A stretch of 64,000 nucleotides of DNA, taken from Verrucomicrobiota bacterium (GTDB lineage: Bacteria > Verrucomicrobiota > Verrucomicrobiia > Limisphaerales > JACQFS01). The position numbers were made by a program, and so were the translations under genes. The number at the start of each line of letters is the position of its first letter. Positions within the stretch are counted from its first letter, which is position 1. Under the pieces are notes generated by a model that did not search any database, was not told the origin of the DNA, and saw only the letters and a list, made by a program, of their open reading frames with translations. The stretch covers positions 18,785-82,784 of the forward strand of contig JACQFS010000018.1 in NCBI GenBank assembly GCA_016199935.1. Reading direction: 5' to 3'. Shown here piece after piece: positions 1 to 64,000 of this stretch.

Positions 1-1432
<1,432 letters not shown>

Positions 1433-1458
<26 letters not shown>

Positions 1459-2371
1459 AGTTCGGCTTCGCCCCGGCCGCCCCCGGCACTTCGCACGCGC
1501 CGCCCCAGATTTTCACCTCCGGCAGCCGGCCGTAGAGCAAGCGGTGGTAGAGACCGCGCGGCAGGAAACGGCGCAGCAGTCCGAACAGGTGCGCATCCGG
1601 CGTCCCGGCCACGCGCAGCGGCGGATTTTTTTGGCGCATCGTCCGCAAAATTACCTCCGCCACGTGCTCGTGCGTGTGGCGCGTCGAGTTCATCAGGCGC
1701 GCGATCATTCGGGCCATGCGGTCGTAGTGATGAAAATACGGACTGGCCGGGTCGTCGTGCGCGCGCTTGCTGGCGGCGGTGTAGCGCGTGTTGAGAAACG
1801 AGTTCGAGTGGATGAAGCCCGGCTGCACGAGGCTGACGTGGATGTTCCACGGGCGCACTTCATACCAGAGCGACTCGGTCGCGCCTTCGAGGGCGAACTT
1901 GCTCGCGCTGTAGAGCGCCATCGTGGGCATCGCCATCATGCCGCCGACGGAGGAGAGGTTGATGATGCGACCGGCGCGCTTCGCCCTCATGCGCGGCAGC
2001 ACGAGTTGGATGAGTTCCATCGGCGCGCGAAAATTGATGTTCATCTGGTCGAGCCGGCCGTCGTCGGTGATGTGCTCGACGACGGCGCGGTAGGCGATGC
2101 CGGCGTTGTTGATGAGCACATCCACGCCGCCCCACTTCGCATCGGCCTCGTCCACGACGCGCTGGCGTTCGGCGGCGGAGGTCACGTCGAGCGCGCGGAG
2201 CCAGACGCGGTCGCTTTCGGAAATGCCGGCGGCGGCAAAGCGCGGGAGCGAACTTTCGCGCGCGGTGAGGATGAGGCGGTGCGGGGTGGGGAGAAGTTTG
2301 CGCGCCAGCGCGAGGCCCAGGCCCGTGCTCGCGCCCGTCACCAGAACCACTGGATGGGAATCGGAGTTCAT
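1433..2371 (-). CDS. SDR family oxidoreductase
   Basis: TGASTGLG, NNAG and YSASK motifs; start moved to ATG 2371 (MNSDSHPVVLVT). Confidence 0.9.
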
Positions 2372-2449
2372 ACCGGGCCGTTCGTGAGTGGAAGCAGTGT
2401 GCGCCCGCCCCGGTGGCTTGGCAACTGCGCTCGCGCCCTTGAGGCCTCG

Positions 2450-2616
2450 CGCCGCGGCTTTGTGAACCTCACCGACACCGTGGAAGAACTCGTGCGCCGC
2501 AGTGGCGTCAAGGAGGGGTTTTGCCTGGTCAACGCGATGCACATCACGCGGCGGGGTCCATCAACGACAACGCGGGCGACCTGCTGCACGACTACGAGGT
2601 GTGGCTGGAAAAACTC
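2450..2616 (+). pseudogene. yjbQ: YjbQ/UPF0047 family, N-terminal fragment
   Basis: RRGFVNLTDTVEELVRRSGVKEGFCLVNAMHIT, a frameshift, then INDNAGDLLHDYEVWLEKL; no intact start. Confidence 0.8.
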
Positions 2617-2999
2617 ATGGGCAGCAGCGATCGGATCGGTGAACTGGAGGTCCGGCTCCTGCAACTCGGCGCTCGGAATGCAGGCGAGGATCGCCAGTGG
2701 GAAGTCATTTCCGAAACATTGTCGAACCACCGGTCGAAACTTAAGGCAGCGAACGTCGCGTTCGACCAGAGAGCTGGGGCGATCTCTTTCGTTCCCCTCA
2801 ATCACACGCCTGTGCTGAGCGTGAATTCGCCTGTGCCAGGAAGGTGTGCGCTTCGCATCTTTGAAAAAACTGAGGGTCGGCGACCCGGCCCGAGGCATTT
2901 TTCCTGGGCGGCGGCGTTGACGGCGGGGGAAATATTTGCATCAATACTCATGAACGAGAGGGAATTCCCCGACTCAGACCGGCCACGATTCTCGCGCCC

Positions 3000-5624
3000 A
3001 TGAGTGACACACAAGCCCTGCCCTACCGGCCACTGAGCCGGCTGGTGCCCGCCGCACTCTGGCGGCGGCGTTCCGCCGTCGGCCGGGCCGTGCTGGAAGC
3101 GCCCGAGGAGGCCGGGCCGCGACCGTCGGCTTCCGACCGGCCGCGGGTGCGCGGGAAATTTATTTTTGTCGGTGGGGAAAAGCTGCTGGTCAAGGGCGTG
3201 ACCTACGGCACGTTCCGGCCCAACGAGGAGGGCGAGCCTTATCCACCGCTGCCGCAGGTCAAACGTGACTTCCAGCAGATGCGCGAGGCGGGGATCAACA
3301 CCGTGCGCTTTTACACGCCGCCCTCGAACCGCATCGCGGACGCGGCGGCGGAGGCGGGGCTGTTCATCATCCCGGAAATCTGCTGGGGTCCGCGGCGCTG
3401 CGAGCTGGATGATCCCGAGCGGGTGAAGTTCATTTTCCAGTGGGTGCGCGAACACGCCAAACGGCTGGCGAGGCATCCGGCGGTGCTGATGTATTCCATC
3501 GGCAACGAGATCCCGCCGTTGCTGGTTCGCTGGTATGGCCGCGAGCGAATCGAACAATTCCTGCGCGACATCGCCGAGGCCGTGCGCGAGGAGGCGCCCG
3601 GCACGCTGCTGACTTACGTCAATCATCCGCCCACCGAGTATCTGCACCTGCCGTTCATTGATGTCCTGTCGTTCAACATCTATCTGGAACGCGAGCCGGA
3701 GTTCCGCGCCTACCTGGCGCGCCTGCAGTCCTTGTCGGGCGACAAGCCGCTGATGCTCGCCGAGTTGGGGCTGGACGCGCACCGCAACGGCGACCGGGCG
3801 CAGGCACGGTTCATGGACTGGCAACTTCGAGCGGCGTTCGAGAAGGGGTTGGCGGGGGCGGTGATTTTTTCGTGGACGGATGAGTGGGGGATTTTCGGCA
3901 CGGAGATCGTGGGCTGGTCGTTCGGGCTGACCCGTGGCGACCGGTCGCCGCGGGTGGCGTTGCGGTTCGTGAGCCGGATTTTTCACTCCAGCCTGACGCG
4001 GCTGCGGCCCGGCGTGAAGCCGATGGTCTCCGTGGTGGTATGCTGCTACAACGCCGCGAAGACGCTGGAGGAATGTCTGCGCTCCCTGGCGAAGCTGCGC
4101 TACCCCAATTACGAGATCATCGGCATTGACGACGGCTCCAGTGACCACTCGCACAAGATCATGGAGCAGTTCGGGGTGCGCCGCATCCAGGTGCCCAACG
4201 GCGGCCTGAGCCTCGCGCGCAATCTCGGCATCGAGGCGGCCCGCGGCGAGATCATCGCCTTCATCGACTCAGACGCCTACGCCGATCCGGACTGGCTCTA
4301 CTACCTCGTCACGGCGATGGAGGAAAAGGAGGCGGTGGCCGCGGGCGGGCCGAATCTTTCTCCGCCGGAGGACGGCTTCACGTCGCAGTGCGTGGACCAC
4401 GCGCCCGGCAATCCGACGCATGTGCTGACGGATGACGAACTCGCCGAGCATGTGCCCGGCTGCAACATGGCGTTCCGCAAGGACGCGCTGAAGGAGATCG
4501 GCATGTTCGATCCCACGCACCGCGCGGCCGGCGACGACGTGGATGTGTGCTGGAAGCTGCTGGTGCGGCGGAAAAAAATCGCCTTCAGTCCCACCGCGGT
4601 GGTCTGGCATCACCGCCGATCCTCGATCCGGACGTTCCTGCGGCAGCAGCGCGGCTACGGATTTGCCGAGGCGCATCTCGCGAACCGCTACCCGGGGCGC
4701 TACAACTTTTTCGGCTACGCGGTCTGGCGCGGCGGCATTTACGACGGGGTTCATGCCGGTCTGCGGCGGGAAGGGGTGCCGCTCCTGTTCGGTCCGTCGC
4801 GGGTGTATCAGGGACAGTTCGGCAGCGCGCAGTTTCAATCCATCTACCAGCCGTTTCAAACGTGGTGGTTTCAGATTTTCACGACGGTCGAGTGGCAGGC
4901 GCTGACGCTGGCCGCGACGCTCTCCGGCGCGTTGGTGCTGCCGCACGGAAAATGGATGGCGCTCGCTCCGTTGCTCGTCGCCGTGCTCATGCTCGCGGCC
5001 CTGATCGGCGCGGCGGTGACGGCGGGACTCCACGCGGCCAGGCTTCGCAACTGGCGCGGCTGGCAGCGGACCGGTGGCATCCTCACGGTGGCGTTTCTCC
5101 ATTTCGCGCAACCGCTGGCTCGGGCGCGCGGACGGATCAGCGGATGGTTTTCGGCCCGCAAGGAACGCATCGAATACCCCGCCGTGCAGCGGCTCTGGGG
5201 CAACCTGGAGAAGCGTGAGGAGTGGTTGAACCGGCTGTTGGAGCACCTGCGCGACTGCGGTTGGGTCGCGAACCCCGCGTGCGAATTCAGTTCCGGCGAC
5301 CTCGAGGTATCGGGACCGGGGCCGTGCCGGGTTGAGATCACGTCCTTGTATGAGGAACAACTGGAAAAAAATTATTACTTCGTCCGCTTCCGTCTCACCG
5401 CGCGTTACAAGCCTGGTGCCTGGGCGGTGATGGCCGCGCTGGCCGTTCCGCTCGGCCTCGCGTGTTTCCATTGGTGGAGTCTGCCCCTGGCGCTGCCCGC
5501 CGCTTTTTTCTTGTGGCGTCATCTGAAGGCCCGGCAGGACATGACGCGCGCCGTGTCCCAACTCGCCCTCGAAGTCGCCGAGGCGTGCGCCATGCCACGC
5601 GTTGATTCCAAGTGGGGATGCTGA
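3000..5624 (+). CDS. Clan-A glycoside hydrolase (GH2/GH5-like TIM barrel) fused to a GT2 glycosyltransferase with C-terminal TM segments
   Basis: GH motifs SIGNEIP and LAELG; GT2 motifs DDGS, IDSDA, GCNMAFR, GDDVD, QQRGY; hydrophobic C-terminus. Confidence 0.85.
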   Translation: MSDTQALPYRPLSRLVPAALWRRRSAVGRAVLEAPEEAGPRPSASDRPRVRGKFIFVGGEKLLVKGVTYGTFRPNEEGEPYPPLPQVKRDFQQMREAGINTVRFYTPPSNRIADAAAEAGLFIIPEICWGPRRCELDDPERVKFIFQWVREHAKRLARHPAVLMYSIGNEIPPLLVRWYGRERIEQFLRDIAEAVREEAPGTLLTYVNHPPTEYLHLPFIDVLSFNIYLEREPEFRAYLARLQSLSGDKPLMLAELGLDAHRNGDRAQARFMDWQLRAAFEKGLAGAVIFSWTDEWGIFGTEIVGWSFGLTRGDRSPRVALRFVSRIFHSSLTRLRPGVKPMVSVVVCCYNAAKTLEECLRSLAKLRYPNYEIIGIDDGSSDHSHKIMEQFGVRRIQVPNGGLSLARNLGIEAARGEIIAFIDSDAYADPDWLYYLVTAMEEKEAVAAGGPNLSPPEDGFTSQCVDHAPGNPTHVLTDDELAEHVPGCNMAFRKDALKEIGMFDPTHRAAGDDVDVCWKLLVRRKKIAFSPTAVVWHHRRSSIRTFLRQQRGYGFAEAHLANRYPGRYNFFGYAVWRGGIYDGVHAGLRREGVPLLFGPSRVYQGQFGSAQFQSIYQPFQTWWFQIFTTVEWQALTLAATLSGALVLPHGKWMALAPLLVAVLMLAALIGAAVTAGLHAARLRNWRGWQRTGGILTVAFLHFAQPLARARGRISGWFSARKERIEYPAVQRLWGNLEKREEWLNRLLEHLRDCGWVANPACEFSSGDLEVSGPGPCRVEITSLYEEQLEKNYYFVRFRLTARYKPGAWAVMAALAVPLGLACFHWWSLPLALPAAFFLWRHLKARQDMTRAVSQLALEVAEACAMPRVDSKWGC

Positions 5625-7405
5625 AAAAACTTCTGCCGTATTGGCGGCCGAACCGCGGCCTGACCGTGGTGGGCATTGCGCTGCTTGCCGCCGCCGCCGC
5701 CGTGGAACTGGCGCTTCCGTGGCCGATGAAATGGCTCGTGGATCACATCTTCGCTGATCGTCCGTCGTCGGCGTGGTTGCAAGCGTTGCTGCCGGGATTT
5801 TCCTCGGGCGAAAAAATGACCGCGGTTGCCGCGCTGTGCGGCCTCAACGTGCTGCTCGCCGTCGGTCACCGCTGGCTGACGGCGGCCGGGCAGATGGCCA
5901 TCATCCGCGTCGGCGGGCTGCTGACGCTGTCCCTGCGCGCGCGCGGTTACGAGCAATTCTGCCGGCTCTCCCTTTCCTATCACGATCGCACCCGCGTGGG
6001 CGACTCGCTCTACCGCATCGCCTACGACACGCACGCGGGCATGACGCTCATCAGCGGGGCCCTGGTGCCGTTGTTGCAGGGGTCGCTCGTCTTCGCGGGT
6101 GTAATTTTGATTCTGCTGCGGATGGATGTCGCGCTCACCATCGTGGCCGCCGCCGCCGGCCCAGTGTTCTGGCTGTGCATCCGGAAGTTCGGCCGGCAAA
6201 TCGAGGAAGGTTCGCGGAAATATCACGACCACGAGAGCGTCATCCTTTCCACCGTCCAGGAATCGCTTTCCTCGATGCGCACGGTGCAGGCGTTCACGCG
6301 CGAGCCGGACACCAGCCTGCGATTCCGCAAGCAGGCGACGGACAGCTTTCTCGCCAACTTGCGGCTGGTGAAGCTGCAGCTTTTGTTTTCCGGCACGGTC
6401 GGCGTGGTGATGGCGGTGGGCACGGCGTTCGCGATTTTCTTCGGGGCGCAACGTGTCCTCGACGGCACGCTCTCGGTGGGCGACGTCCTCGTGTTCCTCG
6501 CCTACTTGGGAATGCTCTATCAACCCGTCAACGCCTTCAGCCAGTCGGCGTCGGTCGTGCGCTCCGCTTCGGCGCAACTGGCGCGCGTCTTCGAGGTGCT
6601 CGACGCGGTTCCCGAAATCACGGACAAGCCCGGCGCTCCGTCGCCAGCGCGCGTGGAAGGCCGGGTGGAGTTTCGCAACGTCACCTTCGGCTACGAGCCG
6701 GGCCGGCCGGTGCTCAAGGATGTGTCGTTCGTCGCGCAGCCCGGCGAGGTCATCGCGTTGGTCGGCCCCACCGGCGCGGGCAAGAGCACGCTGGCGAGCC
6801 TGCTGTTGCGCTTTTACGACCCGACCGACGGGGGAGTGCTGCTGGACGGAACCAATCTTTGCGAACTGCGCCTGGCGTGGGTGCGGCAACAGGTGAGCGT
6901 CGTCTTGCAGGAGGCGCTGCTGTTGTCGGGTTCCGTGCGCGACAACATCGCCTATGGCCGGCCTGGGGCCACGCTCGCGGAAATCGAGGAGGCGGCGCGC
7001 AAGGCTCAGGCCGATGAGTTCATCCGCGCGCTGCCCGATGGCTACGAGACCAACCTCGCCGAGCGCGCGGTGAACCTCTCTGGCGGACAGAAACAGCGGC
7101 TCGCCATCGCCCGCGCTTTTTTGAAGAATGCGCCCATCCTCGTGCTCGACGAGCCGACCTCGGCGCTCGATGCACAGACCGAGGAGGCATTGCTCGCGGC
7201 GCTGCGCCAACTGGTGCGCGGGCGGACGACGTTCATCATCGCGCACCGGTTTTCCACCGTGCGCCTCGCCAACCGCATCCTCGTGCTCAGAGACGGACGC
7301 ATCGTGGAACAAGGCCCGCATGATGAACTGATGCGTGGCGACACCCTCTATCGCCAGCTTCACGCGAGCCAGCGAGGCGAGGCGGACACGGTGCCTGCCG
7401 CCTGA
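5618..7405 (+). CDS. ABC exporter, fused TMD and NBD (MsbA/NdvA-like)
   Basis: GPTGAGKS, LSGGQKQR, LVLDEPTS, IAHR; N-terminal TM domain; overlaps the upstream stop. Confidence 0.92.
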   Translation: MLKKLLPYWRPNRGLTVVGIALLAAAAAVELALPWPMKWLVDHIFADRPSSAWLQALLPGFSSGEKMTAVAALCGLNVLLAVGHRWLTAAGQMAIIRVGGLLTLSLRARGYEQFCRLSLSYHDRTRVGDSLYRIAYDTHAGMTLISGALVPLLQGSLVFAGVILILLRMDVALTIVAAAAGPVFWLCIRKFGRQIEEGSRKYHDHESVILSTVQESLSSMRTVQAFTREPDTSLRFRKQATDSFLANLRLVKLQLLFSGTVGVVMAVGTAFAIFFGAQRVLDGTLSVGDVLVFLAYLGMLYQPVNAFSQSASVVRSASAQLARVFEVLDAVPEITDKPGAPSPARVEGRVEFRNVTFGYEPGRPVLKDVSFVAQPGEVIALVGPTGAGKSTLASLLLRFYDPTDGGVLLDGTNLCELRLAWVRQQVSVVLQEALLLSGSVRDNIAYGRPGATLAEIEEAARKAQADEFIRALPDGYETNLAERAVNLSGGQKQRLAIARAFLKNAPILVLDEPTSALDAQTEEALLAALRQLVRGRTTFIIAHRFSTVRLANRILVLRDGRIVEQGPHDELMRGDTLYRQLHASQRGEADTVPAA

Positions 7406-7421
7406 CAGTGCCCGGCGACCG

Positions 7422-8681
7422 TCACTGCGCGCGCAACGATTCGATCGGGTCGAGTCGCGACGCCCGCAGCGCGGGGTAAATGCCGGCGGCGATCCCAACG
7501 ATCACGCAGCCCGCCAAGCCGGCAACCACCGCCGCCAGCGGCAGCACCGGCCGCACCTCGAACAGCATCGCACCGAGGTTCCCGCCACCCACGCCGAGCA
7601 GAATTCCCAGCAGGCCGCCAGCCGCGCAGAGGGCGACGGCTTCGGCCAGGAATTGAAACAGGATGTCGCGCGGACGCGCGCCCACGGCGAGGCGGACGCC
7701 AATTTCCCGCGTGCGTTGCGCCACGGCGGCGAGCATCACGTTCATCACGCCCGCCGCCGCGGCGAGCAAGGCGACGAGCGAGACGCCCAGACCGCCGGCG
7801 CGGATTTGGCGGTCGAGCTGCGCGAACTTCGCGCGCAACGCCGCGTTGGACCAGATTTCAAAATCATCCGGCTCGCCGGGTCGAAGCCCGCGGCTGGTTC
7901 GCAACCAGCCCCGCGCCTCCTCCACGGCGGCGTCGAAGCTGCGCGCGTCCGGGGCCTCGACGAGGACGGACACATTGATGCGCCCACCGTAGCGGCGCAG
8001 GCCGGTGGTCAGCGGAATCAGCAACACATTGTCCTGCGACTGGCCGAACATGGCGCCCTTGGCTTCGAGCACGCCGACCACGGTGAGCCGCCAGCCATCC
8101 AGATTCACCCGCTCGTCCAGCGCGCTGCCGGAGGGGAAAAGCTTTTGCGCCAGGCCGGCCCCGAGCACACACACGGCCGCGTTGGCGTCGAGGTCCGCCG
8201 CCGTGAGCGCCCGGCCCGCGGCCACTTCAAGCGTGCGGCAGGGGAAAACGCCGGGAGTGACACCGAACAACTCCGCGTTGCCGGAACTGCGCGACCATCG
8301 CGATTGGATTTCACCGGCCGACAGCGTGGCCTCCGCGCCCGCGCTGCGGCAGGCGCGCAACTTCCCGAGCAGATCGCCGATGAGCGCGTAGTCGAAGCCG
8401 CGCCGGCCCTTGCGCAGGTCGGCGGGCAGTTGCTCCGGCCGGTGATACACCGCGAAGGTTTGCGCGCTGAACTGCGTGGACTGCCGGGCCACGTCCTCCT
8501 CGATGGCCCGGATGGCGGTCGCGGCCAGGATGATGGAAAACATTCCGACCGTCACCGCGAGCAGTGTGAGTCCCGTTCGCAACGGATTCGTCACCAGCGC
8601 GCGGCGCGCGGCGCGCAACGCCGCGGCACCAACGGGCCAGCGGTCACGGAGCGCCTCCAAGCGGTGCGGGCGTTCATTCAT
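7422..8681 (-). CDS. MacB/FtsX-family ABC permease
   Basis: NPLRTGLTLLAVTVG, GVMNVMLAAVAQRTREIGVRLAVGA, LDPIESLR; start at ATG 8681. Confidence 0.9.
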   Translation of the reverse strand: MNERPHRLEALRDRWPVGAAALRAARRALVTNPLRTGLTLLAVTVGMFSIILAATAIRAIEEDVARQSTQFSAQTFAVYHRPEQLPADLRKGRRGFDYALIGDLLGKLRACRSAGAEATLSAGEIQSRWSRSSGNAELFGVTPGVFPCRTLEVAAGRALTAADLDANAAVCVLGAGLAQKLFPSGSALDERVNLDGWRLTVVGVLEAKGAMFGQSQDNVLLIPLTTGLRRYGGRINVSVLVEAPDARSFDAAVEEARGWLRTSRGLRPGEPDDFEIWSNAALRAKFAQLDRQIRAGGLGVSLVALLAAAAGVMNVMLAAVAQRTREIGVRLAVGARPRDILFQFLAEAVALCAAGGLLGILLGVGGGNLGAMLFEVRPVLPLAAVVAGLAGCVIVGIAAGIYPALRASRLDPIESLRAQ

Positions 8682-9900
8682 GGCGCAGGGCTTCGATGGG
8701 TTCAAGACGCGCGGCGCTGTGCGCCGGCATCGAGCCGGCGAACAGCCCGAGCAGCAGCGCGACCGCCGCGCCGGTGCAGACCACGGTCCACGACAGCGTG
8801 GCCGGCAGCCAGCGGCCCAGCACCGGGACGAGCGGCACTGCGAGCAGGGTGGCGGCCGCCGCACCCGCGAGACAAATCAACGCCGCTTCAAACAGAAACT
8901 GCGCGCGGATGGCCGTCTCTCTCGCGCCGATGGCTTTGCGGATGCCGATCTCGCGGGTGCGCTCGGTCACGGTCATGAACATGATGTTCGTGATGCCGCT
9001 GCCCGCGACGAACAGCGCCAGTCCCGTCAGAAAAAATCCCAGGCCCGCGACCGTGCGGCTGACGCGGCGGTAGGAATTCACGAAGCCGCCCTGCTGGTTG
9101 ACGGCGAAGTTGTCCGGCTGGACGGGGGCGAGCCGGCGGGCCTTGCGCAGGATGCCACGAATTTCTTCCGTCAGATCGTCGAGTTCGGACACGGCGCGGG
9201 CCTTGGCGAGAATCGCGACGTCGGGTTCATAGCCGAATTCCCGCACGAAACGGGACAGCGGAATGATCAACTGTCGGTCGAGATCCTGCGCCCCGAACGC
9301 CTGGCGGCTCCAGTCGAGCACGCCGATGACTTCAAACACCGCGTTGCGCAGCTTGACTTGCGCGCCCGGCGGCGGTGCGCCGGCGAAAAGTTCCTCGGCC
9401 AGTCTGGGTCCGAGCAGGCACACGGGGCGCTCGCGCTGGACGTCCTCTGGCAGAAGCTGTCGCCCGGCCAGCAGGTCGTAGCTACGGACCACAGCCGCAT
9501 TGGCCGTGTGGCCAACGATCATTACCTTCTCCGCGGTGCGTCCGCGGAAGACGACGGACTGATCTTCATGCGCTTCCATCGCCACGGCCAACGCGAGGCG
9601 GGACTCGCGCGCGACGGCATCGCCTTCCGTGCGCGTGACGTAAGGCCGGCCGCGCCGTTCCCACCACGGTTCGGAACCCGCCCACGAAAACCGTTGCACG
9701 TAGAGCACGTCCGTGCCGATGGCCGACGCGGTGCGGTTCACGGCGGCGTCCATTCCCGCGAGCGCCGAGGCGATGAGGATGAACGTCAGCAGGCCCACCA
9801 CAACGCTGAACATCGCCAGCGCGGAGCGAAGGCGGTTGCGCGCGACGCTTACTGCGGCTAGCCGCAACGCCCGGGCGATCTCTTGAAGACGCCAGTTCAT
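8674..9900 (-). CDS. MacB/FtsX-family ABC permease
   Basis: NRLRSALAM, GITNIMFMTVTERTREIGIRKAIGA, LEPIEALRHE. Confidence 0.9.
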   Translation of the reverse strand: MNWRLQEIARALRLAAVSVARNRLRSALAMFSVVVGLLTFILIASALAGMDAAVNRTASAIGTDVLYVQRFSWAGSEPWWERRGRPYVTRTEGDAVARESRLALAVAMEAHEDQSVVFRGRTAEKVMIVGHTANAAVVRSYDLLAGRQLLPEDVQRERPVCLLGPRLAEELFAGAPPPGAQVKLRNAVFEVIGVLDWSRQAFGAQDLDRQLIIPLSRFVREFGYEPDVAILAKARAVSELDDLTEEIRGILRKARRLAPVQPDNFAVNQQGGFVNSYRRVSRTVAGLGFFLTGLALFVAGSGITNIMFMTVTERTREIGIRKAIGARETAIRAQFLFEAALICLAGAAAATLLAVPLVPVLGRWLPATLSWTVVCTGAAVALLLGLFAGSMPAHSAARLEPIEALRHE

Positions 9901-9906
9901 CGCCGG

Positions 9907-11085
9907 CTACGGCTGAAGCCGGACTCGGAGGCCGTCCTGCAAATCGCGGCTCAACGCCTTGTAGCCGCCGGACACGACGGTTTCACCCTCGGCGACGCCC
10001 TCGATGATTTCCGTAAAACGCTCCTCGCTGATGCCGCGCTTGACGGGTTTCATCCGCGCCTTGTCCCCCGCCACCACGAAAACGACTTCGCCCAGCCGGC
10101 TTTCCCCGGCGCCGCCGCCAGCAACGCGCAAGGGCCGGGCGGCGACGCTTTGGATCGGAACGCTCAAGACGTTCTCACGGCGCTGCGTTTCGATTTGCGC
10201 CGTCACGGTCATGCCGGGCCGGAAACTTCCCGGCTCCCTGAGGCGGATGCGCACTTCGAATTTCACCGCTTCAGTCGTTCCGCTCGCGGGCGCATCCTTG
10301 GCGATGCTGGCGATCTCCGTCACCACTCCGGGAAACCTCTGCTCCTTGAACGATTCGGAGCCAAGCCACGCCGTTTGCCCGGCCCGGATCGCACCCAGAT
10401 CCATCTCGGCGATGTCCACGCGCGCCTCCATGCGCGACAAGTCCGCGATGGTCATCACCTCCGTGCCGGCCATGGTGGCGGTGCCCACGATCCGTTCGCC
10501 CACTTGCGAATTGAGACGGACCAGCGTGCCGTCAATCGGGGAAAAAATCGTCGCGCGCGTCAGTTCCTCCTCCGCGCGGACCAGCGCGGATTTCGCCATG
10601 TCGGCCTGGTGCTTCGCGATGGAAGATTGCGCAGCGGCGACGTCGCGCCCGGTGGCGGCCTCCACATAGGCAGCTTCGGAAACGAGACGGTCCTTGAACA
10701 TTCCCTTGACCCGGCCGAACTCCAGTTCGGCTTTCGACTGGTTGGCCTGCGTAAGCGCCCAGTTGGCCTCGGCGGACCGTTGCGCCGCCTCCGACGAATT
10801 GCGCGCGGCCAGGTAGGCGTCGGGTTTGATCCTCAACACCAAAGCGCCTTTTCGCACCGGCTGGCCCTCCTTGAAGGGCAGTTCGATGATTTCACCGCTG
10901 ACCTCCGGACTGATCTTCACCTGCATCGCCGGATGAATGCGCCCCGTGGCGGTTACCGCCTCCACGATCGTGCGGCGCTTTACCTTGTCGGTTTCGACAG
11001 TCACCTGGTTCTCGATCGGACGGCGCAGGAAAAGAGCCACCGCGACCGCGACGAGCAGTCCGGCGGCGATCAGTAATTTCTTCAT
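9907..11085 (-). CDS. MacA/HlyD-family membrane fusion protein
   Basis: N-terminal anchor, VKISPEVSGEIIEL, coiled coil, SPIDG, PGMT. Confidence 0.9.
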   Translation of the reverse strand: MKKLLIAAGLLVAVAVALFLRRPIENQVTVETDKVKRRTIVEAVTATGRIHPAMQVKISPEVSGEIIELPFKEGQPVRKGALVLRIKPDAYLAARNSSEAAQRSAEANWALTQANQSKAELEFGRVKGMFKDRLVSEAAYVEAATGRDVAAAQSSIAKHQADMAKSALVRAEEELTRATIFSPIDGTLVRLNSQVGERIVGTATMAGTEVMTIADLSRMEARVDIAEMDLGAIRAGQTAWLGSESFKEQRFPGVVTEIASIAKDAPASGTTEAVKFEVRIRLREPGSFRPGMTVTAQIETQRRENVLSVPIQSVAARPLRVAGGGAGESRLGEVVFVVAGDKARMKPVKRGISEERFTEIIEGVAEGETVVSGGYKALSRDLQDGLRVRLQP

Positions 11086-11323
11086 CGTTGAAACGGATTT
11101 AGTGTCGCATCTAGGTCGCCTGTGCTGGTGAACGCGAGCCAGCCCACGCCACAGGCCTTTTCATCGCGGAAGGCGGATACAATCATTCTTTTTTTCAAAA
11201 GTTTTCATCGCCGACCGCACCAGTGGCGCGCGAAGCCAGTTTCATCCCGATGATGTTGACTCCGTCGGTTCTGCGCGTCGAGCGAAGTCTGAACTTTCCC
11301 GGTGCAGAACGCTTGGCGCGACT

Positions 11324-11418
11324 GGGAAATTGGCCTTCGGCCCGTGGGAGCAGATTTTCTACGGCGAGTTCGACGGCCGCCGGCGCAGCGGGCGCTGGTG
11401 AAAATCATCGGCGAATGA
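11324..11418 (+). pseudogene. yjbQ: YjbQ/UPF0047 family, C-terminal fragment
   Basis: [21 protein letters not shown], a 1-nt frameshift, then RALVKIIGE and TGA; matches the canonical YjbQ C-terminus. Confidence 0.85.
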
Positions 11419-11468
11419 GCGCACAGGAGCTTTGCGTCGGCCGGCGGTTGGGTTAATCCTTTCCGGCC

Positions 11469-12656
11469 GTGCGCAGCATTTATTTCGATTACAACGCCAC
11501 CACGCCGCTCGATCCCGTGGTGCGCGCGGCGATGCTGCCGTTTCTGGACGAGGTGTTCGGCAATCCGTCGTCGGTCCATCACGTCGGCCGGCGCGCGCGC
11601 GCGCTGCTGGACGACGCTCGCGACCGCGTGGCGCAGGTGTGGCGCGCGAAGCCGAGCGAGGTGGTGTTCACCAGCGGCGGCACGGAGAGCAACAACCTCG
11701 CGATCTTCGGCGCGGCCCGGCTGTGCGCGCGGGCCGGCAAGCGCCATCTGGTCACCTCGCCGGTGGAGCATCACGCGGTGCTGCATTGCTTCCGCTATTT
11801 GGAAAAACACGAGGGCTTCGCGGTGACGTATCTCCCCGTGGACGCCGCCGGCCGCGTGGCGCCCGACGATCTGGCGCGCGCGCTGCGGCCGGACACCGCG
11901 CTGGTGTCGGTGCAGGCCGCGAACAACGAGACCGGCGCGGTGCAGCCGGTGGCGGAGCTGGGCGCGTTGTGCCGCGCGCGCGGCGTGCTGTTCCACACGG
12001 ACGCGGTGCAGTGGTTCGGCAAGCTGCCGTTCGCGGACATCGGGCAGTTCAACGCGGTTCTGGTCAGCGTGTGCTCGCACAAATTTCACGGGCCGAAGGG
12101 CGCAGGGGCGCTCTTTATCCGTTCGCCGCTGCTGCCGGACCCGATCCTGTTCGGCGGCGGCCACGAGAATGAGCGCCGCGCCGGCACGGAGAACCTCGCG
12201 GCGATCATCGGCTTCACGGAAGCGACGGAGCGATTCGTGCGCGAGCCGGCGTTCGACGCGGTGAAATTGGCTCCATTGCTGCAAAGGCTCGGCGCTTTGG
12301 TGGACTCGCTCGAAGGCGTGCAACGCCGAACGCTCCTCTCGACCAACCCGAAACTCGAAACCCGAAACCCGGAACTCCTCCCCAACACCCTCGCCTTCAC
12401 CGTCGCCGGCGCCGACAGCATCGCGCTGCTCGCGGGTCTGGACCTCGAGGGAATTTGTGCCAGTAGCGGCTCCGCGTGCTCGGCCGGCTCGCTGGAGCCG
12501 TCTCATGTGATGCTGGCGATGGGCGTGGAGCCCAAACTGGCGAACGCACTGGTGCGGCTCTCGATCGGGCGGCAGACGACGCTGGAGGAGATCGCCGAAG
12601 TCGAGCGGGCGCTGCCGTTGGTGATCGGACGCGTGCGGGGCGGTCACCGGCGGTGA
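11469..12656 (+). CDS. iscS: Cysteine desulfurase (IscS/NifS type)
   Basis: YFDYNATT, FTSGGTESNN, HTDAVQ, SHKFHGPKG, GICASSGSACS. Confidence 0.92.
   Translation: MRSIYFDYNATTPLDPVVRAAMLPFLDEVFGNPSSVHHVGRRARALLDDARDRVAQVWRAKPSEVVFTSGGTESNNLAIFGAARLCARAGKRHLVTSPVEHHAVLHCFRYLEKHEGFAVTYLPVDAAGRVAPDDLARALRPDTALVSVQAANNETGAVQPVAELGALCRARGVLFHTDAVQWFGKLPFADIGQFNAVLVSVCSHKFHGPKGAGALFIRSPLLPDPILFGGGHENERRAGTENLAAIIGFTEATERFVREPAFDAVKLAPLLQRLGALVDSLEGVQRRTLLSTNPKLETRNPELLPNTLAFTVAGADSIALLAGLDLEGICASSGSACSAGSLEPSHVMLAMGVEPKLANALVRLSIGRQTTLEEIAEVERALPLVIGRVRGGHRR
12345..12379 (+). repeat. Heptamer tandem repeat inside iscS
   Basis: AACCCGA AACTCGA AACCCGA AACCCGG AACTCCT, translated as NPKLETRNPELL. 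Confidence 0.75.
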
Positions 12657-12887
12657 AAACTTAACAACCCGGTGAATAGGCTGGCTGCAACCGGTGAAGA
12701 GTCGGACGTGATGGACGAGGTCCGTGGAGTTGCTGGCACTGTTGACCGACACCCCAAGAAGTTGTTCACACGTCGTCAGCCGCATCAATGGCTTGTGGTT
12801 CCCTTGACACGTGGGGTTGTTTGCCTTATTCACCGCCCTTAATAATACGGTAGATTCTCTCTCTCTGAGAACACTAGTAAGGCACGC
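12652..12887. other. Candidate replication origin (DnaA boxes, trio-like motif, AT-richer stretch)
   Basis: TTGTTCACA 12762-12770; TTATTCACC 12826-12834 followed by GCCCT and TAA-TAA-TAC; reverse-strand CTATTCACC 12671-12679; immediately upstream of dnaN. Confidence 0.5.
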
Positions 12888-13997
12888 ATGAAATTCACGG
12901 TCACAAAAGAGCAGTTGAGCCACGGCCTCGCCGCAGTGCAGAACGTCGTCAGCACGCGGACGACCCTGCCCATTCTCGCCAATGTTTTGCTCAAGGCCGA
13001 CGGCAACAAGCTCGAACTCACCGCGACCGATCTGGACGTGACCATCTCGTGCAGTGTCGAGGCGGCGGTGGCCAAGGGCGGCTCCACGACGTTGCCGGTG
13101 AAAAAAATCACGGCCATCGTGCGTGAACTTGGCGGCGGCGAGCTCGAATTCGAGACGGACGACAAGAACTTCACGGTCATCAAGGCCGGTGCTTCCTTTT
13201 ACAAGATCCACGGGCTGGCGTCGGAGGAGTTTCCGCCGTTGCCTAAGTTCAAGGAGAACAAAAAAATCACCCTCGCGCAGGAACGGCTGCGCACGATGTT
13301 GCGCAAGACCAGCTACGGCATGAGCGCCGATGAGACGCGCTACGTGCTCAACGGCCTGCTCTTTTCGCTCAAGGACCACAAGCTCACGATGGTCGCGACC
13401 GACGGCCGCCGCCTCGCGCTGGTGGACGAGGAAGTGGACATCCCGGCGGACAGCCAGGGCGACTTCATCGTGCCGAGCAAGGCGATCACCGAACTGGGCC
13501 GGCTGCTGCAGGAAGCAGGCAACGTGGAGATCAAGTTTGCCGAGAACCAGGCGGCATTTTCGTTGAGCAACGAAGGCGGCCAGTCCGTGCTCGTGATCAC
13601 CAAGCTGATCGAGGGCAACTATCCCAATTACCGCCAGGTCATCCCGGCCGAAAGCAAGGAGCGCATCCCGATGGTGCGCGAGGAATTGCTCGCCAGCCTG
13701 CGCCGCGCCGAGATCATGACGAGCGAGAAGAGCAATTCGGTGAAGCTCGCGTTCGGCAAGAACAACCTCGCCATCACCGCCAACACGCCGGAAGTCGGCG
13801 AGGCGCGCGAAAGCATCGCCATCAACTACAAGGGCAAGGAATTTGCCATCGCCTTCAATCCTGCCTACCTCATGGACCCGCTCAAGGCGCTGACCGAGGA
13901 CGAGGTGTTCTTTGAGCTGACCGACGAACTCAGCCCCGGCGTGCTCAAGATCAACGGGCCCTTCCTCTACGTCATCATGCCCATGCGCATGAGCTGA
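12888..13997 (+). CDS. dnaN: DNA polymerase III beta clamp
   Basis: TTLPILANVLL, ATDLD, DETRYVLNG, MVATDGRRL, IEGNYPNY, YVIMPMR. Confidence 0.98.
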   Translation: MKFTVTKEQLSHGLAAVQNVVSTRTTLPILANVLLKADGNKLELTATDLDVTISCSVEAAVAKGGSTTLPVKKITAIVRELGGGELEFETDDKNFTVIKAGASFYKIHGLASEEFPPLPKFKENKKITLAQERLRTMLRKTSYGMSADETRYVLNGLLFSLKDHKLTMVATDGRRLALVDEEVDIPADSQGDFIVPSKAITELGRLLQEAGNVEIKFAENQAAFSLSNEGGQSVLVITKLIEGNYPNYRQVIPAESKERIPMVREELLASLRRAEIMTSEKSNSVKLAFGKNNLAITANTPEVGEARESIAINYKGKEFAIAFNPAYLMDPLKALTEDEVFFELTDELSPGVLKINGPFLYVIMPMRMS

Positions 13998-14038
13998 GGA
14001 AAATTCGGAGCGCCAGCTTCCGGCCCGGCAGAGTCACC

Positions 14039-15103
14039 TCATTTCTTCCGGCGCGCCCGCGCGTAGCCCGGCTTGATCACGTCGTAGATCAGCCGCAGCC
14101 GCTCATCAAAGTGAATGAACGCGCCCTTGATCGAGTTGAGCGTGATTTTTTCCAGGTCATCCACCGTGAGATCGAACTCCTCCACGGCAATCGCGAATTC
14201 CTTCGTCATGCTCGTGTCGCTCATCAGCCGGTCGTCGGTGTTGAGCGTCACGCGGAAGCCGCGGTCGAAATACAATTTGAACGGGTGCTCGCGCAGCGAC
14301 GGCACCGAGCCTGTGTGGACGTTGCTCGAGAGGCACATCTCCAGCGGAATACGGCGGTCGAGCACGTATTGCGCGAGCGTGCCGAGCTTCACGATCTTTC
14401 CACCCACGATGGTCATGTCGTCCGAGAGCCGCGTCGCATGGCCGAGCCGGTGCGCGCCGCAAAACTGGAGCGCCTGCCAGATGCTCGCCACGCCGAACGC
14501 CTCGCCCGCGTGCAGCGTGGAGAAAAAATTCGCGCGCTGGATCGCGGCGAAGGCCTCGGCGTGTTTCTTGGGCGGATGCCCCGCCTCCTCGCCCGCGAGA
14601 TCGAAGCCCACCACGCCGCGGTCGCGGAAATTGACGGCCAACTCAGCCGCTTCGAGCGAGTCCGTGCGGTCGCGCATCGCGCAAAGAATCAGCCCCCATT
14701 TCACGCCGCACTTTTCCTCGCCGCGCCGCAAACCATCCAGCACCGCGCCGACGATTGCCTCGTCCGTCAGCCCCTGCTCGCGATGGAAGCACGGCGCGAA
14801 GCGCGCCTCCGCATACACCACGCCGTCCGCATGCATGTCCTCGATGAACTCGAACGCCACGCGTTCGAGTGCTGCGCGCGTCTGCATCACGGCGATGGTG
14901 TGCTTGAAGCCTTCGAGGTAGAGCGGGAGCGAGCCGCGGTTGGCGCCGCGATGAAACCACGCGGCCAGTTCCTTGGGCCGGTCCGTCGGCAGACCTTCGT
15001 AGCCGGCCGCGCGCGCCAGTTCGATGATCGTCTTCGGGCGCAGGCCGCCATCGAGATGTTCGTGGAGCAGAACCTTGGGCAGGGCTTGGAGGTCGAGTGG
15101 CAT
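14039..15103 (-). CDS. add: Adenosine deaminase
   Basis: LHEHLDGG, GFDLAGEE, HAGE, RLGH, NTDD. Confidence 0.93.
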   Translation of the reverse strand: MPLDLQALPKVLLHEHLDGGLRPKTIIELARAAGYEGLPTDRPKELAAWFHRGANRGSLPLYLEGFKHTIAVMQTRAALERVAFEFIEDMHADGVVYAEARFAPCFHREQGLTDEAIVGAVLDGLRRGEEKCGVKWGLILCAMRDRTDSLEAAELAVNFRDRGVVGFDLAGEEAGHPPKKHAEAFAAIQRANFFSTLHAGEAFGVASIWQALQFCGAHRLGHATRLSDDMTIVGGKIVKLGTLAQYVLDRRIPLEMCLSSNVHTGSVPSLREHPFKLYFDRGFRVTLNTDDRLMSDTSMTKEFAIAVEEFDLTVDDLEKITLNSIKGAFIHFDERLRLIYDVIKPGYARARRKK

Positions 15104-15173
15104 GGCGAAAAAATCCCGGTTCGAGAATTTTTTTTGCGCGCGATCCGGCCCCGGTCGCGGCGGCGGGTCCGAG

Positions 15174-15458
15174 TCAGTCCGACCAGGAGCTGAACTCGCC
15201 GAGCGGCCGGGTGAACGTCGCGCGGCCGGGCTTGAGCACCAGCACTTCGGCCGCCTGGTTCACACTTTTTGAAAGCGCCGTGAACGGCAGGCTGATGACG
15301 AAGAACACGCTTCCCACGGCGGTGGCCGCCAGACACAACGGCCGCGCGATTACGGCGTCGGTGATCATCGCGGGCGGGCTGCCATCAGTGGCGCGCGCGG
15401 AGGGGAACGAGACAAAAAGCAGGACGATGGCGAGGAAGAAAGCCAGACGCGGTTTCAT
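15174..15458 (-). CDS. Small exported/membrane hypothetical protein
   Basis: Signal peptide, then D-x-x-x-x-RP...LPF...TFTRPLG pattern; host-like codons. Confidence 0.7.
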   Translation of the reverse strand: MKPRLAFFLAIVLLFVSFPSARATDGSPPAMITDAVIARPLCLAATAVGSVFFVISLPFTALSKSVNQAAEVLVLKPGRATFTRPLGEFSSWSD

Positions 15459-15526
15459 GACGGGCCGAACCTAGCGGCGGCCGGCGGCGTTGTCGAACCG
15501 TTTTGCGACGGCGTGGCGGGCTGCAG

Positions 15527-17101
15527 CTACCAATCCGTCGGCGCGTAGTCCTTCAGAAATTTTCCCCAGATGTGTTCGCCCGTGTTGAAGCCCGCGATGA
15601 TCGGGTCCACGATGCGCGCGGCGCCGTCCACGATGTCCAGCGGCGGATGGAAGCGGTGCATCTCCTGTTTGCGCGCCGCGATCTGCACCGGGTCTTCGTC
15701 CGTCACCCAGCCGGTGTCCACGGCGTTCATGTGGATGCCGTCGGCGTGGTAATCGGCGGCCGAGGTGCGCGTCATCATGTTGAGCGCGGCCTTGGCCATG
15801 TTCGTGTGCGGATGGCGCGTGGTCTTGAACTTCCGGTAGAACTGCCCCTCGACTGCGGAGACGTTCACGATGTGCTTGTCGCGCTCCGGCGTGTGGAGCA
15901 TGAGCGGCTTGAGCCGCGCGTTGAGGATGAACGGCGCGATCGCATTCACGAGCTGCACTTCGAGCAACTCGACCGACGGCACCTCGTGCATCAGCAGCCG
16001 CCACGAGTTGCGCTCACGCAAATCCACCTGCTGCAAATCCTGATCGAGCCGACCCTCGGGGAACAAATCCTTCTGCGCCGCGAGCTCGTCCGGCAGCATC
16101 GGAATCTGGGACAGCGCGGCGGCGTGCGTGATGCCCGCGACATCGGAAATATTTTTCTGCGCCACGATCGCACCGCCTTCGGGCAGCAGGTGATAGCCGC
16201 GCAACCCTTCGTAAGCGCCCAATAATTTCTGAACCTCCGGCGGCAGGTCATGCAACGACCCGTTCTCAGCCGCCATCATGTGCTCATAAAAATCCGGCGG
16301 ACGCCGCACGGTCTGGCACGCGTTGTTGATGATGAAATCCAGTCGCGCGTGCGTGGCCGTCAGATGCCGGCAGAACGCCTCCACGCTCGGCGTGTGACGC
16401 AGATCGAGCCCGAAGATTTTCAGCCGGTGGCTCCACTCCTTGAAGTCCGGCTCCGCCGCGTAGCGCATCGCCGAGTCGCGCGGGAAGCGCGTGCTCACGA
16501 TCACGTGCGCGCCCGCGCGCAGCAGCTTGATGCCCGCCTGATAACCAATCTTCACGCGCCCGCCCGTGAGCAGCGCCACGCGCCCGCGCAGGTCCGCCGA
16601 CTCAGTGCGCTTGCGCCAGTTCAACTCCGCGCACGCCGGGCAGAGCTGGTCGTAGAAATGGTGGATCGCCGAGTAATCTTTTTTGCAGATGTAACAGTTC
16701 TGCGGCTCGACCACTTCGCGGAACTCCGGATTGTCCTTCACCTCCTCCTGCTTGAATTCGAGCGGCGGGAAGACGTTCGGCGTCATGAAAACTTTTTCGC
16801 GGCGCAGCTTGCGGATGCCCGTCTCGTTGAGCTTCGACTGGTCGCGCTCGAGCTTCTCCGCCTTGCGCTGCTTCACGCGCGCCTTCACGAGCCGGCGGCG
16901 CTCCTTCAAGTCGGGGCAGTAAATGTTGCCCGCCGCCGTCAGCAGCCGCGTGCGCTCCGGTTCGGAAAGTTCCGCGAGCAACGCGCGATTGGCCGCGGCC
17001 TTCTCCAACAACTCCGCCGCCGCCTTGAGCTGCGCCGCGATTGACGCGGCCGCGCGCGAGTGGTCGCGCGCCGAGGCGGGGTGGTTGGGTTGGTCGGCCA
17101 T
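15527..17101 (-). CDS. Extended SDR-like oxidoreductase with N-terminal CxxC...CxxC
   Basis: CYICK...LCPAC, then [22 protein letters not shown]. Confidence 0.85.
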
Positions 17102-17203
17102 CGGATCGAAATTTTGTTACGGATGTGGTGGAGACGGTTCCGCTTTCGCTTTGCGGGCGCAACGCTCGGTTAGCGTTTCAGCGGGCGCGTCGTTTTCCGC
17201 TCC

Positions 17204-17965
17204 TCATTTCAATTTGCCCGCCGCCCACAGCACACCGCGGCTCAGGTATTCGAGAAACACCGGATCGCGAAACGTCTCGTCCGAGTGGCCGTAGGTCGTG
17301 CCGAAGACGCGCGCCTTACCGTATTGGTTCGTCCAGATCACCGGGTAATCGTTGCCGTCCTTCTCGCTCTTCGAGGTGGCGAGCGCCTTCGCCTTCGGCC
17401 ACAACTTTTCGATCACGTAGAGTTCGTCCATGGGCGTGACCCAGTTCGCCGGCATTCCCTTCACGATCGGATGCTTCGGCTCGACGATCTTCACCGCGTA
17501 GTTGCTCTGGTGATCATGCCGTCGGCTCGTCACGCCGAGGAACTCGCGCCAGTCGTCAATGTCCGTCGCGCGATACGTGTGCATCGCGCAATGAATCACC
17601 ACGCCCGGCACGCCGGCCTTGTGCGCCGCGGTGATCTTGCGGATGTAGGCCTGGTTCGTCGTGTTGGCGAAGCACTCGTTGTGCACCACCACGTCGTAGC
17701 CCTTCGCCCAGTTCGGATTTTCGTAAAGCGGGATCATCGCCTCCGTGCCCTTGCCGCCTTCATTCACCACGGTCCACTCGACCGGCGCGAGCTTGGCGAC
17801 GGCGGCCTTGAGCGACTCGGCTTGGAGTTCGTAGTTGTGACAGCACCCGCCCGTGATGAGCAACGCGCGGAGGGGCTTGCCGCTCTTGCCCGCCGCGAGC
17901 GCGGGCGATGCGGCCGTCAGGACGAGCACGGTGAGGAGGAGAAATGAATTCAAGCGTCGGAACAT
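17204..17965 (-). CDS. ThuA-like domain secreted protein
   Basis: Signal peptide, ITGGCCHNY, DELY, TTYGH; start at ATG 17965. Confidence 0.85.
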   Translation of the reverse strand: MFRRLNSFLLLTVLVLTAASPALAAGKSGKPLRALLITGGCCHNYELQAESLKAAVAKLAPVEWTVVNEGGKGTEAMIPLYENPNWAKGYDVVVHNECFANTTNQAYIRKITAAHKAGVPGVVIHCAMHTYRATDIDDWREFLGVTSRRHDHQSNYAVKIVEPKHPIVKGMPANWVTPMDELYVIEKLWPKAKALATSKSEKDGNDYPVIWTNQYGKARVFGTTYGHSDETFRDPVFLEYLSRGVLWAAGKLK

Positions 17966-18018
17966 GGGCCGACCGTAGCAACGCCGCGCGGAACGGGTCA
18001 ATCACCGCCGACGCGCGC

Positions 18019-18624
18019 TCAGCCCCGGCCGTAAATTTTTCGGAGCGCCTCACCGTTGTAACTGCGCGTGGTGCCGGCCGCGGACTGAATCTTGAGCGAG
18101 CCTTTCACGATCTCCACCACTACGCCGACGTAACCGGCGACGTCCACGTGTTGGCCGTAGGCGCACTTGGGAAAATCCGGCCGGCCCGCGTAGTCGTTGA
18201 TCGGCCGCGCGGGCGCGGAGAAATCCGGCTCGGCGATGAACACGCGCGGCGGGGCCTCGGGCTTGGGCCGCGCCGGTTCGTCCGCGAACACGGGCTTCGG
18301 GCGGTCAATGTTCCGCGTCGTGGGCACCGCCTCGATGGGCGCGGGCGGCGCGCAAAGCGTCTGGAGCCGGCCGGCATTGAACCGCTGCGTGACGCCCTCG
18401 GACGAGCGCACGACGATGGATTGGTTGATGATCTCGACCACCACGCCCGCGAAGCCGCGGATGTCCACGTGGACCCCGAGCGCGCATTGCGGAAAATCCG
18501 CGCGCACCGCGAGGGCGGCGATGGGCTGCGGTTCTCCGGAGAAATCCGGCTCGGTGATCACCGTGCGCGTGGGTGCGGCGGGCGTCGTTTCGTTGGCTTG
18601 ATCTGGACTCGTGGGCGACGGCAT
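18019..18624 (-). CDS. Hypothetical protein with a duplicated ~70-aa domain
   Basis: Two copies of EPDFS...DFPxCAxGxHVDxxGxxGVVVEI... Confidence 0.8.
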   Translation of the reverse strand: MPSPTSPDQANETTPAAPTRTVITEPDFSGEPQPIAALAVRADFPQCALGVHVDIRGFAGVVVEIINQSIVVRSSEGVTQRFNAGRLQTLCAPPAPIEAVPTTRNIDRPKPVFADEPARPKPEAPPRVFIAEPDFSAPARPINDYAGRPDFPKCAYGQHVDVAGYVGVVVEIVKGSLKIQSAAGTTRSYNGEALRKIYGRG

Positions 18625-18718
18625 CAGTCCGGCACTTTCTCTGGCTCGCAGCGGAATGGCGAATGGATTTCTATTTTTTCTTGTCCCCCCTGCTATGCAG
18701 GCGCGTGTCTCGCAGCGC

Positions 18719-19258
18719 TTAGCTTACATTGTAGCCAAGCTCCCGATGCTTGTCCGAAGGTGCACCGGCTCGTAGCCAATCAAGTGGGGTTTCGTCGGAG
18801 TTTGCAGGATCAACCCAAATCACCGAGTTGAGTTCCGGAACTTTGCCGAGCGAGTTGACCAAACGGCGGCGGATCGCACCGTCATGTGACGCGACAGGAC
18901 TTTCGGTCGCCACCGCGGCAAAGACGAGATGCAAATCCTTAGTGATTTTCTCGGGGAGTAGTCCTGGATCGTTGGACGCCAGGACACGTGATTCGAGTCC
19001 GGCCACGGGCAGCGCCTCGGTCTCCTTGAGCTTCTTACGTGCAGCCATCTGAACCCGCCATTTTCTTGCGTAGCGACTTGCGTGCCTCTTCCATTCTGCG
19101 GCGATGTCCGGAGTCCAAACGGCTTGATGACAAATATCCAAAACAGCTCGAAGGAAATCACGGCACGATTTGGCGACCCCGCTGACGTCCGGCGTATCCC
19201 CGGCCGCACGAGCGATGTCCGCATCAATGACAATCTGGCGGGTGTGAACCTTGCTCAT
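18719..19258 (-). CDS. Hypothetical protein, PIN-like
   Basis: IVIDAD near the N-terminus, KDLHLV, SHD; ATGA overlap with the upstream ATPase; AT-richer than flanks. Confidence 0.7.
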   Translation of the reverse strand: MSKVHTRQIVIDADIARAAGDTPDVSGVAKSCRDFLRAVLDICHQAVWTPDIAAEWKRHASRYARKWRVQMAARKKLKETEALPVAGLESRVLASNDPGLLPEKITKDLHLVFAAVATESPVASHDGAIRRRLVNSLGKVPELNSVIWVDPANSDETPLDWLRAGAPSDKHRELGYNVS

Positions 19259-20601
19259 TTGGCTCGCTGGCGCGCATCAACCGCGTCCAGGTATCGACTT
19301 TCCAAATCCATTTCAACGGCGCCAAAATTCTGGGGCCAATCGCCGTAAGCACCCGCCTCATCCAATTGCCCGCTCCGAATAAACGTTGCCCCCTCCTTCT
19401 TGTCGCGGTCGAACCAGTGAAGTTTCACATTCTGAGATTCCAACTCTTTCCCTTCTGCAACCAATGCTTGGAGAGCCAGTAACAGAAGTGAACTATGCGT
19501 TTCGACAATGACCTGGATGCCTCGTTTGACAGCACGCGCCAGCACACCAGCCATTGCGACTTGGGCTCTAGGGTGAAGATGAATCTCGGGCTGTTCTAGG
19601 TAAACACATTGTCCGGGTTCCGCCACGTGCAAGGCCACAATGACAGGAAGCGTTTGAGACACCCCAAACCCTACGTCGGCGATGTTCACCAAGTCGTGCG
19701 CCCCTCCGTGAGCGCACTCGGGTAGGCGACCAACGACTAGCTCGACCTGTGTATCGTTAATTCGATTTGCCGACGCTTTCCACGTCAACCCAAGTGCGAG
19801 CAAGTCTTCGTTGAGCGATTCAATTTTTTCCGTGGCATTGCTTGCTTTCCAACTCGCGATGACCGCAGCGGTGTAGGTTTCGAATGTTCCGGGGAAAAAC
19901 TTCCCAACCGCTGTCATCCGATAGTCTCGTTCTGGATTTCCTCGAAGACCTGGAAGATGAATCAGCCGACGCAAGAATCGTTCTGCTTGATCGGCTGCTG
20001 GGTGCGGAAGAATCGGTCCAGCAAACCCTTCCTCCCCTTTAGGACGAAAGCTGATGCCGAGAAAGAACCGCCGTTTGGAGATGGTGTATTCAAATTCCGG
20101 TTGCTTCTCTCCCTCTGGAAACGCGATAAACCCTCGTCCTCCCGGTGTGAGCTTGATGATGTCCTCACTCGTCATCTGGGGTGTAAGCTCCATTTTTTCC
20201 GAGCCTTTGCCATATACGGCGCGCTTAACCTCGACCACCTTCGACTCGTGAGGGCAAAATTCCCAACAGACGTAGCCCGAGTCACCAAAGTGCAGTTCCA
20301 CCTCAAACGAATCACTGTGCTTCTTCTTCCCGAGGTGAGTGAACATCTGGTCGGTCGAGGAAAATCGAACATTAGAACCGTCCAACAGAAGAGCACCCGG
20401 ATCAAATCCGGCCTCCAAAGTTTGCTTAAGCAGTAGGACAGCCTGCATCAAGCTCGACTTGCCGGAACTGTTTGCGCCAGCCAGCAACGTCAAAGGGCGG
20501 AATTCAATCAGTTCTGCTTGGCGGTGGGCCAATGATTTGAAGCCCGCTACTTGAACACCAGTGAGCAAGAGCGGTTGTTTTCTTTTTGGTTGATCAGGCA
20601 T
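19255..20601 (-). CDS. ABC-type (AAA_15/AAA_21-like) ATPase with DUF3696-like tail
   Basis: GANSSGKSS, FGVSQ, YLEQPEIHLHP, VETHS, WPQNF; GAGG upstream of ATG 20601. Confidence 0.88.
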   Translation of the reverse strand: MPDQPKRKQPLLLTGVQVAGFKSLAHRQAELIEFRPLTLLAGANSSGKSSLMQAVLLLKQTLEAGFDPGALLLDGSNVRFSSTDQMFTHLGKKKHSDSFEVELHFGDSGYVCWEFCPHESKVVEVKRAVYGKGSEKMELTPQMTSEDIIKLTPGGRGFIAFPEGEKQPEFEYTISKRRFFLGISFRPKGEEGFAGPILPHPAADQAERFLRRLIHLPGLRGNPERDYRMTAVGKFFPGTFETYTAAVIASWKASNATEKIESLNEDLLALGLTWKASANRINDTQVELVVGRLPECAHGGAHDLVNIADVGFGVSQTLPVIVALHVAEPGQCVYLEQPEIHLHPRAQVAMAGVLARAVKRGIQVIVETHSSLLLLALQALVAEGKELESQNVKLHWFDRDKKEGATFIRSGQLDEAGAYGDWPQNFGAVEMDLESRYLDAVDARQRAK

Positions 20602-20610
20602 AGACACCTC

Positions 20611-21879
<1,269 letters not shown>

Positions 21880-21970
21880 GTGATGCGTAATTGTTTTTCC
21901 GTGAAAACGAGGGCGGCAGTGTAGGCGCGGAAAAGTGGGGGCAGCAAGTGTGTTCTCAGCCCCGCGCCGC

Positions 21971-22285
21971 TCAATCATCCCGCCGGTAAGTCACCTCGCC
22001 CAGGTCGCGCCAGCGGAAGACGATCCGGTCGGCGGCGATGATTTCCAACCGGCCGGGGACAAAGCGCGCGGCGCGAAACTCCACGCCCGCGATCTGCCCC
22101 TCGCCGATGCCGGTCGCGATGTCCGCGCGCCAGGTGACTTCGCCCGCCGGCACGTAACTGTCGCCGGTGACCTTCGTGGCGACCCAGCGCGCCGTCTCGC
22201 GATGGACGCGGATGACCTCGTCGTGATGGCCGGGATAATGCCCGATCCACTCGCCGGTCAAATCCACTTCGGCAGGGCTGCTCAC
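21971..22285 (-). CDS. Small beta-rich hypothetical protein (cyclin D1-binding domain-like)
   Basis: GTG start overlaps the upstream TGA; LTGEWIGHYPGH...KVTGDSYVPAGEVTW. Confidence 0.65.
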   Translation of the reverse strand: MSSPAEVDLTGEWIGHYPGHHDEVIRVHRETARWVATKVTGDSYVPAGEVTWRADIATGIGEGQIAGVEFRAARFVPGRLEIIAADRIVFRWRDLGEVTYRRDD

Positions 22286-25200
22286 TTCTTGAACGCCGCG
22301 TGCGTCGCCGTGCCGCCGGATTCGAGATACGCCACGAGGTCGAGGATTTCGTCGCGCGTCAGCACGTTCACCAAGCCTTCGGGCATCGGGGAAAGTTTCG
22401 ACGGCTCGCGGCGGGCGATGTCCTTTTGCAAAACTTCCGCGCGATCGCCGGTGAGCGGGTTGACCACAAGCACCACGCGCTTGTCGTCCTCCTCGATGAG
22501 GCGGCCGCTCACATCGTCGCCGTCTTTCTTGAAGACGGTCGTGTTTTGATACTGCTCCATCACGACTTTCGACGGGGCGAGGATGGATTCCAAAATGTCG
22601 CGCCGGCTGAAGCGGCTGCCGACCCCCGTGAGATCGGGGCCGACGGAGCCGCCGTCGGTGAGGAAGCGGTGGCACGCGCTGCATTGCGCGGCGTCGAACG
22701 CGGCCTTGCCCTTCGCGAAGTTGCGGCCGGTCATCGCGGTGTCGAGCGCAGGGAGCAACTCCTCGAACTTCCACTCCTTCACGAACGGCCGTTGCACGAC
22801 GGCACGCACAGGCGGCGCGAAATCTTTCAGGAAGGGTTCGAGTTCCTTTCGCTCCGCGGGACTCAGCGCGGCGATGGCGTCCTTTTTGAAGTTCGCGAGG
22901 AACTTGTTGAAGCTCACGCCGCCGCGGAACTTCACCGCCGCCATGCCATACCACTCGAAGTAGGCGCGGCGCAACGCGGGCGTCCAGCCGCCGGCGACCT
23001 GGCGCAGATAGTAGATGTAATGGATCTGCTGCTCCTGCGTCGGTGCGCTCGCGAGCAGCTTCATCGTCTTGGGCACGACGCTGGGCGCTTCGAGGAACAC
23101 GAGCATCTCGCACAGCTCGCGGTTCAGCGCGTCGCTCTTCGCCGGATACTGCGGGTCGAACAGTTTCACCAGGGCGAGGCGCGTCTCCGTGTTCGGCCCG
23201 CCGAGTCGCGCGAAGGCCACGCTGTAAACGCGGAGTAGCTCAAGCTTCTGCGCCTCGTCGAGCTTGTTCCACGCGAGCCGCTGCAAACTGCGGATCAACT
23301 CCGCCTTCTGCTCCGCCTTCGCCGTGCGCGCAACGGCGAGCAGCGCGGTGAGCGACGCGCGCGTGCGCGCCTCGACCAGAGCGCGCGTGTGCCACGACGC
23401 CGGCTCCTGCCACTCGATGGCGATGCGCGCGGCGTAACGGAGGAAACGATCCTCGCTGTCGAGGTGCGGCCACGCGAAATCCACGGCCTTCGCGTCGCGT
23501 TTGCCGTGGAAGGCTTCGAGTTGCTTGCGGAGCGCGCGGGCTTCGGCGGCCTGCTGTTCGGTGCGTTGCTCGGCTTTGGTCTTTGGCTTCTCCTCGACCT
23601 TCGGTCCCGCGTAGCTCACGCGATACAGCCCGCTGCCCGTCCGGTTTCCGCCGGTGATGAAATACATCGCGCCGTCCCTGCCGAACTCGAGGTCCACGAC
23701 GTTGAGCGGCCGGCCGCTGGCGAACTTCTCAAACGTGGCCGCGTAGCTCGCGCCCTGCGGTTTGAAATGCACGGCGTAGATGTGGCCCCACGCCCAGTCG
23801 CCGAGGAAGAGCGCGCGCTGATACTTCGGCGGGAATTTGCTCCGCGTCCCGAACTTCAATCCAACCGGCGAGCCTAGGCCGATGTCCACCGCAGGCGGCA
23901 GACTGTCGGGATAATAATACGGCCACTTGCCCGTGCCCTCGCGGTGGCCGTATTCGCCGCCGCTGACGACGTGATACACGCGCGTCGGCCGATACCACGG
24001 CAGGCCCGTGTCGTATTCCATGTCCGCGTCGTAGGTGAACGCCTCGCCGTCGGCGTTGAAGCAGAGGTCGTAGGGATTGCGCAGGCCGGCGGCGAAGAGC
24101 TGCCACTTTTTTCCGTCGCGATCGAAGCGCTGCACCGTGCCCATCGGCGCGACCTTGCCCATCGCGTGCCCGCTCGCGTCCCAACTGCGCGGCAGCAGCA
24201 AGTCTTCCGCGTAGTTTTTGTGCGGTGAATCGGCCGATGTGCCGTCCACCGGGTGCGAGTAGTCGCCGCTCACGTGATACAGCAAACCATCCGGGCCCAC
24301 GTCCACGCCATGCGGGCCGTGCGACCCGCCGGCGTTGAAGAGCTGCTTGAGCGGCTCGAAGTGATCGTAAATGTCGTCGCCATTCGAGTCGCGCACGAGG
24401 TAGAGCGCGTGCTTGTCTGGCGTGTAGGTCTCGGCGTAGCCGTTCACGTAGAGCGCGCCGTGCGCATAGACCATCCCCTGTGCGCCGCCCACAGGCACCG
24501 CGATTTTTTCCTCCTTCGCGATGCGCCCATCCGCGCCGAGCGTGAAGCGCAGCATCCCGCCGAAGTTTGACGACACGAGCAATTGCGGCGAGACGATGAT
24601 GCGGCCCTTGTCATCCACCGTCATCGCGATCCAACTGCCTTCCTCATCGCGCGCCTTGCGAATCAGCTCGGCCTTGAAGCCGGGCAGCAGCGTGAGCTGC
24701 TCGGCCGTTCCCGGCGGGTTCATCACCTCGAACCACGGATTGTCGCCCTCGAAACCCATGTGCCGCGCGCGCGTCCAGCCCGCGGGCTTGAAGTCGGGGA
24801 GCTGCCAGTTCGCATTCGACTTCGCGCTCGTGAGCCACGACGTGTCGGTGAGCAGCGTGTCCTTTTTGTTGTAGCCGTAGGTGATTTCCAATTTCGCGAT
24901 CACGCCGAAAGGCCCGCCGCCGTTGCGGCCCATCACGGCGAAGAGATTTTCGCCCGTCTTGAGTTCGGCGGCGACATCCACCGCCGTCGCCGAATAATTC
25001 ACCTGCCCCGGCTTGGCGCGACTGGTGGCGACGACGATCTGTTTGCCGTTCAGAAAAACCGTGGCCGAATCATCGCCGCAAATTTTCAACTCCGCGCTCG
25101 CCGGCTTGCTCGCGATGGAAATTTTTTTTCTCATGAACACCACCTCCGTGCCCTGCGGCAGCGGATCGCCCTTCTGGTAATTGTGCCAGATCCACTCGGG

Positions 25201-25296
25201 CAGCGGCTCAGCGGCGTGCGCGCTGAGTGTCGCGAGAAGACAGGCGGCGAGGCGGAGGGTTTGTGTTTTCAAGGTAAGATTCGGACTGGCGCGCAT
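22282..25296 (-). CDS. PVC-type heme-binding membrane-dehydrogenase-like protein
   Basis: Signal peptide, beta-propeller (GLRNPY, FNADGE), helical repeats, CSACH, GPDLTGVGSRF, SPMPEGL. Confidence 0.88.
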   Translation of the reverse strand: MRASPNLTLKTQTLRLAACLLATLSAHAAEPLPEWIWHNYQKGDPLPQGTEVVFMRKKISIASKPASAELKICGDDSATVFLNGKQIVVATSRAKPGQVNYSATAVDVAAELKTGENLFAVMGRNGGGPFGVIAKLEITYGYNKKDTLLTDTSWLTSAKSNANWQLPDFKPAGWTRARHMGFEGDNPWFEVMNPPGTAEQLTLLPGFKAELIRKARDEEGSWIAMTVDDKGRIIVSPQLLVSSNFGGMLRFTLGADGRIAKEEKIAVPVGGAQGMVYAHGALYVNGYAETYTPDKHALYLVRDSNGDDIYDHFEPLKQLFNAGGSHGPHGVDVGPDGLLYHVSGDYSHPVDGTSADSPHKNYAEDLLLPRSWDASGHAMGKVAPMGTVQRFDRDGKKWQLFAAGLRNPYDLCFNADGEAFTYDADMEYDTGLPWYRPTRVYHVVSGGEYGHREGTGKWPYYYPDSLPPAVDIGLGSPVGLKFGTRSKFPPKYQRALFLGDWAWGHIYAVHFKPQGASYAATFEKFASGRPLNVVDLEFGRDGAMYFITGGNRTGSGLYRVSYAGPKVEEKPKTKAEQRTEQQAAEARALRKQLEAFHGKRDAKAVDFAWPHLDSEDRFLRYAARIAIEWQEPASWHTRALVEARTRASLTALLAVARTAKAEQKAELIRSLQRLAWNKLDEAQKLELLRVYSVAFARLGGPNTETRLALVKLFDPQYPAKSDALNRELCEMLVFLEAPSVVPKTMKLLASAPTQEQQIHYIYYLRQVAGGWTPALRRAYFEWYGMAAVKFRGGVSFNKFLANFKKDAIAALSPAERKELEPFLKDFAPPVRAVVQRPFVKEWKFEELLPALDTAMTGRNFAKGKAAFDAAQCSACHRFLTDGGSVGPDLTGVGSRFSRRDILESILAPSKVVMEQYQNTTVFKKDGDDVSGRLIEEDDKRVVLVVNPLTGDRAEVLQKDIARREPSKLSPMPEGLVNVLTRDEILDLVAYLESGGTATHAAFKK

Positions 25297-25308
25297 GAGC
25301 GGTTATTC

Positions 25309-25469
25309 GGAGCGCAGAGCTCCAGCTCTGCGCGATGGAGCGCCGTTTGCGACGCGGCGTCATACAAATCGGAGGGACGAGCTACGCGAGTCCCTGACTT
25401 TTCGATTCGAGGGACTCGCGTGGCTCGTCCTTCCGACACGGAACACGCGGAGCTGGAGCTCCGCGCTCC
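25309..25469. repeat. Nested REP-like element (two families)
   Basis: Outer IR 25309-25332 / 25446-25469 (22/24); inner IR 25369-25395 / 25410-25436 (25/27). Confidence 0.88.
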
Positions 25470-25471
25470 AT

Positions 25472-28400
25472 TCATTTCTTAAACGCCGCGTGGTCCTTCC
25501 GCCCGGCGCCTTCAAGGAAGGCCAGCAGGTCGAGCAGGTCGTCCTTGCTCAACGTATTCACCAGGCCCTCAGGCATCGGCGAGAGCTTGGAGAAGCTGCG
25601 CTTGGCGAGGTCGGACTTCTTCACGGTCACCTTCGCATCGGGCTGGAGTTGGTTGGGGACGAGCACGAGCTGGTCGGGGGTTTCGTCCACGAGCCGGCCG
25701 GTCACATCGTCGCCGTTCTTGAGCACAACGGTGGTGTTCTGAAACTGCTCGGAGACGACCTTCGACGGTTCGAGGATCGAGTCGAGGATGTCGCGCGTGC
25801 TGAAGCGCGCGGCGAGGCCGGTGAGTTCGGCGCCGATGCCGCCGCCCTCGTTGCCCATCTTGTGGCAGAGGAGGCATTGCGCATCCACGAACGCCTGCTT
25901 GCCCTTGGTGTAGTCGCGGCCCTTCTTCACCTGATCGAGCGACGCGGCGAAGTCCGCGACCTTCCACTCCTTCACGAACGCGCGCTGCTTCGGCGCGGGG
26001 AACGTGTTCTTCACCCTGGTATCCGGCCCCGTGGCGCGCACGGAGATCAGGCTCGCAAGCTGCGTCTTCTCGACGCCGTTCAGCGTGGCGATGGCGTCGT
26101 CGCGCATTTTGTCGAGCTGCTTGCGGAAGCTGTTACCGTCGGAGAAATCGCGGCCGGCGTCGGTGAACCACTTCACGGTGAGCGCCTCGTGCTTCGCGGC
26201 GGGGTTCGGGTAGCTGTTGAGCGCGGTGAAATAACGCGTGCGCAACTCCGGCGTCCAGCCGGTCGCGAGCGTGCGCAGGTGGAACAAATAGCAGAACGCC
26301 TGCTCCTGCGTCGGCGCGGCTTCGAGCAACGCCATGCCCTTCGCCGCCGTGCCGGGCGCATCGAGGAACACAAGCAACTGCACCAGCTCGCGGTTTAGAT
26401 TGTAGCTCTGCGACGGAAACCGCGGGCTGAGTTTCTCCACGGCCGTCTTCGCCACGTCGGCAGAGGGCTTGCCGTTGCGCGCGAAGCTCACGCCGATGAC
26501 GCGCAATTTTTCCAACTGCTTCTCCTCGCTCAGTGTCGCGAGCGGCCACTTGGCGAGCGCCTTCAAGCAACCGTCCTGCGCCTCCTTGCCGCCGACGCGC
26601 GCGAGCGCGAGCAGCGCGGTGAGGCCGCCGTTGAGGCTCTTCTCGTCGAGCGCGCGCTGCTTCCATTGCGCGACGGGCTGCGCCTCCACCGCGGTCCGCG
26701 CGGCGTAACGGATCGCGCGGTCGTCGCTATTCAGGTGCGGCCACGCGAAGTCCACCGCCTTCGCGTCCACCTTGCCGTGAAAGGCTTCGAGCGAGCGGCG
26801 GAGTTTGCGCGCCTCGGCGCCGGCGGTGTCGGCGAGCGTCGCGGGCGCGGTGCTTTCCTTGCCCGTGTAGGTGACGCGATACAGGCCGGCCTGCACGCCG
26901 CGGCCGCCGACGGTGAAGTAAAGCGCGCCGTCGTTGCCGACGATGAGATCGGTGACGTTGAGCGGACGCTTCTCCTCGCCGGGCTTCGCGAGGCCGAGCG
27001 GGCACACGAGATTTTCCATCGTGGCGGAATAGCTCGCGCCGTTCGGCGTGAGGTGAACGGCGATCACGCGGCCGTAGGTCCAGTCGAGGGCGTAGTAGGC
27101 GCGCTGGTATTTCGCGGGGAACTTCGCGCCGTAGCCGAACTTCGTGCCCGTCGGGCAGCCGACGCCCACGTCGAGGATCGGCGGCGTGCCGTCGGGATAA
27201 TAGCCCGGCCATTTCGCTGAGCCGGAACGCCAGCCGACATCCGAGGCGCTCGCCATGTGGTAAACGCGCGTGGGCCGATACCAGTGCGTGCCCCATTCCC
27301 ATTCCATGTCGGAGTCGTAAACGAAAATCTCCTGATCCGCGTTGAACGCGAAGCCGTATTGGTTGCGGAAGCCGGCGCAGAAGAGCTCCCACTTTTTCCC
27401 GTCGGGCGACACGCGGTAGATGTGGCCACCGGGCGCGAGGATGCCGGCGGCGTGGCCGTTGGCGTCCCACTGGCGCGGGAGCACGTGATCCTCGGCATAA
27501 TTTTTGTGCGGCGAACTCGGCGCGATGTCGCTGACGAGCTTGGTGTGGTTGCCGGCCATCACGTAGAGGTTTCCGTCGGGCCCGGGCTGGACGTAATGCG
27601 GCCCGTGCTCGCCGCCGCCGGGGATTTCCCGGAACAACTCGATGTTGCTGAACTGGTCGTTGCCGCTCGTGTCGCGCAAGCGGTAGAGGCCGCTGGCGAA
27701 CTTGGTGGAGTATTTGTTCACGACGGCGAAGAGCGAGCCTTGGTGAAAAGAAATGCCCTGCGCGTCGTAGAAACTTTTGGCGAACAGCTCGCGCTTGGTG
27801 ACCTTCCCGTCCGCATCCACCGTGACGCGCAGCAGGCCGCGCTTCTGTTCTTCGTCAGCCGACGAAGCTTTGGGCCATTGCGGGCTGATGATGAGGCGGC
27901 CCTTGTCGTCCTTGGCCATCGCGACCCACGAACCTTCCTCGGGCGTGGCGCTGGCGATGAGTTCGACCTTGAAGCTGGGCAACGCGAAGAGCGCGTCAGC
28001 AGGCGTGGCCTCGCCGTTTCTCGCGGCGCGGCGTGAAGCCTTGCCGCTGCCGGTTTTTTTCGCCGTCGCGCCGCCGGCGAGCACATTGCCCCACGGCGCG
28101 ACGCCGAGTTTGCCGAGCAGCTTCGGCGCGGCCCACGCGGCATCGCCGAAACCGGCGCGGTTCCAGTTCGCCTCCTCCTTCGCCGAGGCCTTCCACGACG
28201 CGTCGGTGACGATGACGGTCTTGCCTTTGTTGGAAGTGATTTCAAGTTTTGCGAGCGCGCCGGCCGCGCTGCTGCCGCGATTCTCGGCGCGAATGGCAAG
28301 GACGTTCAAGCCGCCGACGAGCTTCGTGGTGAGATCGGCCTTCGCGGGATTTTGCCACGCGCTGTTTTGCAGCACGCGCTCGCCGTTGAGGAAGACTTCC

Positions 28401-28585
28401 AGCTTGTCATCAGCCGTGGCGACGAGCTCCGCGGCGGACACGCGCCCCTCGACGGTGAAGGCCTTGCGGAAAAAGCGGATGTCGGTGCCGTCGGTCTTCT
28501 GGAACCAGAGCCACTCGGGCGTCTGGGCACCGGCGAGCTGCGCGAAAGCGAGGAGGGCAAGGAGACAGATGGATTTCGGATTCAT
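25472..28585 (-). CDS. PVC-type heme-binding protein, paralog of 22282-25296
   Basis: Same architecture; CLLCH, SPMPEGL. Confidence 0.88.
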   Translation of the reverse strand: MNPKSICLLALLAFAQLAGAQTPEWLWFQKTDGTDIRFFRKAFTVEGRVSAAELVATADDKLEVFLNGERVLQNSAWQNPAKADLTTKLVGGLNVLAIRAENRGSSAAGALAKLEITSNKGKTVIVTDASWKASAKEEANWNRAGFGDAAWAAPKLLGKLGVAPWGNVLAGGATAKKTGSGKASRRAARNGEATPADALFALPSFKVELIASATPEEGSWVAMAKDDKGRLIISPQWPKASSADEEQKRGLLRVTVDADGKVTKRELFAKSFYDAQGISFHQGSLFAVVNKYSTKFASGLYRLRDTSGNDQFSNIELFREIPGGGEHGPHYVQPGPDGNLYVMAGNHTKLVSDIAPSSPHKNYAEDHVLPRQWDANGHAAGILAPGGHIYRVSPDGKKWELFCAGFRNQYGFAFNADQEIFVYDSDMEWEWGTHWYRPTRVYHMASASDVGWRSGSAKWPGYYPDGTPPILDVGVGCPTGTKFGYGAKFPAKYQRAYYALDWTYGRVIAVHLTPNGASYSATMENLVCPLGLAKPGEEKRPLNVTDLIVGNDGALYFTVGGRGVQAGLYRVTYTGKESTAPATLADTAGAEARKLRRSLEAFHGKVDAKAVDFAWPHLNSDDRAIRYAARTAVEAQPVAQWKQRALDEKSLNGGLTALLALARVGGKEAQDGCLKALAKWPLATLSEEKQLEKLRVIGVSFARNGKPSADVAKTAVEKLSPRFPSQSYNLNRELVQLLVFLDAPGTAAKGMALLEAAPTQEQAFCYLFHLRTLATGWTPELRTRYFTALNSYPNPAAKHEALTVKWFTDAGRDFSDGNSFRKQLDKMRDDAIATLNGVEKTQLASLISVRATGPDTRVKNTFPAPKQRAFVKEWKVADFAASLDQVKKGRDYTKGKQAFVDAQCLLCHKMGNEGGGIGAELTGLAARFSTRDILDSILEPSKVVSEQFQNTTVVLKNGDDVTGRLVDETPDQLVLVPNQLQPDAKVTVKKSDLAKRSFSKLSPMPEGLVNTLSKDDLLDLLAFLEGAGRKDHAAFKK

Positions 28586-28646
28586 GCTTGGCGAGGTTTT
28601 TACGGGCGGGACGGTGCGAGGTCAAACGCGGTGTGAGCGAAAGAGT

Positions 28647-28715
28647 TTAGGCGAAAAATGGGGGCGAAAAAAAAATCTTCTGGTCCGGCATTTTTCGCCC
28701 TCATTGTTCGCCTAA
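28647..28715. repeat. Intergenic inverted repeat
   Basis: TTAGGCGAAAAATGGGGGCGAAAAA versus its complement at 28691-28715, 23/25. Confidence 0.7.
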
Positions 28716-28729
28716 GGCTCTTGGCCGGA

Positions 28730-30271
28730 TCATTTCGCCGCGGAGCGCACGGGCGGGAGGTGATCCGTCATGCCGGCGTGCGTGCGCTTCAGCTCTTTCA
28801 CGGAAGCCTCGCGGAATTTTTTGAGCGTCGCGGCGTGCTTCGAGTCGGCGGCGAGATTCGTGAGCTCCTCGGGGTCGGCCTGGAGGTCGTAGAGTTCCTC
28901 GATCTCGTTCGCGACGAGCGTGCGGATGTATTTGAGGTGGCCTTCGGTGAGCATCAGATACCACGCGACGCCGTTGTGGTAGAGGTGCTCGTCGGTCGGG
29001 ATGTGGTCCGTGTCGGCACCGAAGTGATCGCCGGTGAACGGCATCATCGTCGCGTGCGGCCATTTGGCGTCGGGGTTTTTCAGCAGCGGCGAGAGATCGT
29101 GGCCGTGCATTGCCCACGGGAGCTTGAGGCCGGCGAAGTGATGAATCGTCGGCACCAAGTCCACGCCGCCGACGGGCGCGCGGCAGACCTTGCCCTTGGG
29201 AATCGTGCCGGGCATCGAGATGACGAGCGGCGAGCGGATGTTCGCGTCGTAGGGCGCGAGCTTGTGACGGAAGCCGTGCTGGCCCCACGCGAAGCCCTGG
29301 TCGGAGGTGAAAATGACGAGCGTATTTTTCAACTGGCCCGACTCCTCGAGCGCGGCGAGCACTTTGCCGATGCCTTCATCGAGTGCGCGCACGGCCTGAT
29401 TGTATTGCACGACCCAGTCGCTGAGCGTGCGGCCCTGGCCGACTTTTTCATCGTCGCCGACTTCCTGGCCCTTGGCGCTTTTGCGCAAGATCGGCTCGCC
29501 GTTCGGGCCGGGTGCCCACGTGTTGATCTTCTGCATGTAGTCGGGCTTGCCGGGACGCGGCGGATAAATGTCCTTGGGCGTCGGCACTTTCGAGCCGGCG
29601 TAATCCTGCAGGTGCCGGTCCGCCGGCGTGTAGGGCGAATGCACGCCTCCGTAGCAGAGCCAGAGATACCACGGCTTGGCGGCGTCGCGATGCTGGCCGC
29701 GGATGTAGTCGGCGGCCCACTGCGTGTAGTTGTCGGTGGAGTAGCCCTTCGTGAGCTTCGGCTCGCCGCCGTTAAAGCAGAGCAACTGGTCGTAATAATA
29801 ATTGCCCGCGTTGTCCTGATACTTCGGACGGTTCCAGACAATCTGGTAATCCCAATCGCGGCCGAAGCCGGTGTCCGTGCCCGTGTGCCACTTGCCGATC
29901 TGCGCGGTCTGGTAGCCCTGCTTGCGAAACTCCGCGGGCCAGAACTTGCACTTCGCCGGGTCGTATTCGCAGCCCGGATATTTGCCCTCCATGCGCATCG
30001 TCTGCACGCCGAACTGGTGCAGGCCCGTGAGCATCGTCGCGCGCGAGGGCATGCACCACGTGCCGATGTAGGCGTGCGTGAAGCGGACGCCGCGCGCGGC
30101 GAGCCGGTCCATGTTCGGCGTCTTTGCCCACGGCTCGGCGCCCTCGTAGCACGAGATGGTGCGATAGGAATGGTCATCGGTGTAGATGAACAAAATGTTC
30201 GGTCGCCTGGAATCCGCGGCGTGGGCGAATGACGCGACGAAGGCGAGAAGGAGAAGGGCGGAGTGTTTCAT
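28730..30271 (-). CDS. Sulfatase (Cys-type)
   Basis: Signal peptide, RPNILFIYTDDH, CMPSR, GKWH, FTSDQG; start at ATG 30271. Confidence 0.92.
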   Translation of the reverse strand: MKHSALLLLAFVASFAHAADSRRPNILFIYTDDHSYRTISCYEGAEPWAKTPNMDRLAARGVRFTHAYIGTWCMPSRATMLTGLHQFGVQTMRMEGKYPGCEYDPAKCKFWPAEFRKQGYQTAQIGKWHTGTDTGFGRDWDYQIVWNRPKYQDNAGNYYYDQLLCFNGGEPKLTKGYSTDNYTQWAADYIRGQHRDAAKPWYLWLCYGGVHSPYTPADRHLQDYAGSKVPTPKDIYPPRPGKPDYMQKINTWAPGPNGEPILRKSAKGQEVGDDEKVGQGRTLSDWVVQYNQAVRALDEGIGKVLAALEESGQLKNTLVIFTSDQGFAWGQHGFRHKLAPYDANIRSPLVISMPGTIPKGKVCRAPVGGVDLVPTIHHFAGLKLPWAMHGHDLSPLLKNPDAKWPHATMMPFTGDHFGADTDHIPTDEHLYHNGVAWYLMLTEGHLKYIRTLVANEIEELYDLQADPEELTNLAADSKHAATLKKFREASVKELKRTHAGMTDHLPPVRSAAK

Positions 30272-30369
30272 GCGGTTGGTGAACTCGGCCGGCAGACTAG
30301 CGGCACCGGGCGCGGTCGCAAGCGCGGGCTCACCCAAAACGATCTCGAAATTCGCACCGCCGCCCCGGG

Positions 30370-30407
30370 AAAGAAAAAACTCCGCCGGCCGCGAGGCCGG
30401 CGGAGTT
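30370..30407 (-). terminator. Rho-independent terminator
   Basis: 13-bp stem AACTCCGCCGGCC, 4-nt loop, U-tract on the minus strand downstream of 30440. Confidence 0.75.
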
Positions 30408-30439
30408 GAATTCAGGAAACAAGTTTCCCGGGAGGCCGG

Positions 30440-30670
30440 TTACGCCGCCTTCTTCTTTTTCTTGGCGGTGAACTTGCCCCAGGCTTCCTTGTCTTCGGGC
30501 GTCATCTTGCCGATCTCGTCGGCGTCGAGCTTGCCGTCCTTGTTGGCGTCATACTTTTCGACGAGTGCCTTCTGCTCAGGAGACATCTCCTTCTTTTTCT
30601 TTTCGGCGGCGCCGGCGGTGATGGCGAATGCGCACACGGCGATGGTGAGGGCGAGTAACAGTTTCTTCAT
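30440..30670 (-). CDS. Small secreted EF-hand protein
   Basis: Signal peptide; DANKDGKLDADE loop. Confidence 0.8.
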   Translation of the reverse strand: MKKLLLALTIAVCAFAITAGAAEKKKKEMSPEQKALVEKYDANKDGKLDADEIGKMTPEDKEAWGKFTAKKKKKAA

Positions 30671-30701
30671 GGTAGCTATTTGTTGATGGTGGGGACGGGA
30701 A

Positions 30702-30929
30702 TTATTCCGCCTTCTTTTTCTTCTTCTTGGCTTCGAGGTCTTTCTTCATGGCGGCCTTCTCTTCGTCGTCGAGCTTGCCGTCGCCGTTCTTGTCATACTT
30801 CTCGAGCATCTTCTTTTCGAACGCGGCCTTCTCCTCGGGGGTGCGTTCCTTCTTCTCGGCGGCCTTGGCGACGAATCCACCGGTGAGGATGGCGGCGCAC
30901 AGGGCGGAGGCGAACAGGATTTTTTTCAT
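30702..30929 (-). CDS. Small secreted EF-hand protein (paralog)
   Basis: Signal peptide; DKNGDGKLDDEE loop. Confidence 0.8.
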   Translation of the reverse strand: MKKILFASALCAAILTGGFVAKAAEKKERTPEEKAAFEKKMLEKYDKNGDGKLDDEEKAAMKKDLEAKKKKKKAE

Positions 30930-31382
30930 GTGTGGGTCCTACTGTGTTGTTGTTGTTGTTTGTGGTGAATGCGTCCTTGTGAGGGGACGCAAAGCGAAAG
31001 GGGGGGAAATCACTGGCGACGGCTGTGGTGCCGACGGACTCGGGCTGGAAGGCGGGCCATCACGGGTTGTGGGCGGAGGTTGTGACCGCGCCAGGCGGCG
31101 GTGACAATCAAAAACTGCTCTAGGAACCAGCGTTTCATCGGTCTTTACAGCGGTCGTTCGACGGGGTGGCGACGGGTTTGTTCAAAAAGCCACCGGGCGT
31201 CGGCGGGTCAGACGAGGGGGGTTGGCGAAGAGTTACAGTGCGATTAAACACCTTTGTTTTCAGCCCAATCGATTGCTTTTTGACCGGTTCGAGATCCGCC
31301 GGCGAAGCCGGCCCGGGTCGGAGCAACAGAGGCTCGGGCGGCCCGGCTTGCCCCCCCGACCGCTCTGGGCTAACCATCCGCA

Positions 31383-32228
31383 GTGGCTGCCACTGATTTT
31401 TCCGATGCCGCGCTCGTGCTCGTGGGGCATGGCTCGACGCTCAACCCCGACTCGTCGGCCCCGACGCACCAGCACGCCGACGCGCTGCGCCGGCGGGGCG
31501 GCTTCGCGCAGGTGGTCGAGTGCTTTTGGAAGGAGGAGCCGGGTATTGCCGGCGTGCTGCGCGGCGTGTTTGCGCCGCGGGTGTTTGTGGTGCCGCTGTT
31601 CATCAGCGAGGGCTACTTCACCGAGCAGGTAATCCCGCGCGAACTCGGCCTGTGCAAAAATGGCGACGCCTCTTTCCTCCGCACGCAACGTCGCGGCGCG
31701 CAGACGATCCACTACTGCGGCCCCGTCGGCACGCACGCGAGCATGACGGCGGTGATCCTCGCCCGCGCGCGCGAGGTGGTGGCAATGTTTCCGGGAAAAA
31801 ATCCGCCGCCCGCGCCGCGTGACACGGCGCTGTTCATCGCCGGCCACGGCACGGGCAACAACGAAAACTCCCGCAAGGCCATCGAGCGCCAGGTCGAGCT
31901 CATCCGGCCCCGCGGCGAATTCGCCGAGGTCCACGCGGTGTTCATGGAGGAGGAGCCGCGCATCGGCGAGTGCTGGCGGCTGGCGCGCGCGCGGAACCTG
32001 GTGATGGTTCCGTTCTTCATCAGCGACGGTCTGCACAGCTACGAGGACATCCCGATGATGCTCGGCGAGCCGGAGGCCGAGGTGCGTCGGCGCTTTCGTG
32101 CGGGCGAGCCGACGTGGCGCAATCCGACGGAGCGAAACGGCAAGCTTCTCTGGTATGCGCCGAGCATCGGCAGCGAGCCGCACCTGCCGGAAGTGATCCT
32201 CGAGCGCGTGCGCGAGCTAGCGGGTTGA
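31383..32228 (+). CDS. CbiX/SirB-family chelatase
   Basis: LVGHGS, VVPLFISEGYF, IAGHGT, VPFFISDGLHS. Confidence 0.85.
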   Translation: MAATDFSDAALVLVGHGSTLNPDSSAPTHQHADALRRRGGFAQVVECFWKEEPGIAGVLRGVFAPRVFVVPLFISEGYFTEQVIPRELGLCKNGDASFLRTQRRGAQTIHYCGPVGTHASMTAVILARAREVVAMFPGKNPPPAPRDTALFIAGHGTGNNENSRKAIERQVELIRPRGEFAEVHAVFMEEEPRIGECWRLARARNLVMVPFFISDGLHSYEDIPMMLGEPEAEVRRRFRAGEPTWRNPTERNGKLLWYAPSIGSEPHLPEVILERVRELAG

Positions 32229-32338
32229 AGCAAAGCGGTCGGGATTTTCTTCGGATTGAGACGGCGGTGAGGGTGCGAATCCATTTTGCTTTTGGAAAGT
32301 GCGTGCCATTCCCCGCCGTTCGTGTCTAATCCGCGCCC

Positions 32339-33136
32339 ATGCCTGACTGGCTCGTCATCGTGTTCCTCGGCCTCATCGAGGGCGTCACCGAGTTTCTGCC
32401 CGTGTCCTCCACGGGCCACCTGCTCATCGCCGAGCAGTTCGTGAATCGGCAGAGCGACCTCTTCAACGTCGTCATCCAGGCCGGCGCGGTGCTCGCGGTG
32501 CTCCCGCTCTTTCCGCAGCGCCTCGCGCAGTTCTTCACGCGCTTCCGCGAGGACGCCACGCGCGACTACCTTTGGAAATTGTTCACCGCCTTCGCCATCA
32601 CCGGCGCGGGCGGACTCGTGCTCGAGAAGCTCCACTTCAAGCTGCCGGAAAAAATCTTCCCCGTTGCCGTCGCGCTGCTCGCGGGCGGCGTGCTCTTCGT
32701 CGTCATCGAATGGCTGCTCGCGCGGCCGGGCGGCAGCACGCAGATCACGTGGGCCGTGGCCCTCGCGGTCGGGGTCGGGCAATTGGTCGCGGCGGTTTTC
32801 CCCGGCGCGTCGCGTTCGGGCACGACGATTCTGCTGATGCTCGTGCTCGGGTTGAGCCGGCCGGCGGCGACGGAGTTTTCCTTTCTCGTCGGCATCCCGA
32901 CGATGCTCGCGGCGAGCGGGCTGAAAATCCTCAAGGCGCTCCATCATCCGCCGCCCGGCACGCCGCCGGAGAATTGGGCGATGGTCGCGCTCGGCGCGGT
33001 GGTCGCGGCGGTGGTGTCGTTCGTCGCGGTGAAATGGCTGCTGCGCTACGTGCAGACGCACACGTTCACCGGCTTCGGCTGGTATCGCATCGCGCTCGGG
33101 GCCGCGCTGCTCGCGTGGGTGTTCCTCGAAAAGTGA
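32339..33136 (+). CDS. uppP: Undecaprenyl-diphosphate phosphatase
   Basis: GLIEGVTEFLPVSSTGH, PGASRSG, EFSFLVGIP. Confidence 0.95.
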   Translation: MPDWLVIVFLGLIEGVTEFLPVSSTGHLLIAEQFVNRQSDLFNVVIQAGAVLAVLPLFPQRLAQFFTRFREDATRDYLWKLFTAFAITGAGGLVLEKLHFKLPEKIFPVAVALLAGGVLFVVIEWLLARPGGSTQITWAVALAVGVGQLVAAVFPGASRSGTTILLMLVLGLSRPAATEFSFLVGIPTMLAASGLKILKALHHPPPGTPPENWAMVALGAVVAAVVSFVAVKWLLRYVQTHTFTGFGWYRIALGAALLAWVFLEK

Positions 33137-33167
33137 GGACGGGCGGCGGGGTTCCCGCGTTTTCCGT

Positions 33168-35414
33168 TCACGCGTCGAGCGACGCGCGCACCGCCCGCGC
33201 GAGCGCCTCGACCTGAAACGGTTTCTGCAAAAAGTTTTCCCCTTCCTTTAACTCGATGCCGTGCGCGGCGAGTTCGAGGCTGTAGCCGCTGCTGTAGATC
33301 ACCTTCAGCTCCGGCTTCTCCGCGGCGAGCTGTTTTCCGAGGTCCGCGCCGGACACACCCTCGGGCAGCGCAAAGTCGGTGAGCAACAGCGCGATCTCTC
33401 CGCGGTTGTCGGCCCAGATGACGCCGGCCTCCACGGCGTTGGCCGCCTCGAGCACGCGGTAGCCGTAGCGCTGGAGAATCGTGCGGGCCAGCGCGCGCAA
33501 CGCCGGCTCGTCCTCGACCACGAGGATCGTCTCGTGCCCGCCGCGCAGCGTCCCGATGGCCGACGGCAACCGGCGCGTGCCCTCGACGCTGCGGTCGCTC
33601 ACCGGCAGCATCACCTTGAACTCCGTGCCCCGGCCGACTTCGCTGCGGACCTCCACCCAGCCCTCGTGCTGGTTGACGATGCCGAACACCGTCGCGAGGC
33701 CGAGGCCCGTGCCCTTGCCGATTTCCTTCGTCGTGAAAAACGGCTCGAAGATTTTTTCCAAAATCTCCGCCGGGATGCCGGTGCCGGTGTCGGCCACGGT
33801 CAGCCGAACGAACCGTCCCGCGCGCGCCCCGGCGACCTTCGGCACGTTCGCGGCGGTGACTTCCTCGACGGCGGTGGTGAGCGTGAGCGTGCCGCCCCGG
33901 GGCATCGCGTCGCGAGCGTTGACGGCGAGATTCATGATCACCTGGTCCATCATGCCGGCGTCGGCGAAGACGGTCGGGAGTTTTTTCTCCGCGTTGAGCT
34001 CCAGCTTGATGTCCTCGCCGAGCACGCGCCCGATCATGCGCGCGACGCTCTCGACGACGTCGTTGAGGTTGAGGTTGGCGCGGGTGATGGCCTGCTTGCG
34101 GCTGAACATCAGGAGCTGGCGCGTGAGGTGGGCGGCGCGCTCGGTGGCGGCGCCGATCTGTTCGAGCGCCTCGCGCGTGCGCGCGTCCGGACTTTTCGTC
34201 GCGAGCAGTAGCGACGAGTAACCGCGGATGATCGTGAGCACGTTGTTGAAATCATGCGCGACGCCGGCGGAGAGGCGGCCGATGGATTCGAGCTTTTGCG
34301 ACTGCCGGAGCTGCGCCTCCAGCGTCACCTTCTCGGTGATGTCGCCCGCGTAGCAATGCACGCGGCGCAGCGTCAGCAGCGGATAGAACGACCACGAGAT
34401 GATGCGCCCGCCCATCTGCGACTCGCGGCGCAAGCGGCTGCGGCCGGAGGCGAGGCAGTCGCGGATGATCGCGGCCGCGTCGGACGGGAGCATCTCGACG
34501 GGATGTTTTTTGCCGAGCGCATCGGCGAGCCGCTGCGTCGCCTCGTTGAAATAATTCAGGTTGCCGTCCGCGGCGAACTCGAGCACCGGGTTGGGGTTGA
34601 GCTGCGCGAAGGCGGCGAGCTGGAGAATGGTGGCCTCCGCCTGCTTGCGCTCGGTGATGTTCATCATCGTGCCCACCATGCGCACGGCGCCGCCCGCGTC
34701 GTCGCGCACGATGTAGGCGCGGTCCTCGACCATCATGTAGAAACCATCGGCGCAGCGGAACAGATACTCGCCCCCCCACGTTGCGCCCGTGCCCTGGATC
34801 GCCTCCTCGAGACTGGCGACGAGCCGGTGGCGCTCCTCTGGATGAACATTTTCCACCCACCACTCCGGGTCCGGGCGCACCTGGTCGCGCGTGTAGCCGA
34901 AAAGCGTGGTGATGCCGTCGTTCCACTCGATGCGGTTGCCGCGGATGTCCCAGTCCCAGATCGCGTTGTTGGTCGCGCGCGCGACGAGTTGGAAGCGTTC
35001 CTCGTTGCTGCGGAGTTCCGCCTCCATCCGCCGCCGTTGCGTGAGGTGTTCGGCGCGGCGCTTCGCGATGGCGAGCCGCACGAGCAGCAACTCCTGCGTC
35101 ACCGGTTTGGGCAGATAATCATCCGCGCCGGCCTCGAGCACGTCGAGGTATTGGTCGGGCGAGTTGCCGCTCGTGACCACCACGATGATGCAGGCATCGC
35201 CCCCGGGCGCGGCGCGCAGGCGGCGGCACAACTCGAGCGCGTCCATGCCCGGCAGATACCAGTCGAGCACGACGACGGATGGCGATTCGCGCTGAAAAAT
35301 TTCCCACCCTTCAGCCGGCTGCGGCGTGGTGATGACTTCGAGGCCAAGTTCGCGGCCGATCTCGCGATAGCACGCGCGCACCGCCGGGTCGTGATGAACC
35401 AGCAGCGCCTTCAT
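33168..35414 (-). CDS. Hybrid sensor kinase (REC-PAS-PAS-HisKA-HATPase-REC)
   Basis: LDWYLPGMD, AHDFNNVL, NLAVNARDAM, DTGTG, GTGLGL, terminal receiver domain. Confidence 0.93.
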   Translation of the reverse strand: MKALLVHHDPAVRACYREIGRELGLEVITTPQPAEGWEIFQRESPSVVVLDWYLPGMDALELCRRLRAAPGGDACIIVVVTSGNSPDQYLDVLEAGADDYLPKPVTQELLLVRLAIAKRRAEHLTQRRRMEAELRSNEERFQLVARATNNAIWDWDIRGNRIEWNDGITTLFGYTRDQVRPDPEWWVENVHPEERHRLVASLEEAIQGTGATWGGEYLFRCADGFYMMVEDRAYIVRDDAGGAVRMVGTMMNITERKQAEATILQLAAFAQLNPNPVLEFAADGNLNYFNEATQRLADALGKKHPVEMLPSDAAAIIRDCLASGRSRLRRESQMGGRIISWSFYPLLTLRRVHCYAGDITEKVTLEAQLRQSQKLESIGRLSAGVAHDFNNVLTIIRGYSSLLLATKSPDARTREALEQIGAATERAAHLTRQLLMFSRKQAITRANLNLNDVVESVARMIGRVLGEDIKLELNAEKKLPTVFADAGMMDQVIMNLAVNARDAMPRGGTLTLTTAVEEVTAANVPKVAGARAGRFVRLTVADTGTGIPAEILEKIFEPFFTTKEIGKGTGLGLATVFGIVNQHEGWVEVRSEVGRGTEFKVMLPVSDRSVEGTRRLPSAIGTLRGGHETILVVEDEPALRALARTILQRYGYRVLEAANAVEAGVIWADNRGEIALLLTDFALPEGVSGADLGKQLAAEKPELKVIYSSGYSLELAAHGIELKEGENFLQKPFQVEALARAVRASLDA

Positions 35415-35469
35415 GCGGGCGCGGTCGGGCGGGGCGATGAAATGTCGGGCGGCATGGCGCGTGAAATCG

Positions 35470-35554
35470 TGGTGCGCGAGAGAGGACTTGAACCTCCAAC
35501 CCTTGCGGGACCGGATCCTAAGTCCGGCGCGTCTGCCAATTCCGCCACTCGCGC
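35470..35554 (-). tRNA. tRNA-Leu (anticodon TAG)
   Basis: GCGCGAG acceptor stem, long variable arm, GGTTCAAGTCC T-arm, encoded CCA; 85 nt. Confidence 0.96.
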
Positions 35555-35671
35555 GAACACCGCGCGCACCATTGCCGAATCGGGGCCGAACCTCAAGCTG
35601 GAACGCCGCGGCCGCGCGCGGCGCAAAAAGTTGGTGCTTGGAACTGCCGCCCCGTTTGCTACACCGCCCGG

Positions 35672-37690
35672 ATGAAATTCCGTTTGCTCTGCGCCCCGCT
35701 CCTGCTCGTCCTCACTTTCACGGCCGCCGCCGCCGACCCGAAGGACAACCAGATTGAAAATGTCCGCCGCGTTCCGCCGCTCGGCGTGAAGGTTTCCGAA
35801 AAGGACCGCGCCGAGCTGCAGGCCGGGCTCGCGTCGCTCGCGACGCAGATGCAGGTGCTGCGCGAGCAACTGCGCACGCAGCCCAAATTGCTGGAGCTGT
35901 TGCCCGACGTGGAGATTTTTCACAAGGCCGTGCGTGTGGCGCTGACCTACGACGAGTTTTCCAAATCCAATGAGATCGCCACGGCCAGGGCACTGCTCAA
36001 GACCGGCTACGAGCGCGCGCTCGCGTTGAAGCAGGGCAGGACGCCGTGGCTCACGACCAACGGGCTCGTCGTCCGCGGCTTCACGTCGAAGATCGACGGC
36101 TCGGTGCAGCCCTACGGCGTCGTGCTGCCCGAGGCGTGCCCAGGCTGCGCGCCGTTTCGTTTGGACATCTGGTTCCACGGGCGCGGCGAGACGTTGAGCG
36201 AATTGAATTTCATCGCGGGGCGGCAGAAGGATCCCGGCCAGTTCACGCCGGCCAAGACCATCGTGCTGCACGTTTACAACCGCTTCTGCAATCCCGCGCG
36301 GTTCGCGGGCGAGACGGATGTCTTCGAGGCGCTCGACCACGTGAAGAAATGGCAGCCGGTGGACGAGGACCGCATCCTCGTGCGCGGCTTCTCGATGGGC
36401 GGGGCGTCGTGCTGGGATTTCGCGACGCATCATGCGTGGCGTTGGGCCGCGGCGAATCCGGGTGCGGGCTTTTCCGAGACGGCGGACTTCCTGAAAGTTT
36501 TCCAAAGCGAGGACCTCAAGCCCCAGCCGTGGGAGCAGAAACTCTGGCGGCTCTACGACGCGACCGATTACGCGATCAACATCTTCAACGTCCCCACCGT
36601 CGCCTACAGCGGCGAGGACGACAAACAGAAGCAGGCCGCCGACATGATGGAAAAGGCGATGGCCGCCGAGGGTCTCAAGCTCACGCACATAATCGGGCCG
36701 AAGACTGGCCACAAATACGAGCCGAACGCCAAGAAGCAGGTCGAGGAACTCGTGGACGCCGCCGCCGCGAAGGGCCGCAATCCCGTGCCGACGCAGGTGA
36801 AGTTCACCACCTTCACGCTGCGCTACAACAAAATGGCGTGGGTGGAGGTGGACGGCTTGGAGGAACATTGGGAGCGCGGCCGCGTGGACGCCGAGTTGAA
36901 CAAGGATGGCAACTCGATCAAGGCCACGACCAAGGGCGTGACGGCGGTCACGTTCGCGTTCGATGCGGGCAAATATCCGCTCGATCCGAAGAAGCCGGCG
37001 ACCATCCTCATTGACGGCCAGAAACTCTCGGCCCCCGGCGCGACGGGCGCGTTCGCCGCGCACTTCCGCAAGGAGAATGGCAAATGGCAGGCGGTGCAGC
37101 TTCCCGCGTCCAGCAATCCCGGCCCCGCGCTCGCCAAGCGCCACGGTCTCCAAGGCCCGATTGACGACGCGTTCATGGACAGCTTCATGTTCGTGCGCCC
37201 GACGAGCGCCGCGTTGAATCCCAAGGTTGGCGCGTGGGTGCGCGGCGAGATGCAGCACGCCATCACGCATTGGCGCCAGCAGTTCCGCGGCGACGCGCGC
37301 GTGAAGGACGACTCCGTGGTGACCGATGCCGACATTGCCGCGCACAACCTCGTCCTCTGGGGCGACCCGCAGAGCAACAAGCTCCTCGCGCGCATCGCGG
37401 ACAAGCTGCCGGTCAAGTGGGGCGCGAACGGCCTCGTCGTCGCGGGCAAGACCTACGATGCGGGCAGCCACGTGCCGGTGCTCATCTACCCGAACCCGCT
37501 GAACCCGCGGCGCTACGTGGTGATCAACAGCAGCTTCACCTACCGCGAATACGACTACCTCAACAACGCGCGCCAGACGCCCAAGCTGCCCGACTGGGCG
37601 GTGGTGGACATCAGCAAGCCCGTGACCTCGCGCTTCCCCGGCGACATTGCCGCCGCGGGCTTCTTCGGGGAAAAGTGGGACGTGAAGTGA
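35672..37690 (+). CDS. Secreted alpha/beta-hydrolase (peptidase S9/esterase-like)
   Basis: Signal peptide, WFHGRG, GFSMGG nucleophile motif, TGHKY. Confidence 0.8.
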   Translation: MKFRLLCAPLLLVLTFTAAAADPKDNQIENVRRVPPLGVKVSEKDRAELQAGLASLATQMQVLREQLRTQPKLLELLPDVEIFHKAVRVALTYDEFSKSNEIATARALLKTGYERALALKQGRTPWLTTNGLVVRGFTSKIDGSVQPYGVVLPEACPGCAPFRLDIWFHGRGETLSELNFIAGRQKDPGQFTPAKTIVLHVYNRFCNPARFAGETDVFEALDHVKKWQPVDEDRILVRGFSMGGASCWDFATHHAWRWAAANPGAGFSETADFLKVFQSEDLKPQPWEQKLWRLYDATDYAINIFNVPTVAYSGEDDKQKQAADMMEKAMAAEGLKLTHIIGPKTGHKYEPNAKKQVEELVDAAAAKGRNPVPTQVKFTTFTLRYNKMAWVEVDGLEEHWERGRVDAELNKDGNSIKATTKGVTAVTFAFDAGKYPLDPKKPATILIDGQKLSAPGATGAFAAHFRKENGKWQAVQLPASSNPGPALAKRHGLQGPIDDAFMDSFMFVRPTSAALNPKVGAWVRGEMQHAITHWRQQFRGDARVKDDSVVTDADIAAHNLVLWGDPQSNKLLARIADKLPVKWGANGLVVAGKTYDAGSHVPVLIYPNPLNPRRYVVINSSFTYREYDYLNNARQTPKLPDWAVVDISKPVTSRFPGDIAAAGFFGEKWDVK

Positions 37691-37723
37691 GCGGCGTCGC
37701 GCTCGCTCGCTCATTCAGTCCGT

Positions 37724-38020
37724 TCAAAACTTCGGCTCTTCACGGGCGCCATGCCACACGTGGAGAATTTCCACGCCGCGCGTCTCCTCGCTCACGTCGT
37801 AGAAGATGCGGTAGGAGCGGAAGACAATCTCGCGCAGCGGCCCGCGCGTGCCGCGCGGATACGCGGGGCCGATCAATGGAAACGAGCCGAGAATGCGGAC
37901 GTGGGCGAGAATGCCGCGCCCCATGCGCAGGGCCGCCTCGGGATTGTCGCGGGCGATGTAGGCGCAAAGCTCTTGGAGATCCGTGAGCGCCGCCTCCGAC
38001 CAGATTACTTTGAAGTCCAT
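37724..38020 (-). CDS. RelE/ParE-family toxin
   Basis: VIWSEAALTDL, FPLIG, YRIFY, EILHVWHGAR. Confidence 0.88.
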   Translation of the reverse strand: MDFKVIWSEAALTDLQELCAYIARDNPEAALRMGRGILAHVRILGSFPLIGPAYPRGTRGPLREIVFRSYRIFYDVSEETRGVEILHVWHGAREEPKF

Positions 38021-38202
38021 GCCGTGGCCCACGACTCGACGAGCTGTTCGGCCTCTTCATGGGTCTTGGTGCGCCCGGCGGCGACATCGGCGCGACCGCG
38101 GCGGACGGCGGCCATGATGTGCAACTCCGCAGTGATCTCTTCGAGGGAGGCTTGCTCCGGGAGCCGGCCCAGCGCGTCCAACACGGCTTGCTTGTCTGTC
38201 AT
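38005..38202 (-). CDS. Cognate antitoxin (65 aa)
   Basis: MTDKQAVLDALGRLPEQASLEEI...RRGRADVAAGRTKTHEE; overlaps the toxin start. Confidence 0.85.
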   Translation of the reverse strand: MTDKQAVLDALGRLPEQASLEEITAELHIMAAVRRGRADVAAGRTKTHEEAEQLVESWATAWTSK

Positions 38203-38279
38203 GCGTTCACGTTTACCCCTGCGCGGGCGGAAGGGCAAGCGGTGCGTGGCCCCCGGCGACCTCGCCGCCTGTCCGGGGT

Positions 38280-38552
38280 TCAGTGATCCTGCACTTCGTA
38301 GGACTTGACCAGGCCGCCCACCAGCTTCACGCGGAACTGGCTGGTGCGCCCCCACGGCCGCCGGATGGTGTAGCCCAACACTTCCGTGATGTCGTCGGGC
38401 AGGACGGTTTGGGGTTTGCCGAGCTTCTTGACGACTTCCTCCCGCGTCATGCCGACGGAAATCTTCGCGGGTTCGGCCGGGCAGATGTGCCCCGGCAGCC
38501 GGCAGCCGGCCAAAAGCAAAACGAGCGACAGCAGCAATAACGTTGGTTTCAT
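38280..38552 (-). CDS. Small lipoprotein, SmpA/BamE-like
   Basis: LLAGC lipobox; ISVGMTREEVVKKLGKP. Confidence 0.8.
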   Translation of the reverse strand: MKPTLLLLSLVLLLAGCRLPGHICPAEPAKISVGMTREEVVKKLGKPQTVLPDDITEVLGYTIRRPWGRTSQFRVKLVGGLVKSYEVQDH

Positions 38553-38644
38553 CAAATCAAGGGGGTTGTGGGTGCGCGCGGCGGGTGATGGTGGCTGAAT
38601 CGATTGGGCCGCCAAAGTTGACGCGTTTGATTGCGGCGGGCGGC

Positions 38645-38673
38645 ACGCTATTCGAGTGCGGAATTTTTGTCCA
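38645..38673 (-). promoter_or_regulatory. Sigma70-like promoter TGGACA-N17-TAGCGT
   Basis: Same geometry recurs at 39240-39268 and 61556-61584. Confidence 0.6.
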
Positions 38674-38760
38674 CCCTGCGCCGGCGCGGGCTTCTTCGGG
38701 GAAAAGTGGGAAGTGAAGTAAGCTCGCGTGTTGGCTCTCGCGACTGGTTGGGTTTTCTTC

Positions 38761-39180
38761 CTAGTGATAGAGTGATCGCGGATCCTTAAGCCGGTCGAGA
38801 AATCCAAGAAAATCTGCACCAAGCTTGACGGCAGAACTGTAGTCAAAACCTATGTCTGCAACCAAAACAACCGAAGGCGGATCAGTGCGGTAATCCAAAC
38901 TGTAGGTATCGCCTCCGCCTGTGCTCCCGAAAAAAAGAAAGGCCGGATAATACTCTTGAACGTGATTCGCACGATTGTAAGCAACGATCTCATCGGCACT
39001 CCAAAGTTGAAGCTCGTGGTCACCAATGACACCGGTCATGCCATCAGACTCGGTGAGGATTTGACCTAGCTCTTCCGGCAGCTTCCGCCCGAAAGTTTCT
39101 TCGATCTTCGCAATGGCTCCCGGTGAAGCACCGTGAGTGCCTTTGAACCCCTCCAGCCGCGCTACAAGTGCTTCGTCCAT
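38761..39180 (-). CDS. SMI1/KNR4-family immunity-like protein
   Basis: ASPGAIAKIEETFGRKLPEE, SDG, FFGSTGGGDTYSLD; AT-richer. Confidence 0.85.
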   Translation of the reverse strand: MDEALVARLEGFKGTHGASPGAIAKIEETFGRKLPEELGQILTESDGMTGVIGDHELQLWSADEIVAYNRANHVQEYYPAFLFFGSTGGGDTYSLDYRTDPPSVVLVADIGFDYSSAVKLGADFLGFLDRLKDPRSLYH

Positions 39181-39239
39181 TTCTTATTGCCAAAAAGACA
39201 TTGGGCCTTTGATTTGACGCCTTTGATTACGCTGGTGGC

Positions 39240-39268
39240 ACTCTATTTGGACGGGGTGCTTTTGTCCA
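39240..39268 (-). promoter_or_regulatory. Sigma70-like promoter TGGACA-N17-TAGAGT
   Basis: Lies within an ~80-bp block similar to 38603-38682. Confidence 0.6.
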
Positions 39269-39347
39269 CACCGCGCCACCGCTCGGCAAACCCGCGGCCG
39301 TCCTCCCTCGCGGCGCGCTGAGAGCAGCGCGCCCGGAACCGGCCGAT

Positions 39348-39840
39348 CGTTCCGAAGAACGGTGATCCCTTTCCTTGGAACCGCCTCCCCGTTCCGCGGA
39401 ACGGCGGCCCGTTCCCGGTGTTTTCGCCAAAAACCGCGTGTTTCTCCGGCGGAAGCCCGCCAACGGCCGCGCCGTTCCCGCCGACGGCGGGACGGTTGGC
39501 ACCGCCGGCCAATGTTGGAGCCAACGGCGAAAAAGTTGGCGTGAACGGCGGAAAAATCCCCGCCGACGGCGAAACGGTTGGTGCCGCCGGCCGGCCGGTT
39601 GGCTCCAATGGCGGGACCGTTCACGCCGAACAGTCCGGCGGTTGGAGGGAACGGTTAAAATGTTGGAGCCAACGGCGCGACGGTTGGCGGGAACGGCGAA
39701 ATGGTCGGCCCCAACGCCCGGACGGTTGGAGCCAACGGCGAAAAAGTTGGCGTGAACCGCGAAAAAATCCCCGCCAACGGCGAAACGGTTGGGGCCGTCG
39801 GCGCGGCCGTCGGCGGGAACGGCGGAAGCGTCGGCGCGGC
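39348..39840. repeat. Degenerate 21-bp tandem repeat array
   Basis: Units such as GTTGGAGCCAACGGCGAAAAA; near-exact 3-unit duplication at 39514 and 39725; one 22-nt unit. Confidence 0.85.
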
Positions 39841-39882
39841 TTTTTTGCCCATTCCGGGGCTCCGGCAGCCCAACCCGCGTCA

Positions 39883-39984
39883 TGGACTGCGCCGGCAGAG
39901 CGCAGCGGCGACGGCGCTTTCACCCAAGCCAACGCCTATCCGACATCGAAAGCGGCGTCGTGCTTCGCTTGCCGCCGCAGTCCA
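39883..39984. repeat. REP-like palindrome
   Basis: TGGACTGCGCCGGCAGAGCGCAGCGGCGACGGCGCTTTC ... GAAAGCGGCGTCGTGCTTCGCTTGCCGCCGCAGTCCA, imperfect IR. Confidence 0.8.
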
Positions 39985-39991
39985 AAACACC

Positions 39992-41116
39992 TCACGCCAC
40001 CGGCGTGTGCTGGAACTTGCGCACGCGGCCGTAGGGCACCCATTCCAGCACGTAGAGGTCACCGCGCGAATCCACGCACAGCGCGTGCGGCGTGGTGAAC
40101 TTGTCCTTCGCGCCGTGCTCGAACTGCTCCTTCGGCGTCCCGCGCCCGTCGCCGAGGCGCGCGACCGGCTGGTCATTCTTGTCGAGGATGACGACGAGGC
40201 TGCCGAGGTCGGGCACGTAGAGATGATCCTTGTGCTGGTAGAAGCAGCACGGGTTGCGCACGAAGTCACCGCTGATGGTGCGGACGTAATTCAGTTCGAG
40301 GTCATAGACTTCGTAACGCCCGTTCGCGCGGTCGGCGATGTAAACCTCGGGCGTCTTCCTGAGCGTGTTGACCCAGACGCCGTGGCAGGTGTTGAAGAGG
40401 CCGTGCTCGGCGTCCGGCCCCTTCTTCGTGCTGCGCCCGCCGATGGTCTTGAGGTGTTTGAAATTTTTGTCGAACCGGCTGACGATCTGGCTGCCGTAGC
40501 CGTCCACGATGTAGATGTCGCCATTGGGCGCGACGGCGACGTCGGTGGGATTGGTCCAGGTGAACTTCTGCGAGGTGGAGGATTCCTTGTCCACGTTGCC
40601 GATGGTGTAGAGCACCTTGCCCTTGAGGTCGGTCTTGTAAACGCGCTTGCCGAGATTTTTCTCCGGGCCACCGACGTTCTCGGTGAAGTAGAGGAATTCG
40701 TTGCGGCCCTCCTTGCTCCAGTAAATGCAGTGGGCCGTGGCCATCACCTGCTCGGGCGTGTAGCCGACCTTGTCGCCGAAATCCTTGCTCCACGTTTCCA
40801 GCAGCTTGCCCTCGCGGCTGAACACGGCCACGCACGGGCTGATCGAGCGTGAGGTGACGTAAATGCGGTCCTTGGAGTCCACGACGATGCCGCAGCCGAG
40901 CCCGTAGCTCATGCCGGTGGGTAATTTGCCCCAGCCTTCGTCGAGCGTGTAGGTGAACTTGCCGCTGCCGATGCGGACCGGCTCCGGTTTGAGCGTGAGT
41001 GGATCGGCGGCGTGGGCCACCGAACCCGCGCTGGCAGCGGCTGCGGCGGTGGCGGTGGTGGCGAGGAAATCGCGGCGGGTGAGGCGTTTGGGGAAGAGGT
41101 ATTGCGTGGTGTTCAT
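39992..41116 (-). CDS. Tat-exported NHL-repeat beta-propeller protein
   Basis: TRRDFL Tat motif; PTDVAVAPNGDIYIVDGYG, TPHALCVD. Confidence 0.88.
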   Translation of the reverse strand: MNTTQYLFPKRLTRRDFLATTATAAAAASAGSVAHAADPLTLKPEPVRIGSGKFTYTLDEGWGKLPTGMSYGLGCGIVVDSKDRIYVTSRSISPCVAVFSREGKLLETWSKDFGDKVGYTPEQVMATAHCIYWSKEGRNEFLYFTENVGGPEKNLGKRVYKTDLKGKVLYTIGNVDKESSTSQKFTWTNPTDVAVAPNGDIYIVDGYGSQIVSRFDKNFKHLKTIGGRSTKKGPDAEHGLFNTCHGVWVNTLRKTPEVYIADRANGRYEVYDLELNYVRTISGDFVRNPCCFYQHKDHLYVPDLGSLVVILDKNDQPVARLGDGRGTPKEQFEHGAKDKFTTPHALCVDSRGDLYVLEWVPYGRVRKFQHTPVA

Positions 41117-41360
41117 GGTGACGATGAGTCTGGGATTTGCGTCGAGCGTAGCAAATCCGGGCGCGGCGTGAATGGAGGATTCTCGCAACGCCGATGGAGA
41201 AAAAAAGTGCGGTCAAGTCGGTCCATGAATCGTCCGTGAGACACATCGCTGTTTTGCGAAAACCATTCTGATTTAAGTGCATCTATGCGCGTGACACGGG
41301 CAGGCCTCTTTACGTTAAATGTCGGGGATCGTCTGAAAGACGCGATTGGGCAAGAACCCG

Positions 41361-44300
41361 ATGTATTGGATTCGAATCATTTGTCTGCTCCTGGCGACGG
41401 GAGCTTGGCTGGTGCCTGCGCACAGTCAGGCTGCCGGCGCGCCGCCGTCGGTCGCGCTGACCAGCCCGCTGCACGGCGCCTACGCGGTCGCGCCGGCGAC
41501 GGTGCGTTTCACCGCGACCGCGTCGGACTCGGACGGCTCGGTGACGAACGTGGAATTTTATTCCGGCACGAACAAACTCGCGAGCGTCACCAACGCGCCC
41601 TACCAGTTCGCGTGGACCGGGGTCGCCGCCGGGAGCTACAGCCTCACCGCCGTCGCGCGGGACAACAGCGGACTGGCGACGACCTCCGCGGTGGCGAGCA
41701 TCACGGTGCTGACGAACGGCTCGGCGATCAAGGTGATGCCGCTGGGTGACTCGATCACCGAGGGCGGTGGATTTTCCAGTCCGTATCCGGGCGCGTATCG
41801 CGTGCGGCTGTGGGCGGACCTCGCGGCGGCGGGACTCAACGTGGATTTCGTCGGCTCGGGGAGCAACGGCCCCGCCGAACTCGGCGACAAGGATCACGAG
41901 GGACACTCGGGATGGTTGATCGGGCCGGACGTGCCGGTGAATCAGAACGGCCTCTACAACAGCCTCGGCACCTGGCTCAGCAACGCGCAGCCGCACGTGG
42001 TGCTGTTGCTCATCGGCGCGAACGACGTGATTCAGAATTACGATTTCGCCAACGCGCCCACGCGCCTCGCCAACCTCATTGACCGCATCCACGCCGTCTC
42101 GTCGAACACGCACGTGATCGTCTCGAGTCTCACGCCGTTCCGCGACACGGATCTCTACAACCGCTCGAAGTCGCTCAACGCGCAGATGCCCGGCATCGTC
42201 GCGGCGCGGCAGGCGGCGGGCAAACGCATCTCGTTCGTGGACGGCACGGAGGCGATGACGCGCTTCGACCTGACGGACGGCATCCATCCGACGACGAACG
42301 GCTATTCGCAACTCGGGGATTTCTGGTTCGGTGCGCTGCTGCCCGTGATCACGTGCTCGGCCCCGCCGGAGGTGACGCTGACCGCGCCGACCAACGGTGC
42401 CACCTTCACCGCGCCCGCGAACCTCACGCTGACGGCGGCGGCCACGAACTTCGGCGGCTTGATTCAGCGCGTGGAGTTTTATCAGGACGATCTGAAAATC
42501 GGCGAGGCGACCAACGCGCCCTGGTCGCTCACCGTCAACGGCGTGACCTCGGGACGGTTCCGCTTTTCCGCGCGCGCCGTGGCCACCAACGGCGCGGCGT
42601 CCTCGAGCGCGACCAGCACGGTGCAGGACCAGTGGCAGTTCATCCGCGGCATCAACATCAACGGCGGCGCCGTCACCATCGAGGGCTACGACTGGCTGGA
42701 CTACTCGAGCGCGACGAGCCTTGGCTTTGGTTTCACCAGCGCCGTCACGCTCTCGTCGCCGAACGATTACGGCTTCACGCTGAACCCGCTGCCTTACGAT
42801 CCGAATCTCCTGACGATGTTCCAGCGGCTGGCCTATCAGCCGAACTCGAGCCAGCCGCTGAGCTTTGCGCAGTCGCTGAACAACGGCAGCTATCGCGTCT
42901 ATCTCTGGCTGCTCGAGGATTTCGGCGACTACTCGCGCACGCTCGACTTCAAGGTGCAGGGCACGACGGTGGCCACCAACGTCTTCAACGTCCCGAAGGG
43001 CACGTGGCAAAAGTTCGGCCCCTACGTCGCGATCGTGACCAACGGGCAGTTGACGGCGGACCTGCAACGCAACTCCAGCGGCGGGCCGGCGATTTTCGGC
43101 GTGACCATTTTCAAGGCCGACTCCACCAACACGCCGCCGATTCTCTCCACGCTCACCAACCTGACCATTTACCAGAACAGCTCCACCGGGCCGCTGCCGA
43201 TTTACGTGACGGATGACTACACCGCCGCGAGCAACCTCGTCCTCTCCGCCACTTCCTCCAACACCACGCTGGTGCCGACCAACCTCATCGTCCTCGGCGG
43301 CTCCGGTTTCAGCCGCACGCTCACCGTCACGCCGGCCACCAATATCGGCGGCACTTCCCTCATCACCGTGACGGCGACCGATGGCGGCGGCCTGACCAAC
43401 AGCACGAGCTTCACGCTCACCGTCATCGGGAACACGGTGCCCACCGCCAGCAACCAAACCGTCACCGCCAGCGAGGACGTCGCCAAGGCCATCACGCTGA
43501 CCGGCTCCGATGCCGAGTCGCCCACGCTGACCTACTTCCTCGTGCGCGGGCCGACCAACGGCACGCTCTCCGGTTTCAACACGAACACCGGCGCGCTCAC
43601 GTATCTGGGCAATTCCAACTTCTTCGGCGCCGACAGTTTCCTGTTCAACGTGTTTGACAGCCAGCTCACCAGCCCTGTGCCCGGCACCGTCACGATCACG
43701 GTCACGAACGTGAATGACGCGCCGGTGGCGAGCAACCAGAGCGTGACCTTGCCCGAGGACGTGGCGACGAACCTGGTGCTGCGCGGTTTCGACGTGGAGG
43801 GCAGCAACCTGACGTTCACCGTCGTCAACCTGCCGACCAACGGAGCGCTCAGCGTGTTCAACACCAACACGGGCGCGCTGACTTACCGGCCGGTGACGAA
43901 CTATTTCGGCTCGGACAGCTTCACGTTCAGCGTGAGCGACGGGCAGCTCACGAGTGCGGTGGCGACCGTGTCGCTGACGATCACGCCGGTGAACGATGCG
44001 CCAGTGGCGAGCAACCAAAGCGTGACACTGCCCGAGGACACAGCGACGAACCTCACCCTCGCCGGCTTCGACGTGGAGGGTAGCAACCTCACCTTCGCCG
44101 TGGTCGTCGGGCCGGCGCACGGCGCGCTCAGCGGCTTCGATACGAATGCCGGCACGCTCACCTACCTGCCGGTGTCCAACTATTTTGGCGCGGACAGTTT
44201 CACGTTCAGCGTGAGCGACGGGCAGTCGACGAGCGCGGTGGCGACGGTGTCGCTGACGATCACGGCGGTGAACGACGCACCGGTGGCGAGCAACCAGAGC

Positions 44301-47300
44301 GTGACGCTGCCCGAGGACACGGCGACGAACCTCACGCTCGCCGGCTTCGACGTGGAGGGCAGCAACCTCACGTTCACCGTGGTCAACCCGCCGACGAACG
44401 GCACGCTCAGCGCGTTCAACACCAACACGGGCGCGCTGACTTACCGTCCGGTGACGAATTATTTTGGAACAGACAGCTTCACTTTCAGCGTGAGCGACGG
44501 GCAGTTGACGAGCGCGGTGGCGACGGCGTCGCTGACGATCACTCCCGTGAACGATGCGCCGGTGGCGAGCAACCAGAGCGTGACGCTGCCCGAGGACACG
44601 GCGACAAACCTCGTGCTGCGCGGCTTCGACGTGGAGGGCAGCAATCTTACTTTCACCGTGGTCAGTCAGCCGACCAACGGCGCGCTCAGCGCGTTCAACA
44701 CGAATGCCGGCACACTCACCTACCTGCCGGTCACGAACTTCTTTGGGGCGGACAGCTTCACCTTCAGCGTGAGCGATGGGCAGTTGACGAGCGCGGTGGC
44801 GACGGTGTCGCTCACGATCACGGCGGTGAACGACGCGCCGGTGGCGAGCAACCAGAGCGTGACGCTGCCCGAGGACACGGCGACGAACCTCGTGCTGCGC
44901 GGCGGCGATGTGGAGGGCAGCAACCTCACCTTCACCGTCGTCAGCCCGCCGGGCAACGGCACGCTCAGCGCGTTCAACACGAACACCGGCGCGCTCACCT
45001 ACCTTCCAGTTACGAATTATTTCGGCGCAGACAGTTTCACGTTCAGCGTGAGCGACGGGCAGTTGACGAGTGCGGTGGCGACGGTGTCGCTCACGATCAC
45101 GGCGGTGAACGACGCGCCGGTGGCGAGCAACCAGAGCGTGACGTTGCCCGAGGACACGGCCACGAACCTCACGCTCACCGGCTTCGACGTGGATGGACCC
45201 GTTACCAATTTCACTATCGCCACGCTGCCGGCGCACGGCACGCTTTCCGGCACGGCGCCCAACGTCACCTACACTCCGGCGACCAACTACAACGGCCCGG
45301 ACGCCTTCACCTTCACGGTGGACGACGGCGCGCTCACTTCCGCGGTGGCGACGGTCAGCCTCACGGTCACGCCGGTGAACGACGCGCCGACCGCCTTCAG
45401 CCAGAGCCTGACGAACGCGGAAGACACGTCGCTGGCGATCACGCTCACGGCGTTCGACGTGGACGGGCCGGTGACAAATTTCGTGATCGCGACTCCGCCG
45501 GCGCACGGCGCGTTGAGCGGCACCGCGCCGAACCTCAGCTATCTTCCCGCGACGAACTACAACGGCCCGGACAGCTTCACCTTCACGGTCAACGACGGGT
45601 CGCTCACCTCCGCGGTGGCGACGGTCAGCCTCACGATCACGCCGGTGAACGACGCGCCGGTGGCGTTCGCCCAGAGCCAGACGCTCGCCGAGGACACCGG
45701 CCTCGCGCTCACGCTCACGGGCGCGGATGTGGACTCGACGAACCTTACGTTCGCGATCGTGACGGGGCCGACCAATGGCGTGCTGCTGAACTTCAACGCG
45801 ACGAACGGCGCGGTCACCTACCTGCCCAACACGAATTTCTTCGGCGCGGATGCGTTCACGTTCAGCGTGAGCGACGGGGCGCTGACGAGCGCGGCGGCGA
45901 CGGTGACGCTGACGATCACGAATGTGAACGATGCGCCGGTGGCCTTCGCGCAGAGCCGCACGCTCGCCGAGGACACGGCGCTCGCGCTCACACTCACGGG
46001 CGCGGACGTTGACTCGACCAACCTCACCTTCGTCATCGTGACGGCCCCGACGAACGGCGTGCTGCTCGCCTTCGACGCGACGAACGGCACGGCGACCTAT
46101 CTGCCCAATACGAATTTCTTCGGTCCGGACTCGTTCACGTTCAGCGCGAGCGATGGCGCGCTGACGAGTTCGCCCGCGACGGTGACGCTGACGATCACGA
46201 ATGTGAACGACGCACCCGTGGCCTTCGCGCAGAGCCGCACGCTCGCCGAGGACACCAGCCTCGCGCTCACGCTCACGGCCGCGGACGTGGACTCGACCAA
46301 CTTGATTTTCATCCTCGTCTCGTCGCCGACGAACGGCGGGTTGAGCGCGTTCAACGCGACCAACGGCACCGTCACCTACCTGCCGGTCACGAACTTCCAT
46401 GGCCCGGACTCGTTCACCTTCAGCGTCAGCGACGGCGCACTGACCAGCGCCGTGGCCGTGGTCACGCTCAACGTCACCAACGTGAACGACACGCCCGTCG
46501 CCTTCGCGCAGAGCCAGACCCTCGCCGAGGACACGAGCCTCGCGCTCACGCTCACGGGCGCGGACGTGGACTCGCCGGTGCTCACCTTCATCATTGTGAC
46601 CGGGCCGACCAACGGCGTGCTCCAGGATTTCAGCCCGGACGACGGCACGGTGACATATCTGCCGAACACGAACTTCTTCGGCGCGGACGCGTTCACGTTC
46701 AGCGTGAGCGACGGGGCGCTGACGAGCGCGGCGGCGACGGTGACGCTGACGGTCACGAATGTGAACGATGCGCCCGTCGCCTTCAGCCAGTCGCTGACAA
46801 ATGCCGAGGACGCCGCGTGGCCGATCACGCTCACGGGCCTCGACGTGGACGGGCCGCTCACGAACTTCACCGTCGTGGACGTGCCGACCAATGGCGTGCT
46901 GCGCGTGCTCGACACGAACGGCGCGGTGCTGTTCACCGTGACCAACGGCATGAGTCTCGGCGCGACGAACGCGTTGAGCTACCTCCCCGCGACGAACTTC
47001 TTTGGCGAAGACGCGTTCACGTTCACCGTGGATGACGGCGCGCTCACCTCGGAGGTCGCGACGGTTTCGCTGACGATCACGAACGTGAACGACGCGCCGG
47101 TCGCGTTCGCACAAAGCCAGACGCTGGCCGAGGACACGCCGACGCCGCTCACGCTCGCGGGCACGGACATTGACTCGCCGAACCTCACATTCCTCATCGT
47201 CGCCGGTCCGACCAACGGCGCGCTGCTGAATTTCAACGCGACGAACGGCACGGTGACGTATCGGCCGAACACGAACTTCTTCGGCAGCGACGCATTCACC

Positions 47301-49202
47301 TTCGCGGTGAGCGATGGCGCGCTGACGAGCGCGGCGGCGGTGGTTTCGCTGACGATCACGAACGTGAACGACGCGCCGGTCGCGTTCGCGCAGAGCCAGA
47401 TCCTGGCCGAGGACACGAGTCTCGTGCTCACCCTCGCGGGCGCGGATGTGGACTCGACCAACCTGACGTTCGTGCTGGTGACCGGCCCCACGAACGGCGC
47501 GCTCACCGGCTTCAACGCCACGAACGGGACGGTGACCTACATGCCGGCCACGAACTTTTTCGGCGCGGACGCCTTCACGTTCAGCGTGAGCGACGGCGCG
47601 TTGACGAGCGCGGTGGCGGTGGTTTCGCTGACCATCACCAACGTCAACGACGCGCCCGTGGCGTTTGCCCAGAGCCAGACGCTGGCGGAGGACACGAGCA
47701 TCGCACTCACGCTCGCGGGAGCGGACATTGACTCGTCCAACCTCACCTATCTCGTCGTCACCGGGCCGACCAACGGAACGCTGGCGGGCTTCAACGCCAC
47801 GAACGGGACGTTGACCTACCGGCCGAACACGAATTTCTTCGGCGCGGATTCCTTCACGTTCAGCGTGAGCGATGGCGCACTGACCAGTGCCGCGGCGGTG
47901 GTTTCACTCACCATCACGAACGTGAACGACGCGCCTGTCGCGCAGGCGCAAAGCGTGACCGTGGGCGAGGACACGCCGGCGGCGATCACGCTCGTCGGGA
48001 CGGATGTGGACTCGACGAACCTCACGTTCATCCTGCTCCGCGGCCCGACCAACGGCACGCTCACGAGCTTCAACACCAACACCGGCGCGGCGACGTATCT
48101 GGGCGGCACGAACTTCTTCGGCGCGGACAGTTTCGTGTTCAACGTCTCCGACGGCCAGCTTACTGGCGCGGTGCCGGCCACCGTCTCGATCACGGTCACG
48201 AACATCAATGACCCGCCCGTCGCGAACAGCCAGAGCGCCGGCCTCCTCGAGGACACGAGCCTCGCGCTCACGCTCACCGGCTCGGACATTGACTCGACCA
48301 ACCTCACGTTCCTCATCGTCACGCCGCCGGCGCACGGCGTGCTCTCGGCGTTCAACGCGACGAACGGCCATGTGACCTACACGCCGGCGACGAATTATTT
48401 TGGCGCGGACGCGTTCACCTTCGCGGTGAGCGATGGCTCGCTGACGAGTGCGGCGGCGACGGTCTCGCTCACCATCACGAACGTCAACGACCCGCCCGTG
48501 GCCGGCAATCTCTCGCTCTCCGTCCCGGCGAACACCAACTCCACGCGCACGCTCGCCGCGACTGATCCGGACGGCGACGCGCTCACGTTCGCGCTCACGT
48601 CGGCGCCGACCAACGGGCTGCTCACGGCGTTCAACGCGACGAACGGCGCGTTCACCTACACGCCGGCACACGCCTTCGCCGGCAAGGACGCGTTCACCTT
48701 CACCGTGAGCGACGGCGTGCTCACCGCCACCGGCGCAGTGCAACTCACCGTCGTGGCGCAGACGGACGCGAACACCAACGGCATCCCCGACGCGTGGGAG
48801 GACGCCTACTTCGGCGGCCGGCTCGCGCCCGAGGATCCGGACGCCGATCCGGACGGCGACGGCTTCACCAACTTGCAGGAATACCTCGCCGACACGAATC
48901 CGCGCGACCCGCGTTCGGCGCTCGCGATCACCGCCGTGCAGCCCGGCGCGACCAACAACACCTTCGTCGTCACGTGGAGCGCGATGGGTGGCGTGCGCTA
49001 CCGCCTGCGCTTCAGCAACGGCGACACCAACGGCGCCTACACCGGCTCCTTCACGTCCGTGCCGCGCGGCATCGCGGAGGAAATGTGCCCCGCGCCGATC
49101 GGCACCGCGACCAACCTGACCTTCCTCGACGACGGCTCGCTCACCGGCCCGACAACGGTGCCGGGCCTCCGCTACTTCCGCATCGAGGCGGTAAAGGAAT
49201 AA
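41361..49202 (+). CDS. Giant surface protein: Ig-like, SGNH esterase, Ig-like, lectin-like, 19 cadherin/tandem-95 Ig repeats, Asp-rich motif, C-terminal domain
   Basis: Signal peptide; GDSITEG...DGIHP; 19 NDAPVA-type units counted by eye (~43430-48760); DPDGDGFTNLQEY; ends RYFRIEAVKE. Confidence 0.93.
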   Translation: MYWIRIICLLLATGAWLVPAHSQAAGAPPSVALTSPLHGAYAVAPATVRFTATASDSDGSVTNVEFYSGTNKLASVTNAPYQFAWTGVAAGSYSLTAVARDNSGLATTSAVASITVLTNGSAIKVMPLGDSITEGGGFSSPYPGAYRVRLWADLAAAGLNVDFVGSGSNGPAELGDKDHEGHSGWLIGPDVPVNQNGLYNSLGTWLSNAQPHVVLLLIGANDVIQNYDFANAPTRLANLIDRIHAVSSNTHVIVSSLTPFRDTDLYNRSKSLNAQMPGIVAARQAAGKRISFVDGTEAMTRFDLTDGIHPTTNGYSQLGDFWFGALLPVITCSAPPEVTLTAPTNGATFTAPANLTLTAAATNFGGLIQRVEFYQDDLKIGEATNAPWSLTVNGVTSGRFRFSARAVATNGAASSSATSTVQDQWQFIRGININGGAVTIEGYDWLDYSSATSLGFGFTSAVTLSSPNDYGFTLNPLPYDPNLLTMFQRLAYQPNSSQPLSFAQSLNNGSYRVYLWLLEDFGDYSRTLDFKVQGTTVATNVFNVPKGTWQKFGPYVAIVTNGQLTADLQRNSSGGPAIFGVTIFKADSTNTPPILSTLTNLTIYQNSSTGPLPIYVTDDYTAASNLVLSATSSNTTLVPTNLIVLGGSGFSRTLTVTPATNIGGTSLITVTATDGGGLTNSTSFTLTVIGNTVPTASNQTVTASEDVAKAITLTGSDAESPTLTYFLVRGPTNGTLSGFNTNTGALTYLGNSNFFGADSFLFNVFDSQLTSPVPGTVTITVTNVNDAPVASNQSVTLPEDVATNLVLRGFDVEGSNLTFTVVNLPTNGALSVFNTNTGALTYRPVTNYFGSDSFTFSVSDGQLTSAVATVSLTITPVNDAPVASNQSVTLPEDTATNLTLAGFDVEGSNLTFAVVVGPAHGALSGFDTNAGTLTYLPVSNYFGADSFTFSVSDGQSTSAVATVSLTITAVNDAPVASNQSVTLPEDTATNLTLAGFDVEGSNLTFTVVNPPTNGTLSAFNTNTGALTYRPVTNYFGTDSFTFSVSDGQLTSAVATASLTITPVNDAPVASNQSVTLPEDTATNLVLRGFDVEGSNLTFTVVSQPTNGALSAFNTNAGTLTYLPVTNFFGADSFTFSVSDGQLTSAVATVSLTITAVNDAPVASNQSVTLPEDTATNLVLRGGDVEGSNLTFTVVSPPGNGTLSAFNTNTGALTYLPVTNYFGADSFTFSVSDGQLTSAVATVSLTITAVNDAPVASNQSVTLPEDTATNLTLTGFDVDGPVTNFTIATLPAHGTLSGTAPNVTYTPATNYNGPDAFTFTVDDGALTSAVATVSLTVTPVNDAPTAFSQSLTNAEDTSLAITLTAFDVDGPVTNFVIATPPAHGALSGTAPNLSYLPATNYNGPDSFTFTVNDGSLTSAVATVSLTITPVNDAPVAFAQSQTLAEDTGLALTLTGADVDSTNLTFAIVTGPTNGVLLNFNATNGAVTYLPNTNFFGADAFTFSVSDGALTSAAATVTLTITNVNDAPVAFAQSRTLAEDTALALTLTGADVDSTNLTFVIVTAPTNGVLLAFDATNGTATYLPNTNFFGPDSFTFSASDGALTSSPATVTLTITNVNDAPVAFAQSRTLAEDTSLALTLTAADVDSTNLIFILVSSPTNGGLSAFNATNGTVTYLPVTNFHGPDSFTFSVSDGALTSAVAVVTLNVTNVNDTPVAFAQSQTLAEDTSLALTLTGADVDSPVLTFIIVTGPTNGVLQDFSPDDGTVTYLPNTNFFGADAFTFSVSDGALTSAAATVTLTVTNVNDAPVAFSQSLTNAEDAAWPITLTGLDVDGPLTNFTVVDVPTNGVLRVLDTNGAVLFTVTNGMSLGATNALSYLPATNFFGEDAFTFTVDDGALTSEVATVSLTITNVNDAPVAFAQSQTLAEDTPTPLTLAGTDIDSPNLTFLIVAGPTNGALLNFNATNGTVTYRPNTNFFGSDAFTFAVSDGALTSAAAVVSLTITNVNDAPVAFAQSQILAEDTSLVLTLAGADVDSTNLTFVLVTGPTNGALTGFNATNGTVTYMPATNFFGADAFTFSVSDGALTSAVAVVSLTITNVNDAPVAFAQSQTLAEDTSIALTLAGADIDSSNLTYLVVTGPTNGTLAGFNATNGTLTYRPNTNFFGADSFTFSVSDGALTSAAAVVSLTITNVNDAPVAQAQSVTVGEDTPAAITLVGTDVDSTNLTFILLRGPTNGTLTSFNTNTGAATYLGGTNFFGADSFVFNVSDGQLTGAVPATVSITVTNINDPPVANSQSAGLLEDTSLALTLTGSDIDSTNLTFLIVTPPAHGVLSAFNATNGHVTYTPATNYFGADAFTFAVSDGSLTSAAATVSLTITNVNDPPVAGNLSLSVPANTNSTRTLAATDPDGDALTFALTSAPTNGLLTAFNATNGAFTYTPAHAFAGKDAFTFTVSDGVLTATGAVQLTVVAQTDANTNGIPDAWEDAYFGGRLAPEDPDADPDGDGFTNLQEYLADTNPRDPRSALAITAVQPGATNNTFVVTWSAMGGVRYRLRFSNGDTNGAYTGSFTSVPRGIAEEMCPAPIGTATNLTFLDDGSLTGPTTVPGLRYFRIEAVKE

Positions 49203-50153
49203 TTAACGGCTGGCGGGCGAGGCGAACACCTTTGCCATCTCGATCAGAAAAATTCGGCGGAGCACGTCGTAGCCGCGCTCGTTGGGATCTTCCAAATTGG
49301 CGTGATACCAATGGTGAGGATCGTCTTTGTGGAAATGCGGCGACCAAAATTTGGTGCAATGAATGCCGTGCCCCAGAAATTCCCGGCGCATGTCCACCAC
49401 GCGGGTGTTTGAATGCCTCGCGGCGACGCGGGCGATGACTTCGTTATAACGCCGGTGAATTTCCAACCCGTCCTTCCAGCGGGGCAATCCCGCTCCGGCG
49501 TTCTCGATGTCTCCAATTCCGTCTGTGGGATCATAAATGCTGGCCAGGAAAATCCGGCACCCGCCGGGGAACGCCGCACTGATTACGTCGAGCATCGTAT
49601 CGAGTCGGTGCTCGAAGTTGGTGATCCACGGTTCGGCCTGCGGTAGAGACGCGCCATACATCGCCCCCTCGTGCGGAGTTCCACGCCCGTAGTCGTGGAT
49701 GATGTCATTGCCCCCGGTGGTCATCACCACCAACCCGAAAACGTTTGTGGGTGCGAGTGTCAGTCGGGGAATCTGCTTGGCGGCATGTTGCGGCGAGGTG
49801 CTGCCCGAGAGTGAAAGGTTGGTGACGGTCAGGTTCGGAAAAACGACACGAAGATTTATGCCGGCCAGGTCGGCAAACTCGTCCGGCGGATTTGCGACCA
49901 GTCGGTCGAAGTAGGAATAGCCGCGGCGTGCGCCAAATCCGGCCGTGACGCTGTCGCCCAAACCGACGAGCAACACTTGCCGCGGTGACCAGACGTTTCG
50001 AAATGCTTCGCGTGGCACCTTGGGTCCAGCCGGGCCGGTGCCTTCCGGCTTGTCGAAAAAGAAATGAAACCCGGCTGCCGCCGACAGCAACACCGCAACG
50101 ACCGTCGAGCCGCCGATCACCAGCAGACGGCGCGTTTTCTTTGCATCTGGCAT
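49203..50153 (-). CDS. SGNH/GDSL hydrolase
   Basis: GLGDSVTAG, TGGND, EDPNERGY; N-terminal anchor. Confidence 0.85.
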   Translation of the reverse strand: MPDAKKTRRLLVIGGSTVVAVLLSAAAGFHFFFDKPEGTGPAGPKVPREAFRNVWSPRQVLLVGLGDSVTAGFGARRGYSYFDRLVANPPDEFADLAGINLRVVFPNLTVTNLSLSGSTSPQHAAKQIPRLTLAPTNVFGLVVMTTGGNDIIHDYGRGTPHEGAMYGASLPQAEPWITNFEHRLDTMLDVISAAFPGGCRIFLASIYDPTDGIGDIENAGAGLPRWKDGLEIHRRYNEVIARVAARHSNTRVVDMRREFLGHGIHCTKFWSPHFHKDDPHHWYHANLEDPNERGYDVLRRIFLIEMAKVFASPASR

Positions 50154-50239
50154 TGCACCGAAAAGTATCTTTGCCCAAGCGTCGAAACGAACTTTTTCTC
50201 CTTCATTCCCCGCGGGCTGCTGCCTACTCTCCGCGCCCT

Positions 50240-51346
50240 ATGTCAAAGACGTTCAAGATTGCCGCGCTCGCCGGCGACGGCATCGGCCCCGAGGTCATGC
50301 GCGAAGCCATCAAGGTGCTGCGCGCGGTGGAGAAAAAATTCGCCCTCAGTTTCCAAATCACCGAGGCGCCGGTGGGCTGGGCGGGCATTGATGCCGCCGG
50401 CAAGGCCTTGCCCGACGCCACGCTCGCGCTGTGCCAGCAGAGCGATGCGATCCTTTTCGGCTCCGTCGGCCTGCCCGACCGCGACCCGACGATTCCGAAG
50501 GAGCAGCGCCCCGAGCGCGCCGCGCTGCTGCGCATCCGCAAGGAGTTCGGGCTGTTCGCAAATCTCCGGCCGGTGCAGTTGCCCAAGGCGCTCGCGCATT
50601 CGTGCCCGCTCCGGCCCGAGCGGCAGGGGGACGGCATTGACATCCTCGTCGTGCGCGAGCTGACGGGCGGGATGTATTTCGGCCAGCCGAAGAAGACGGA
50701 GGAAATCCCCGGCGGCCACCGCGCGATTGACACGATGGTTTACACCACGCCGGAGATCGAGCGCATCGCGCACGTGGCGTTCAAGGCCGCACGCCTGCGC
50801 CGCAAAAAACTGTGCAGCATCGACAAGGCGAACGTGCTCGAAAACGGCGTGCTCTGGCGCGACGTCGTCACGCGCATCGGCAAGGACTACGCCGACGTGA
50901 CGCTGGAGCACATGTTCGTGGACAACGGCGCGATGCAACTGATGCTCCGCCCGACGCAGTTCGACGTGATGCTGTGCGAAAATATGTTCGGCGACATCCT
51001 CAGCGACGAGGCCGCCGCGCTCGCCGGTTCGCTCGGCATGTTGCCCAGCGCGAGTCTCGGCACCACGAGCGGCGAGCGGACCTTCGGCTTCTTCGAGCCC
51101 GCCGGCGGCACCGCGCCCGACATCGCCGGGAAAAATCTCGCGAACCCCATCGCGCAGATTCTCTCCACTGCGCTCATGCTCCGCTACAGCTTCGGCCTCA
51201 ACGACGCGGCCGCCGCCATCGAGACCGCCGTGGCCAAAGCCATCGCGCAAGGCCTTCGCACCGGCGACATCTACACGCCCGCCGACCCGACCGCGAAGAA
51301 GGTCGGCACGCGCGAGATGGGCGATGCCATCGCGGCGGCGGTGTAA
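50240..51346 (+). CDS. leuB: 3-isopropylmalate dehydrogenase
   Basis: GDGIGPEV, VRELTGGMYFG, DKANVL, ENMFGDILSD, EPAGGTAPDIAG. Confidence 0.97.
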   Translation: MSKTFKIAALAGDGIGPEVMREAIKVLRAVEKKFALSFQITEAPVGWAGIDAAGKALPDATLALCQQSDAILFGSVGLPDRDPTIPKEQRPERAALLRIRKEFGLFANLRPVQLPKALAHSCPLRPERQGDGIDILVVRELTGGMYFGQPKKTEEIPGGHRAIDTMVYTTPEIERIAHVAFKAARLRRKKLCSIDKANVLENGVLWRDVVTRIGKDYADVTLEHMFVDNGAMQLMLRPTQFDVMLCENMFGDILSDEAAALAGSLGMLPSASLGTTSGERTFGFFEPAGGTAPDIAGKNLANPIAQILSTALMLRYSFGLNDAAAAIETAVAKAIAQGLRTGDIYTPADPTAKKVGTREMGDAIAAAV

Positions 51347-51401
51347 TCCGGTGCTGTGGGCTTGCGCCGCTGCGGGGCTTCTGCTCCGTTTGCGCGCGAC
51401 C

Positions 51402-52289
51402 ATGCGCGGCCCGCTTTCCATTCTGGTGCTCGCCTCCGCCCTCCTCGGGCCGGCGCTCGCGTCCGCGCAGACGAATCCTTCCTCCGTCACGCTCCCGGTC
51501 GAAATCCGCCGCGGCTCCCTGCTCGTGAAGACGCGCATCAACGGTTTCGAACCGCTCACGTTCAAGCTCGATACCGGCTTCGGCATCACCACGCTTCACC
51601 CGTCGCTCACCGAGCCGCTCAAGCTCCAGCGCGTCGGGCGGCTCACCATCGTCGGCATCGCGGGCCGCGAGCAGGCGGGCACCTTCGGTGGCGCGGTGTT
51701 TGATTTTGGCGGGATGAAATTTTCGCCGCGCCGCGTGGCCGCGCTGCCGTCCGAGGCGAACCGTCCCCGCCGCGGGCGCGACGGAATCCTGGGCGCGGAT
51801 TTTTTCGAGCGCTTCGTGGTCGAGCTTGATCCGAAGGCGAAGACGTTGAAACTGCACGAGCCGTCGTCGTTCAACTACACGGGCAAAGGGGAAATCCTCC
51901 CGCTCGAATTCCGCTCCGACACGCCGATCGCGGAGGCCACCGTCACGCTGGCCGGCCGCGCGCCGGTGCGGGCGAAGTTCGAGATTGATTGCGGCTGCGA
52001 CGACTGCCTCTGCCTCGGCCGCGCGTTCTGCGACGCCAACGGCCTGCTCGACGCGAACGGCAAGGACGGCCGGCGCGTCGGCGTGGGCGGCGGCACGGGT
52101 GTGCGTGAGGGCCAGCTCGCGTCGTTGCAACTCGGCAAGCTCACGGTGGTGAAACCGTCCGCGAATTTTTTCCTCGAAGGCTCGCCGGCGGGCGCGGGCC
52201 TCGCCGGCCACATCGGCCTCGGCGCGCTGCAAAAGTTCCGCGTGATCTTCGACTACTCGCGCAAGCGGATGATCCTCGAGCCGCTGTGA
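51402..52289 (+). CDS. Secreted two-domain retropepsin-like aspartyl protease
   Basis: Signal peptide; KLDTG and EIDCG motifs; DGILG. Confidence 0.8.
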   Translation: MRGPLSILVLASALLGPALASAQTNPSSVTLPVEIRRGSLLVKTRINGFEPLTFKLDTGFGITTLHPSLTEPLKLQRVGRLTIVGIAGREQAGTFGGAVFDFGGMKFSPRRVAALPSEANRPRRGRDGILGADFFERFVVELDPKAKTLKLHEPSSFNYTGKGEILPLEFRSDTPIAEATVTLAGRAPVRAKFEIDCGCDDCLCLGRAFCDANGLLDANGKDGRRVGVGGGTGVREGQLASLQLGKLTVVKPSANFFLEGSPAGAGLAGHIGLGALQKFRVIFDYSRKRMILEPL

Positions 52290-52290
52290 T

Positions 52291-52372
52291 CAAGGCGCGG
52301 AGACATTTTTGTCGCCGGGTCGTCTGTCCAAAAACTTGAGTGACGAGGCGACAAGAGTGTCGCCGCTCCTTG
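52291..52372. repeat. REP-like palindrome
   Basis: IR 52291-52316 / 52347-52372, 22/26. Confidence 0.8.
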
Positions 52373-52404
52373 GTTGCGTCCGCGTCGCCATCTTTTCCGC
52401 CGCT

Positions 52405-53207
52405 GAAAACTTGTGCGCGTTTCCCTCGCAGTGCATAAATTTCGGAACGCATAGTTCACGCCCGACCTCCTGCCCGCCGACATCACCGGCACGCTCATCT
52501 ACAGTCCGCAGGACGGAAAATATCACGCCACCAAGGGCCCCATTTTCGCCAACCTCGTCCTCGCCGACGAAATCAACCGCGCGCCCGCCAAGGTGCAGTC
52601 CGCGTTGCTCGAAGCGATGCAGGAGCGCCAGGTCACGCTCGGTGGCGAGACGATGCTGCTGCCCTCGCCATTCCTCGTGCTCGCGACGGAGAACCCGATT
52701 GACCAGGAAGGCACGTATCCGTTGCCCGAGGCGCAGGTGGACCGGTTCATGTTCAAAATCCTGATTGATTACCCGAGCGAGGCCGAGGAGCGGAAAATTT
52801 TGGACACGATGGCGTTCACATCGGCTTCGACCAAAGTGCAGCCGGTCATCGCGCTGGAGGAGATTTTCAAAACGCGCGAGCTCGTGGACCGCATCCACGT
52901 GGACGACAAGATCCGCGACTACATCGTGCAGGTGGTGTTCGCGACGCGGAACCCGGCGAAATACAAGCTGGAGCTGAAGCACCTCATCCAGTTCGGCGCC
53001 TCGCCGCGCGCGACCATCAACCTCACGCTCGCGGCCAAGGCGTGGGCGTTGCTCGAAGGCCGCGCCTACGTGACGCCGCAGGACATCAAGAGCATCGGCC
53101 CCGACGTGCTCCGCCACCGCATCATCCTCAGCTACGAGGCCGAGGCCGAGGGCGTGACGAGCGAGGACATCATTGCGAAGGTGTTCAACACGGTGCCGGT
53201 GCCGTGA
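52405..53207 (+). pseudogene. moxR: MoxR AAA+ ATPase, 5'-truncated as assembled
   Basis: In-frame FTPDLLPADITG...ADEINRAPAKVQSALLEAMQE preceded by TAG; no Walker A or N-terminus upstream. Confidence 0.8.
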
Positions 53208-53212
53208 GTGAC

Positions 53213-53289
53213 GAGTAAGGAGTAATGCGTAATCGGAATTCAATTGCGGTCGCGCCCTCACTCTTACGGATTACTCCTTACTCCTTACG
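53213..53289. repeat. Heptamer-based intergenic hairpin
   Basis: GAGTAAG GAGTAAT GCGTAAT ... TTACGGA TTACTCC TTACTCC TTACG. Confidence 0.8.
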
Positions 53290-53295
53290 CCGCGC

Positions 53296-54270
53296 ATGAC
53301 CATCAAGGAAATCCTCGCCACCGTCCGCCGCGTCGAGATTCGCACCTTTCGTATGGCGAACGACATGATGGTCGGCGCCTACCTCAGCCGCTTCAAGGGG
53401 CGCGGGATGGACTTCGAGGAGCTGCGCGAATACATCCCCGGCGACGACGTGCGCGACATTGATTGGAACGTCACCAACCGCATGGGCCGGCCCTTCGTGA
53501 AGCGCCACCGGGAGGAGCGCGAACTGGGCATCGTGCTCGCCGTGGACGTCTCGGCCTCGGGCGCGTTCGGCTCGGTGCGCCGGAGCAAACGCGAGTTTGC
53601 CGCCGAGGTCGCCGCCACGCTCGCCTTCTCCGCCGCGCGCAGCAGCGACAAGGTGGGTCTCGCGCTGTTCACCGACCGCGTCGAACTGTTCCTGCCACCG
53701 CGCAAGGGACGCCGGCACATTCTGCGCGTCATCCGCGAGATGCTTTTCTTCGAGCCGCGGTCGCGCGCCACCGAGGTCGGCGCCGCGCTGCGCTTCCTCA
53801 ACGACGCGGTGAAGCGCCGCAGCGTTGTCTTTCTGCTCACGGATTTTGTGCACAGCGGAGTGGAAGTGGAACAGGCGCCCTCGCCTGCAGGTCCTGCGGG
53901 CGAGGGCGCCCGCACCACTAAGATGGCCGGGGGCGGCCGTCCCACTACTCGCGCCCGTGATCTCGTTCAGGAAATCGGACTCACCAACACTCGCCACGAT
54001 CTCGTCTGCCTGCACCTGCACGACCCGCGCGAGGGCGAACTCCCCAACGCCGGCCTGCTGACCATCGAGGACGCCGAGACGGGCGAGCTGCTCGAAGTCG
54101 ATTCGGGCCGTGCCTCCGTGCGCGCCGCGTATGCCGAGACGAACGCGAGTCGCATCGCCGCGCTCGATCGTTCGTTGCAACAGGCGCACGTGGACACCCT
54201 GCGCCTGCGCACCGACGAGCCGTTTGCGCAAACCCTCCAGCGCTTCTTTGAATTGCGCCGTCGCCGGTGA
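53296..54270 (+). CDS. DUF58 family protein
   Basis: GRGMDFEELREYIPGDDVRDIDWNVT, VDVSAS, LTDF. Confidence 0.93.
   Translation: MTIKEILATVRRVEIRTFRMANDMMVGAYLSRFKGRGMDFEELREYIPGDDVRDIDWNVTNRMGRPFVKRHREERELGIVLAVDVSASGAFGSVRRSKREFAAEVAATLAFSAARSSDKVGLALFTDRVELFLPPRKGRRHILRVIREMLFFEPRSRATEVGAALRFLNDAVKRRSVVFLLTDFVHSGVEVEQAPSPAGPAGEGARTTKMAGGGRPTTRARDLVQEIGLTNTRHDLVCLHLHDPREGELPNAGLLTIEDAETGELLEVDSGRASVRAAYAETNASRIAALDRSLQQAHVDTLRLRTDEPFAQTLQRFFELRRRR
53865..53919. repeat. REP-like palindrome in frame inside DUF58
   Basis: IR 53865-53891 / 53893-53919, 23/27; followed by a half-REP-like tract to ~53948. Confidence 0.75.
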
Positions 54271-54920
54271 TGAACGCGGAACGCCCATCCGAAATGGTAG
54301 CCGCCGAGGTAGCAGCCGACGTGAGGAGGCTCACTTTTCTCGGCGGAAAATTTGGAGCCTCCTTACGTCGGCTGCTACCGGTGATCGGACTGGCCGCCGC
54401 CTTTGGCGTGCGTGCGGCGGAGCAAATTCCCGAGCTGCGCCCGCCGGTCGTGGAAATCCCGCCGGACTTTTGGGAACTGCACGGCACGCAAGTCAGCATC
54501 GGCTCCACGCTCGGTGTCGTGGCCGTCGTCGCGCTCGTGCTTTTGTTGCTGCGGAAGAAGCCGCCGGTCGTCACTCCGCCCGCCGTCGCTGCGCGTCGGG
54601 CGCTCGAAGCGTTGCGTGGCCGCCCCGAGACGCTCGCGCTCGCGGGCGAGGTCTCGCAAATCATCCGACACTACGTGCTCGCGAAGCTCGGCCGCGCCGG
54701 CGAGGAGCCGACGACGGAAGAACTGGTGCGGGCCCTTTCAGCCGACGCACGATTCAGTCCGGCGAAGGTGCAGTCGCTCGCCGCGTTCCTCCGCGACTGT
54801 GACGTGCAGAAGTTCGCGCCCGCCACCGCGCCGCAGCCGGATGTGGTCACGCGCGCGTTGGCGCTCGTGGATCAGCTCGAGCAAGCCGCCCAACCGCCGC
54901 TGCTGCCGCCAGCCGCATGA
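54267..54920 (+). CDS. Bat-operon membrane protein (DUF4381-like)
   Basis: Single TM, AARRALEAL, DVQKFA; start overlaps the DUF58 stop. Confidence 0.75.
   Translation: MMNAERPSEMVAAEVAADVRRLTFLGGKFGASLRRLLPVIGLAAAFGVRAAEQIPELRPPVVEIPPDFWELHGTQVSIGSTLGVVAVVALVLLLLRKKPPVVTPPAVAARRALEALRGRPETLALAGEVSQIIRHYVLAKLGRAGEEPTTEELVRALSADARFSPAKVQSLAAFLRDCDVQKFAPATAPQPDVVTRALALVDQLEQAAQPPLLPPAA
54308..54379. repeat. REP-like palindrome in the N-terminal coding region
   Basis: GGTAGCAGCCGACGTGAGGAGGCTC / GAGCCTCCTTACGTCGGCTGCTACC, 24/25. Confidence 0.9.
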
Positions 54921-55957
54921 GCTCCCACTTCGAGTTCCAATATCCGTGGGTGCTCGCGCTGCTGGCGTTGTTGCCGGTGTATGCGTTCCTGTGCGGGCGC
55001 GCGGGGCGTTTCTCCGCGCTGCGTTTTCCAAGTGCCGACCTCGCACGGGCCGCGGGCGCGGTGGCGCGCTCGGCGGCGGGGCGGCTCCTCCTTTTTCTGC
55101 GCCTGCTCGCGGTCGGGTTCGGCATCGTCGCGCTCGCGGGGCCGCGCGTCGCGCACGATCGCACCGAGACGCAGGCCAGCGGCGTGGACATCATGCTCGT
55201 TTTCGATCTTTCGTGGAGTATGGTCGCGCTCGACATGAGCGGACCAAACGAGCGCGTCACCCGTTTCGATCTCGCGCAGGAGGTCATCACCGACTTCGTG
55301 AAGCGCCGCGGCAGCGACCGGCTCGGGCTCGTGGTTTTTTCCGGCGTGCCTTATCTCGCCAGCCCGCTGACGTTGAATCACGACTGGCTTCAGCAAAACA
55401 TCGCGCGCCTCCACATCGGCATCATCCGCGAACTCGGCACGGCCATCGGCGACGCCACCGCCTCGGCCACGCGGCACCTGAAGAAACTCAAGGACAGCAA
55501 GAGCCGCATCATCATCCTGCTCACCGACGGCGACAACAACCGCGGCGACATTGATCCCTTGCCCGCCGCGGAACTCGCCGCGGCGCTGGGCGCGAAAATT
55601 TACACCATCGGCATCGGCAAGGAGGAGGCGTGCGTGATGCCGGCGTTCGATCCCGCGACCGGCAAGCTGCTGCTCGGCCCCAACGGCGAGATCATCCCGG
55701 CCGTGACGCTCCAGCCCGCCAACTACAAAGTGCTCGACCAGATGAGCCGGCTCACGCGCGGCAAGAGCTACCGCGCCGCGAGCCGCCGCGAACTCGCCGG
55801 CATCTACGACGAGATTGACCGGCTGGAGAAGACCGAGGTGAAGCTGCGCCGCTACACGACCTACGCGCCGCTGTTTCAATGGTGGCTGGTGACGGCGTTT
55901 GTGCTCTTCGTTTTGGAAATGATTTTGGTGAACACGCGATACCGGAGGGCGCCGTGA
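54917..55957 (+). CDS. batA: vWA domain protein, BatA-like
   Basis: DLSWS MIDAS-like motif, DRLGLVVF, GTAIGDA, LLTDGDNN. Confidence 0.85.
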   Translation: MSSHFEFQYPWVLALLALLPVYAFLCGRAGRFSALRFPSADLARAAGAVARSAAGRLLLFLRLLAVGFGIVALAGPRVAHDRTETQASGVDIMLVFDLSWSMVALDMSGPNERVTRFDLAQEVITDFVKRRGSDRLGLVVFSGVPYLASPLTLNHDWLQQNIARLHIGIIRELGTAIGDATASATRHLKKLKDSKSRIIILLTDGDNNRGDIDPLPAAELAAALGAKIYTIGIGKEEACVMPAFDPATGKLLLGPNGEIIPAVTLQPANYKVLDQMSRLTRGKSYRAASRRELAGIYDEIDRLEKTEVKLRRYTTYAPLFQWWLVTAFVLFVLEMILVNTRYRRAP

Positions 55958-55984
55958 CACAATAAATCGGCATCTGAATTCGTT

Positions 55985-56263
55985 ATGATAATTTTCGTTT
56001 GGATTCTGCAAACCAAGTGGCCAGCGATCGCAGCTTTTCTTGTGACTTTTGCCCTTCGGACATGGTTGAAATGGCCTCAAGGCCGAGTGGCTGCTTTGAT
56101 GTTCGTTTGCTCGATGGCCGTGTTGTTTGTTTACAGTGTGCGCACCGAGCCATCCAGTTTTTGGGGGCCTCCGGGCTGGTTGTTTGGAGGAATCGCCGCA
56201 TCGACAATGATGATCACGACGGCGGTTGCACTGTTGCTGACGATCAAGACGAAAGCTTCCTGA
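55985..56263 (+). CDS. Small AT-richer multi-TM hypothetical protein
   Basis: 92 aa, three hydrophobic segments, between batA and batB. Confidence 0.55.
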   Translation: MIIFVWILQTKWPAIAAFLVTFALRTWLKWPQGRVAALMFVCSMAVLFVYSVRTEPSSFWGPPGWLFGGIAASTMMITTAVALLLTIKTKAS

Positions 56264-56269
56264 TAGCCG

Positions 56270-57307
56270 ATGAACTTTGCCAACCCCCATTTCGCCGAGC
56301 CCGCGTGGCTCTGGCTCGTTTTGCTGGGATTGGTGCTGCTCGTGTTGCTGCACCGCTACGCGGCGCACGCGCGGCAGAAGCAGCTCGCGAAATTCGCGCT
56401 GCCCGGTCTGCTCGCGAGCCTGCTGAGTTCGCACAGCCCGTTGCGCCGCGCGGTGAAGCACTTGCTGCTCGTGCTGGCCGTCGTGCTCATGGGCCTCGCG
56501 CTCGCGCGTCCGCAATGGGGCGAACAGGCCGAGGTCACGCAGGCGCTCGGCGAGGACGTGATCTTCATCCTCGATTGCTCGCGCAGCATGATGGCCGAGG
56601 ACGTGCGCCCGACGCGGCTCGCGCGCGCGCAACTCGCCATTCAGGACTTCGTCCAGCGTCACGGCCGCGGGCGCGTGGGGCTCGTCGCGTTCGCGGGCCA
56701 GGCGTTTCTGCAATGCCCGCTCACCTTCGACTACGACGCGTTCCGCGATTCAATGCTGGCCGTGGACGCGGACTCGATTCCCGTCCCCGGCACGGACATC
56801 GCGCGCGCGCTCGACGAATCTTTTCTCGCGATGGAAAAAGATCACCGCCGCAAATTCATGGTGCTCGTCACCGACGGCGAGGATTTGGAAAAGGGCGGCG
56901 TGGCGAAGGCGCAGTCGCTCGCGGAAAAGGGCGTGCGCCTCTACACCGTCGGCGTCGGCACGGCGGGCGGCAGCCTGATCCAGGTGCCGGATGGGCGCGG
57001 CGGCGTGCAGCCGTTGCGCGACGAACGCGGGCAGGTGGTGGAGAGCCGGCTCGACGAGGTGACGCTCCGCGCGCTGGCCGCGGCGACGGGCGGCGATTAC
57101 CAACCGCTCGGCGCGCTCGGCGAGGGCATGGGTGAAGTCCGCCGCGCGCTCGCCAACGCCACGGACGCGCCCGGCGCGTCGCTCGCGCACAAGTTCGGGG
57201 TGGATCGCTTCCACGTGTTCGTCGCGGCGGTGCTCGCGCTGCTGGTGGCGGAAAGTTTGATTGGCACGCGGCGGCGCGTGGTCGAAGGTGAGGCGGTGAA
57301 GCCATGA
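56270..57307 (+). CDS. batB: vWA domain protein, BatB-like
   Basis: LDCSRSM, VGLVAFAG, GTDIARAL, LVTDGED. Confidence 0.85.
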   Translation: MNFANPHFAEPAWLWLVLLGLVLLVLLHRYAAHARQKQLAKFALPGLLASLLSSHSPLRRAVKHLLLVLAVVLMGLALARPQWGEQAEVTQALGEDVIFILDCSRSMMAEDVRPTRLARAQLAIQDFVQRHGRGRVGLVAFAGQAFLQCPLTFDYDAFRDSMLAVDADSIPVPGTDIARALDESFLAMEKDHRRKFMVLVTDGEDLEKGGVAKAQSLAEKGVRLYTVGVGTAGGSLIQVPDGRGGVQPLRDERGQVVESRLDEVTLRALAAATGGDYQPLGALGEGMGEVRRALANATDAPGASLAHKFGVDRFHVFVAAVLALLVAESLIGTRRRVVEGEAVKP

Positions 57308-58332
57308 AATCCGAAATCCGAAATCCGAAATCCGAAACAAATCCGAAGCCCGAATTGCAAATGTCGGAAACGGGGCCGCGGAATTTTGGACCTTCGCACT
57401 TTCGCCTTTGGATTTGTTTCGGATTTCGGATTTCGAGGTTCGGGTTTTTCCTCGCTCTGTTGCTGCCGCTGCTTTCCGCCTTCGCCAACGAACCCGCGCC
57501 TAAATCCGCCCGCGAACTTTTCAACGACGGCACCGCCCGGCTGCGCGACGGCAAGTTGCGCGAGGCCGAGGGCGCGTTGCAGGCTGCCGTCAACAGCCAG
57601 CGCGAGGAACTCCAGCCGCCCGCGCTCTACAACCTCGGCCACGTCCGCTTCCAGCAGGGCGCGGCGGTGCTCAAGGAAAGCGCCAGTCCCGGCGCGACGC
57701 GCGCGCGCGGCGAGGGCGCGACGGCCATCGGCGATGGTGCGCTGCGCGCCGCGGACGCCGCGCTCGCCGGCAATGAGTTCGAGGCGATTCTCTCGGCCTA
57801 CCTTCAGGGTCGCGGCGCGCGGCGCGAGTTGAAGGGCGCGACCGAGGCGGTGAAGAAGGCAATGGATGCTTACGGCGCGGTGCTCAACCGCTGGCGGCGC
57901 GCGTCGGGTGATTTCAAAAGCGCCGAGGAGCTTCAACCGAAAAATGCCGACGCGAAGTTCAACGCGAACGTGGTGGACCAGAACATCGCGCAGCTCGTGG
58001 ACCAGGTAAACCAGATGCAGCAGCAGCAGCAGCAGATGGGCGGTCAGCGCGACGAGTTGAAAAAGAAAATGCAGGAGCTCAAGGGCAAGATGCCCGGCCA
58101 GCAGCAGCCGCCCGGCATGGGCGACGACGAGGACGACGACGAGGACGATGGAAAGAAGCAGCCGCAGCAAGGCGACAAGGAAGGCCCGAACCGCGACGGC
58201 AAGGAGCAGCAGATTTCGCCCGAGGACGCGATGCGCCTGCTGGAGACGATGCGGCTCGACGGCAACCGCAAGCTGCCCCTGACCGAAGGCAAGGCGGGCG
58301 ACCCGAAGTCGAAGACGGGGAAGACGTGGTGA
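57304..58332 (+). CDS. TPR protein with Gln-rich/acidic tail, BatC-like
   Basis: ALYNLGH, DAKFN, polyQ and acidic tail, ends KTW. Confidence 0.78.
   Translation: MKSEIRNPKSETNPKPELQMSETGPRNFGPSHFRLWICFGFRISRFGFFLALLLPLLSAFANEPAPKSARELFNDGTARLRDGKLREAEGALQAAVNSQREELQPPALYNLGHVRFQQGAAVLKESASPGATRARGEGATAIGDGALRAADAALAGNEFEAILSAYLQGRGARRELKGATEAVKKAMDAYGAVLNRWRRASGDFKSAEELQPKNADAKFNANVVDQNIAQLVDQVNQMQQQQQQMGGQRDELKKKMQELKGKMPGQQQPPGMGDDEDDDEDDGKKQPQQGDKEGPNRDGKEQQISPEDAMRLLETMRLDGNRKLPLTEGKAGDPKSKTGKTW
57306..57434. repeat. Heptamer (GAAATCC)n inverted element in the N-terminal coding region
   Basis: GAAATCC x4; 57320-57344 is the perfect reverse complement of 57410-57434 (25 bp). Confidence 0.9.
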
Positions 58333-60497
58333 GGGGGATGAAGCGACATGACCAATCGCAAGTCCCGCAGGGACGTTTGAAAATAGCCCGGCACTTCAGT
58401 GCCGGGATCGCGAACGAAGAAGCGCCGAGTCCCGAAGGGACGGATGAAAACCGATTCGATGGATTTGTTTCAGCCGTCCCTTCGGGACTTGCTTCCTTCT
58501 TTCGCTCCAACCCGGCACTAAAGTGCCGGGCTATATTCCGCGGTCCCTTCGGGACCAAGCCACGGTTCAGCAACCGTCGCGGCGTTCTCCTCTTAGCCGT
58601 TCTCCTCGCTTCGCTTGGCTCCGCGTTTGCGCAGAATCCACCGCCGCCTTCGCCCAACCAAATCCAGGTCCAAGGCGGCTCGGTCACGATCCAGGGCGGC
58701 ACCGTCACGTTGCAGGGCGGGCCGATGATCATCCGCGGCGGGGTCATTCAGTCCGGCACCAACGCGGCGCCCATTGATCCGCTCATCAACCTCATGATGT
58801 CGCAGCCGCAGGTCGAAACGAATCAGGTCTTCGTCGTCGCCGAGTTCGATCCGCCCGCGGTGCCGGCCGGCGCGCGCGCGACCTACCGGCTCATCGTCAC
58901 GGCGCTCAGCGAAACGATTGTGCTGCCGGAAAAATTGCCCGCGCCCGCCGGGCTGCGCATCGAGGAGGGTGGCAAGGCGCAGGCGTTGCAAAATCTCGGC
59001 TCCATCATTCAGGCGCGCTCGACCTACAACTTCCGCGCGTATCCCGCCGCGCCCGGCGGCGTGGTGATGCCCGCGTTCGCGATCAAGGTCGCGGGCAAAT
59101 CCGTGACCGTGCCCGAGGCGCGGCTCACGGTGCTCGCGCCGAGCGCGGTGCTCGTGCCCGCGCCGGCGCGGCTCTCGCTCGAAATTCCGACGAACGACAT
59201 TTACATCGGCCAGGCTGTGGCCGCGCGGCTCCTCATTTCCGATCCGGGCGACAACTCCGTGCTCGCGATGACGCAGGCGCACGTGGTCGGCGACGGGTTG
59301 CTCGCGGAGGGCGGCTTCGCGCGCATGATGCGCCAGGCCGTGATGCGCGACGGCCGGCCGCAACTTTCCATCATGAGCGAAGTGCTCGCCACGCCGATGC
59401 GCGAGGGAAAGCTCACCGTCTTCGGCCAGGCGAGCGTCATCCTCAACCGCGGCACCGACGTGCGCTACCCGACGATGCCCGGCTACTATCCGCTGATGGA
59501 CACCGAGCCGGTGACGATGCACGTTCGCCGCGTGCCGGACGAGGGCGCGCGCGCGGGGTTCACCGGCGCGATCGGAAATTTCCAGCTCGATCCGCCGCAG
59601 CTCTCGCTCAAGGAAGTGCGCGCCGGAGATCCCGTGCTGATGCAGGTCGTGGTGCGCGGCGAGGGAAACTTCGGACGCTTCACGCCGCCCCGGCCGCCGG
59701 CCGATCCGGACTGGCAGATTTTTCCGCCGAGCACCGAGGCCAACTCCGGCAATCAAATGCAGCACCAGGGCTACGCGGCGTTTGTTTATACGCTCATCCC
59801 GTTGAGCGACCGCGTGCGCGCGACGCCGGCGATGGCGTTCAGCGCGTTTGATCCGGAGAAAAAAAAGCACGTGGACCTGACCATCCCACCGGTCGCGTTG
59901 AAGGTGACGCCCGCGCCCGGCGGCGTGCGCGCACCGCGCGCCGCGGACGCCGCGGACGCGGTGGACGCGGACGCGAATGAACCGACGCTCGCGCTGGCCG
60001 GGCTGATGGAGAATCGCGGTGCGACCGTCGCGAGCCTCGTGCCGCTGCAACAGCGCGGCGGCTTTCTCGCGGCGCAACTGGTGCCCGCGGCGCTGCTCGG
60101 CGGCCTGTGGTGGCGGGATCGGCGTCGGCGCTTTCACGCGGCGCATCCCGAGTTTTTGCTGAAACGCCGCGCGCGTCGCGCGCTCGCGCGGCAGCGGCGT
60201 CGCGCACGCCGTGCGGTGGCGACGAGTGATGCGGGCGCATTCGTCACCGCGGCGGTGAACGCGTTGCGCGCCGCCGCCGCGCCGCACACCGCCGCGAATC
60301 CCGACGCGCTCGTCTGCCGCGACGTGCTGCGCGAACTGCCCGCCGGCTCGAACGGTGCGGACTCCGGACTGGTCCGCAAAATTTTCAGCGCCGCCGACGC
60401 CGCGAACTTCACCCAGCGAATCGAAAACGAGTCCGCCCTGCTGACGCTCGGCGCGGACTTCGAGCGCGTGGCGGGAAAACTGGAGGGACGCCTGTGA
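58326..60497 (+). CDS. batD: BatD-like protein
   Basis: Signal peptide after a long N-terminal extension, Ig-like segments, FTGAIGNF, C-terminal TM. Confidence 0.8.
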   Translation: MVRGMKRHDQSQVPQGRLKIARHFSAGIANEEAPSPEGTDENRFDGFVSAVPSGLASFFRSNPALKCRAIFRGPFGTKPRFSNRRGVLLLAVLLASLGSAFAQNPPPPSPNQIQVQGGSVTIQGGTVTLQGGPMIIRGGVIQSGTNAAPIDPLINLMMSQPQVETNQVFVVAEFDPPAVPAGARATYRLIVTALSETIVLPEKLPAPAGLRIEEGGKAQALQNLGSIIQARSTYNFRAYPAAPGGVVMPAFAIKVAGKSVTVPEARLTVLAPSAVLVPAPARLSLEIPTNDIYIGQAVAARLLISDPGDNSVLAMTQAHVVGDGLLAEGGFARMMRQAVMRDGRPQLSIMSEVLATPMREGKLTVFGQASVILNRGTDVRYPTMPGYYPLMDTEPVTMHVRRVPDEGARAGFTGAIGNFQLDPPQLSLKEVRAGDPVLMQVVVRGEGNFGRFTPPRPPADPDWQIFPPSTEANSGNQMQHQGYAAFVYTLIPLSDRVRATPAMAFSAFDPEKKKHVDLTIPPVALKVTPAPGGVRAPRAADAADAVDADANEPTLALAGLMENRGATVASLVPLQQRGGFLAAQLVPAALLGGLWWRDRRRRFHAAHPEFLLKRRARRALARQRRRARRAVATSDAGAFVTAAVNALRAAAAPHTAANPDALVCRDVLRELPAGSNGADSGLVRKIFSAADAANFTQRIENESALLTLGADFERVAGKLEGRL
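58361..58555. repeat. 195-bp composite palindrome in the N-terminal coding region
   Basis: Inner perfect 16-bp IR 58428-58443 / 58474-58489; IR 58379-58406 / 58511-58538 (26/28); GTCCC-N-GGGAC ends. Confidence 0.9.
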
Positions 60498-61447
60498 AGA
60501 TGTTCCGTTTCGATCTCGCCTCCTCGTTGTCCGCCGGCTTTGGTCTTGTCTCACCTCTCACCCCGGCCCTCTCCCCGTTGAGGGGAGAGGGAGAAGCGGC
60601 CGGCAAATCGGTGGGCACGGATTTGTTCGAGGACCACCGTGCGCGTGGCGCGCTTCCCTCTCCCCTCAACGGGGAGAGGGCCAGGGAGCGGGGTGAGGCT
60701 GGACTGTGGTATAGGAAGGGCATTTTCGCGGGTGGCCTTTTGTTGTTCCTCTTTCTCGGTGCGCAACTGCGCGTCGTTGCCGACGATTCCTTTCGCGAAG
60801 GGGCGGCCGCCTACGCTGCGGCGGACTACGCGCGGGCGGCGGGGAAATTTCGCGAGGCGGCGAGCAACGCGCCGAGCTCCGCCACGTTTCACAACCTCGG
60901 CAATGCCGAGTGGAAGAACGGCCGCACCGGCGCGGCGGTGCTCGCGTGGGAGCGCGCGCAATGGCTCGACCCGTTCACCACTAACGCGACCGCGAGCCTC
61001 CGCTTCGCGCGGCACACGGCGCAGCTTGAATCGCCGCGGCTCGCGTGGCACGAGGGCGCCTCGACGTGGCTGCCGGTCAACGCGTGGCCGCTGCTCGCGA
61101 GCCTGAGCGCGTGGCTCGCGGTCGCCGCGCTGATGCTCCCGCCGATTTTCCGGGCGCGCCGGCGTGACTGGCATCAGGCGCTGGCGGCGGCGAGCTTCGC
61201 GGTGTTCCTCGCCACGCTGCCGGCGCTCGCGGGCGTCCACGCGCGCGCAAAGTTCGGCGTGGTGCTCGCCACGAAGACGCCGCTGCGGCTCACGCCCACG
61301 CGCGAGGGGCAGGTCATCACCTCGCTGCCCGCCGGCGAGACGGCGCGCCTCGAGCGCGAGCGTGGTGGCTACGTGTTCATCCGCGCCGGCAACGACGCGG
61401 CGGGCTGGGTGGAACGGGAGCGGTTCGGGATGATCTGCGGCCGGTAG
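60494..61447 (+). CDS. batE: TPR + TM + SH3 protein, BatE-like
   Basis: FHNLGNAEWK, two TM helices, AGWV SH3-like end. Confidence 0.8.
   Translation: MKMFRFDLASSLSAGFGLVSPLTPALSPLRGEGEAAGKSVGTDLFEDHRARGALPSPLNGERARERGEAGLWYRKGIFAGGLLLFLFLGAQLRVVADDSFREGAAAYAAADYARAAGKFREAASNAPSSATFHNLGNAEWKNGRTGAAVLAWERAQWLDPFTTNATASLRFARHTAQLESPRLAWHEGASTWLPVNAWPLLASLSAWLAVAALMLPPIFRARRRDWHQALAAASFAVFLATLPALAGVHARAKFGVVLATKTPLRLTPTREGQVITSLPAGETARLERERGGYVFIRAGNDAAGWVERERFGMICGR
60551..60696. repeat. REP-like palindrome in the N-terminal coding region
   Basis: 42-nt arms; GGCCCTCTCCCCGTTGAGGGGAGAGGGA (28 bp) is perfectly inverted. Confidence 0.9.
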
Positions 61448-61526
61448 GGCGCGGTGTCCTCACCGCGCCGCGGGCGATCCGAGCGCGACAGGTTTTCGCG
61501 GCGCGCTGAGGACAGTGCGCCCTACC
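61443..61526. repeat. REP-like palindrome overlapping the batE stop
   Basis: IR 61443-61472 / 61497-61526, 27/30; right arm repeated directly at 62028-62061. Confidence 0.88.
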
Positions 61527-61555
61527 GCAAATGGTTTGTGCGAACCGAAAGCCGA

Positions 61556-61584
61556 TGGACACGTGTGGCTGCCATGCCTAGTCT
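61556..61584 (+). promoter_or_regulatory. Sigma70-like promoter TGGACA-N17-TAGTCT
   Basis: Upstream of the 61643 cargo gene. Confidence 0.55.
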
Positions 61585-61642
61585 GCGAACGTCAATAATG
61601 GATTGGGCGGTGATTTTGCTGCCGACTAAAATGCTAGGCTTC

Positions 61643-61972
61643 ATGAAGCGTGCGCAGAAATTCCTCATCGCTCTGTTGGCGCTTGTGATTCTACTCGCGC
61701 TCTTCGGACGGCCGCCATCAGCGTGGAAGCGGGTGCGCGTTGGCATGACATGGGAGGAGACAAACGCCATCATCAATCAGAGGGGTGTGATCACCGAGTC
61801 ACGCGTGGTAGCGTCAACCGACGGGCAGGAGCACACCGCCCGCACCTTTTTTTGTTACAAGGAGTTCATCGTCTTCCCGCTGTGGGTTTTCCGCGTTGAT
61901 CTGTTGGACACACGCGTTGCGAGCACACGGATCGGACTAAGGGTTGGGGACATTGAGAAGATTTCGCCATGA
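61643..61972 (+). CDS. Small membrane-anchored protein, SmpA/BamE-like motif
   Basis: MKRAQKFLIALLALVILLALFG anchor; VRVGMTWEE; AT-richer; start uncertain. Confidence 0.65.
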   Translation: MKRAQKFLIALLALVILLALFGRPPSAWKRVRVGMTWEETNAIINQRGVITESRVVASTDGQEHTARTFFCYKEFIVFPLWVFRVDLLDTRVASTRIGLRVGDIEKISP

Positions 61973-62065
61973 TCGAATCATGGAGCGAGGTTGCATCACA
62001 CCCTGGACGCTCCAAGGGCGTCCGGTCTTTTCGCGGCGCGCTGAGGACAGCGCGCCCTACCTGAC

Positions 62066-62776
62066 TCACGCCGCCTTCGCGGTGCGGCGTTTCTCCAACG
62101 CGGCGATCATGCTTTGGAAAATAAATTTCCCGTCGTCGCTGCCGAGCAGCGGCTCGCTCGCGCGGTCGGGATGCGGCATGAGGCCGGCGACGTTGAACCG
62201 CTCGTTGGCGATGCCCGCGATGTTCAGCACCGAGCCATTGGGATTTGCTTTCTCGGTGAGCGCGCCGTTCGCGTCGGAGTATTGCCAGAGGATTTGTTTG
62301 TTCGCTTGCACCTTCGCGAGCGTGTCGTCATCGGCGAAGTAGCAGCCTTCGCCGTGTGCGATGGGGACACGGAGGATTTTGCCGGACGGAATGTGGGTGG
62401 TGAACGGCGTGTCGTGATTGGCCGTTTTCAGGAAGACCTGCTCGCAATGAAACTGGAGGTCGCGGTTGCGGATGAGCGCGCCGGGCAGCAGGTGCGCCTC
62501 GCACAAAATCTGAAAGCCGTTGCAGATGCCGATGACCAGCCCGCCATTTTCGGCAAACTGCTTCACCGCCTGCATCACCGGGCTGAAGCGCGCGATGGCG
62601 CCGCAGCGGAGATAATCGCCGTAGCTGAAACCGCCGGGCACGATCACGGCATCGGCCGCGCCGAGCGAGGTGTCCTTGTGCCAGACAAGTCCGCTGGTGT
62701 GGCCGAGCACGCGCGCGGCGTGGACGCAATCCTGGTCGCAGTTGCTGGCGGGAAATTGGAGGACGGCGAAGTGCAT
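62066..62776 (-). CDS. purQ: FGAM synthase glutaminase subunit
   Basis: FPASNCD, PGGFSYGDYLR, GICNGFQIL, MPHPDR. Confidence 0.97.
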   Translation of the reverse strand: MHFAVLQFPASNCDQDCVHAARVLGHTSGLVWHKDTSLGAADAVIVPGGFSYGDYLRCGAIARFSPVMQAVKQFAENGGLVIGICNGFQILCEAHLLPGALIRNRDLQFHCEQVFLKTANHDTPFTTHIPSGKILRVPIAHGEGCYFADDDTLAKVQANKQILWQYSDANGALTEKANPNGSVLNIAGIANERFNVAGLMPHPDRASEPLLGSDDGKFIFQSMIAALEKRRTAKAA

Positions 62777-62780
62777 GGGG

Positions 62781-62833
62781 GTAAGGAGTAAGGAGTAATC
62801 CGTAATCAGTTACGCATCACTCATTACTCGTTA
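62781..62833. repeat. Heptamer-based hairpin between purS and purQ
   Basis: 62781-62805 is the exact reverse complement of 53264-53288. Confidence 0.8.
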
Positions 62834-63076
62834 ATCAACAATCTCCAGCCGGTAATCCTCGATCACCGGGTTGCTGAGGAACTGGTGCGCGGCGGCGTCG
62901 AGCGCTTTCTGCGCGGCGGCGCGGTCGGTGCCGGGCGCGAGATCGATCTCGAGATACTTGCCCACGTGGACGCCGGTGACGCCGCGGTAGCCCAGGTGGT
63001 CGAGTGCGGTCTGGACGGTTTTGCCCTGCGGATCGAGGACAGCCTTCTTCGGAGTGATGATGATTTTGGCTTTCAT
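62831..63076 (-). CDS. purS: FGAM synthase PurS subunit
   Basis: MKAKIIITPKKAVLDPQGKTV, GKYLEI, LSNPVIEDY. Confidence 0.96.
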   Translation of the reverse strand: MKAKIIITPKKAVLDPQGKTVQTALDHLGYRGVTGVHVGKYLEIDLAPGTDRAAAQKALDAAAHQFLSNPVIEDYRLEIVD

Positions 63077-63276
63077 GTCGGAGCGGCGCGGGCCGCGATG
63101 TGCGGCGTGAATGTGGGGAAACGCGGCGGGGCAGGCTAGATAAATTTTTACCCGGCGGAAGTTTGCCCGCGAAGCACGCGAATGACGCGAAGGGCCGGGA
63201 AAAAGTTTCAGGGGAGCCGACTCAGCCGAAGGTTGGGGCTTTTCCTCGGCGGCAGAAGCCGGCAGGCTCACGGCCC

Positions 63277-64000
63277 GTGAAAAGCCTGTTCCGCCATTTG
63301 CGCCGCGCCGTGCTGATGTTCGCCGTGTGGCTGGCGGCCGACGCGCGGCTTCTCGCGCACGACCCCGGCCTGAGCACGGCCACCTTCAAGCTCACGGCCA
63401 CGCGCGCCGAGTGCCAGCTCACGTTCGCCCGGCTCGATGTCGAGACGCTCGTGAGGCTCGATACCGACGGCGATGGGAAAATTTCCGCGGCCGAACTCGC
63501 CGCCGCGCAGCCGCGTTTGGACGGGCTCGCGACCAACGCGCTGGAGTTCCGCGCCGACGGCGCGCTCCTCGCGCTGCAAAGTTCCCGCGCGTGGCTCGAC
63601 GAGACGAACAACATCCACCTCGATCTCGCGTTTGTGCTCCACGCGCCGAAGCAGCTCTCCGTTTTTTCCGCGCTCATCAAAAAAATGCCGGCGAACCACC
63701 GGCAGTTCGTCGTGTTGCAGGACGGCGACGGGCAGACGCTCGCCGAGGCGCTGCTGAGCGCGTCGCAGGACGTGGTGGACGTGGACGTGGCCGAGTTGCT
63801 CGCGGGCGAGAAGCCGCCGCCGGATCGCGCGCGGCTGTTCCGAGAATTTTTTGTGATGGGCGTGCAACACATCCTCACGGGCTACGATCACCTGCTGTTT
63901 CTCCTCGGCGTGCTGATCGTGATGACGCGCCTGAAGGCGACGATCTGGGTGATCACGTGCTTCACGCTCGCGCACTCGACGACGCTGGCACTCGCGGCGC
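63277..64000 (+). CDS. HupE/UreJ-family protein, partial (runs off the right edge)
   Basis: GTG start, signal peptide, AHD, DTDGDGKISAAE, GVQHILTGYDHLLFL, FTLAHSTTL. Confidence 0.88.
   Translation, partial: MKSLFRHLRRAVLMFAVWLAADARLLAHDPGLSTATFKLTATRAECQLTFARLDVETLVRLDTDGDGKISAAELAAAQPRLDGLATNALEFRADGALLALQSSRAWLDETNNIHLDLAFVLHAPKQLSVFSALIKKMPANHRQFVVLQDGDGQTLAEALLSASQDVVDVDVAELLAGEKPPPDRARLFREFFVMGVQHILTGYDHLLFLLGVLIVMTRLKATIWVITCFTLAHSTTLALAA

Follow-up and report, generated by a model that had tools for sequence, protein, structure and literature searches.

Probable decayed, integrase-less copies of an integron Pc-attI region in front of small genes of a Verrucomicrobiota genome

What do two closely similar promoter-leader blocks represent when each stands in front of an unrelated small gene? 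The question is raised by a window of 64,000 nucleotides, the whole stretch of DNA analysed here, which is part of contig C256 of a Verrucomicrobiota assembly (5.03 Mb, 260 contigs, 64% GC). The features of the window are collected in Table 1. Along the minus strand, the order is an NHL-repeat gene, 21-nt tandem repeats with a REP-like palindrome, block B, an SMI1/KNR4 gene, block A, a small lipoprotein gene and a ParD-like/ParE pair, and a plus-strand hydrolase gene converges on this run of minus-strand genes. The original prediction interpreted the arrangement as a cassette system in which each immunity-like gene carries a standard expression head, possibly also a recombination site. The GC content of the SMI1/KNR4 gene is 0.52, compared with 0.64 for the genome. 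The lipoprotein is an orphan, with zero homologues among the 5.8 billion proteins searched, and an immunity function of the lipoprotein and of ParDE is unsupported. The closest named relatives of the genome are Verrucomicrobia MAGs from groundwater.

Table 1. Positions of the blocks, repeats, genes and third head within the window
Feature	Position	Strand	Remark
Peptidase_S9/DLH-type hydrolase gene	35672-37690	+	
DR1, native 3' end of hydrolase gene	37654-37692	+	
ParE toxin	37724-38020	-	Pfam PF05016, E=4e-17
ParD-like antitoxin	38006-38203	-	overlaps ParE; pair spans 37724-38203
Small lipoprotein gene	38283-38552	-	signal peptide with lipobox LAGC, weak BamE-like match
Block A, decayed integron Pc-attI head (probable)	38593-38682	-	
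Block A mutated core CGATTCAGCC	38593-38602	-	
Block A GGCCCAAT	38603-38610	-	
Block A box AATCAAACGCGTCAAC	38618-38632	-	
Block A -10 TAGCGT	38645-38650	-	
Block A -35 TGGACA	38668-38673	-	
DR2, orphan copy of the 39-nt 3' end of the hydrolase gene	38685-38723	+	encodes GFFGEKWEVK-stop
5' half of SMI1 cassette attC	38722-38753	-	R'' ACCCAAC then CAGTCGCGAGAGCCAACACGCG; ends where the hydrolase 3'-end copy begins
SMI1/KNR4 (SUKH-1) gene, integron cassette ORF	38761-39180	-	Pfam PF09346, E=7e-12
Block B, decayed integron Pc-attI head (probable)	39189-39285	-	
Block B mutated core and cassette junction GTCTT/TTTGGC	39189-39199	-	GTT to TTT
Block B L-box-like GGCCCAAT	39200-39207	-	
Block B box AATCAAAGGCGTCAAA	39213-39229	-	equivalent of GATAGGCTGCAA in intI-linked attI sites
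Block B -10 TAGAGT	39240-39245	-	
Block B -35 TGGACA	39263-39268	-	
NHL-repeat gene	39995-41188	-	
Third head, sister family 2	61535-61648	+	
Third head -35 TGGACA	61556-61561	+	
Third head -10 TAGTCT	61579-61584	+	
Third head hairpin GGCGGTGATTTTGCTGCC	61606-61623	+	
Third head core remnant GCTAGGC	61633-61639	+	
Membrane-anchored SmpA-like gene after third head	61643-61972	+	

The likeness of the two blocks (38603-38682 and 39200-39277, both on the minus strand and preceding the lipoprotein and SMI1/KNR4 genes, respectively) is far above chance, as had been predicted. Local alignment of the two upstream regions gave a score of 48, with a 65-nt core of ~75% identity and a z-score >10, compared with 16.9 ± 2.2 (maximum 29) in 1000 shuffles and 18.9 ± 2.8 (maximum 32) among 3000 random genomic 220-mers. 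The predicted promoter geometry TGGACA-N17-TAG(C/A)GT is common to both, located at 39268-39240 in B and at 38673-38645 in A, and the TGGACA-N17-TAGAGT of block B is the sole sigma-70-like site returned by the scanner in the region 37600-40100. Between A and B, 11 of 12 hexamer positions and 9 positions of the 17-nt spacer are identical. Identity is also high in the leader (AATCAAAnGCGTCAA, GGCCCAAT), where the strongest match is the first ~25 nt past the -10 element (AATCAAAnGCGTCAA), i.e., the predicted start of the transcript. An nhmmer profile of A and B detected only two copies in the 5.03-Mb assembly, and no third copy of this type was found in the whole genome by either blastn-short or the profile. 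The genome scan thus returned only these two members of the A/B subfamily; related families of heads are present, however, and are described below. Two adjacent copies, the only ones in this genome, might be left by chance similarity or by the simple local duplication of an ordinary promoter. Such an origin is extremely improbable in view of the alignment z-score and of homologues in 10 or more genomes from other families, situated beside intI or a stub of it. With two copies only, A and B do not resemble REP- or MITE-type repeats. The abundant REP of the genome (41 copies) differs in sequence from the heads and adjoins them.

The peak of A/B conservation, over the ~25 nt with which the predicted transcript begins, could also be a binding site, in which case the blocks would be a lineage-specific cis-regulatory leader without relation to integrons, such as an operator for a transcription factor or a structured 5' UTR. 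This is very unlikely, since an Rfam scan of 37500-40500 found nothing within the blocks at E ≤ 5, neither block folded better than shuffles on either strand in single-sequence folding (z from -1.13 to +0.84), only two copies exist in the genome, and the conserved box is the counterpart of the GATAGGCTGCAA box in intI-linked attI sites. A riboswitch or structured-leader reading of A and B was rejected because no significant fold was obtained. Two further candidates were also discarded: GGCAC-N5-TT as a plus-strand sigma-54 element, which relatives do not conserve and which faces away from the genes, and a LexA-type palindrome GAACA-N4-TGTTC at the -10 element of one relative, which is likewise not conserved.

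The identity of the blocks is revealed by relatives within the order. A model made only from the sequences of A and B gave weak matches in two other families of the order, each directly before the start codon of an unrelated gene, and a four-sequence model recovered full-length copies in ~10 of 300 genomes, one or two per genome, before unrelated small genes. In these other families, the homologous blocks are always found before unrelated genes and beside intI or an intI stub. The consensus in relatives consists of TCTSGACAA, 17-18 nt, a -10 element, ~11 nt, CCGTAATTAAAGGCGTCAAATGGGACGCCCAATACnTGTTAGGC and the gene, and on the opposite strand, ~30 nt upstream of the -35 element, there is a start codon followed by 7-37 codons (MEPRKAAFERVLPNPKAKLLGQVREMCRF). 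Searches of Pfam and NCBIfam with the 37-44-aa upstream peptides, which are too short for this purpose, gave no match; a six-frame search with the MEPRKAAFERVLPNPKAKLLGQVREMCRF peptide led to the N-terminus of full-length tyrosine recombinases of 350-390 aa, namely integron integrases. The genome itself encodes such an IntI on contig C237 (TIGR02249, 420.9 bits with a cut-off of 265). A nine-block profile, with A and B included, matched the stretch immediately upstream of a full-length, divergently oriented intI in G180 (E = 8.5e-7) and in G009 (E = 1.3e-4). Homologues adjoin full-length intI in L055 and L039; in L015, L019 and contig C5 of the genome itself, what they adjoin is an intI stub of 28-37 codons. 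The homology and the adjacency to intI therefore identify A and B as homologues of the intI-proximal Pc-attI region.

An exclusion test was conducted with a profile built from other genomes only and scanned over the whole of this genome, with a search space of 10 Mb. A family-2 head ranked first (E = 7e-4), followed by block B (0.0022), two heads at 0.027 each and block A in fifth place (0.04). Further heads appeared after block A, and the genuine attI of C237 was sub-threshold at E = 1.2. Judged by this genome-excluding profile, homology to attI regions is significant for B and borderline for A. The putative attI identity of both rests on the homology of the upstream 70 nt, and neither block keeps a GTT core.

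In relatives, the blocks end in GTTAGGC or GTTAGCC, corresponding to the integron core GTTRRRY, and the cassettes that follow are closed by canonical attC sites of 93-108 nt (L017 2587-2679, L019 2090-2197). It could be argued that the blocks are themselves attC, the cassette-borne recombination sites, rather than attI, as they are located between co-oriented small genes in the manner of attC and their relatives possess a central inverted repeat and a 3' GTTAGGC. This reading is highly improbable. No inverse core (RYYYAAC) is paired with the 3' core, A and B have no significant fold, the homologous blocks abut intI, and the remnant of SMI1's own attC is a separate element between SMI1 and block A. 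Moreover, the real attC type of the genome is a different, 93-nt sequence, GCCTAACCATGCGCTG...GGGTCGTTAGGC.

The anatomy of the region was analysed across the order, where IntI occurs in 76 of 201 sampled genomes, through 29 intI-linked upstream regions. In the intact layout, the divergent intI start is followed after ~25-30 nt by a sigma-70-type promoter directed toward the cassettes, Pc (TCTGGACAA, 17 nt, -10), then by a box (A/T)TAGGCnGCAA, a short covarying hairpin, AATACCT and the crossover core GTTAGGC (attI), often with a mini-ORF. The box preceding the hairpin is a direct-orientation repeat of the core and recalls the DR sites of attI1. A sigma-70-like promoter toward the cassettes was found at 15 of 29 loci, compared with 2 in the reverse direction and 1.1 in shuffles (maximum 4 of 300), and a GTTRRRY-type core was located 90-160 nt from intI at 23 of 29, usually after AATAnCT. 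At the 23 loci with a recognisable core, the 38 nt before it fold beyond shuffles (mean z -1.44, t = -4.1), the control inside the cassette being +0.24. In an alignment of 35 sequences, the 5-pair helix displays compensatory changes at all 5 pairs, with 81.7% of cells paired; examples are GGCGTC/GACGCC, GACCGC/GCGGTC, GGCCGC/GCGGCC and GCGGCA/TGCCGC. The covariation observed was reached by none of 500 shuffles, and slid registers were 27-44% paired. Finally, an ATG mini-ORF, most commonly of 14 codons, whose end coincides exactly with the TAG in the core (GTTAGGC), is present at 12 of 22 GTTAG-core loci, compared with 2.7 ± 1.6 in shuffles (0/500). Together these parts, promoter, box, covarying hairpin, core and ORF-11-like mini-ORF, provide an attI/Pc consensus for an environmental phylum. 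The attI sites are "not known for most integrons" (PMC4889954), and current tools are therefore blind to integrase-less heads.

Compared with this layout, both blocks of the window are decayed. The promoter, the box (AAAGGCGTCAA) and GGCCCAAT survive in block B, together with a broken hairpin and a core of sequence TTTTTGG(C). Block A is more decayed, with the box changed to AAACGCGTCAA and the core to ATTCAGC(C). Neither of these cores, nor the GCTAGGC of a third head in the window, conforms to the GTTRRRY crossover core. The mini-ORF is absent from both A and B, and no remnant of intI was detectable upstream of either block or anywhere in the window.

The SMI1/KNR4 gene, on the evidence of its sequence context, is a genuine integron cassette. 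In metagenomic arrays whose small genes share one orientation and are separated by attC, homologues with 65-73% identity are found. Starting 7 nt past the SMI1 stop, 29 nt (ACCCAACCAGTCGCGAGAGCCAACACGCG) are identical at 26 positions to the start of a complete 91-nt attC in L081, the very attC that follows the SMI1 homologue there. At the other end of the gene, the junction TTTGGC-AATAAGAA-ATG aligns with TTGGGC-GAAGAAAG-ATG of homologous cassettes, and the junction of block B matches their ...CGTTGGGC-GAAGAAAG-ATG. The distant SMI1 homologues within the order (29-34% identity) have neither heads nor attC nearby and are uninformative. The notion of a cassette system is thus supported by the attC-delimited arrays of the homologues and by the start of attC kept here. 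A scan of the whole window for attC with strict cores and paired ends yielded no inverse-core/core pair. No attC was recognised beside the lipoprotein gene or ParDE, which are thus at most candidate cassette genes. It should be noted that the element is not an integron in the formal sense, having no intI, nor a live attI, having no core; and a CALIN comprises at least two attC without a nearby intI, where a single shortened attC is present here. The most fitting description is that of a fossil belonging to a known kind.

The adjacency of two heads arises from a rearrangement, which is marked by a 39-nt duplication of the 3' end of the hydrolase gene. The native end and its orphan copy, DR1 and DR2, are identical at 37 of 39 positions, their 24-mer core occurs only twice in the genome, and relatives end in the same AAGFFGE(K/R)W motif. 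The two repeats bracket a segment of ~1 kb containing ParE, ParD, the lipoprotein gene and block A, and DR2 lies exactly between the shortened SMI1 attC on one side and block A, at its upstream edge, on the other. Sequence identity is 95% for the repeats and ~75% for the heads, implying that the heads diverged before the duplication event; an in-situ tandem duplication of one head is therefore unlikely. In the simplest reading, two versions of the locus existed, hydrolase/ParDE-lipoprotein-A and hydrolase/SMI1-B, both abutting the hydrolase 3' end, and these would have been joined, with duplication of the hydrolase end, by recombination of an illegitimate or homology-assisted type. The relatives compared for synteny of the hydrolase locus, at ≤69% identity, are too distant to reveal an empty site. 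Since IntI recombination makes no such duplications, the layout does not represent a per-cassette design, and part of it needs a second event besides IntI recombination. The idea that each gene carries a standard head is also contradicted by the intact relatives and by other arrays of this genome, in which one head stands at the start of the array and attC sites separate the later cassettes.

The original prediction placed the same promoter geometry before the gene at 61643. The TGGACA-N17-TAGTCT at 61556-61584 is real; the bare geometry, however, is not rare, TGGACA-N16-18-TA[GA]NNT having 18 matches in the genome against ~17 expected from composition. The third site is linked to A and B because of the common architecture and the attI homology, not through the hexamers alone. 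It belongs to family 2, which has seven copies with the parts in the order -35, 17 nt, TAGTCT, hairpin and AAATG(C/T)TAGGC. The relatives-only profile of family 1 also matches the family-2 copies, and the family-2 hairpin is present in the intI-linked attI of G009. Two members (C127, C157) display a short upstream match to the first intI codons (TTTGCCGCCTTTGCC), which is weak evidence. The 34-nt "direct repeats" around the third cargo, considered as a target-site duplication, are actually copies of the 41-copy REP.

Head scans also detected a third family on contigs C5, C161 and C236 and single sites on C17, C119 and C200, to which model R3 adds matches on C172 and C79. The C5 head retains an intI stub of 28 codons. 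In total, ~16 heads accompany one intI, counts that are only indicative given that the assembly is a MAG of 260 contigs with 4% contamination and that part of the training set of R3 came from sites of this genome. R3 identified ten intact sites with hairpin and core at E ≤ 0.01, including the intI-linked attI of C237 and the integrase-less C161, C236 and C5. Two of the integrase-less heads, F3_C236 and F3_C5, precede cassettes with canonical attC sites, and a mini-ORF, as read by eye, is kept in F3_C161 (ATG), F3_C5 (ATG) and F3_C236 (GTG). By the same model, sites also exceed intI in other genomes (5 vs 1 in G016, 4 vs 0 in G039). Such an excess would be expected if the heads, A and B included, were still working attI sites of a "distributed integron", on which the C237 IntI acts in trans. 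For A and B this is unlikely, as blocks without GTT core, hairpin and mini-ORF are poor candidates for recombination, and the counts are weakened by the training of R3 and the state of the assembly. A broader proposal for the order is that one IntI, or none in cis, serves many dispersed orphan Pc-attI heads, of which A and B would be dead members. This is possible, and we advance it only tentatively. Each such head would be a self-contained unit for expression and docking, made up of promoter, covarying hairpin, ORF-11-like mini-ORF and GTTAGGC core, and followed by one to a few cassettes. If this is true, heads of this type may often stand at the beginning of integrase-less single cassettes elsewhere (SALIN, or undetected sites). 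With ~16 heads to one integrase gene here, and a similar excess in some relatives, the question arises whether orphan attI sites are serviced in trans or form a graveyard. Both this excess and the order-wide attI anatomy appear to be undescribed, but they extend known biology; a literature search for "orphan attI" and "solo attI" found no paper using either term.

As described above, the evidence favours, with a probability of roughly 0.8, the interpretation of A and B as degenerate copies, devoid of an integrase, of the integron platform (Pc-attI) region of this Verrucomicrobiota order. The SMI1/KNR4 cassette would have been inserted at B through IntI-mediated attI x attC recombination. Subsequently, in an order of events that is itself conjectural, the integrase gene was probably lost, the cores mutated to TTTTTGG in B and ATTCAGC in A, the hairpin and the mini-ORF degenerated and the attC of SMI1 was shortened. 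The second remnant, comprising head A, the orphan lipoprotein gene and parDE, would then have been placed between SMI1 and the hydrolase gene, accompanied by the 39-nt duplication. At present, each block is predicted to provide only a constitutive sigma-70-type promoter and a leader of 50-80 nt for the downstream gene or genes, with transcription starting near 39233 (B) and 38638 (A). Judging from what the two sequences retain, a role limited to promoter and leader is most likely. The proposal of an expression head that may double as a recombination site consequently holds in part: the blocks are homologous to the Pc promoter plus attI of an integron, but the cores are now mutated, and a present role in recombination is therefore unlikely. 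A known system thus explains the finding, with no new mechanism. A Pc promoter can outlast the recombination functions and drive domesticated cassettes, representing a route to the stable expression of foreign genes.

Several known systems can be compared with this locus. Toxin-antitoxin pairs are typical content of integron cassettes. Cassettes of this kind have been described in sedentary chromosomal integrons (PMC13108822). ParDE here is likewise located in a cassette-type island downstream of a Pc-attI head, with no attC recognised beside it. Cassettes of the delta-attI type and attI1-gene-attI1 architectures are IntI1-active sites in clinical class 1 and class 2 mobile integrons (PMC12901181). 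Similar to the arrangement B-SMI1-A, they contain a gene with attI-derived sequence on both sides, and more than one attI-type sequence per array. Unlike them, the present tandem has a hydrolase fragment and a shortened attC between SMI1 and head A, and its cores are dead. These three features indicate that the tandem arose by rearrangement and not by IntI catalysis.

In degenerate chromosomal integrons, CALIN and SALIN, chromosomal cassettes persist without a neighbouring functional integrase, as they do here. Xanthomonas integrons with an inactivated intI were reportedly described by Gillings et al. in 2005. Loss of intI is one proposed origin of CALIN and SALIN (Cury et al. 2016, PMC4889954; IntegronFinder 2.0, PMC9024848). 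Both classes are defined by attC, whereas at this locus half an attC is left and the recognisable survivor is the attI/Pc head. With only half an attC, IntegronFinder-type tools would therefore report nothing.

The closest framework for the intact heads is the intI1-attI1 region (5' conserved segment) of class 1 integrons, which comprises a Pc promoter, an attI1 with its own DR1/DR2 and L/R boxes, and ORF-11. Sequence similarity between attI1 and the heads of the order is not detectable, and Pc is located in the intergenic spacer in this order but inside intI in class 1. The covarying hairpin of 5-6 bp, ~10 nt before the core, also distinguishes the heads of the order from attI1, which is not known to contain such an element. 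The copies in the window differ further from the class 1 region in having no intI, core, hairpin or mini-ORF. Nevertheless, in the intact relatives, as in class 1, the region separates a divergent intI from the first cassette and has an outward promoter, and the two are alike in their core-like boxes (ATAGGC ... GTTAGGC) and in the GTTRRRY crossover core. The mini-ORF of the order's attI regions has the same arrangement as ORF-11 of class 1 attI1, a short ORF that takes its stop codon from the TAG of the core and raises translation of the first cassette by coupling (PMC8876359).

In this genome, about 16 Pc-attI heads (promoter plus integron attachment region) in three sequence families are found versus a single integron integrase gene, intI, and canonical 93-nt attC sites lie downstream of several integrase-less heads. 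At three different heads a REP-type palindrome, GGCGCGCTGAGGACAGCGCGCCCTAC, with a GTAG/CTAC head and 41 copies in the genome, is located 30-40 nt upstream of the -35 element, which is the position expected for intI. The "34-bp direct repeats" flanking the SmpA-like cargo gene at 61643 are two copies of this same REP.

Coordinates of the features (window positions unless a contig or locus is named)
Feature	Location	Strand
Sole intI	C237:9743-10801	
Head-bearing contigs of the genome	C5, C17, C109, C119, C127, C157, C161, C162, C188, C200, C236, C247, C256	
REP palindrome copies	39307-39333; 61500-61525; 62035-62060	
Mini-ORF sites	intI-linked loci L036-L065; own contigs C161, C5, C236	
21-nt tandem repeats	39440-39850	
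2618-aa ORF	41346-49202	+
767-codon frame	35411-37714	-
Hydrolase gene	35672-37690	+
SMI1 cassette array	L081 (ENA ERZ27268082 k141_1678905), 4376-5799	

Between the decayed head preceding the SMI1/KNR4 cassette gene and the NHL gene lie 21-nt tandem repeats (GGCGAAACGGTTGGnGCCnCC and variants), crossed by a putative minus-strand open frame of 218 codons that terminates within that head and whose translation displays a 7-residue, FAVGGN-like repeat. A very large ORF carries approximately 19 tandem repeats of 93 residues (279 nt). The 767-codon frame, which runs antisense to the real hydrolase gene and matches no known family, can with near certainty be put down as a GC-rich shadow ORF. The metagenomic cassette array bearing the closest long-contig SMI1 homologue terminates in transposase genes of IS3 (rve) and IS110 type.

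Alignment of 35 attI regions of the order reveals a hairpin of 5-6 bp, in which columns 23-27 pair with 49-53 and covary through five different stem sequences, ending approximately 10 nt 5' of the GTT crossover. To our knowledge, such a structure is not among the described traits of canonical attI sites; it may act in DNA, during recombination, or in the Pc transcript. The hairpin is spanned by an ATG mini-ORF, most commonly of 14 codons, the stop of which is exactly the TAG within the core GTTAGGC. It was observed at 12 of the 22 integrase-linked attI sites, compared with 2.7 expected. This Verrucomicrobiota mini-ORF is an analogue of ORF-11, the short ORF of class 1 attI1.

Follow-up and report, generated by a model that had tools for sequence, protein, structure and literature searches.

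The window, a stretch of 64,000 nucleotides, belongs to a 5.03-Mb Limisphaerales-like MAG from groundwater and carries a Bat operon whose genes, with matching domains, are ordered MoxR, DUF58, DUF4381, BatA, BatB, BatC, BatD and BatE (Pfam matches: DUF58, BatA/VWA twice, BatD and SH3). The operon is syntenic with that of a related genome, L026, including PF14316 and bpMoxR, and the compact L026 operon is free of any of the palindromic elements described below. All eight ORFs downstream of moxR are intact and have high coding scores. The moxR gene itself is 5'-truncated in the assembly: residues 1-73, including Walker A, are missing and occur nowhere else in the assembly, and at 52452 one Logan contig continues into unlike sequence. 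Because residues 74-329 are still 90% identical to L026, the truncation appears to be either a recent event or a chimera introduced by the assembly within a conserved stretch. A second Bat operon is found on another contig (C57).

Palindromic elements at the cistron starts

Four ORFs of the operon, at 54267-54920, 57304-58332, 58326-60497 and 60494-61447 of the plus strand, run uninterrupted across a palindromic element that is preceded by a start codon overlapping or abutting the previous stop and followed by the hydrophobic N-terminal core. The start/stop junctions read TGATG for the DUF4381-like gene, ATGA for batC, and GTGA for both batD and batE. An earlier note on this DNA had described such an arrangement, which was found in four of four genes; the four palindromes are real, its coordinates were off by a few bases only, and the peptides that it quoted (SLRRLL, KCRAIFR and ERARERGE) are present in the translations. 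Absent from that note were canonical starts inside the elements and three more hairpins in the operon.

The DUF4381-like gene (gA; 54267-54920), whose L026 orthologue is annotated PF14316 DUF4381, contains E1 (54308-54379, plus strand), a 72-nt GTAG-headed hairpin of REP-doublet type with 25-nt arms (96% complementary), a 22-nt loop and a predicted dG of -56.8 kcal/mol. The batC-like gene (57304-58332) begins with ATG 57304, which overlaps the batB stop, and its core, FFLALLLPLLSAFA, starts from codon 48; the element E2 (57306-57447, plus strand) is a hairpin whose arms are GAAATCC heptamer repeats (64-nt arms, 80% complementary, dG -73.2), with perfect cores of 18-19 nt at 57306-57330 and 57417-57435. 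In batD (58326-60497; PF13584), the core VLLLAVLLASLGSAFA from codon 87 is preceded by E3 (58358-58556, plus strand), a composite palindrome of ~198 nt with 45-nt outer arms and nested inner hairpins (dG -130.0). The batE gene (60494-61447) has GGAGG upstream of GTG 60494, which overlaps the batD stop, and its core IFAGGLLLFLFLGA from codon 77 follows E4 (60543-60704, plus strand), a 162-nt hairpin of the 'LSPLRGEGE / PLNGERARERGE' type with 50-nt arms (86%) and a dG of -125.4. Predicted RNA stabilities for the four elements thus range from about -57 to -130 kcal/mol.

The three additional hairpins comprise E5 (53865-53919, plus strand; dG -45.9), a 55-nt near-perfect palindrome in frame within the DUF58 gene; a hairpin with heptamer arms that fills the moxR/DUF58 spacer (53213-53288), from a GTAAGGA/GTAATCC family of 31 loci; and a GTAG-headed hairpin at the 3' end (61442-61527; dG -65.5) that overlaps the batE stop and belongs to a family of 23 loci. 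A different element lies within the DUF58 gene of the relative L024 (L024 430-491). Altogether, ~8.3 kb of operon holds seven hairpin elements and a 312-bp insert of lower GC content.

By sequence, E1-E4 constitute four distinct repeat families, all dispersed in the genome, in agreement with the view that they are unrelated: blastn-short returned 177 HSPs in the same genome for E1, 103 for E2, 8 for E3 and 34 for E4, and E1 has 55 full copies genome-wide. Single-linkage clustering of hairpin loci had joined E1, E2 and E4 into one family, which was taken as an artefact of a procedure that chained most families together and that was set aside for defining families. An origin of E2 by local slippage alone was rejected because its family is dispersed here and has a member between batA and batB in another genome (G005). 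All sequencing runs that could be found were DNA metagenomes. Logan contigs from four groundwater runs, at ~6x coverage, break at E1, E2 and E4 and span E3 (records 6 and 22), and among them no population variant with an empty site was seen.

Start codons and reading frames

For gA, the candidate starts are ATG 54270, which overlaps the DUF58 stop, and GTG 54381, directly after E1, the alternative already recognised in the earlier note. A start at GTG 54381 gives an N-terminus collinear with that of the element-free L026 orthologue and, from this alignment, may well be the one that is used. Because the GTG directly follows E1, translation of E1 in gA, which would produce the peptide VAADVRRL...ASLRRLLP, is ambiguous.

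In BatC, BatD and BatE, no canonical start was found between element and core, as had been claimed for ATG and GTG. BatC has in-frame TTG 57355 and ATG 57361 in the E2 loop region, and its sole later starts fall inside the hydrophobic core. The candidate batD starts are GTG 58326/58329 and ATG 58338 (a conserved ATGAAG), with TTG 58377 within E3, and the interval from E3 to the core contains no ATG, GTG, TTG, CTG or ATN; the motif GTGGTGAG(G/T)GGGATGAAG is found after batC in the window and likewise in L024, consistent with conserved coupled starts. BatE has TTG 60578, GTG 60611 and TTG 60623 within E4, while a near-cognate CTG 60704 at the end of E4, preceded by the SD-like GGTGAGG, would give a textbook signal peptide. 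Because no canonical start follows the element in these three genes and their cores are conserved, synthesis of the conserved signal peptides would require translation of no less than the 3' arm in BatC and BatE, and of almost the entire element in BatD. Thus, the most economical reading upholds the proposal of element translation for at least the 3' part in BatC, BatD and BatE.

The frames point in the same direction. E1 is stop-free in two of three frames, E2 in all three, and E3 and E4 in one each, namely the gene frame. The probability that four elements would by chance be open with a coupled start in frame was estimated at ~1e-3; a genome-wide estimate, in which 84/406 (0.21) of 5'-end elements have an ORF open from an upstream start, gives ~0.002 for four of four.

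The elements might instead be untranslated intercistronic spacers, each gene starting after or at the end of its element on a weak or non-canonical codon, with the open frames an accident of GC-rich, stop-poor DNA. This would agree with the collinearity of GTG 54381 with the L026 N-terminus, with the position of CTG 60704 and with the conclusion of Di Nocera et al. (2013) that many of the REPs at N-termini lie outside genes. It would also agree with the genome-wide survey, in which 5'-end elements are stop-free at similar rates in any frame (44% in the gene frame, 46% and 41% in the others); with no excess of open frames at gene 5' ends, most such elements are presumably untranslated spacers. 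A gene caller, moreover, began BatD at 58725 (P0001, 590 aa). That start, however, lies 133 residues downstream and discards the signal peptide that the orthologues retain, and BatD offers neither a canonical nor a near-cognate codon between E3 and its core. Together with the confinement of later BatC starts to the core, the low chance expectation for four open elements and the indel pattern described below, this makes the spacer reading unlikely for the Bat leaders.

Comparison with related operons

A metagenome-contig scan for close BatD relatives gave no match, and species-representative genomes of the same family yielded only distant paralogues; the useful relatives were taken from the protein database and an order-wide scan. 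The gene calls and the hydrophobic-core detector of this analysis were home-made and crude. BatA is 82-87% identical in L024 and L028, both of which have intact genes with elements at the same junctions, implying that the operon has long worked with elements at these sites. In the element-free L026 operon the cores are MKSTFRQMTCWGALVAAHVIASTTVALA (BatC), MISSRAIFLILFLLVSLVRVSAQ (BatD) and VKRRTFSFFRLIATLAAAIALMGTARA (BatE). An N-terminal core is kept in BatC orthologues and is found in most of 34 order-wide BatD loci, and element-free BatE orthologues have short signal peptides; judged by this comparison, the hydrophobic cores are ancestral.

Alignment of the N-termini with those of orthologues revealed that in-frame copies have been kept alongside the conserved cores. 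At gA, E1 occupies the same site in the same phase in L024 and L028 as in the window, with a single indel of 12 nt, and E2 of BatC is in the same frame in the window and L028, ungapped over ~170 nt. The only indels in orthologous leaders are of 12 nt and 9 nt, both multiples of three. The batC/batD junction carries different families in L024, L028, G005 and L045, all open in frame, and on sequence these hits are independent. Counting against read-through, a canonical start follows the element at the orthologous loci L033, L035 and L054.

Such recurrence raises the question of whether the hairpins are kept for function, sequestering cistron starts so that translation occurs by coupling only, or stabilising the mRNA, and thereby tuning subunit ratios. 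Consistent with a function, the hairpins have high predicted stability and are located just 2-49 nt past the coupled starts, Bat junctions of other members of the order also carry elements, and the E1 arms are identical to those of L024 at 50/50 nt against an identity of 65-71% at 4-fold sites. In malEFG, the mRNA upstream of REPs is stabilised by them, and Liang, Rudd and Deutscher reportedly observed in 2015 that REPs near stop codons lower translation. Yet family, position and strength differ between lineages, the L026 operon works without any element, the E2 palindrome is partly decayed in L028 (z -2.5 vs -9.1), and the conservation of the arms could come from concerted evolution of a mobile family. 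Retention for function is accordingly judged improbable. That the operon is instead decaying, with selection relaxed, repeats piling up at the junctions and open frames transient, is made conceivable by the truncated moxR, the crowding of hairpins with the lower-GC insert and the other operon on C57, but is very unlikely in view of the eight intact ORFs, of the similarity of the remaining moxR residues to L026, and of the intact genes in L024 and L028.

In-frame repeats and secreted proteins across the genome

At least 78 copies of the families are in frame inside proteins, within well-scoring genes, and translation of these repeats is, on this count, clearly tolerated. The arrangement found in the Bat operon recurs in other secreted proteins: a sulfatase (C158:3947), a gamma-glutamyltranspeptidase (C101:14309), ahead of whose signal peptide lies an E4-family member, and a PVC-type haem-binding dehydrogenase. 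At C158:3947, C101:14309, C153:29335 and C128:12934, the sole canonical start available falls within or ahead of the element. The suggestion that signal peptides are a special safe harbour for such repeats is partly supported at most: the bias in the secreted-versus-other contrast is marginal (OR 1.66, p=0.047), many copies are interior, and an overall frame bias at gene 5' ends is lacking. Some of the further cases are located outside coupled operons, so that translational coupling, which the earlier note had included in its proposal, is not required. Seven cases with a stop before the start were also recovered; all were artefacts of the hydrophobic-core screen, which is misled by those repeat arms that are hydrophobic themselves (e.g. 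HSSFVI).

Copies of E1 show a further association with export signals. The RRLLP phase of the 3' arm was seen in 0/21 interior copies and in 3/3 open copies abutting a hydrophobic core (Fisher p 0.004-0.007), the latter in three unrelated genes. In the secreted proteins C128:12934 and C128:14328, the sole signal-peptide-like segment is an entire E1 copy whose loop is hydrophobic. These observations, together with the full identity of the E1 arms although about one-third of silent sites have diverged, have led to the tentative suggestion that the repeats, kept up at the sequence level, act as portable n-region or signal-peptide modules and are a regular source of export signals in PVC bacteria, a possibility that we consider rather doubtful at present.

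Origin and consequences of the Bat leaders

Taken together, the evidence favours the explanation that E1-E4 are selfish repeats of various families (a GTAG-headed REP-doublet type, a heptamer-armed hairpin, a MITE-like element and a GC-rich 'GEGE' palindrome, respectively), which probably inserted in frame after coupled starts and are now read as extra leader. Each element would have entered a few codons past the start of its cistron in a tightly packed operon. Because starts in this operon overlap the previous stops, the usual resting place of a REP, just after the upstream stop, would here fall in the n-region of the next signal peptide, and the elements observed would be the frame-preserving ones because only those leave the downstream gene expressed. 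Ribosomes would begin at the ancestral coupled start, or in BatC and BatE possibly within the loop, and read across the element, giving leaders before the core of ~47 residues (BatC), 82-86 residues (BatD) and 74-76 residues (BatE). Such extensions may be tolerated because they are positioned before the hydrophobic core, and would be removed with the signal peptide or left on the cytoplasmic side. Translation through the elements is what we infer from sequence comparison. Hairpins of -57 to -130 kcal/mol beside start codons could, from their predicted folding energies, block initiation, and a regulatory effect through enforced coupling or mRNA stability is plausible as a secondary, putative consequence.

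If the elements are translated, the operon offers an exceptionally clear natural illustration of the survival of selfish repeats in compact genomes: with overlapping cistrons and no intergenic space, the first codons of exported leaders would host the repeats, and mobile DNA would write N-termini. There are practical consequences for annotation, in that gene callers misplace such starts, as they did for BatD, and signal-peptide predictors will miss cores located 50-90 residues from the start. The operon also offers a test bed for the effect of very stable hairpins at cistron starts on translational coupling.

Relationship to known repeat systems

The statement in the earlier note that this pattern had no description was too strong, as three kinds of repeat precede it. 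As summarised in PMC10969869, Rickettsia palindromic elements (RPEs) are dispersed palindromes that survive in frame inside genes (Ogata et al., 2000), and RPE-1 at protein N-termini is said to be expressed in vivo (cited in PMC3733652). E1-E4 resemble RPEs, by description, in belonging to dispersed families, forming stable hairpins (predicted), leaving the frame unbroken and adding peptide segments, here with the interior copies counted above; they come from another phylum, and a sequence relationship is not expected. They differ in that four families occupy the leaders of four adjacent cistrons before signal-peptide cores, rather than surface loops.

E1 is similar to GTAG REPs and REPINs in its GTAG head (GGTAGCAGCC...GGCTGCTACC) and its two inverted 25-nt units with a short spacer, whereas E2, E3 and E4 have no GTAG head. 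GTAG REPs and REPINs are reportedly moved by RAYT transposases, as Bertels and Rainey are said to have described in 2011. Four homologues of Y1 transposases (PF01797) are present in the genome; none of these four loci is a RAYT flanked by E1, and the gene on C171 has on either side an inverted pair of another kind, present in ~10 copies. Intragenic GTAG REPs are reported to be most abundant in another verrucomicrobium, Opitutus terrae, where they include one in DNA ligase, and REPs were noted at ORF N-termini in the same study (Di Nocera et al., 2013; PMC3733652); that study placed most N-terminal REPs outside genes, whereas BatD has no alternative start. A likeness at an exported protein is RU-2 in Yersinia, a small mobile repeat fused in frame at the N-terminus, where it contributes to the predicted signal peptide. 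The Yersinia example is one prediction for a small hypothetical protein, whereas conserved operon genes with orthologues, several families and comparative evidence of retention are involved here.

The arms of E3 match Acido-Lenti-1, which is listed in Rfam as a candidate sRNA (RF01687; Weinberg et al., 2010; PMC2864571). They do so as an inverted pair, with 58361-58406 matching on the minus strand and 58511-58556 on the plus, scoring 55.6 and 38.8 bits against the 46-nt model (gathering threshold 37). The genome contains 23 matches above threshold, mostly as convergent pairs ~180-205 nt apart, which fits inverted repeats at the ends of a MITE-like element, and ~10 composite copies of the E3 family (177-205 nt, with inverted terminal units of ~46 nt), some of them in frame in genes; no consistent direct repeats indicative of target-site duplication were found around ten of these copies. 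The pairing of the arms in the manner of MITE terminal repeats suggests that what Rfam lists as the Acido-Lenti-1 'sRNA' motif is a mobile element's terminal repeat. Viewed against these systems, the Bat leaders, on the sequence comparisons made here, are a striking case of a known habit of repeats and not a new kind of system.

Palindromic elements of the Bat operon

The Bat-type operon spans 52.4-61.5 kb of the window, on contig C256 of a groundwater-metagenome MAG (5.03 Mb, 64% GC), and comprises a 5'-truncated moxR (to 53207), DUF58 (53296-54270), a DUF4381-like gene, gA (54267-54920), batA (54917-55957), batB (56270-57307), a batC-like gene (57304-58332), batD (58326-60497) and batE (60494-61447). 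The inverted repeats at the 5' ends of gA, batC, batD and batE, E1 to E4, were confirmed: E1 (54308-54379; arms of 25 nt, 96%; predicted RNA dG -57 kcal/mol), E2 (57307-57447; 64 nt, 80%; -73 kcal/mol), E3 (58358-58555; nested, with 45-nt outer arms; -130 kcal/mol) and E4 (60543-60704; 50 nt, 86%; -125 kcal/mol). As originally described, they are mutually unlike in sequence. Each is a dispersed repeat within the genome. E1 has a GTAG head and REP-doublet architecture, with 55 full copies in the genome, the arms of E2 are GAAATCC heptamers, and E4 is of the "LSPLRGEGE" type. E3 is wholly spanned by independent Logan contigs.

Both terminal arms of E3 match RF01687, Acido-Lenti-1 (58361-58406, minus strand; 58511-58556, plus strand), which Rfam lists as an sRNA. 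Genome-wide, most of the 23 matches above threshold fall in convergent pairs approximately 177-205 nt apart, which suggests that the motif here is the terminal inverted repeat of a MITE-like element, rather than a free-standing sRNA. Such pairs occur elsewhere, for example at C82:5390-5592, and the copy at C82:5391-5591 lies in frame within a 1321-aa protein. A Y1 (IS200/RAYT-like) transposase gene (C171:20441-21060) is flanked by the inverted pair CCTCTCATTAACACCC / GGGTGTTAATGAGAGG, present in about 10 genome copies; this unit looks REPtron-like, of a family other than E1-E4.

Three more hairpin elements lie in the moxR-DUF58 spacer, in frame within DUF58, and 3' of batE. With seven hairpin elements in 8.3 kb, versus about one per 5.4 kb in a genome-wide census of 925 loci, the operon is several-fold enriched. 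The palindrome within DUF58 occupies 53865-53919, and the DUF58 gene of a metagenomic relative, L024, holds an unrelated GEGE-type element (430-491). The interior of DUF58 may be a second permissive position in the operon, hit repeatedly.

The related operon of L026 (NCBI GCA_044224905.1) has identical gene order, with purQ/purS downstream as in the window, and is compact, its genes abutting or overlapping. No hairpin was found at its gA, batC, batD or batE junctions, the sole hairpin found being in the moxR-DUF58 spacer. Its batC (6095-6103; compare window 57304-57312) begins ATGAAATCC, preceded by CCGAAATG, and one GAAATCC unit is already present; arrival of E2 by microhomology-guided insertion or local seeding is possible. 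While batA and batB overlap in L026, a 312-bp insert (55958-56269; GC 51% versus 64%) separates them in the window. Within it is a hydrophobic ORF of 92 aa (55985-56263), which has no Pfam match and whose coding score is negative. In L024, in L028 (a second metagenomic relative) and in G005, this junction has a hairpin-forming repeat instead, that of G005 being of the E2 family. In G005 (L022 5540-5800), batB and batC share a frame with no intervening stop (…IGTRRRALTKVVSAGLALAFAAFG…), explained by a fusion of the two genes or by a sequencing error.

At the other end of the operon (region 52290-52600), moxR starts abruptly at 52453 (FTPDLLPADI...), immediately 3' of a TAG, and lacks residues 1-73, including Walker A, which were found nowhere else in the assembly. 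A GGCGACAAGAGTGTCGCC-type palindrome lies upstream, and one Logan contig extends past 52452 into unlike sequence; this point falls within sequence that is highly conserved among many members of the community. Chimeric assembly and true deletion are equally likely.

Reading frames, start codons and orthologous leaders

The four gene starts overlap or abut the preceding stops (TGATG, ATGA, GTGA and GTGA), a conserved ATGAAG lies six bases after the batC stop, and the hairpins begin 2-49 nt 3' of the coupled starts. In all four genes, the frame is open from the coupled start across the element to the hydrophobic core of the signal peptide. Within E3 and E4, only the gene frame lacks stops; E1 has two stop-free frames and E2 has three. 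The chance that four of four would be stop-free with a coupled start in the gene frame is about 1e-3; the frequency of open frames observed genome-wide among elements at the 5' ends of genes, 0.21 per element, gives about 0.002 for four.

When every candidate start was listed, no canonical codon was found between element and core in BatC, BatD or BatE, in agreement with the earlier note, nor were near-cognate codons found between E3 and the core of BatD. Canonical in-frame starts within the elements had been missed: TTG 57355 and ATG 57361 in BatC, TTG 58377 in BatD, and TTG 60578, GTG 60611 and TTG 60623 in BatE, where a CTG (60704) preceded by GGTGAGG also lies at the end of E4. The alternative GTG of gA was likewise located, directly 3' of E1 (54381).

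Comparison of N-termini indicates that the hydrophobic cores are genuine and required: in L026, which lacks the elements, BatC, BatD and BatE bear short leaders of classical type, as does BatE in G005 and L024, and a hydrophobic core immediately 5' of the conserved DPL(I/L)xLMxSQP motif is present at most of the 34 BatD loci surveyed across the order. Because the cores are conserved in orthologues, the start must lie upstream of them. If only canonical codons are used, BatD would translate 69-86 residues before its core, roughly 59-66 of them element-encoded, and BatC and BatE at least the 3' arm.

Retention of elements among relatives

E1 is found in gA of L024 and L028, whose BatD proteins are 60% and 57% identical to that of the window, and its site, phase and length (72 nt) there are those of the window copy. 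Among these genes, the interval between the ATG and the conserved IPxLRPP motif has a single indel, of 12 nt. Between the window (54308-54379) and L024 (886-957), 50 of 50 arm nucleotides are identical, against 68% identity in the loop. Identity at the four-fold degenerate sites of batA and batB is just 65-71%, so the arms have been held constant at the nucleotide level, through either selection or concerted evolution, and the loop has drifted at fixed length. E2 at the batC start is common to L028, aligning ungapped for about 170 nt before a 9-nt gap; the ORF remains open there, and decay of the palindrome is partial (z -2.5 versus -9.1).

The batC-batD junction was struck independently by other families, all open in frame: GTTCAAA-heptamer arms directly after the conserved ATGAAG in L024, an MTNHE/HSSLIIH type in L028, AAAATG/CATTTT arms in G005, where the 3' arm encodes the core IFIFHFSFFIFHC, and an E2-type element in L045. 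In L033, L035 and L054, a canonical start follows the element or lies at its end. Both outcomes are expected of random insertion around a start codon 0-10 nt from the upstream stop.

Genome-wide distribution

A dicodon gene caller was built (4114 genes, 88% coding), and the 925 hairpin loci were classified against its calls; both gene calls and hydrophobic-core detector were home-made. Gene 5' junctions held 412 loci, other intergenic positions 323 and gene interiors 174. Of the interior loci, 78, including a ligA copy in the window, belong to families of three or more members and are in frame within genes that score well, RPE-like behaviour (after the Rickettsia palindromic elements) as reported for Opitutus terrae (PMC3733652). 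Elements at 5' junctions showed no overall frame bias (stop-free in 44% for the gene frame versus 46% and 41% for the others), so most are ordinary untranslated spacers.

Among 109 element-gene pairs with a hydrophobic core just 3' of the element, 59 have a start 3' of the element, and in 43 the nearest canonical start is inside (37) or upstream of (6) it. The remaining seven hit a stop first, and all proved to be false cores. The proposed bias toward secreted proteins was borne out only marginally and in a crude contrast that took an N-terminal core as proxy: the ORF was open through the element, from a start 5' of it, in 46 of 175 genes with a core versus 38 of 215 without (OR 1.66, p=0.047). 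By the same crude approach, elements upstream of core-bearing genes were barely enriched (OR 1.24, p=0.056).

Convincing examples of further leader insertions are those of the sulfatase at C158:3947 (E1), the gamma-glutamyltranspeptidase at C101:14309, with its start in the loop of an E4-family element, the Kelch-like protein at C153:29335 and the amidohydrolase at C53:3959, where the arm FAICHSSFVIL forms part of the core. In two secreted proteins encoded on the minus strand of C128, a PVC-type haem-binding dehydrogenase (12934-13003; SSRRKEALTFLAFIVSLLTSAATSSLA|AEP) and an SBBP-repeat protein (14328-14400; SSRRQKALTFFLIGFVSLLTSAST), the only signal-peptide-like segment is a complete copy of the E1 family whose loop is hydrophobic. 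Another E1 copy lies inside the dehydrogenase. Interior E1 copies read the 3' arm as SLLTSAAT (17) or EPPHVGSY (4), never as ASLRRLLP, while each of the three in-frame-open leader copies reads ASLRRLLP and lies directly against a hydrophobic core (Fisher p 0.004-0.007). The association provides indirect evidence for selection acting on leader copies as protein.

Proposed passive persistence in probably translated leaders

On frames, start codons and orthologous leaders, BatC, BatD and BatE are probably translated through at least part of their elements. For BatD, if the gene is functional, this seems close to unavoidable; for gA, the two outcomes appear about equally probable. It is plausible that the hairpins would tie initiation to the upstream ribosome or change the stability of the mRNA. 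Such a role is not required, given the existence of an operon free of elements and the decay of the E2 palindrome seen in L028.

Passive persistence is the best reading. REP- and MITE-like elements tend to settle just 3' of stop codons, a position that in overlapping cistrons is the n-region of the next signal peptide, and the survivors would be the in-frame, stop-free insertions. Long leaders may be tolerated because they precede the hydrophobic core, and they would be removed with the signal peptide or kept on the cytoplasmic side.

Relation to known palindromic repeats

The literature searched contained no report of a coupled operon in which four successive leaders carry four different families, of orthologous retention of such elements over deep divergence, of the link between E1 phase and context, or of Acido-Lenti-1 motifs paired as terminal repeats; the term "signal peptide" is absent from a 2024 MITE review. 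The broader claim, that no description of the pattern existed, does not hold for its general form. In-frame palindromic repeats are already known as RPEs and as intragenic GTAG REPs, the latter being most numerous in a verrucomicrobium (PMC3733652), and REPs at the N-termini of ORFs have been noted before, with the same caveat about start sites.
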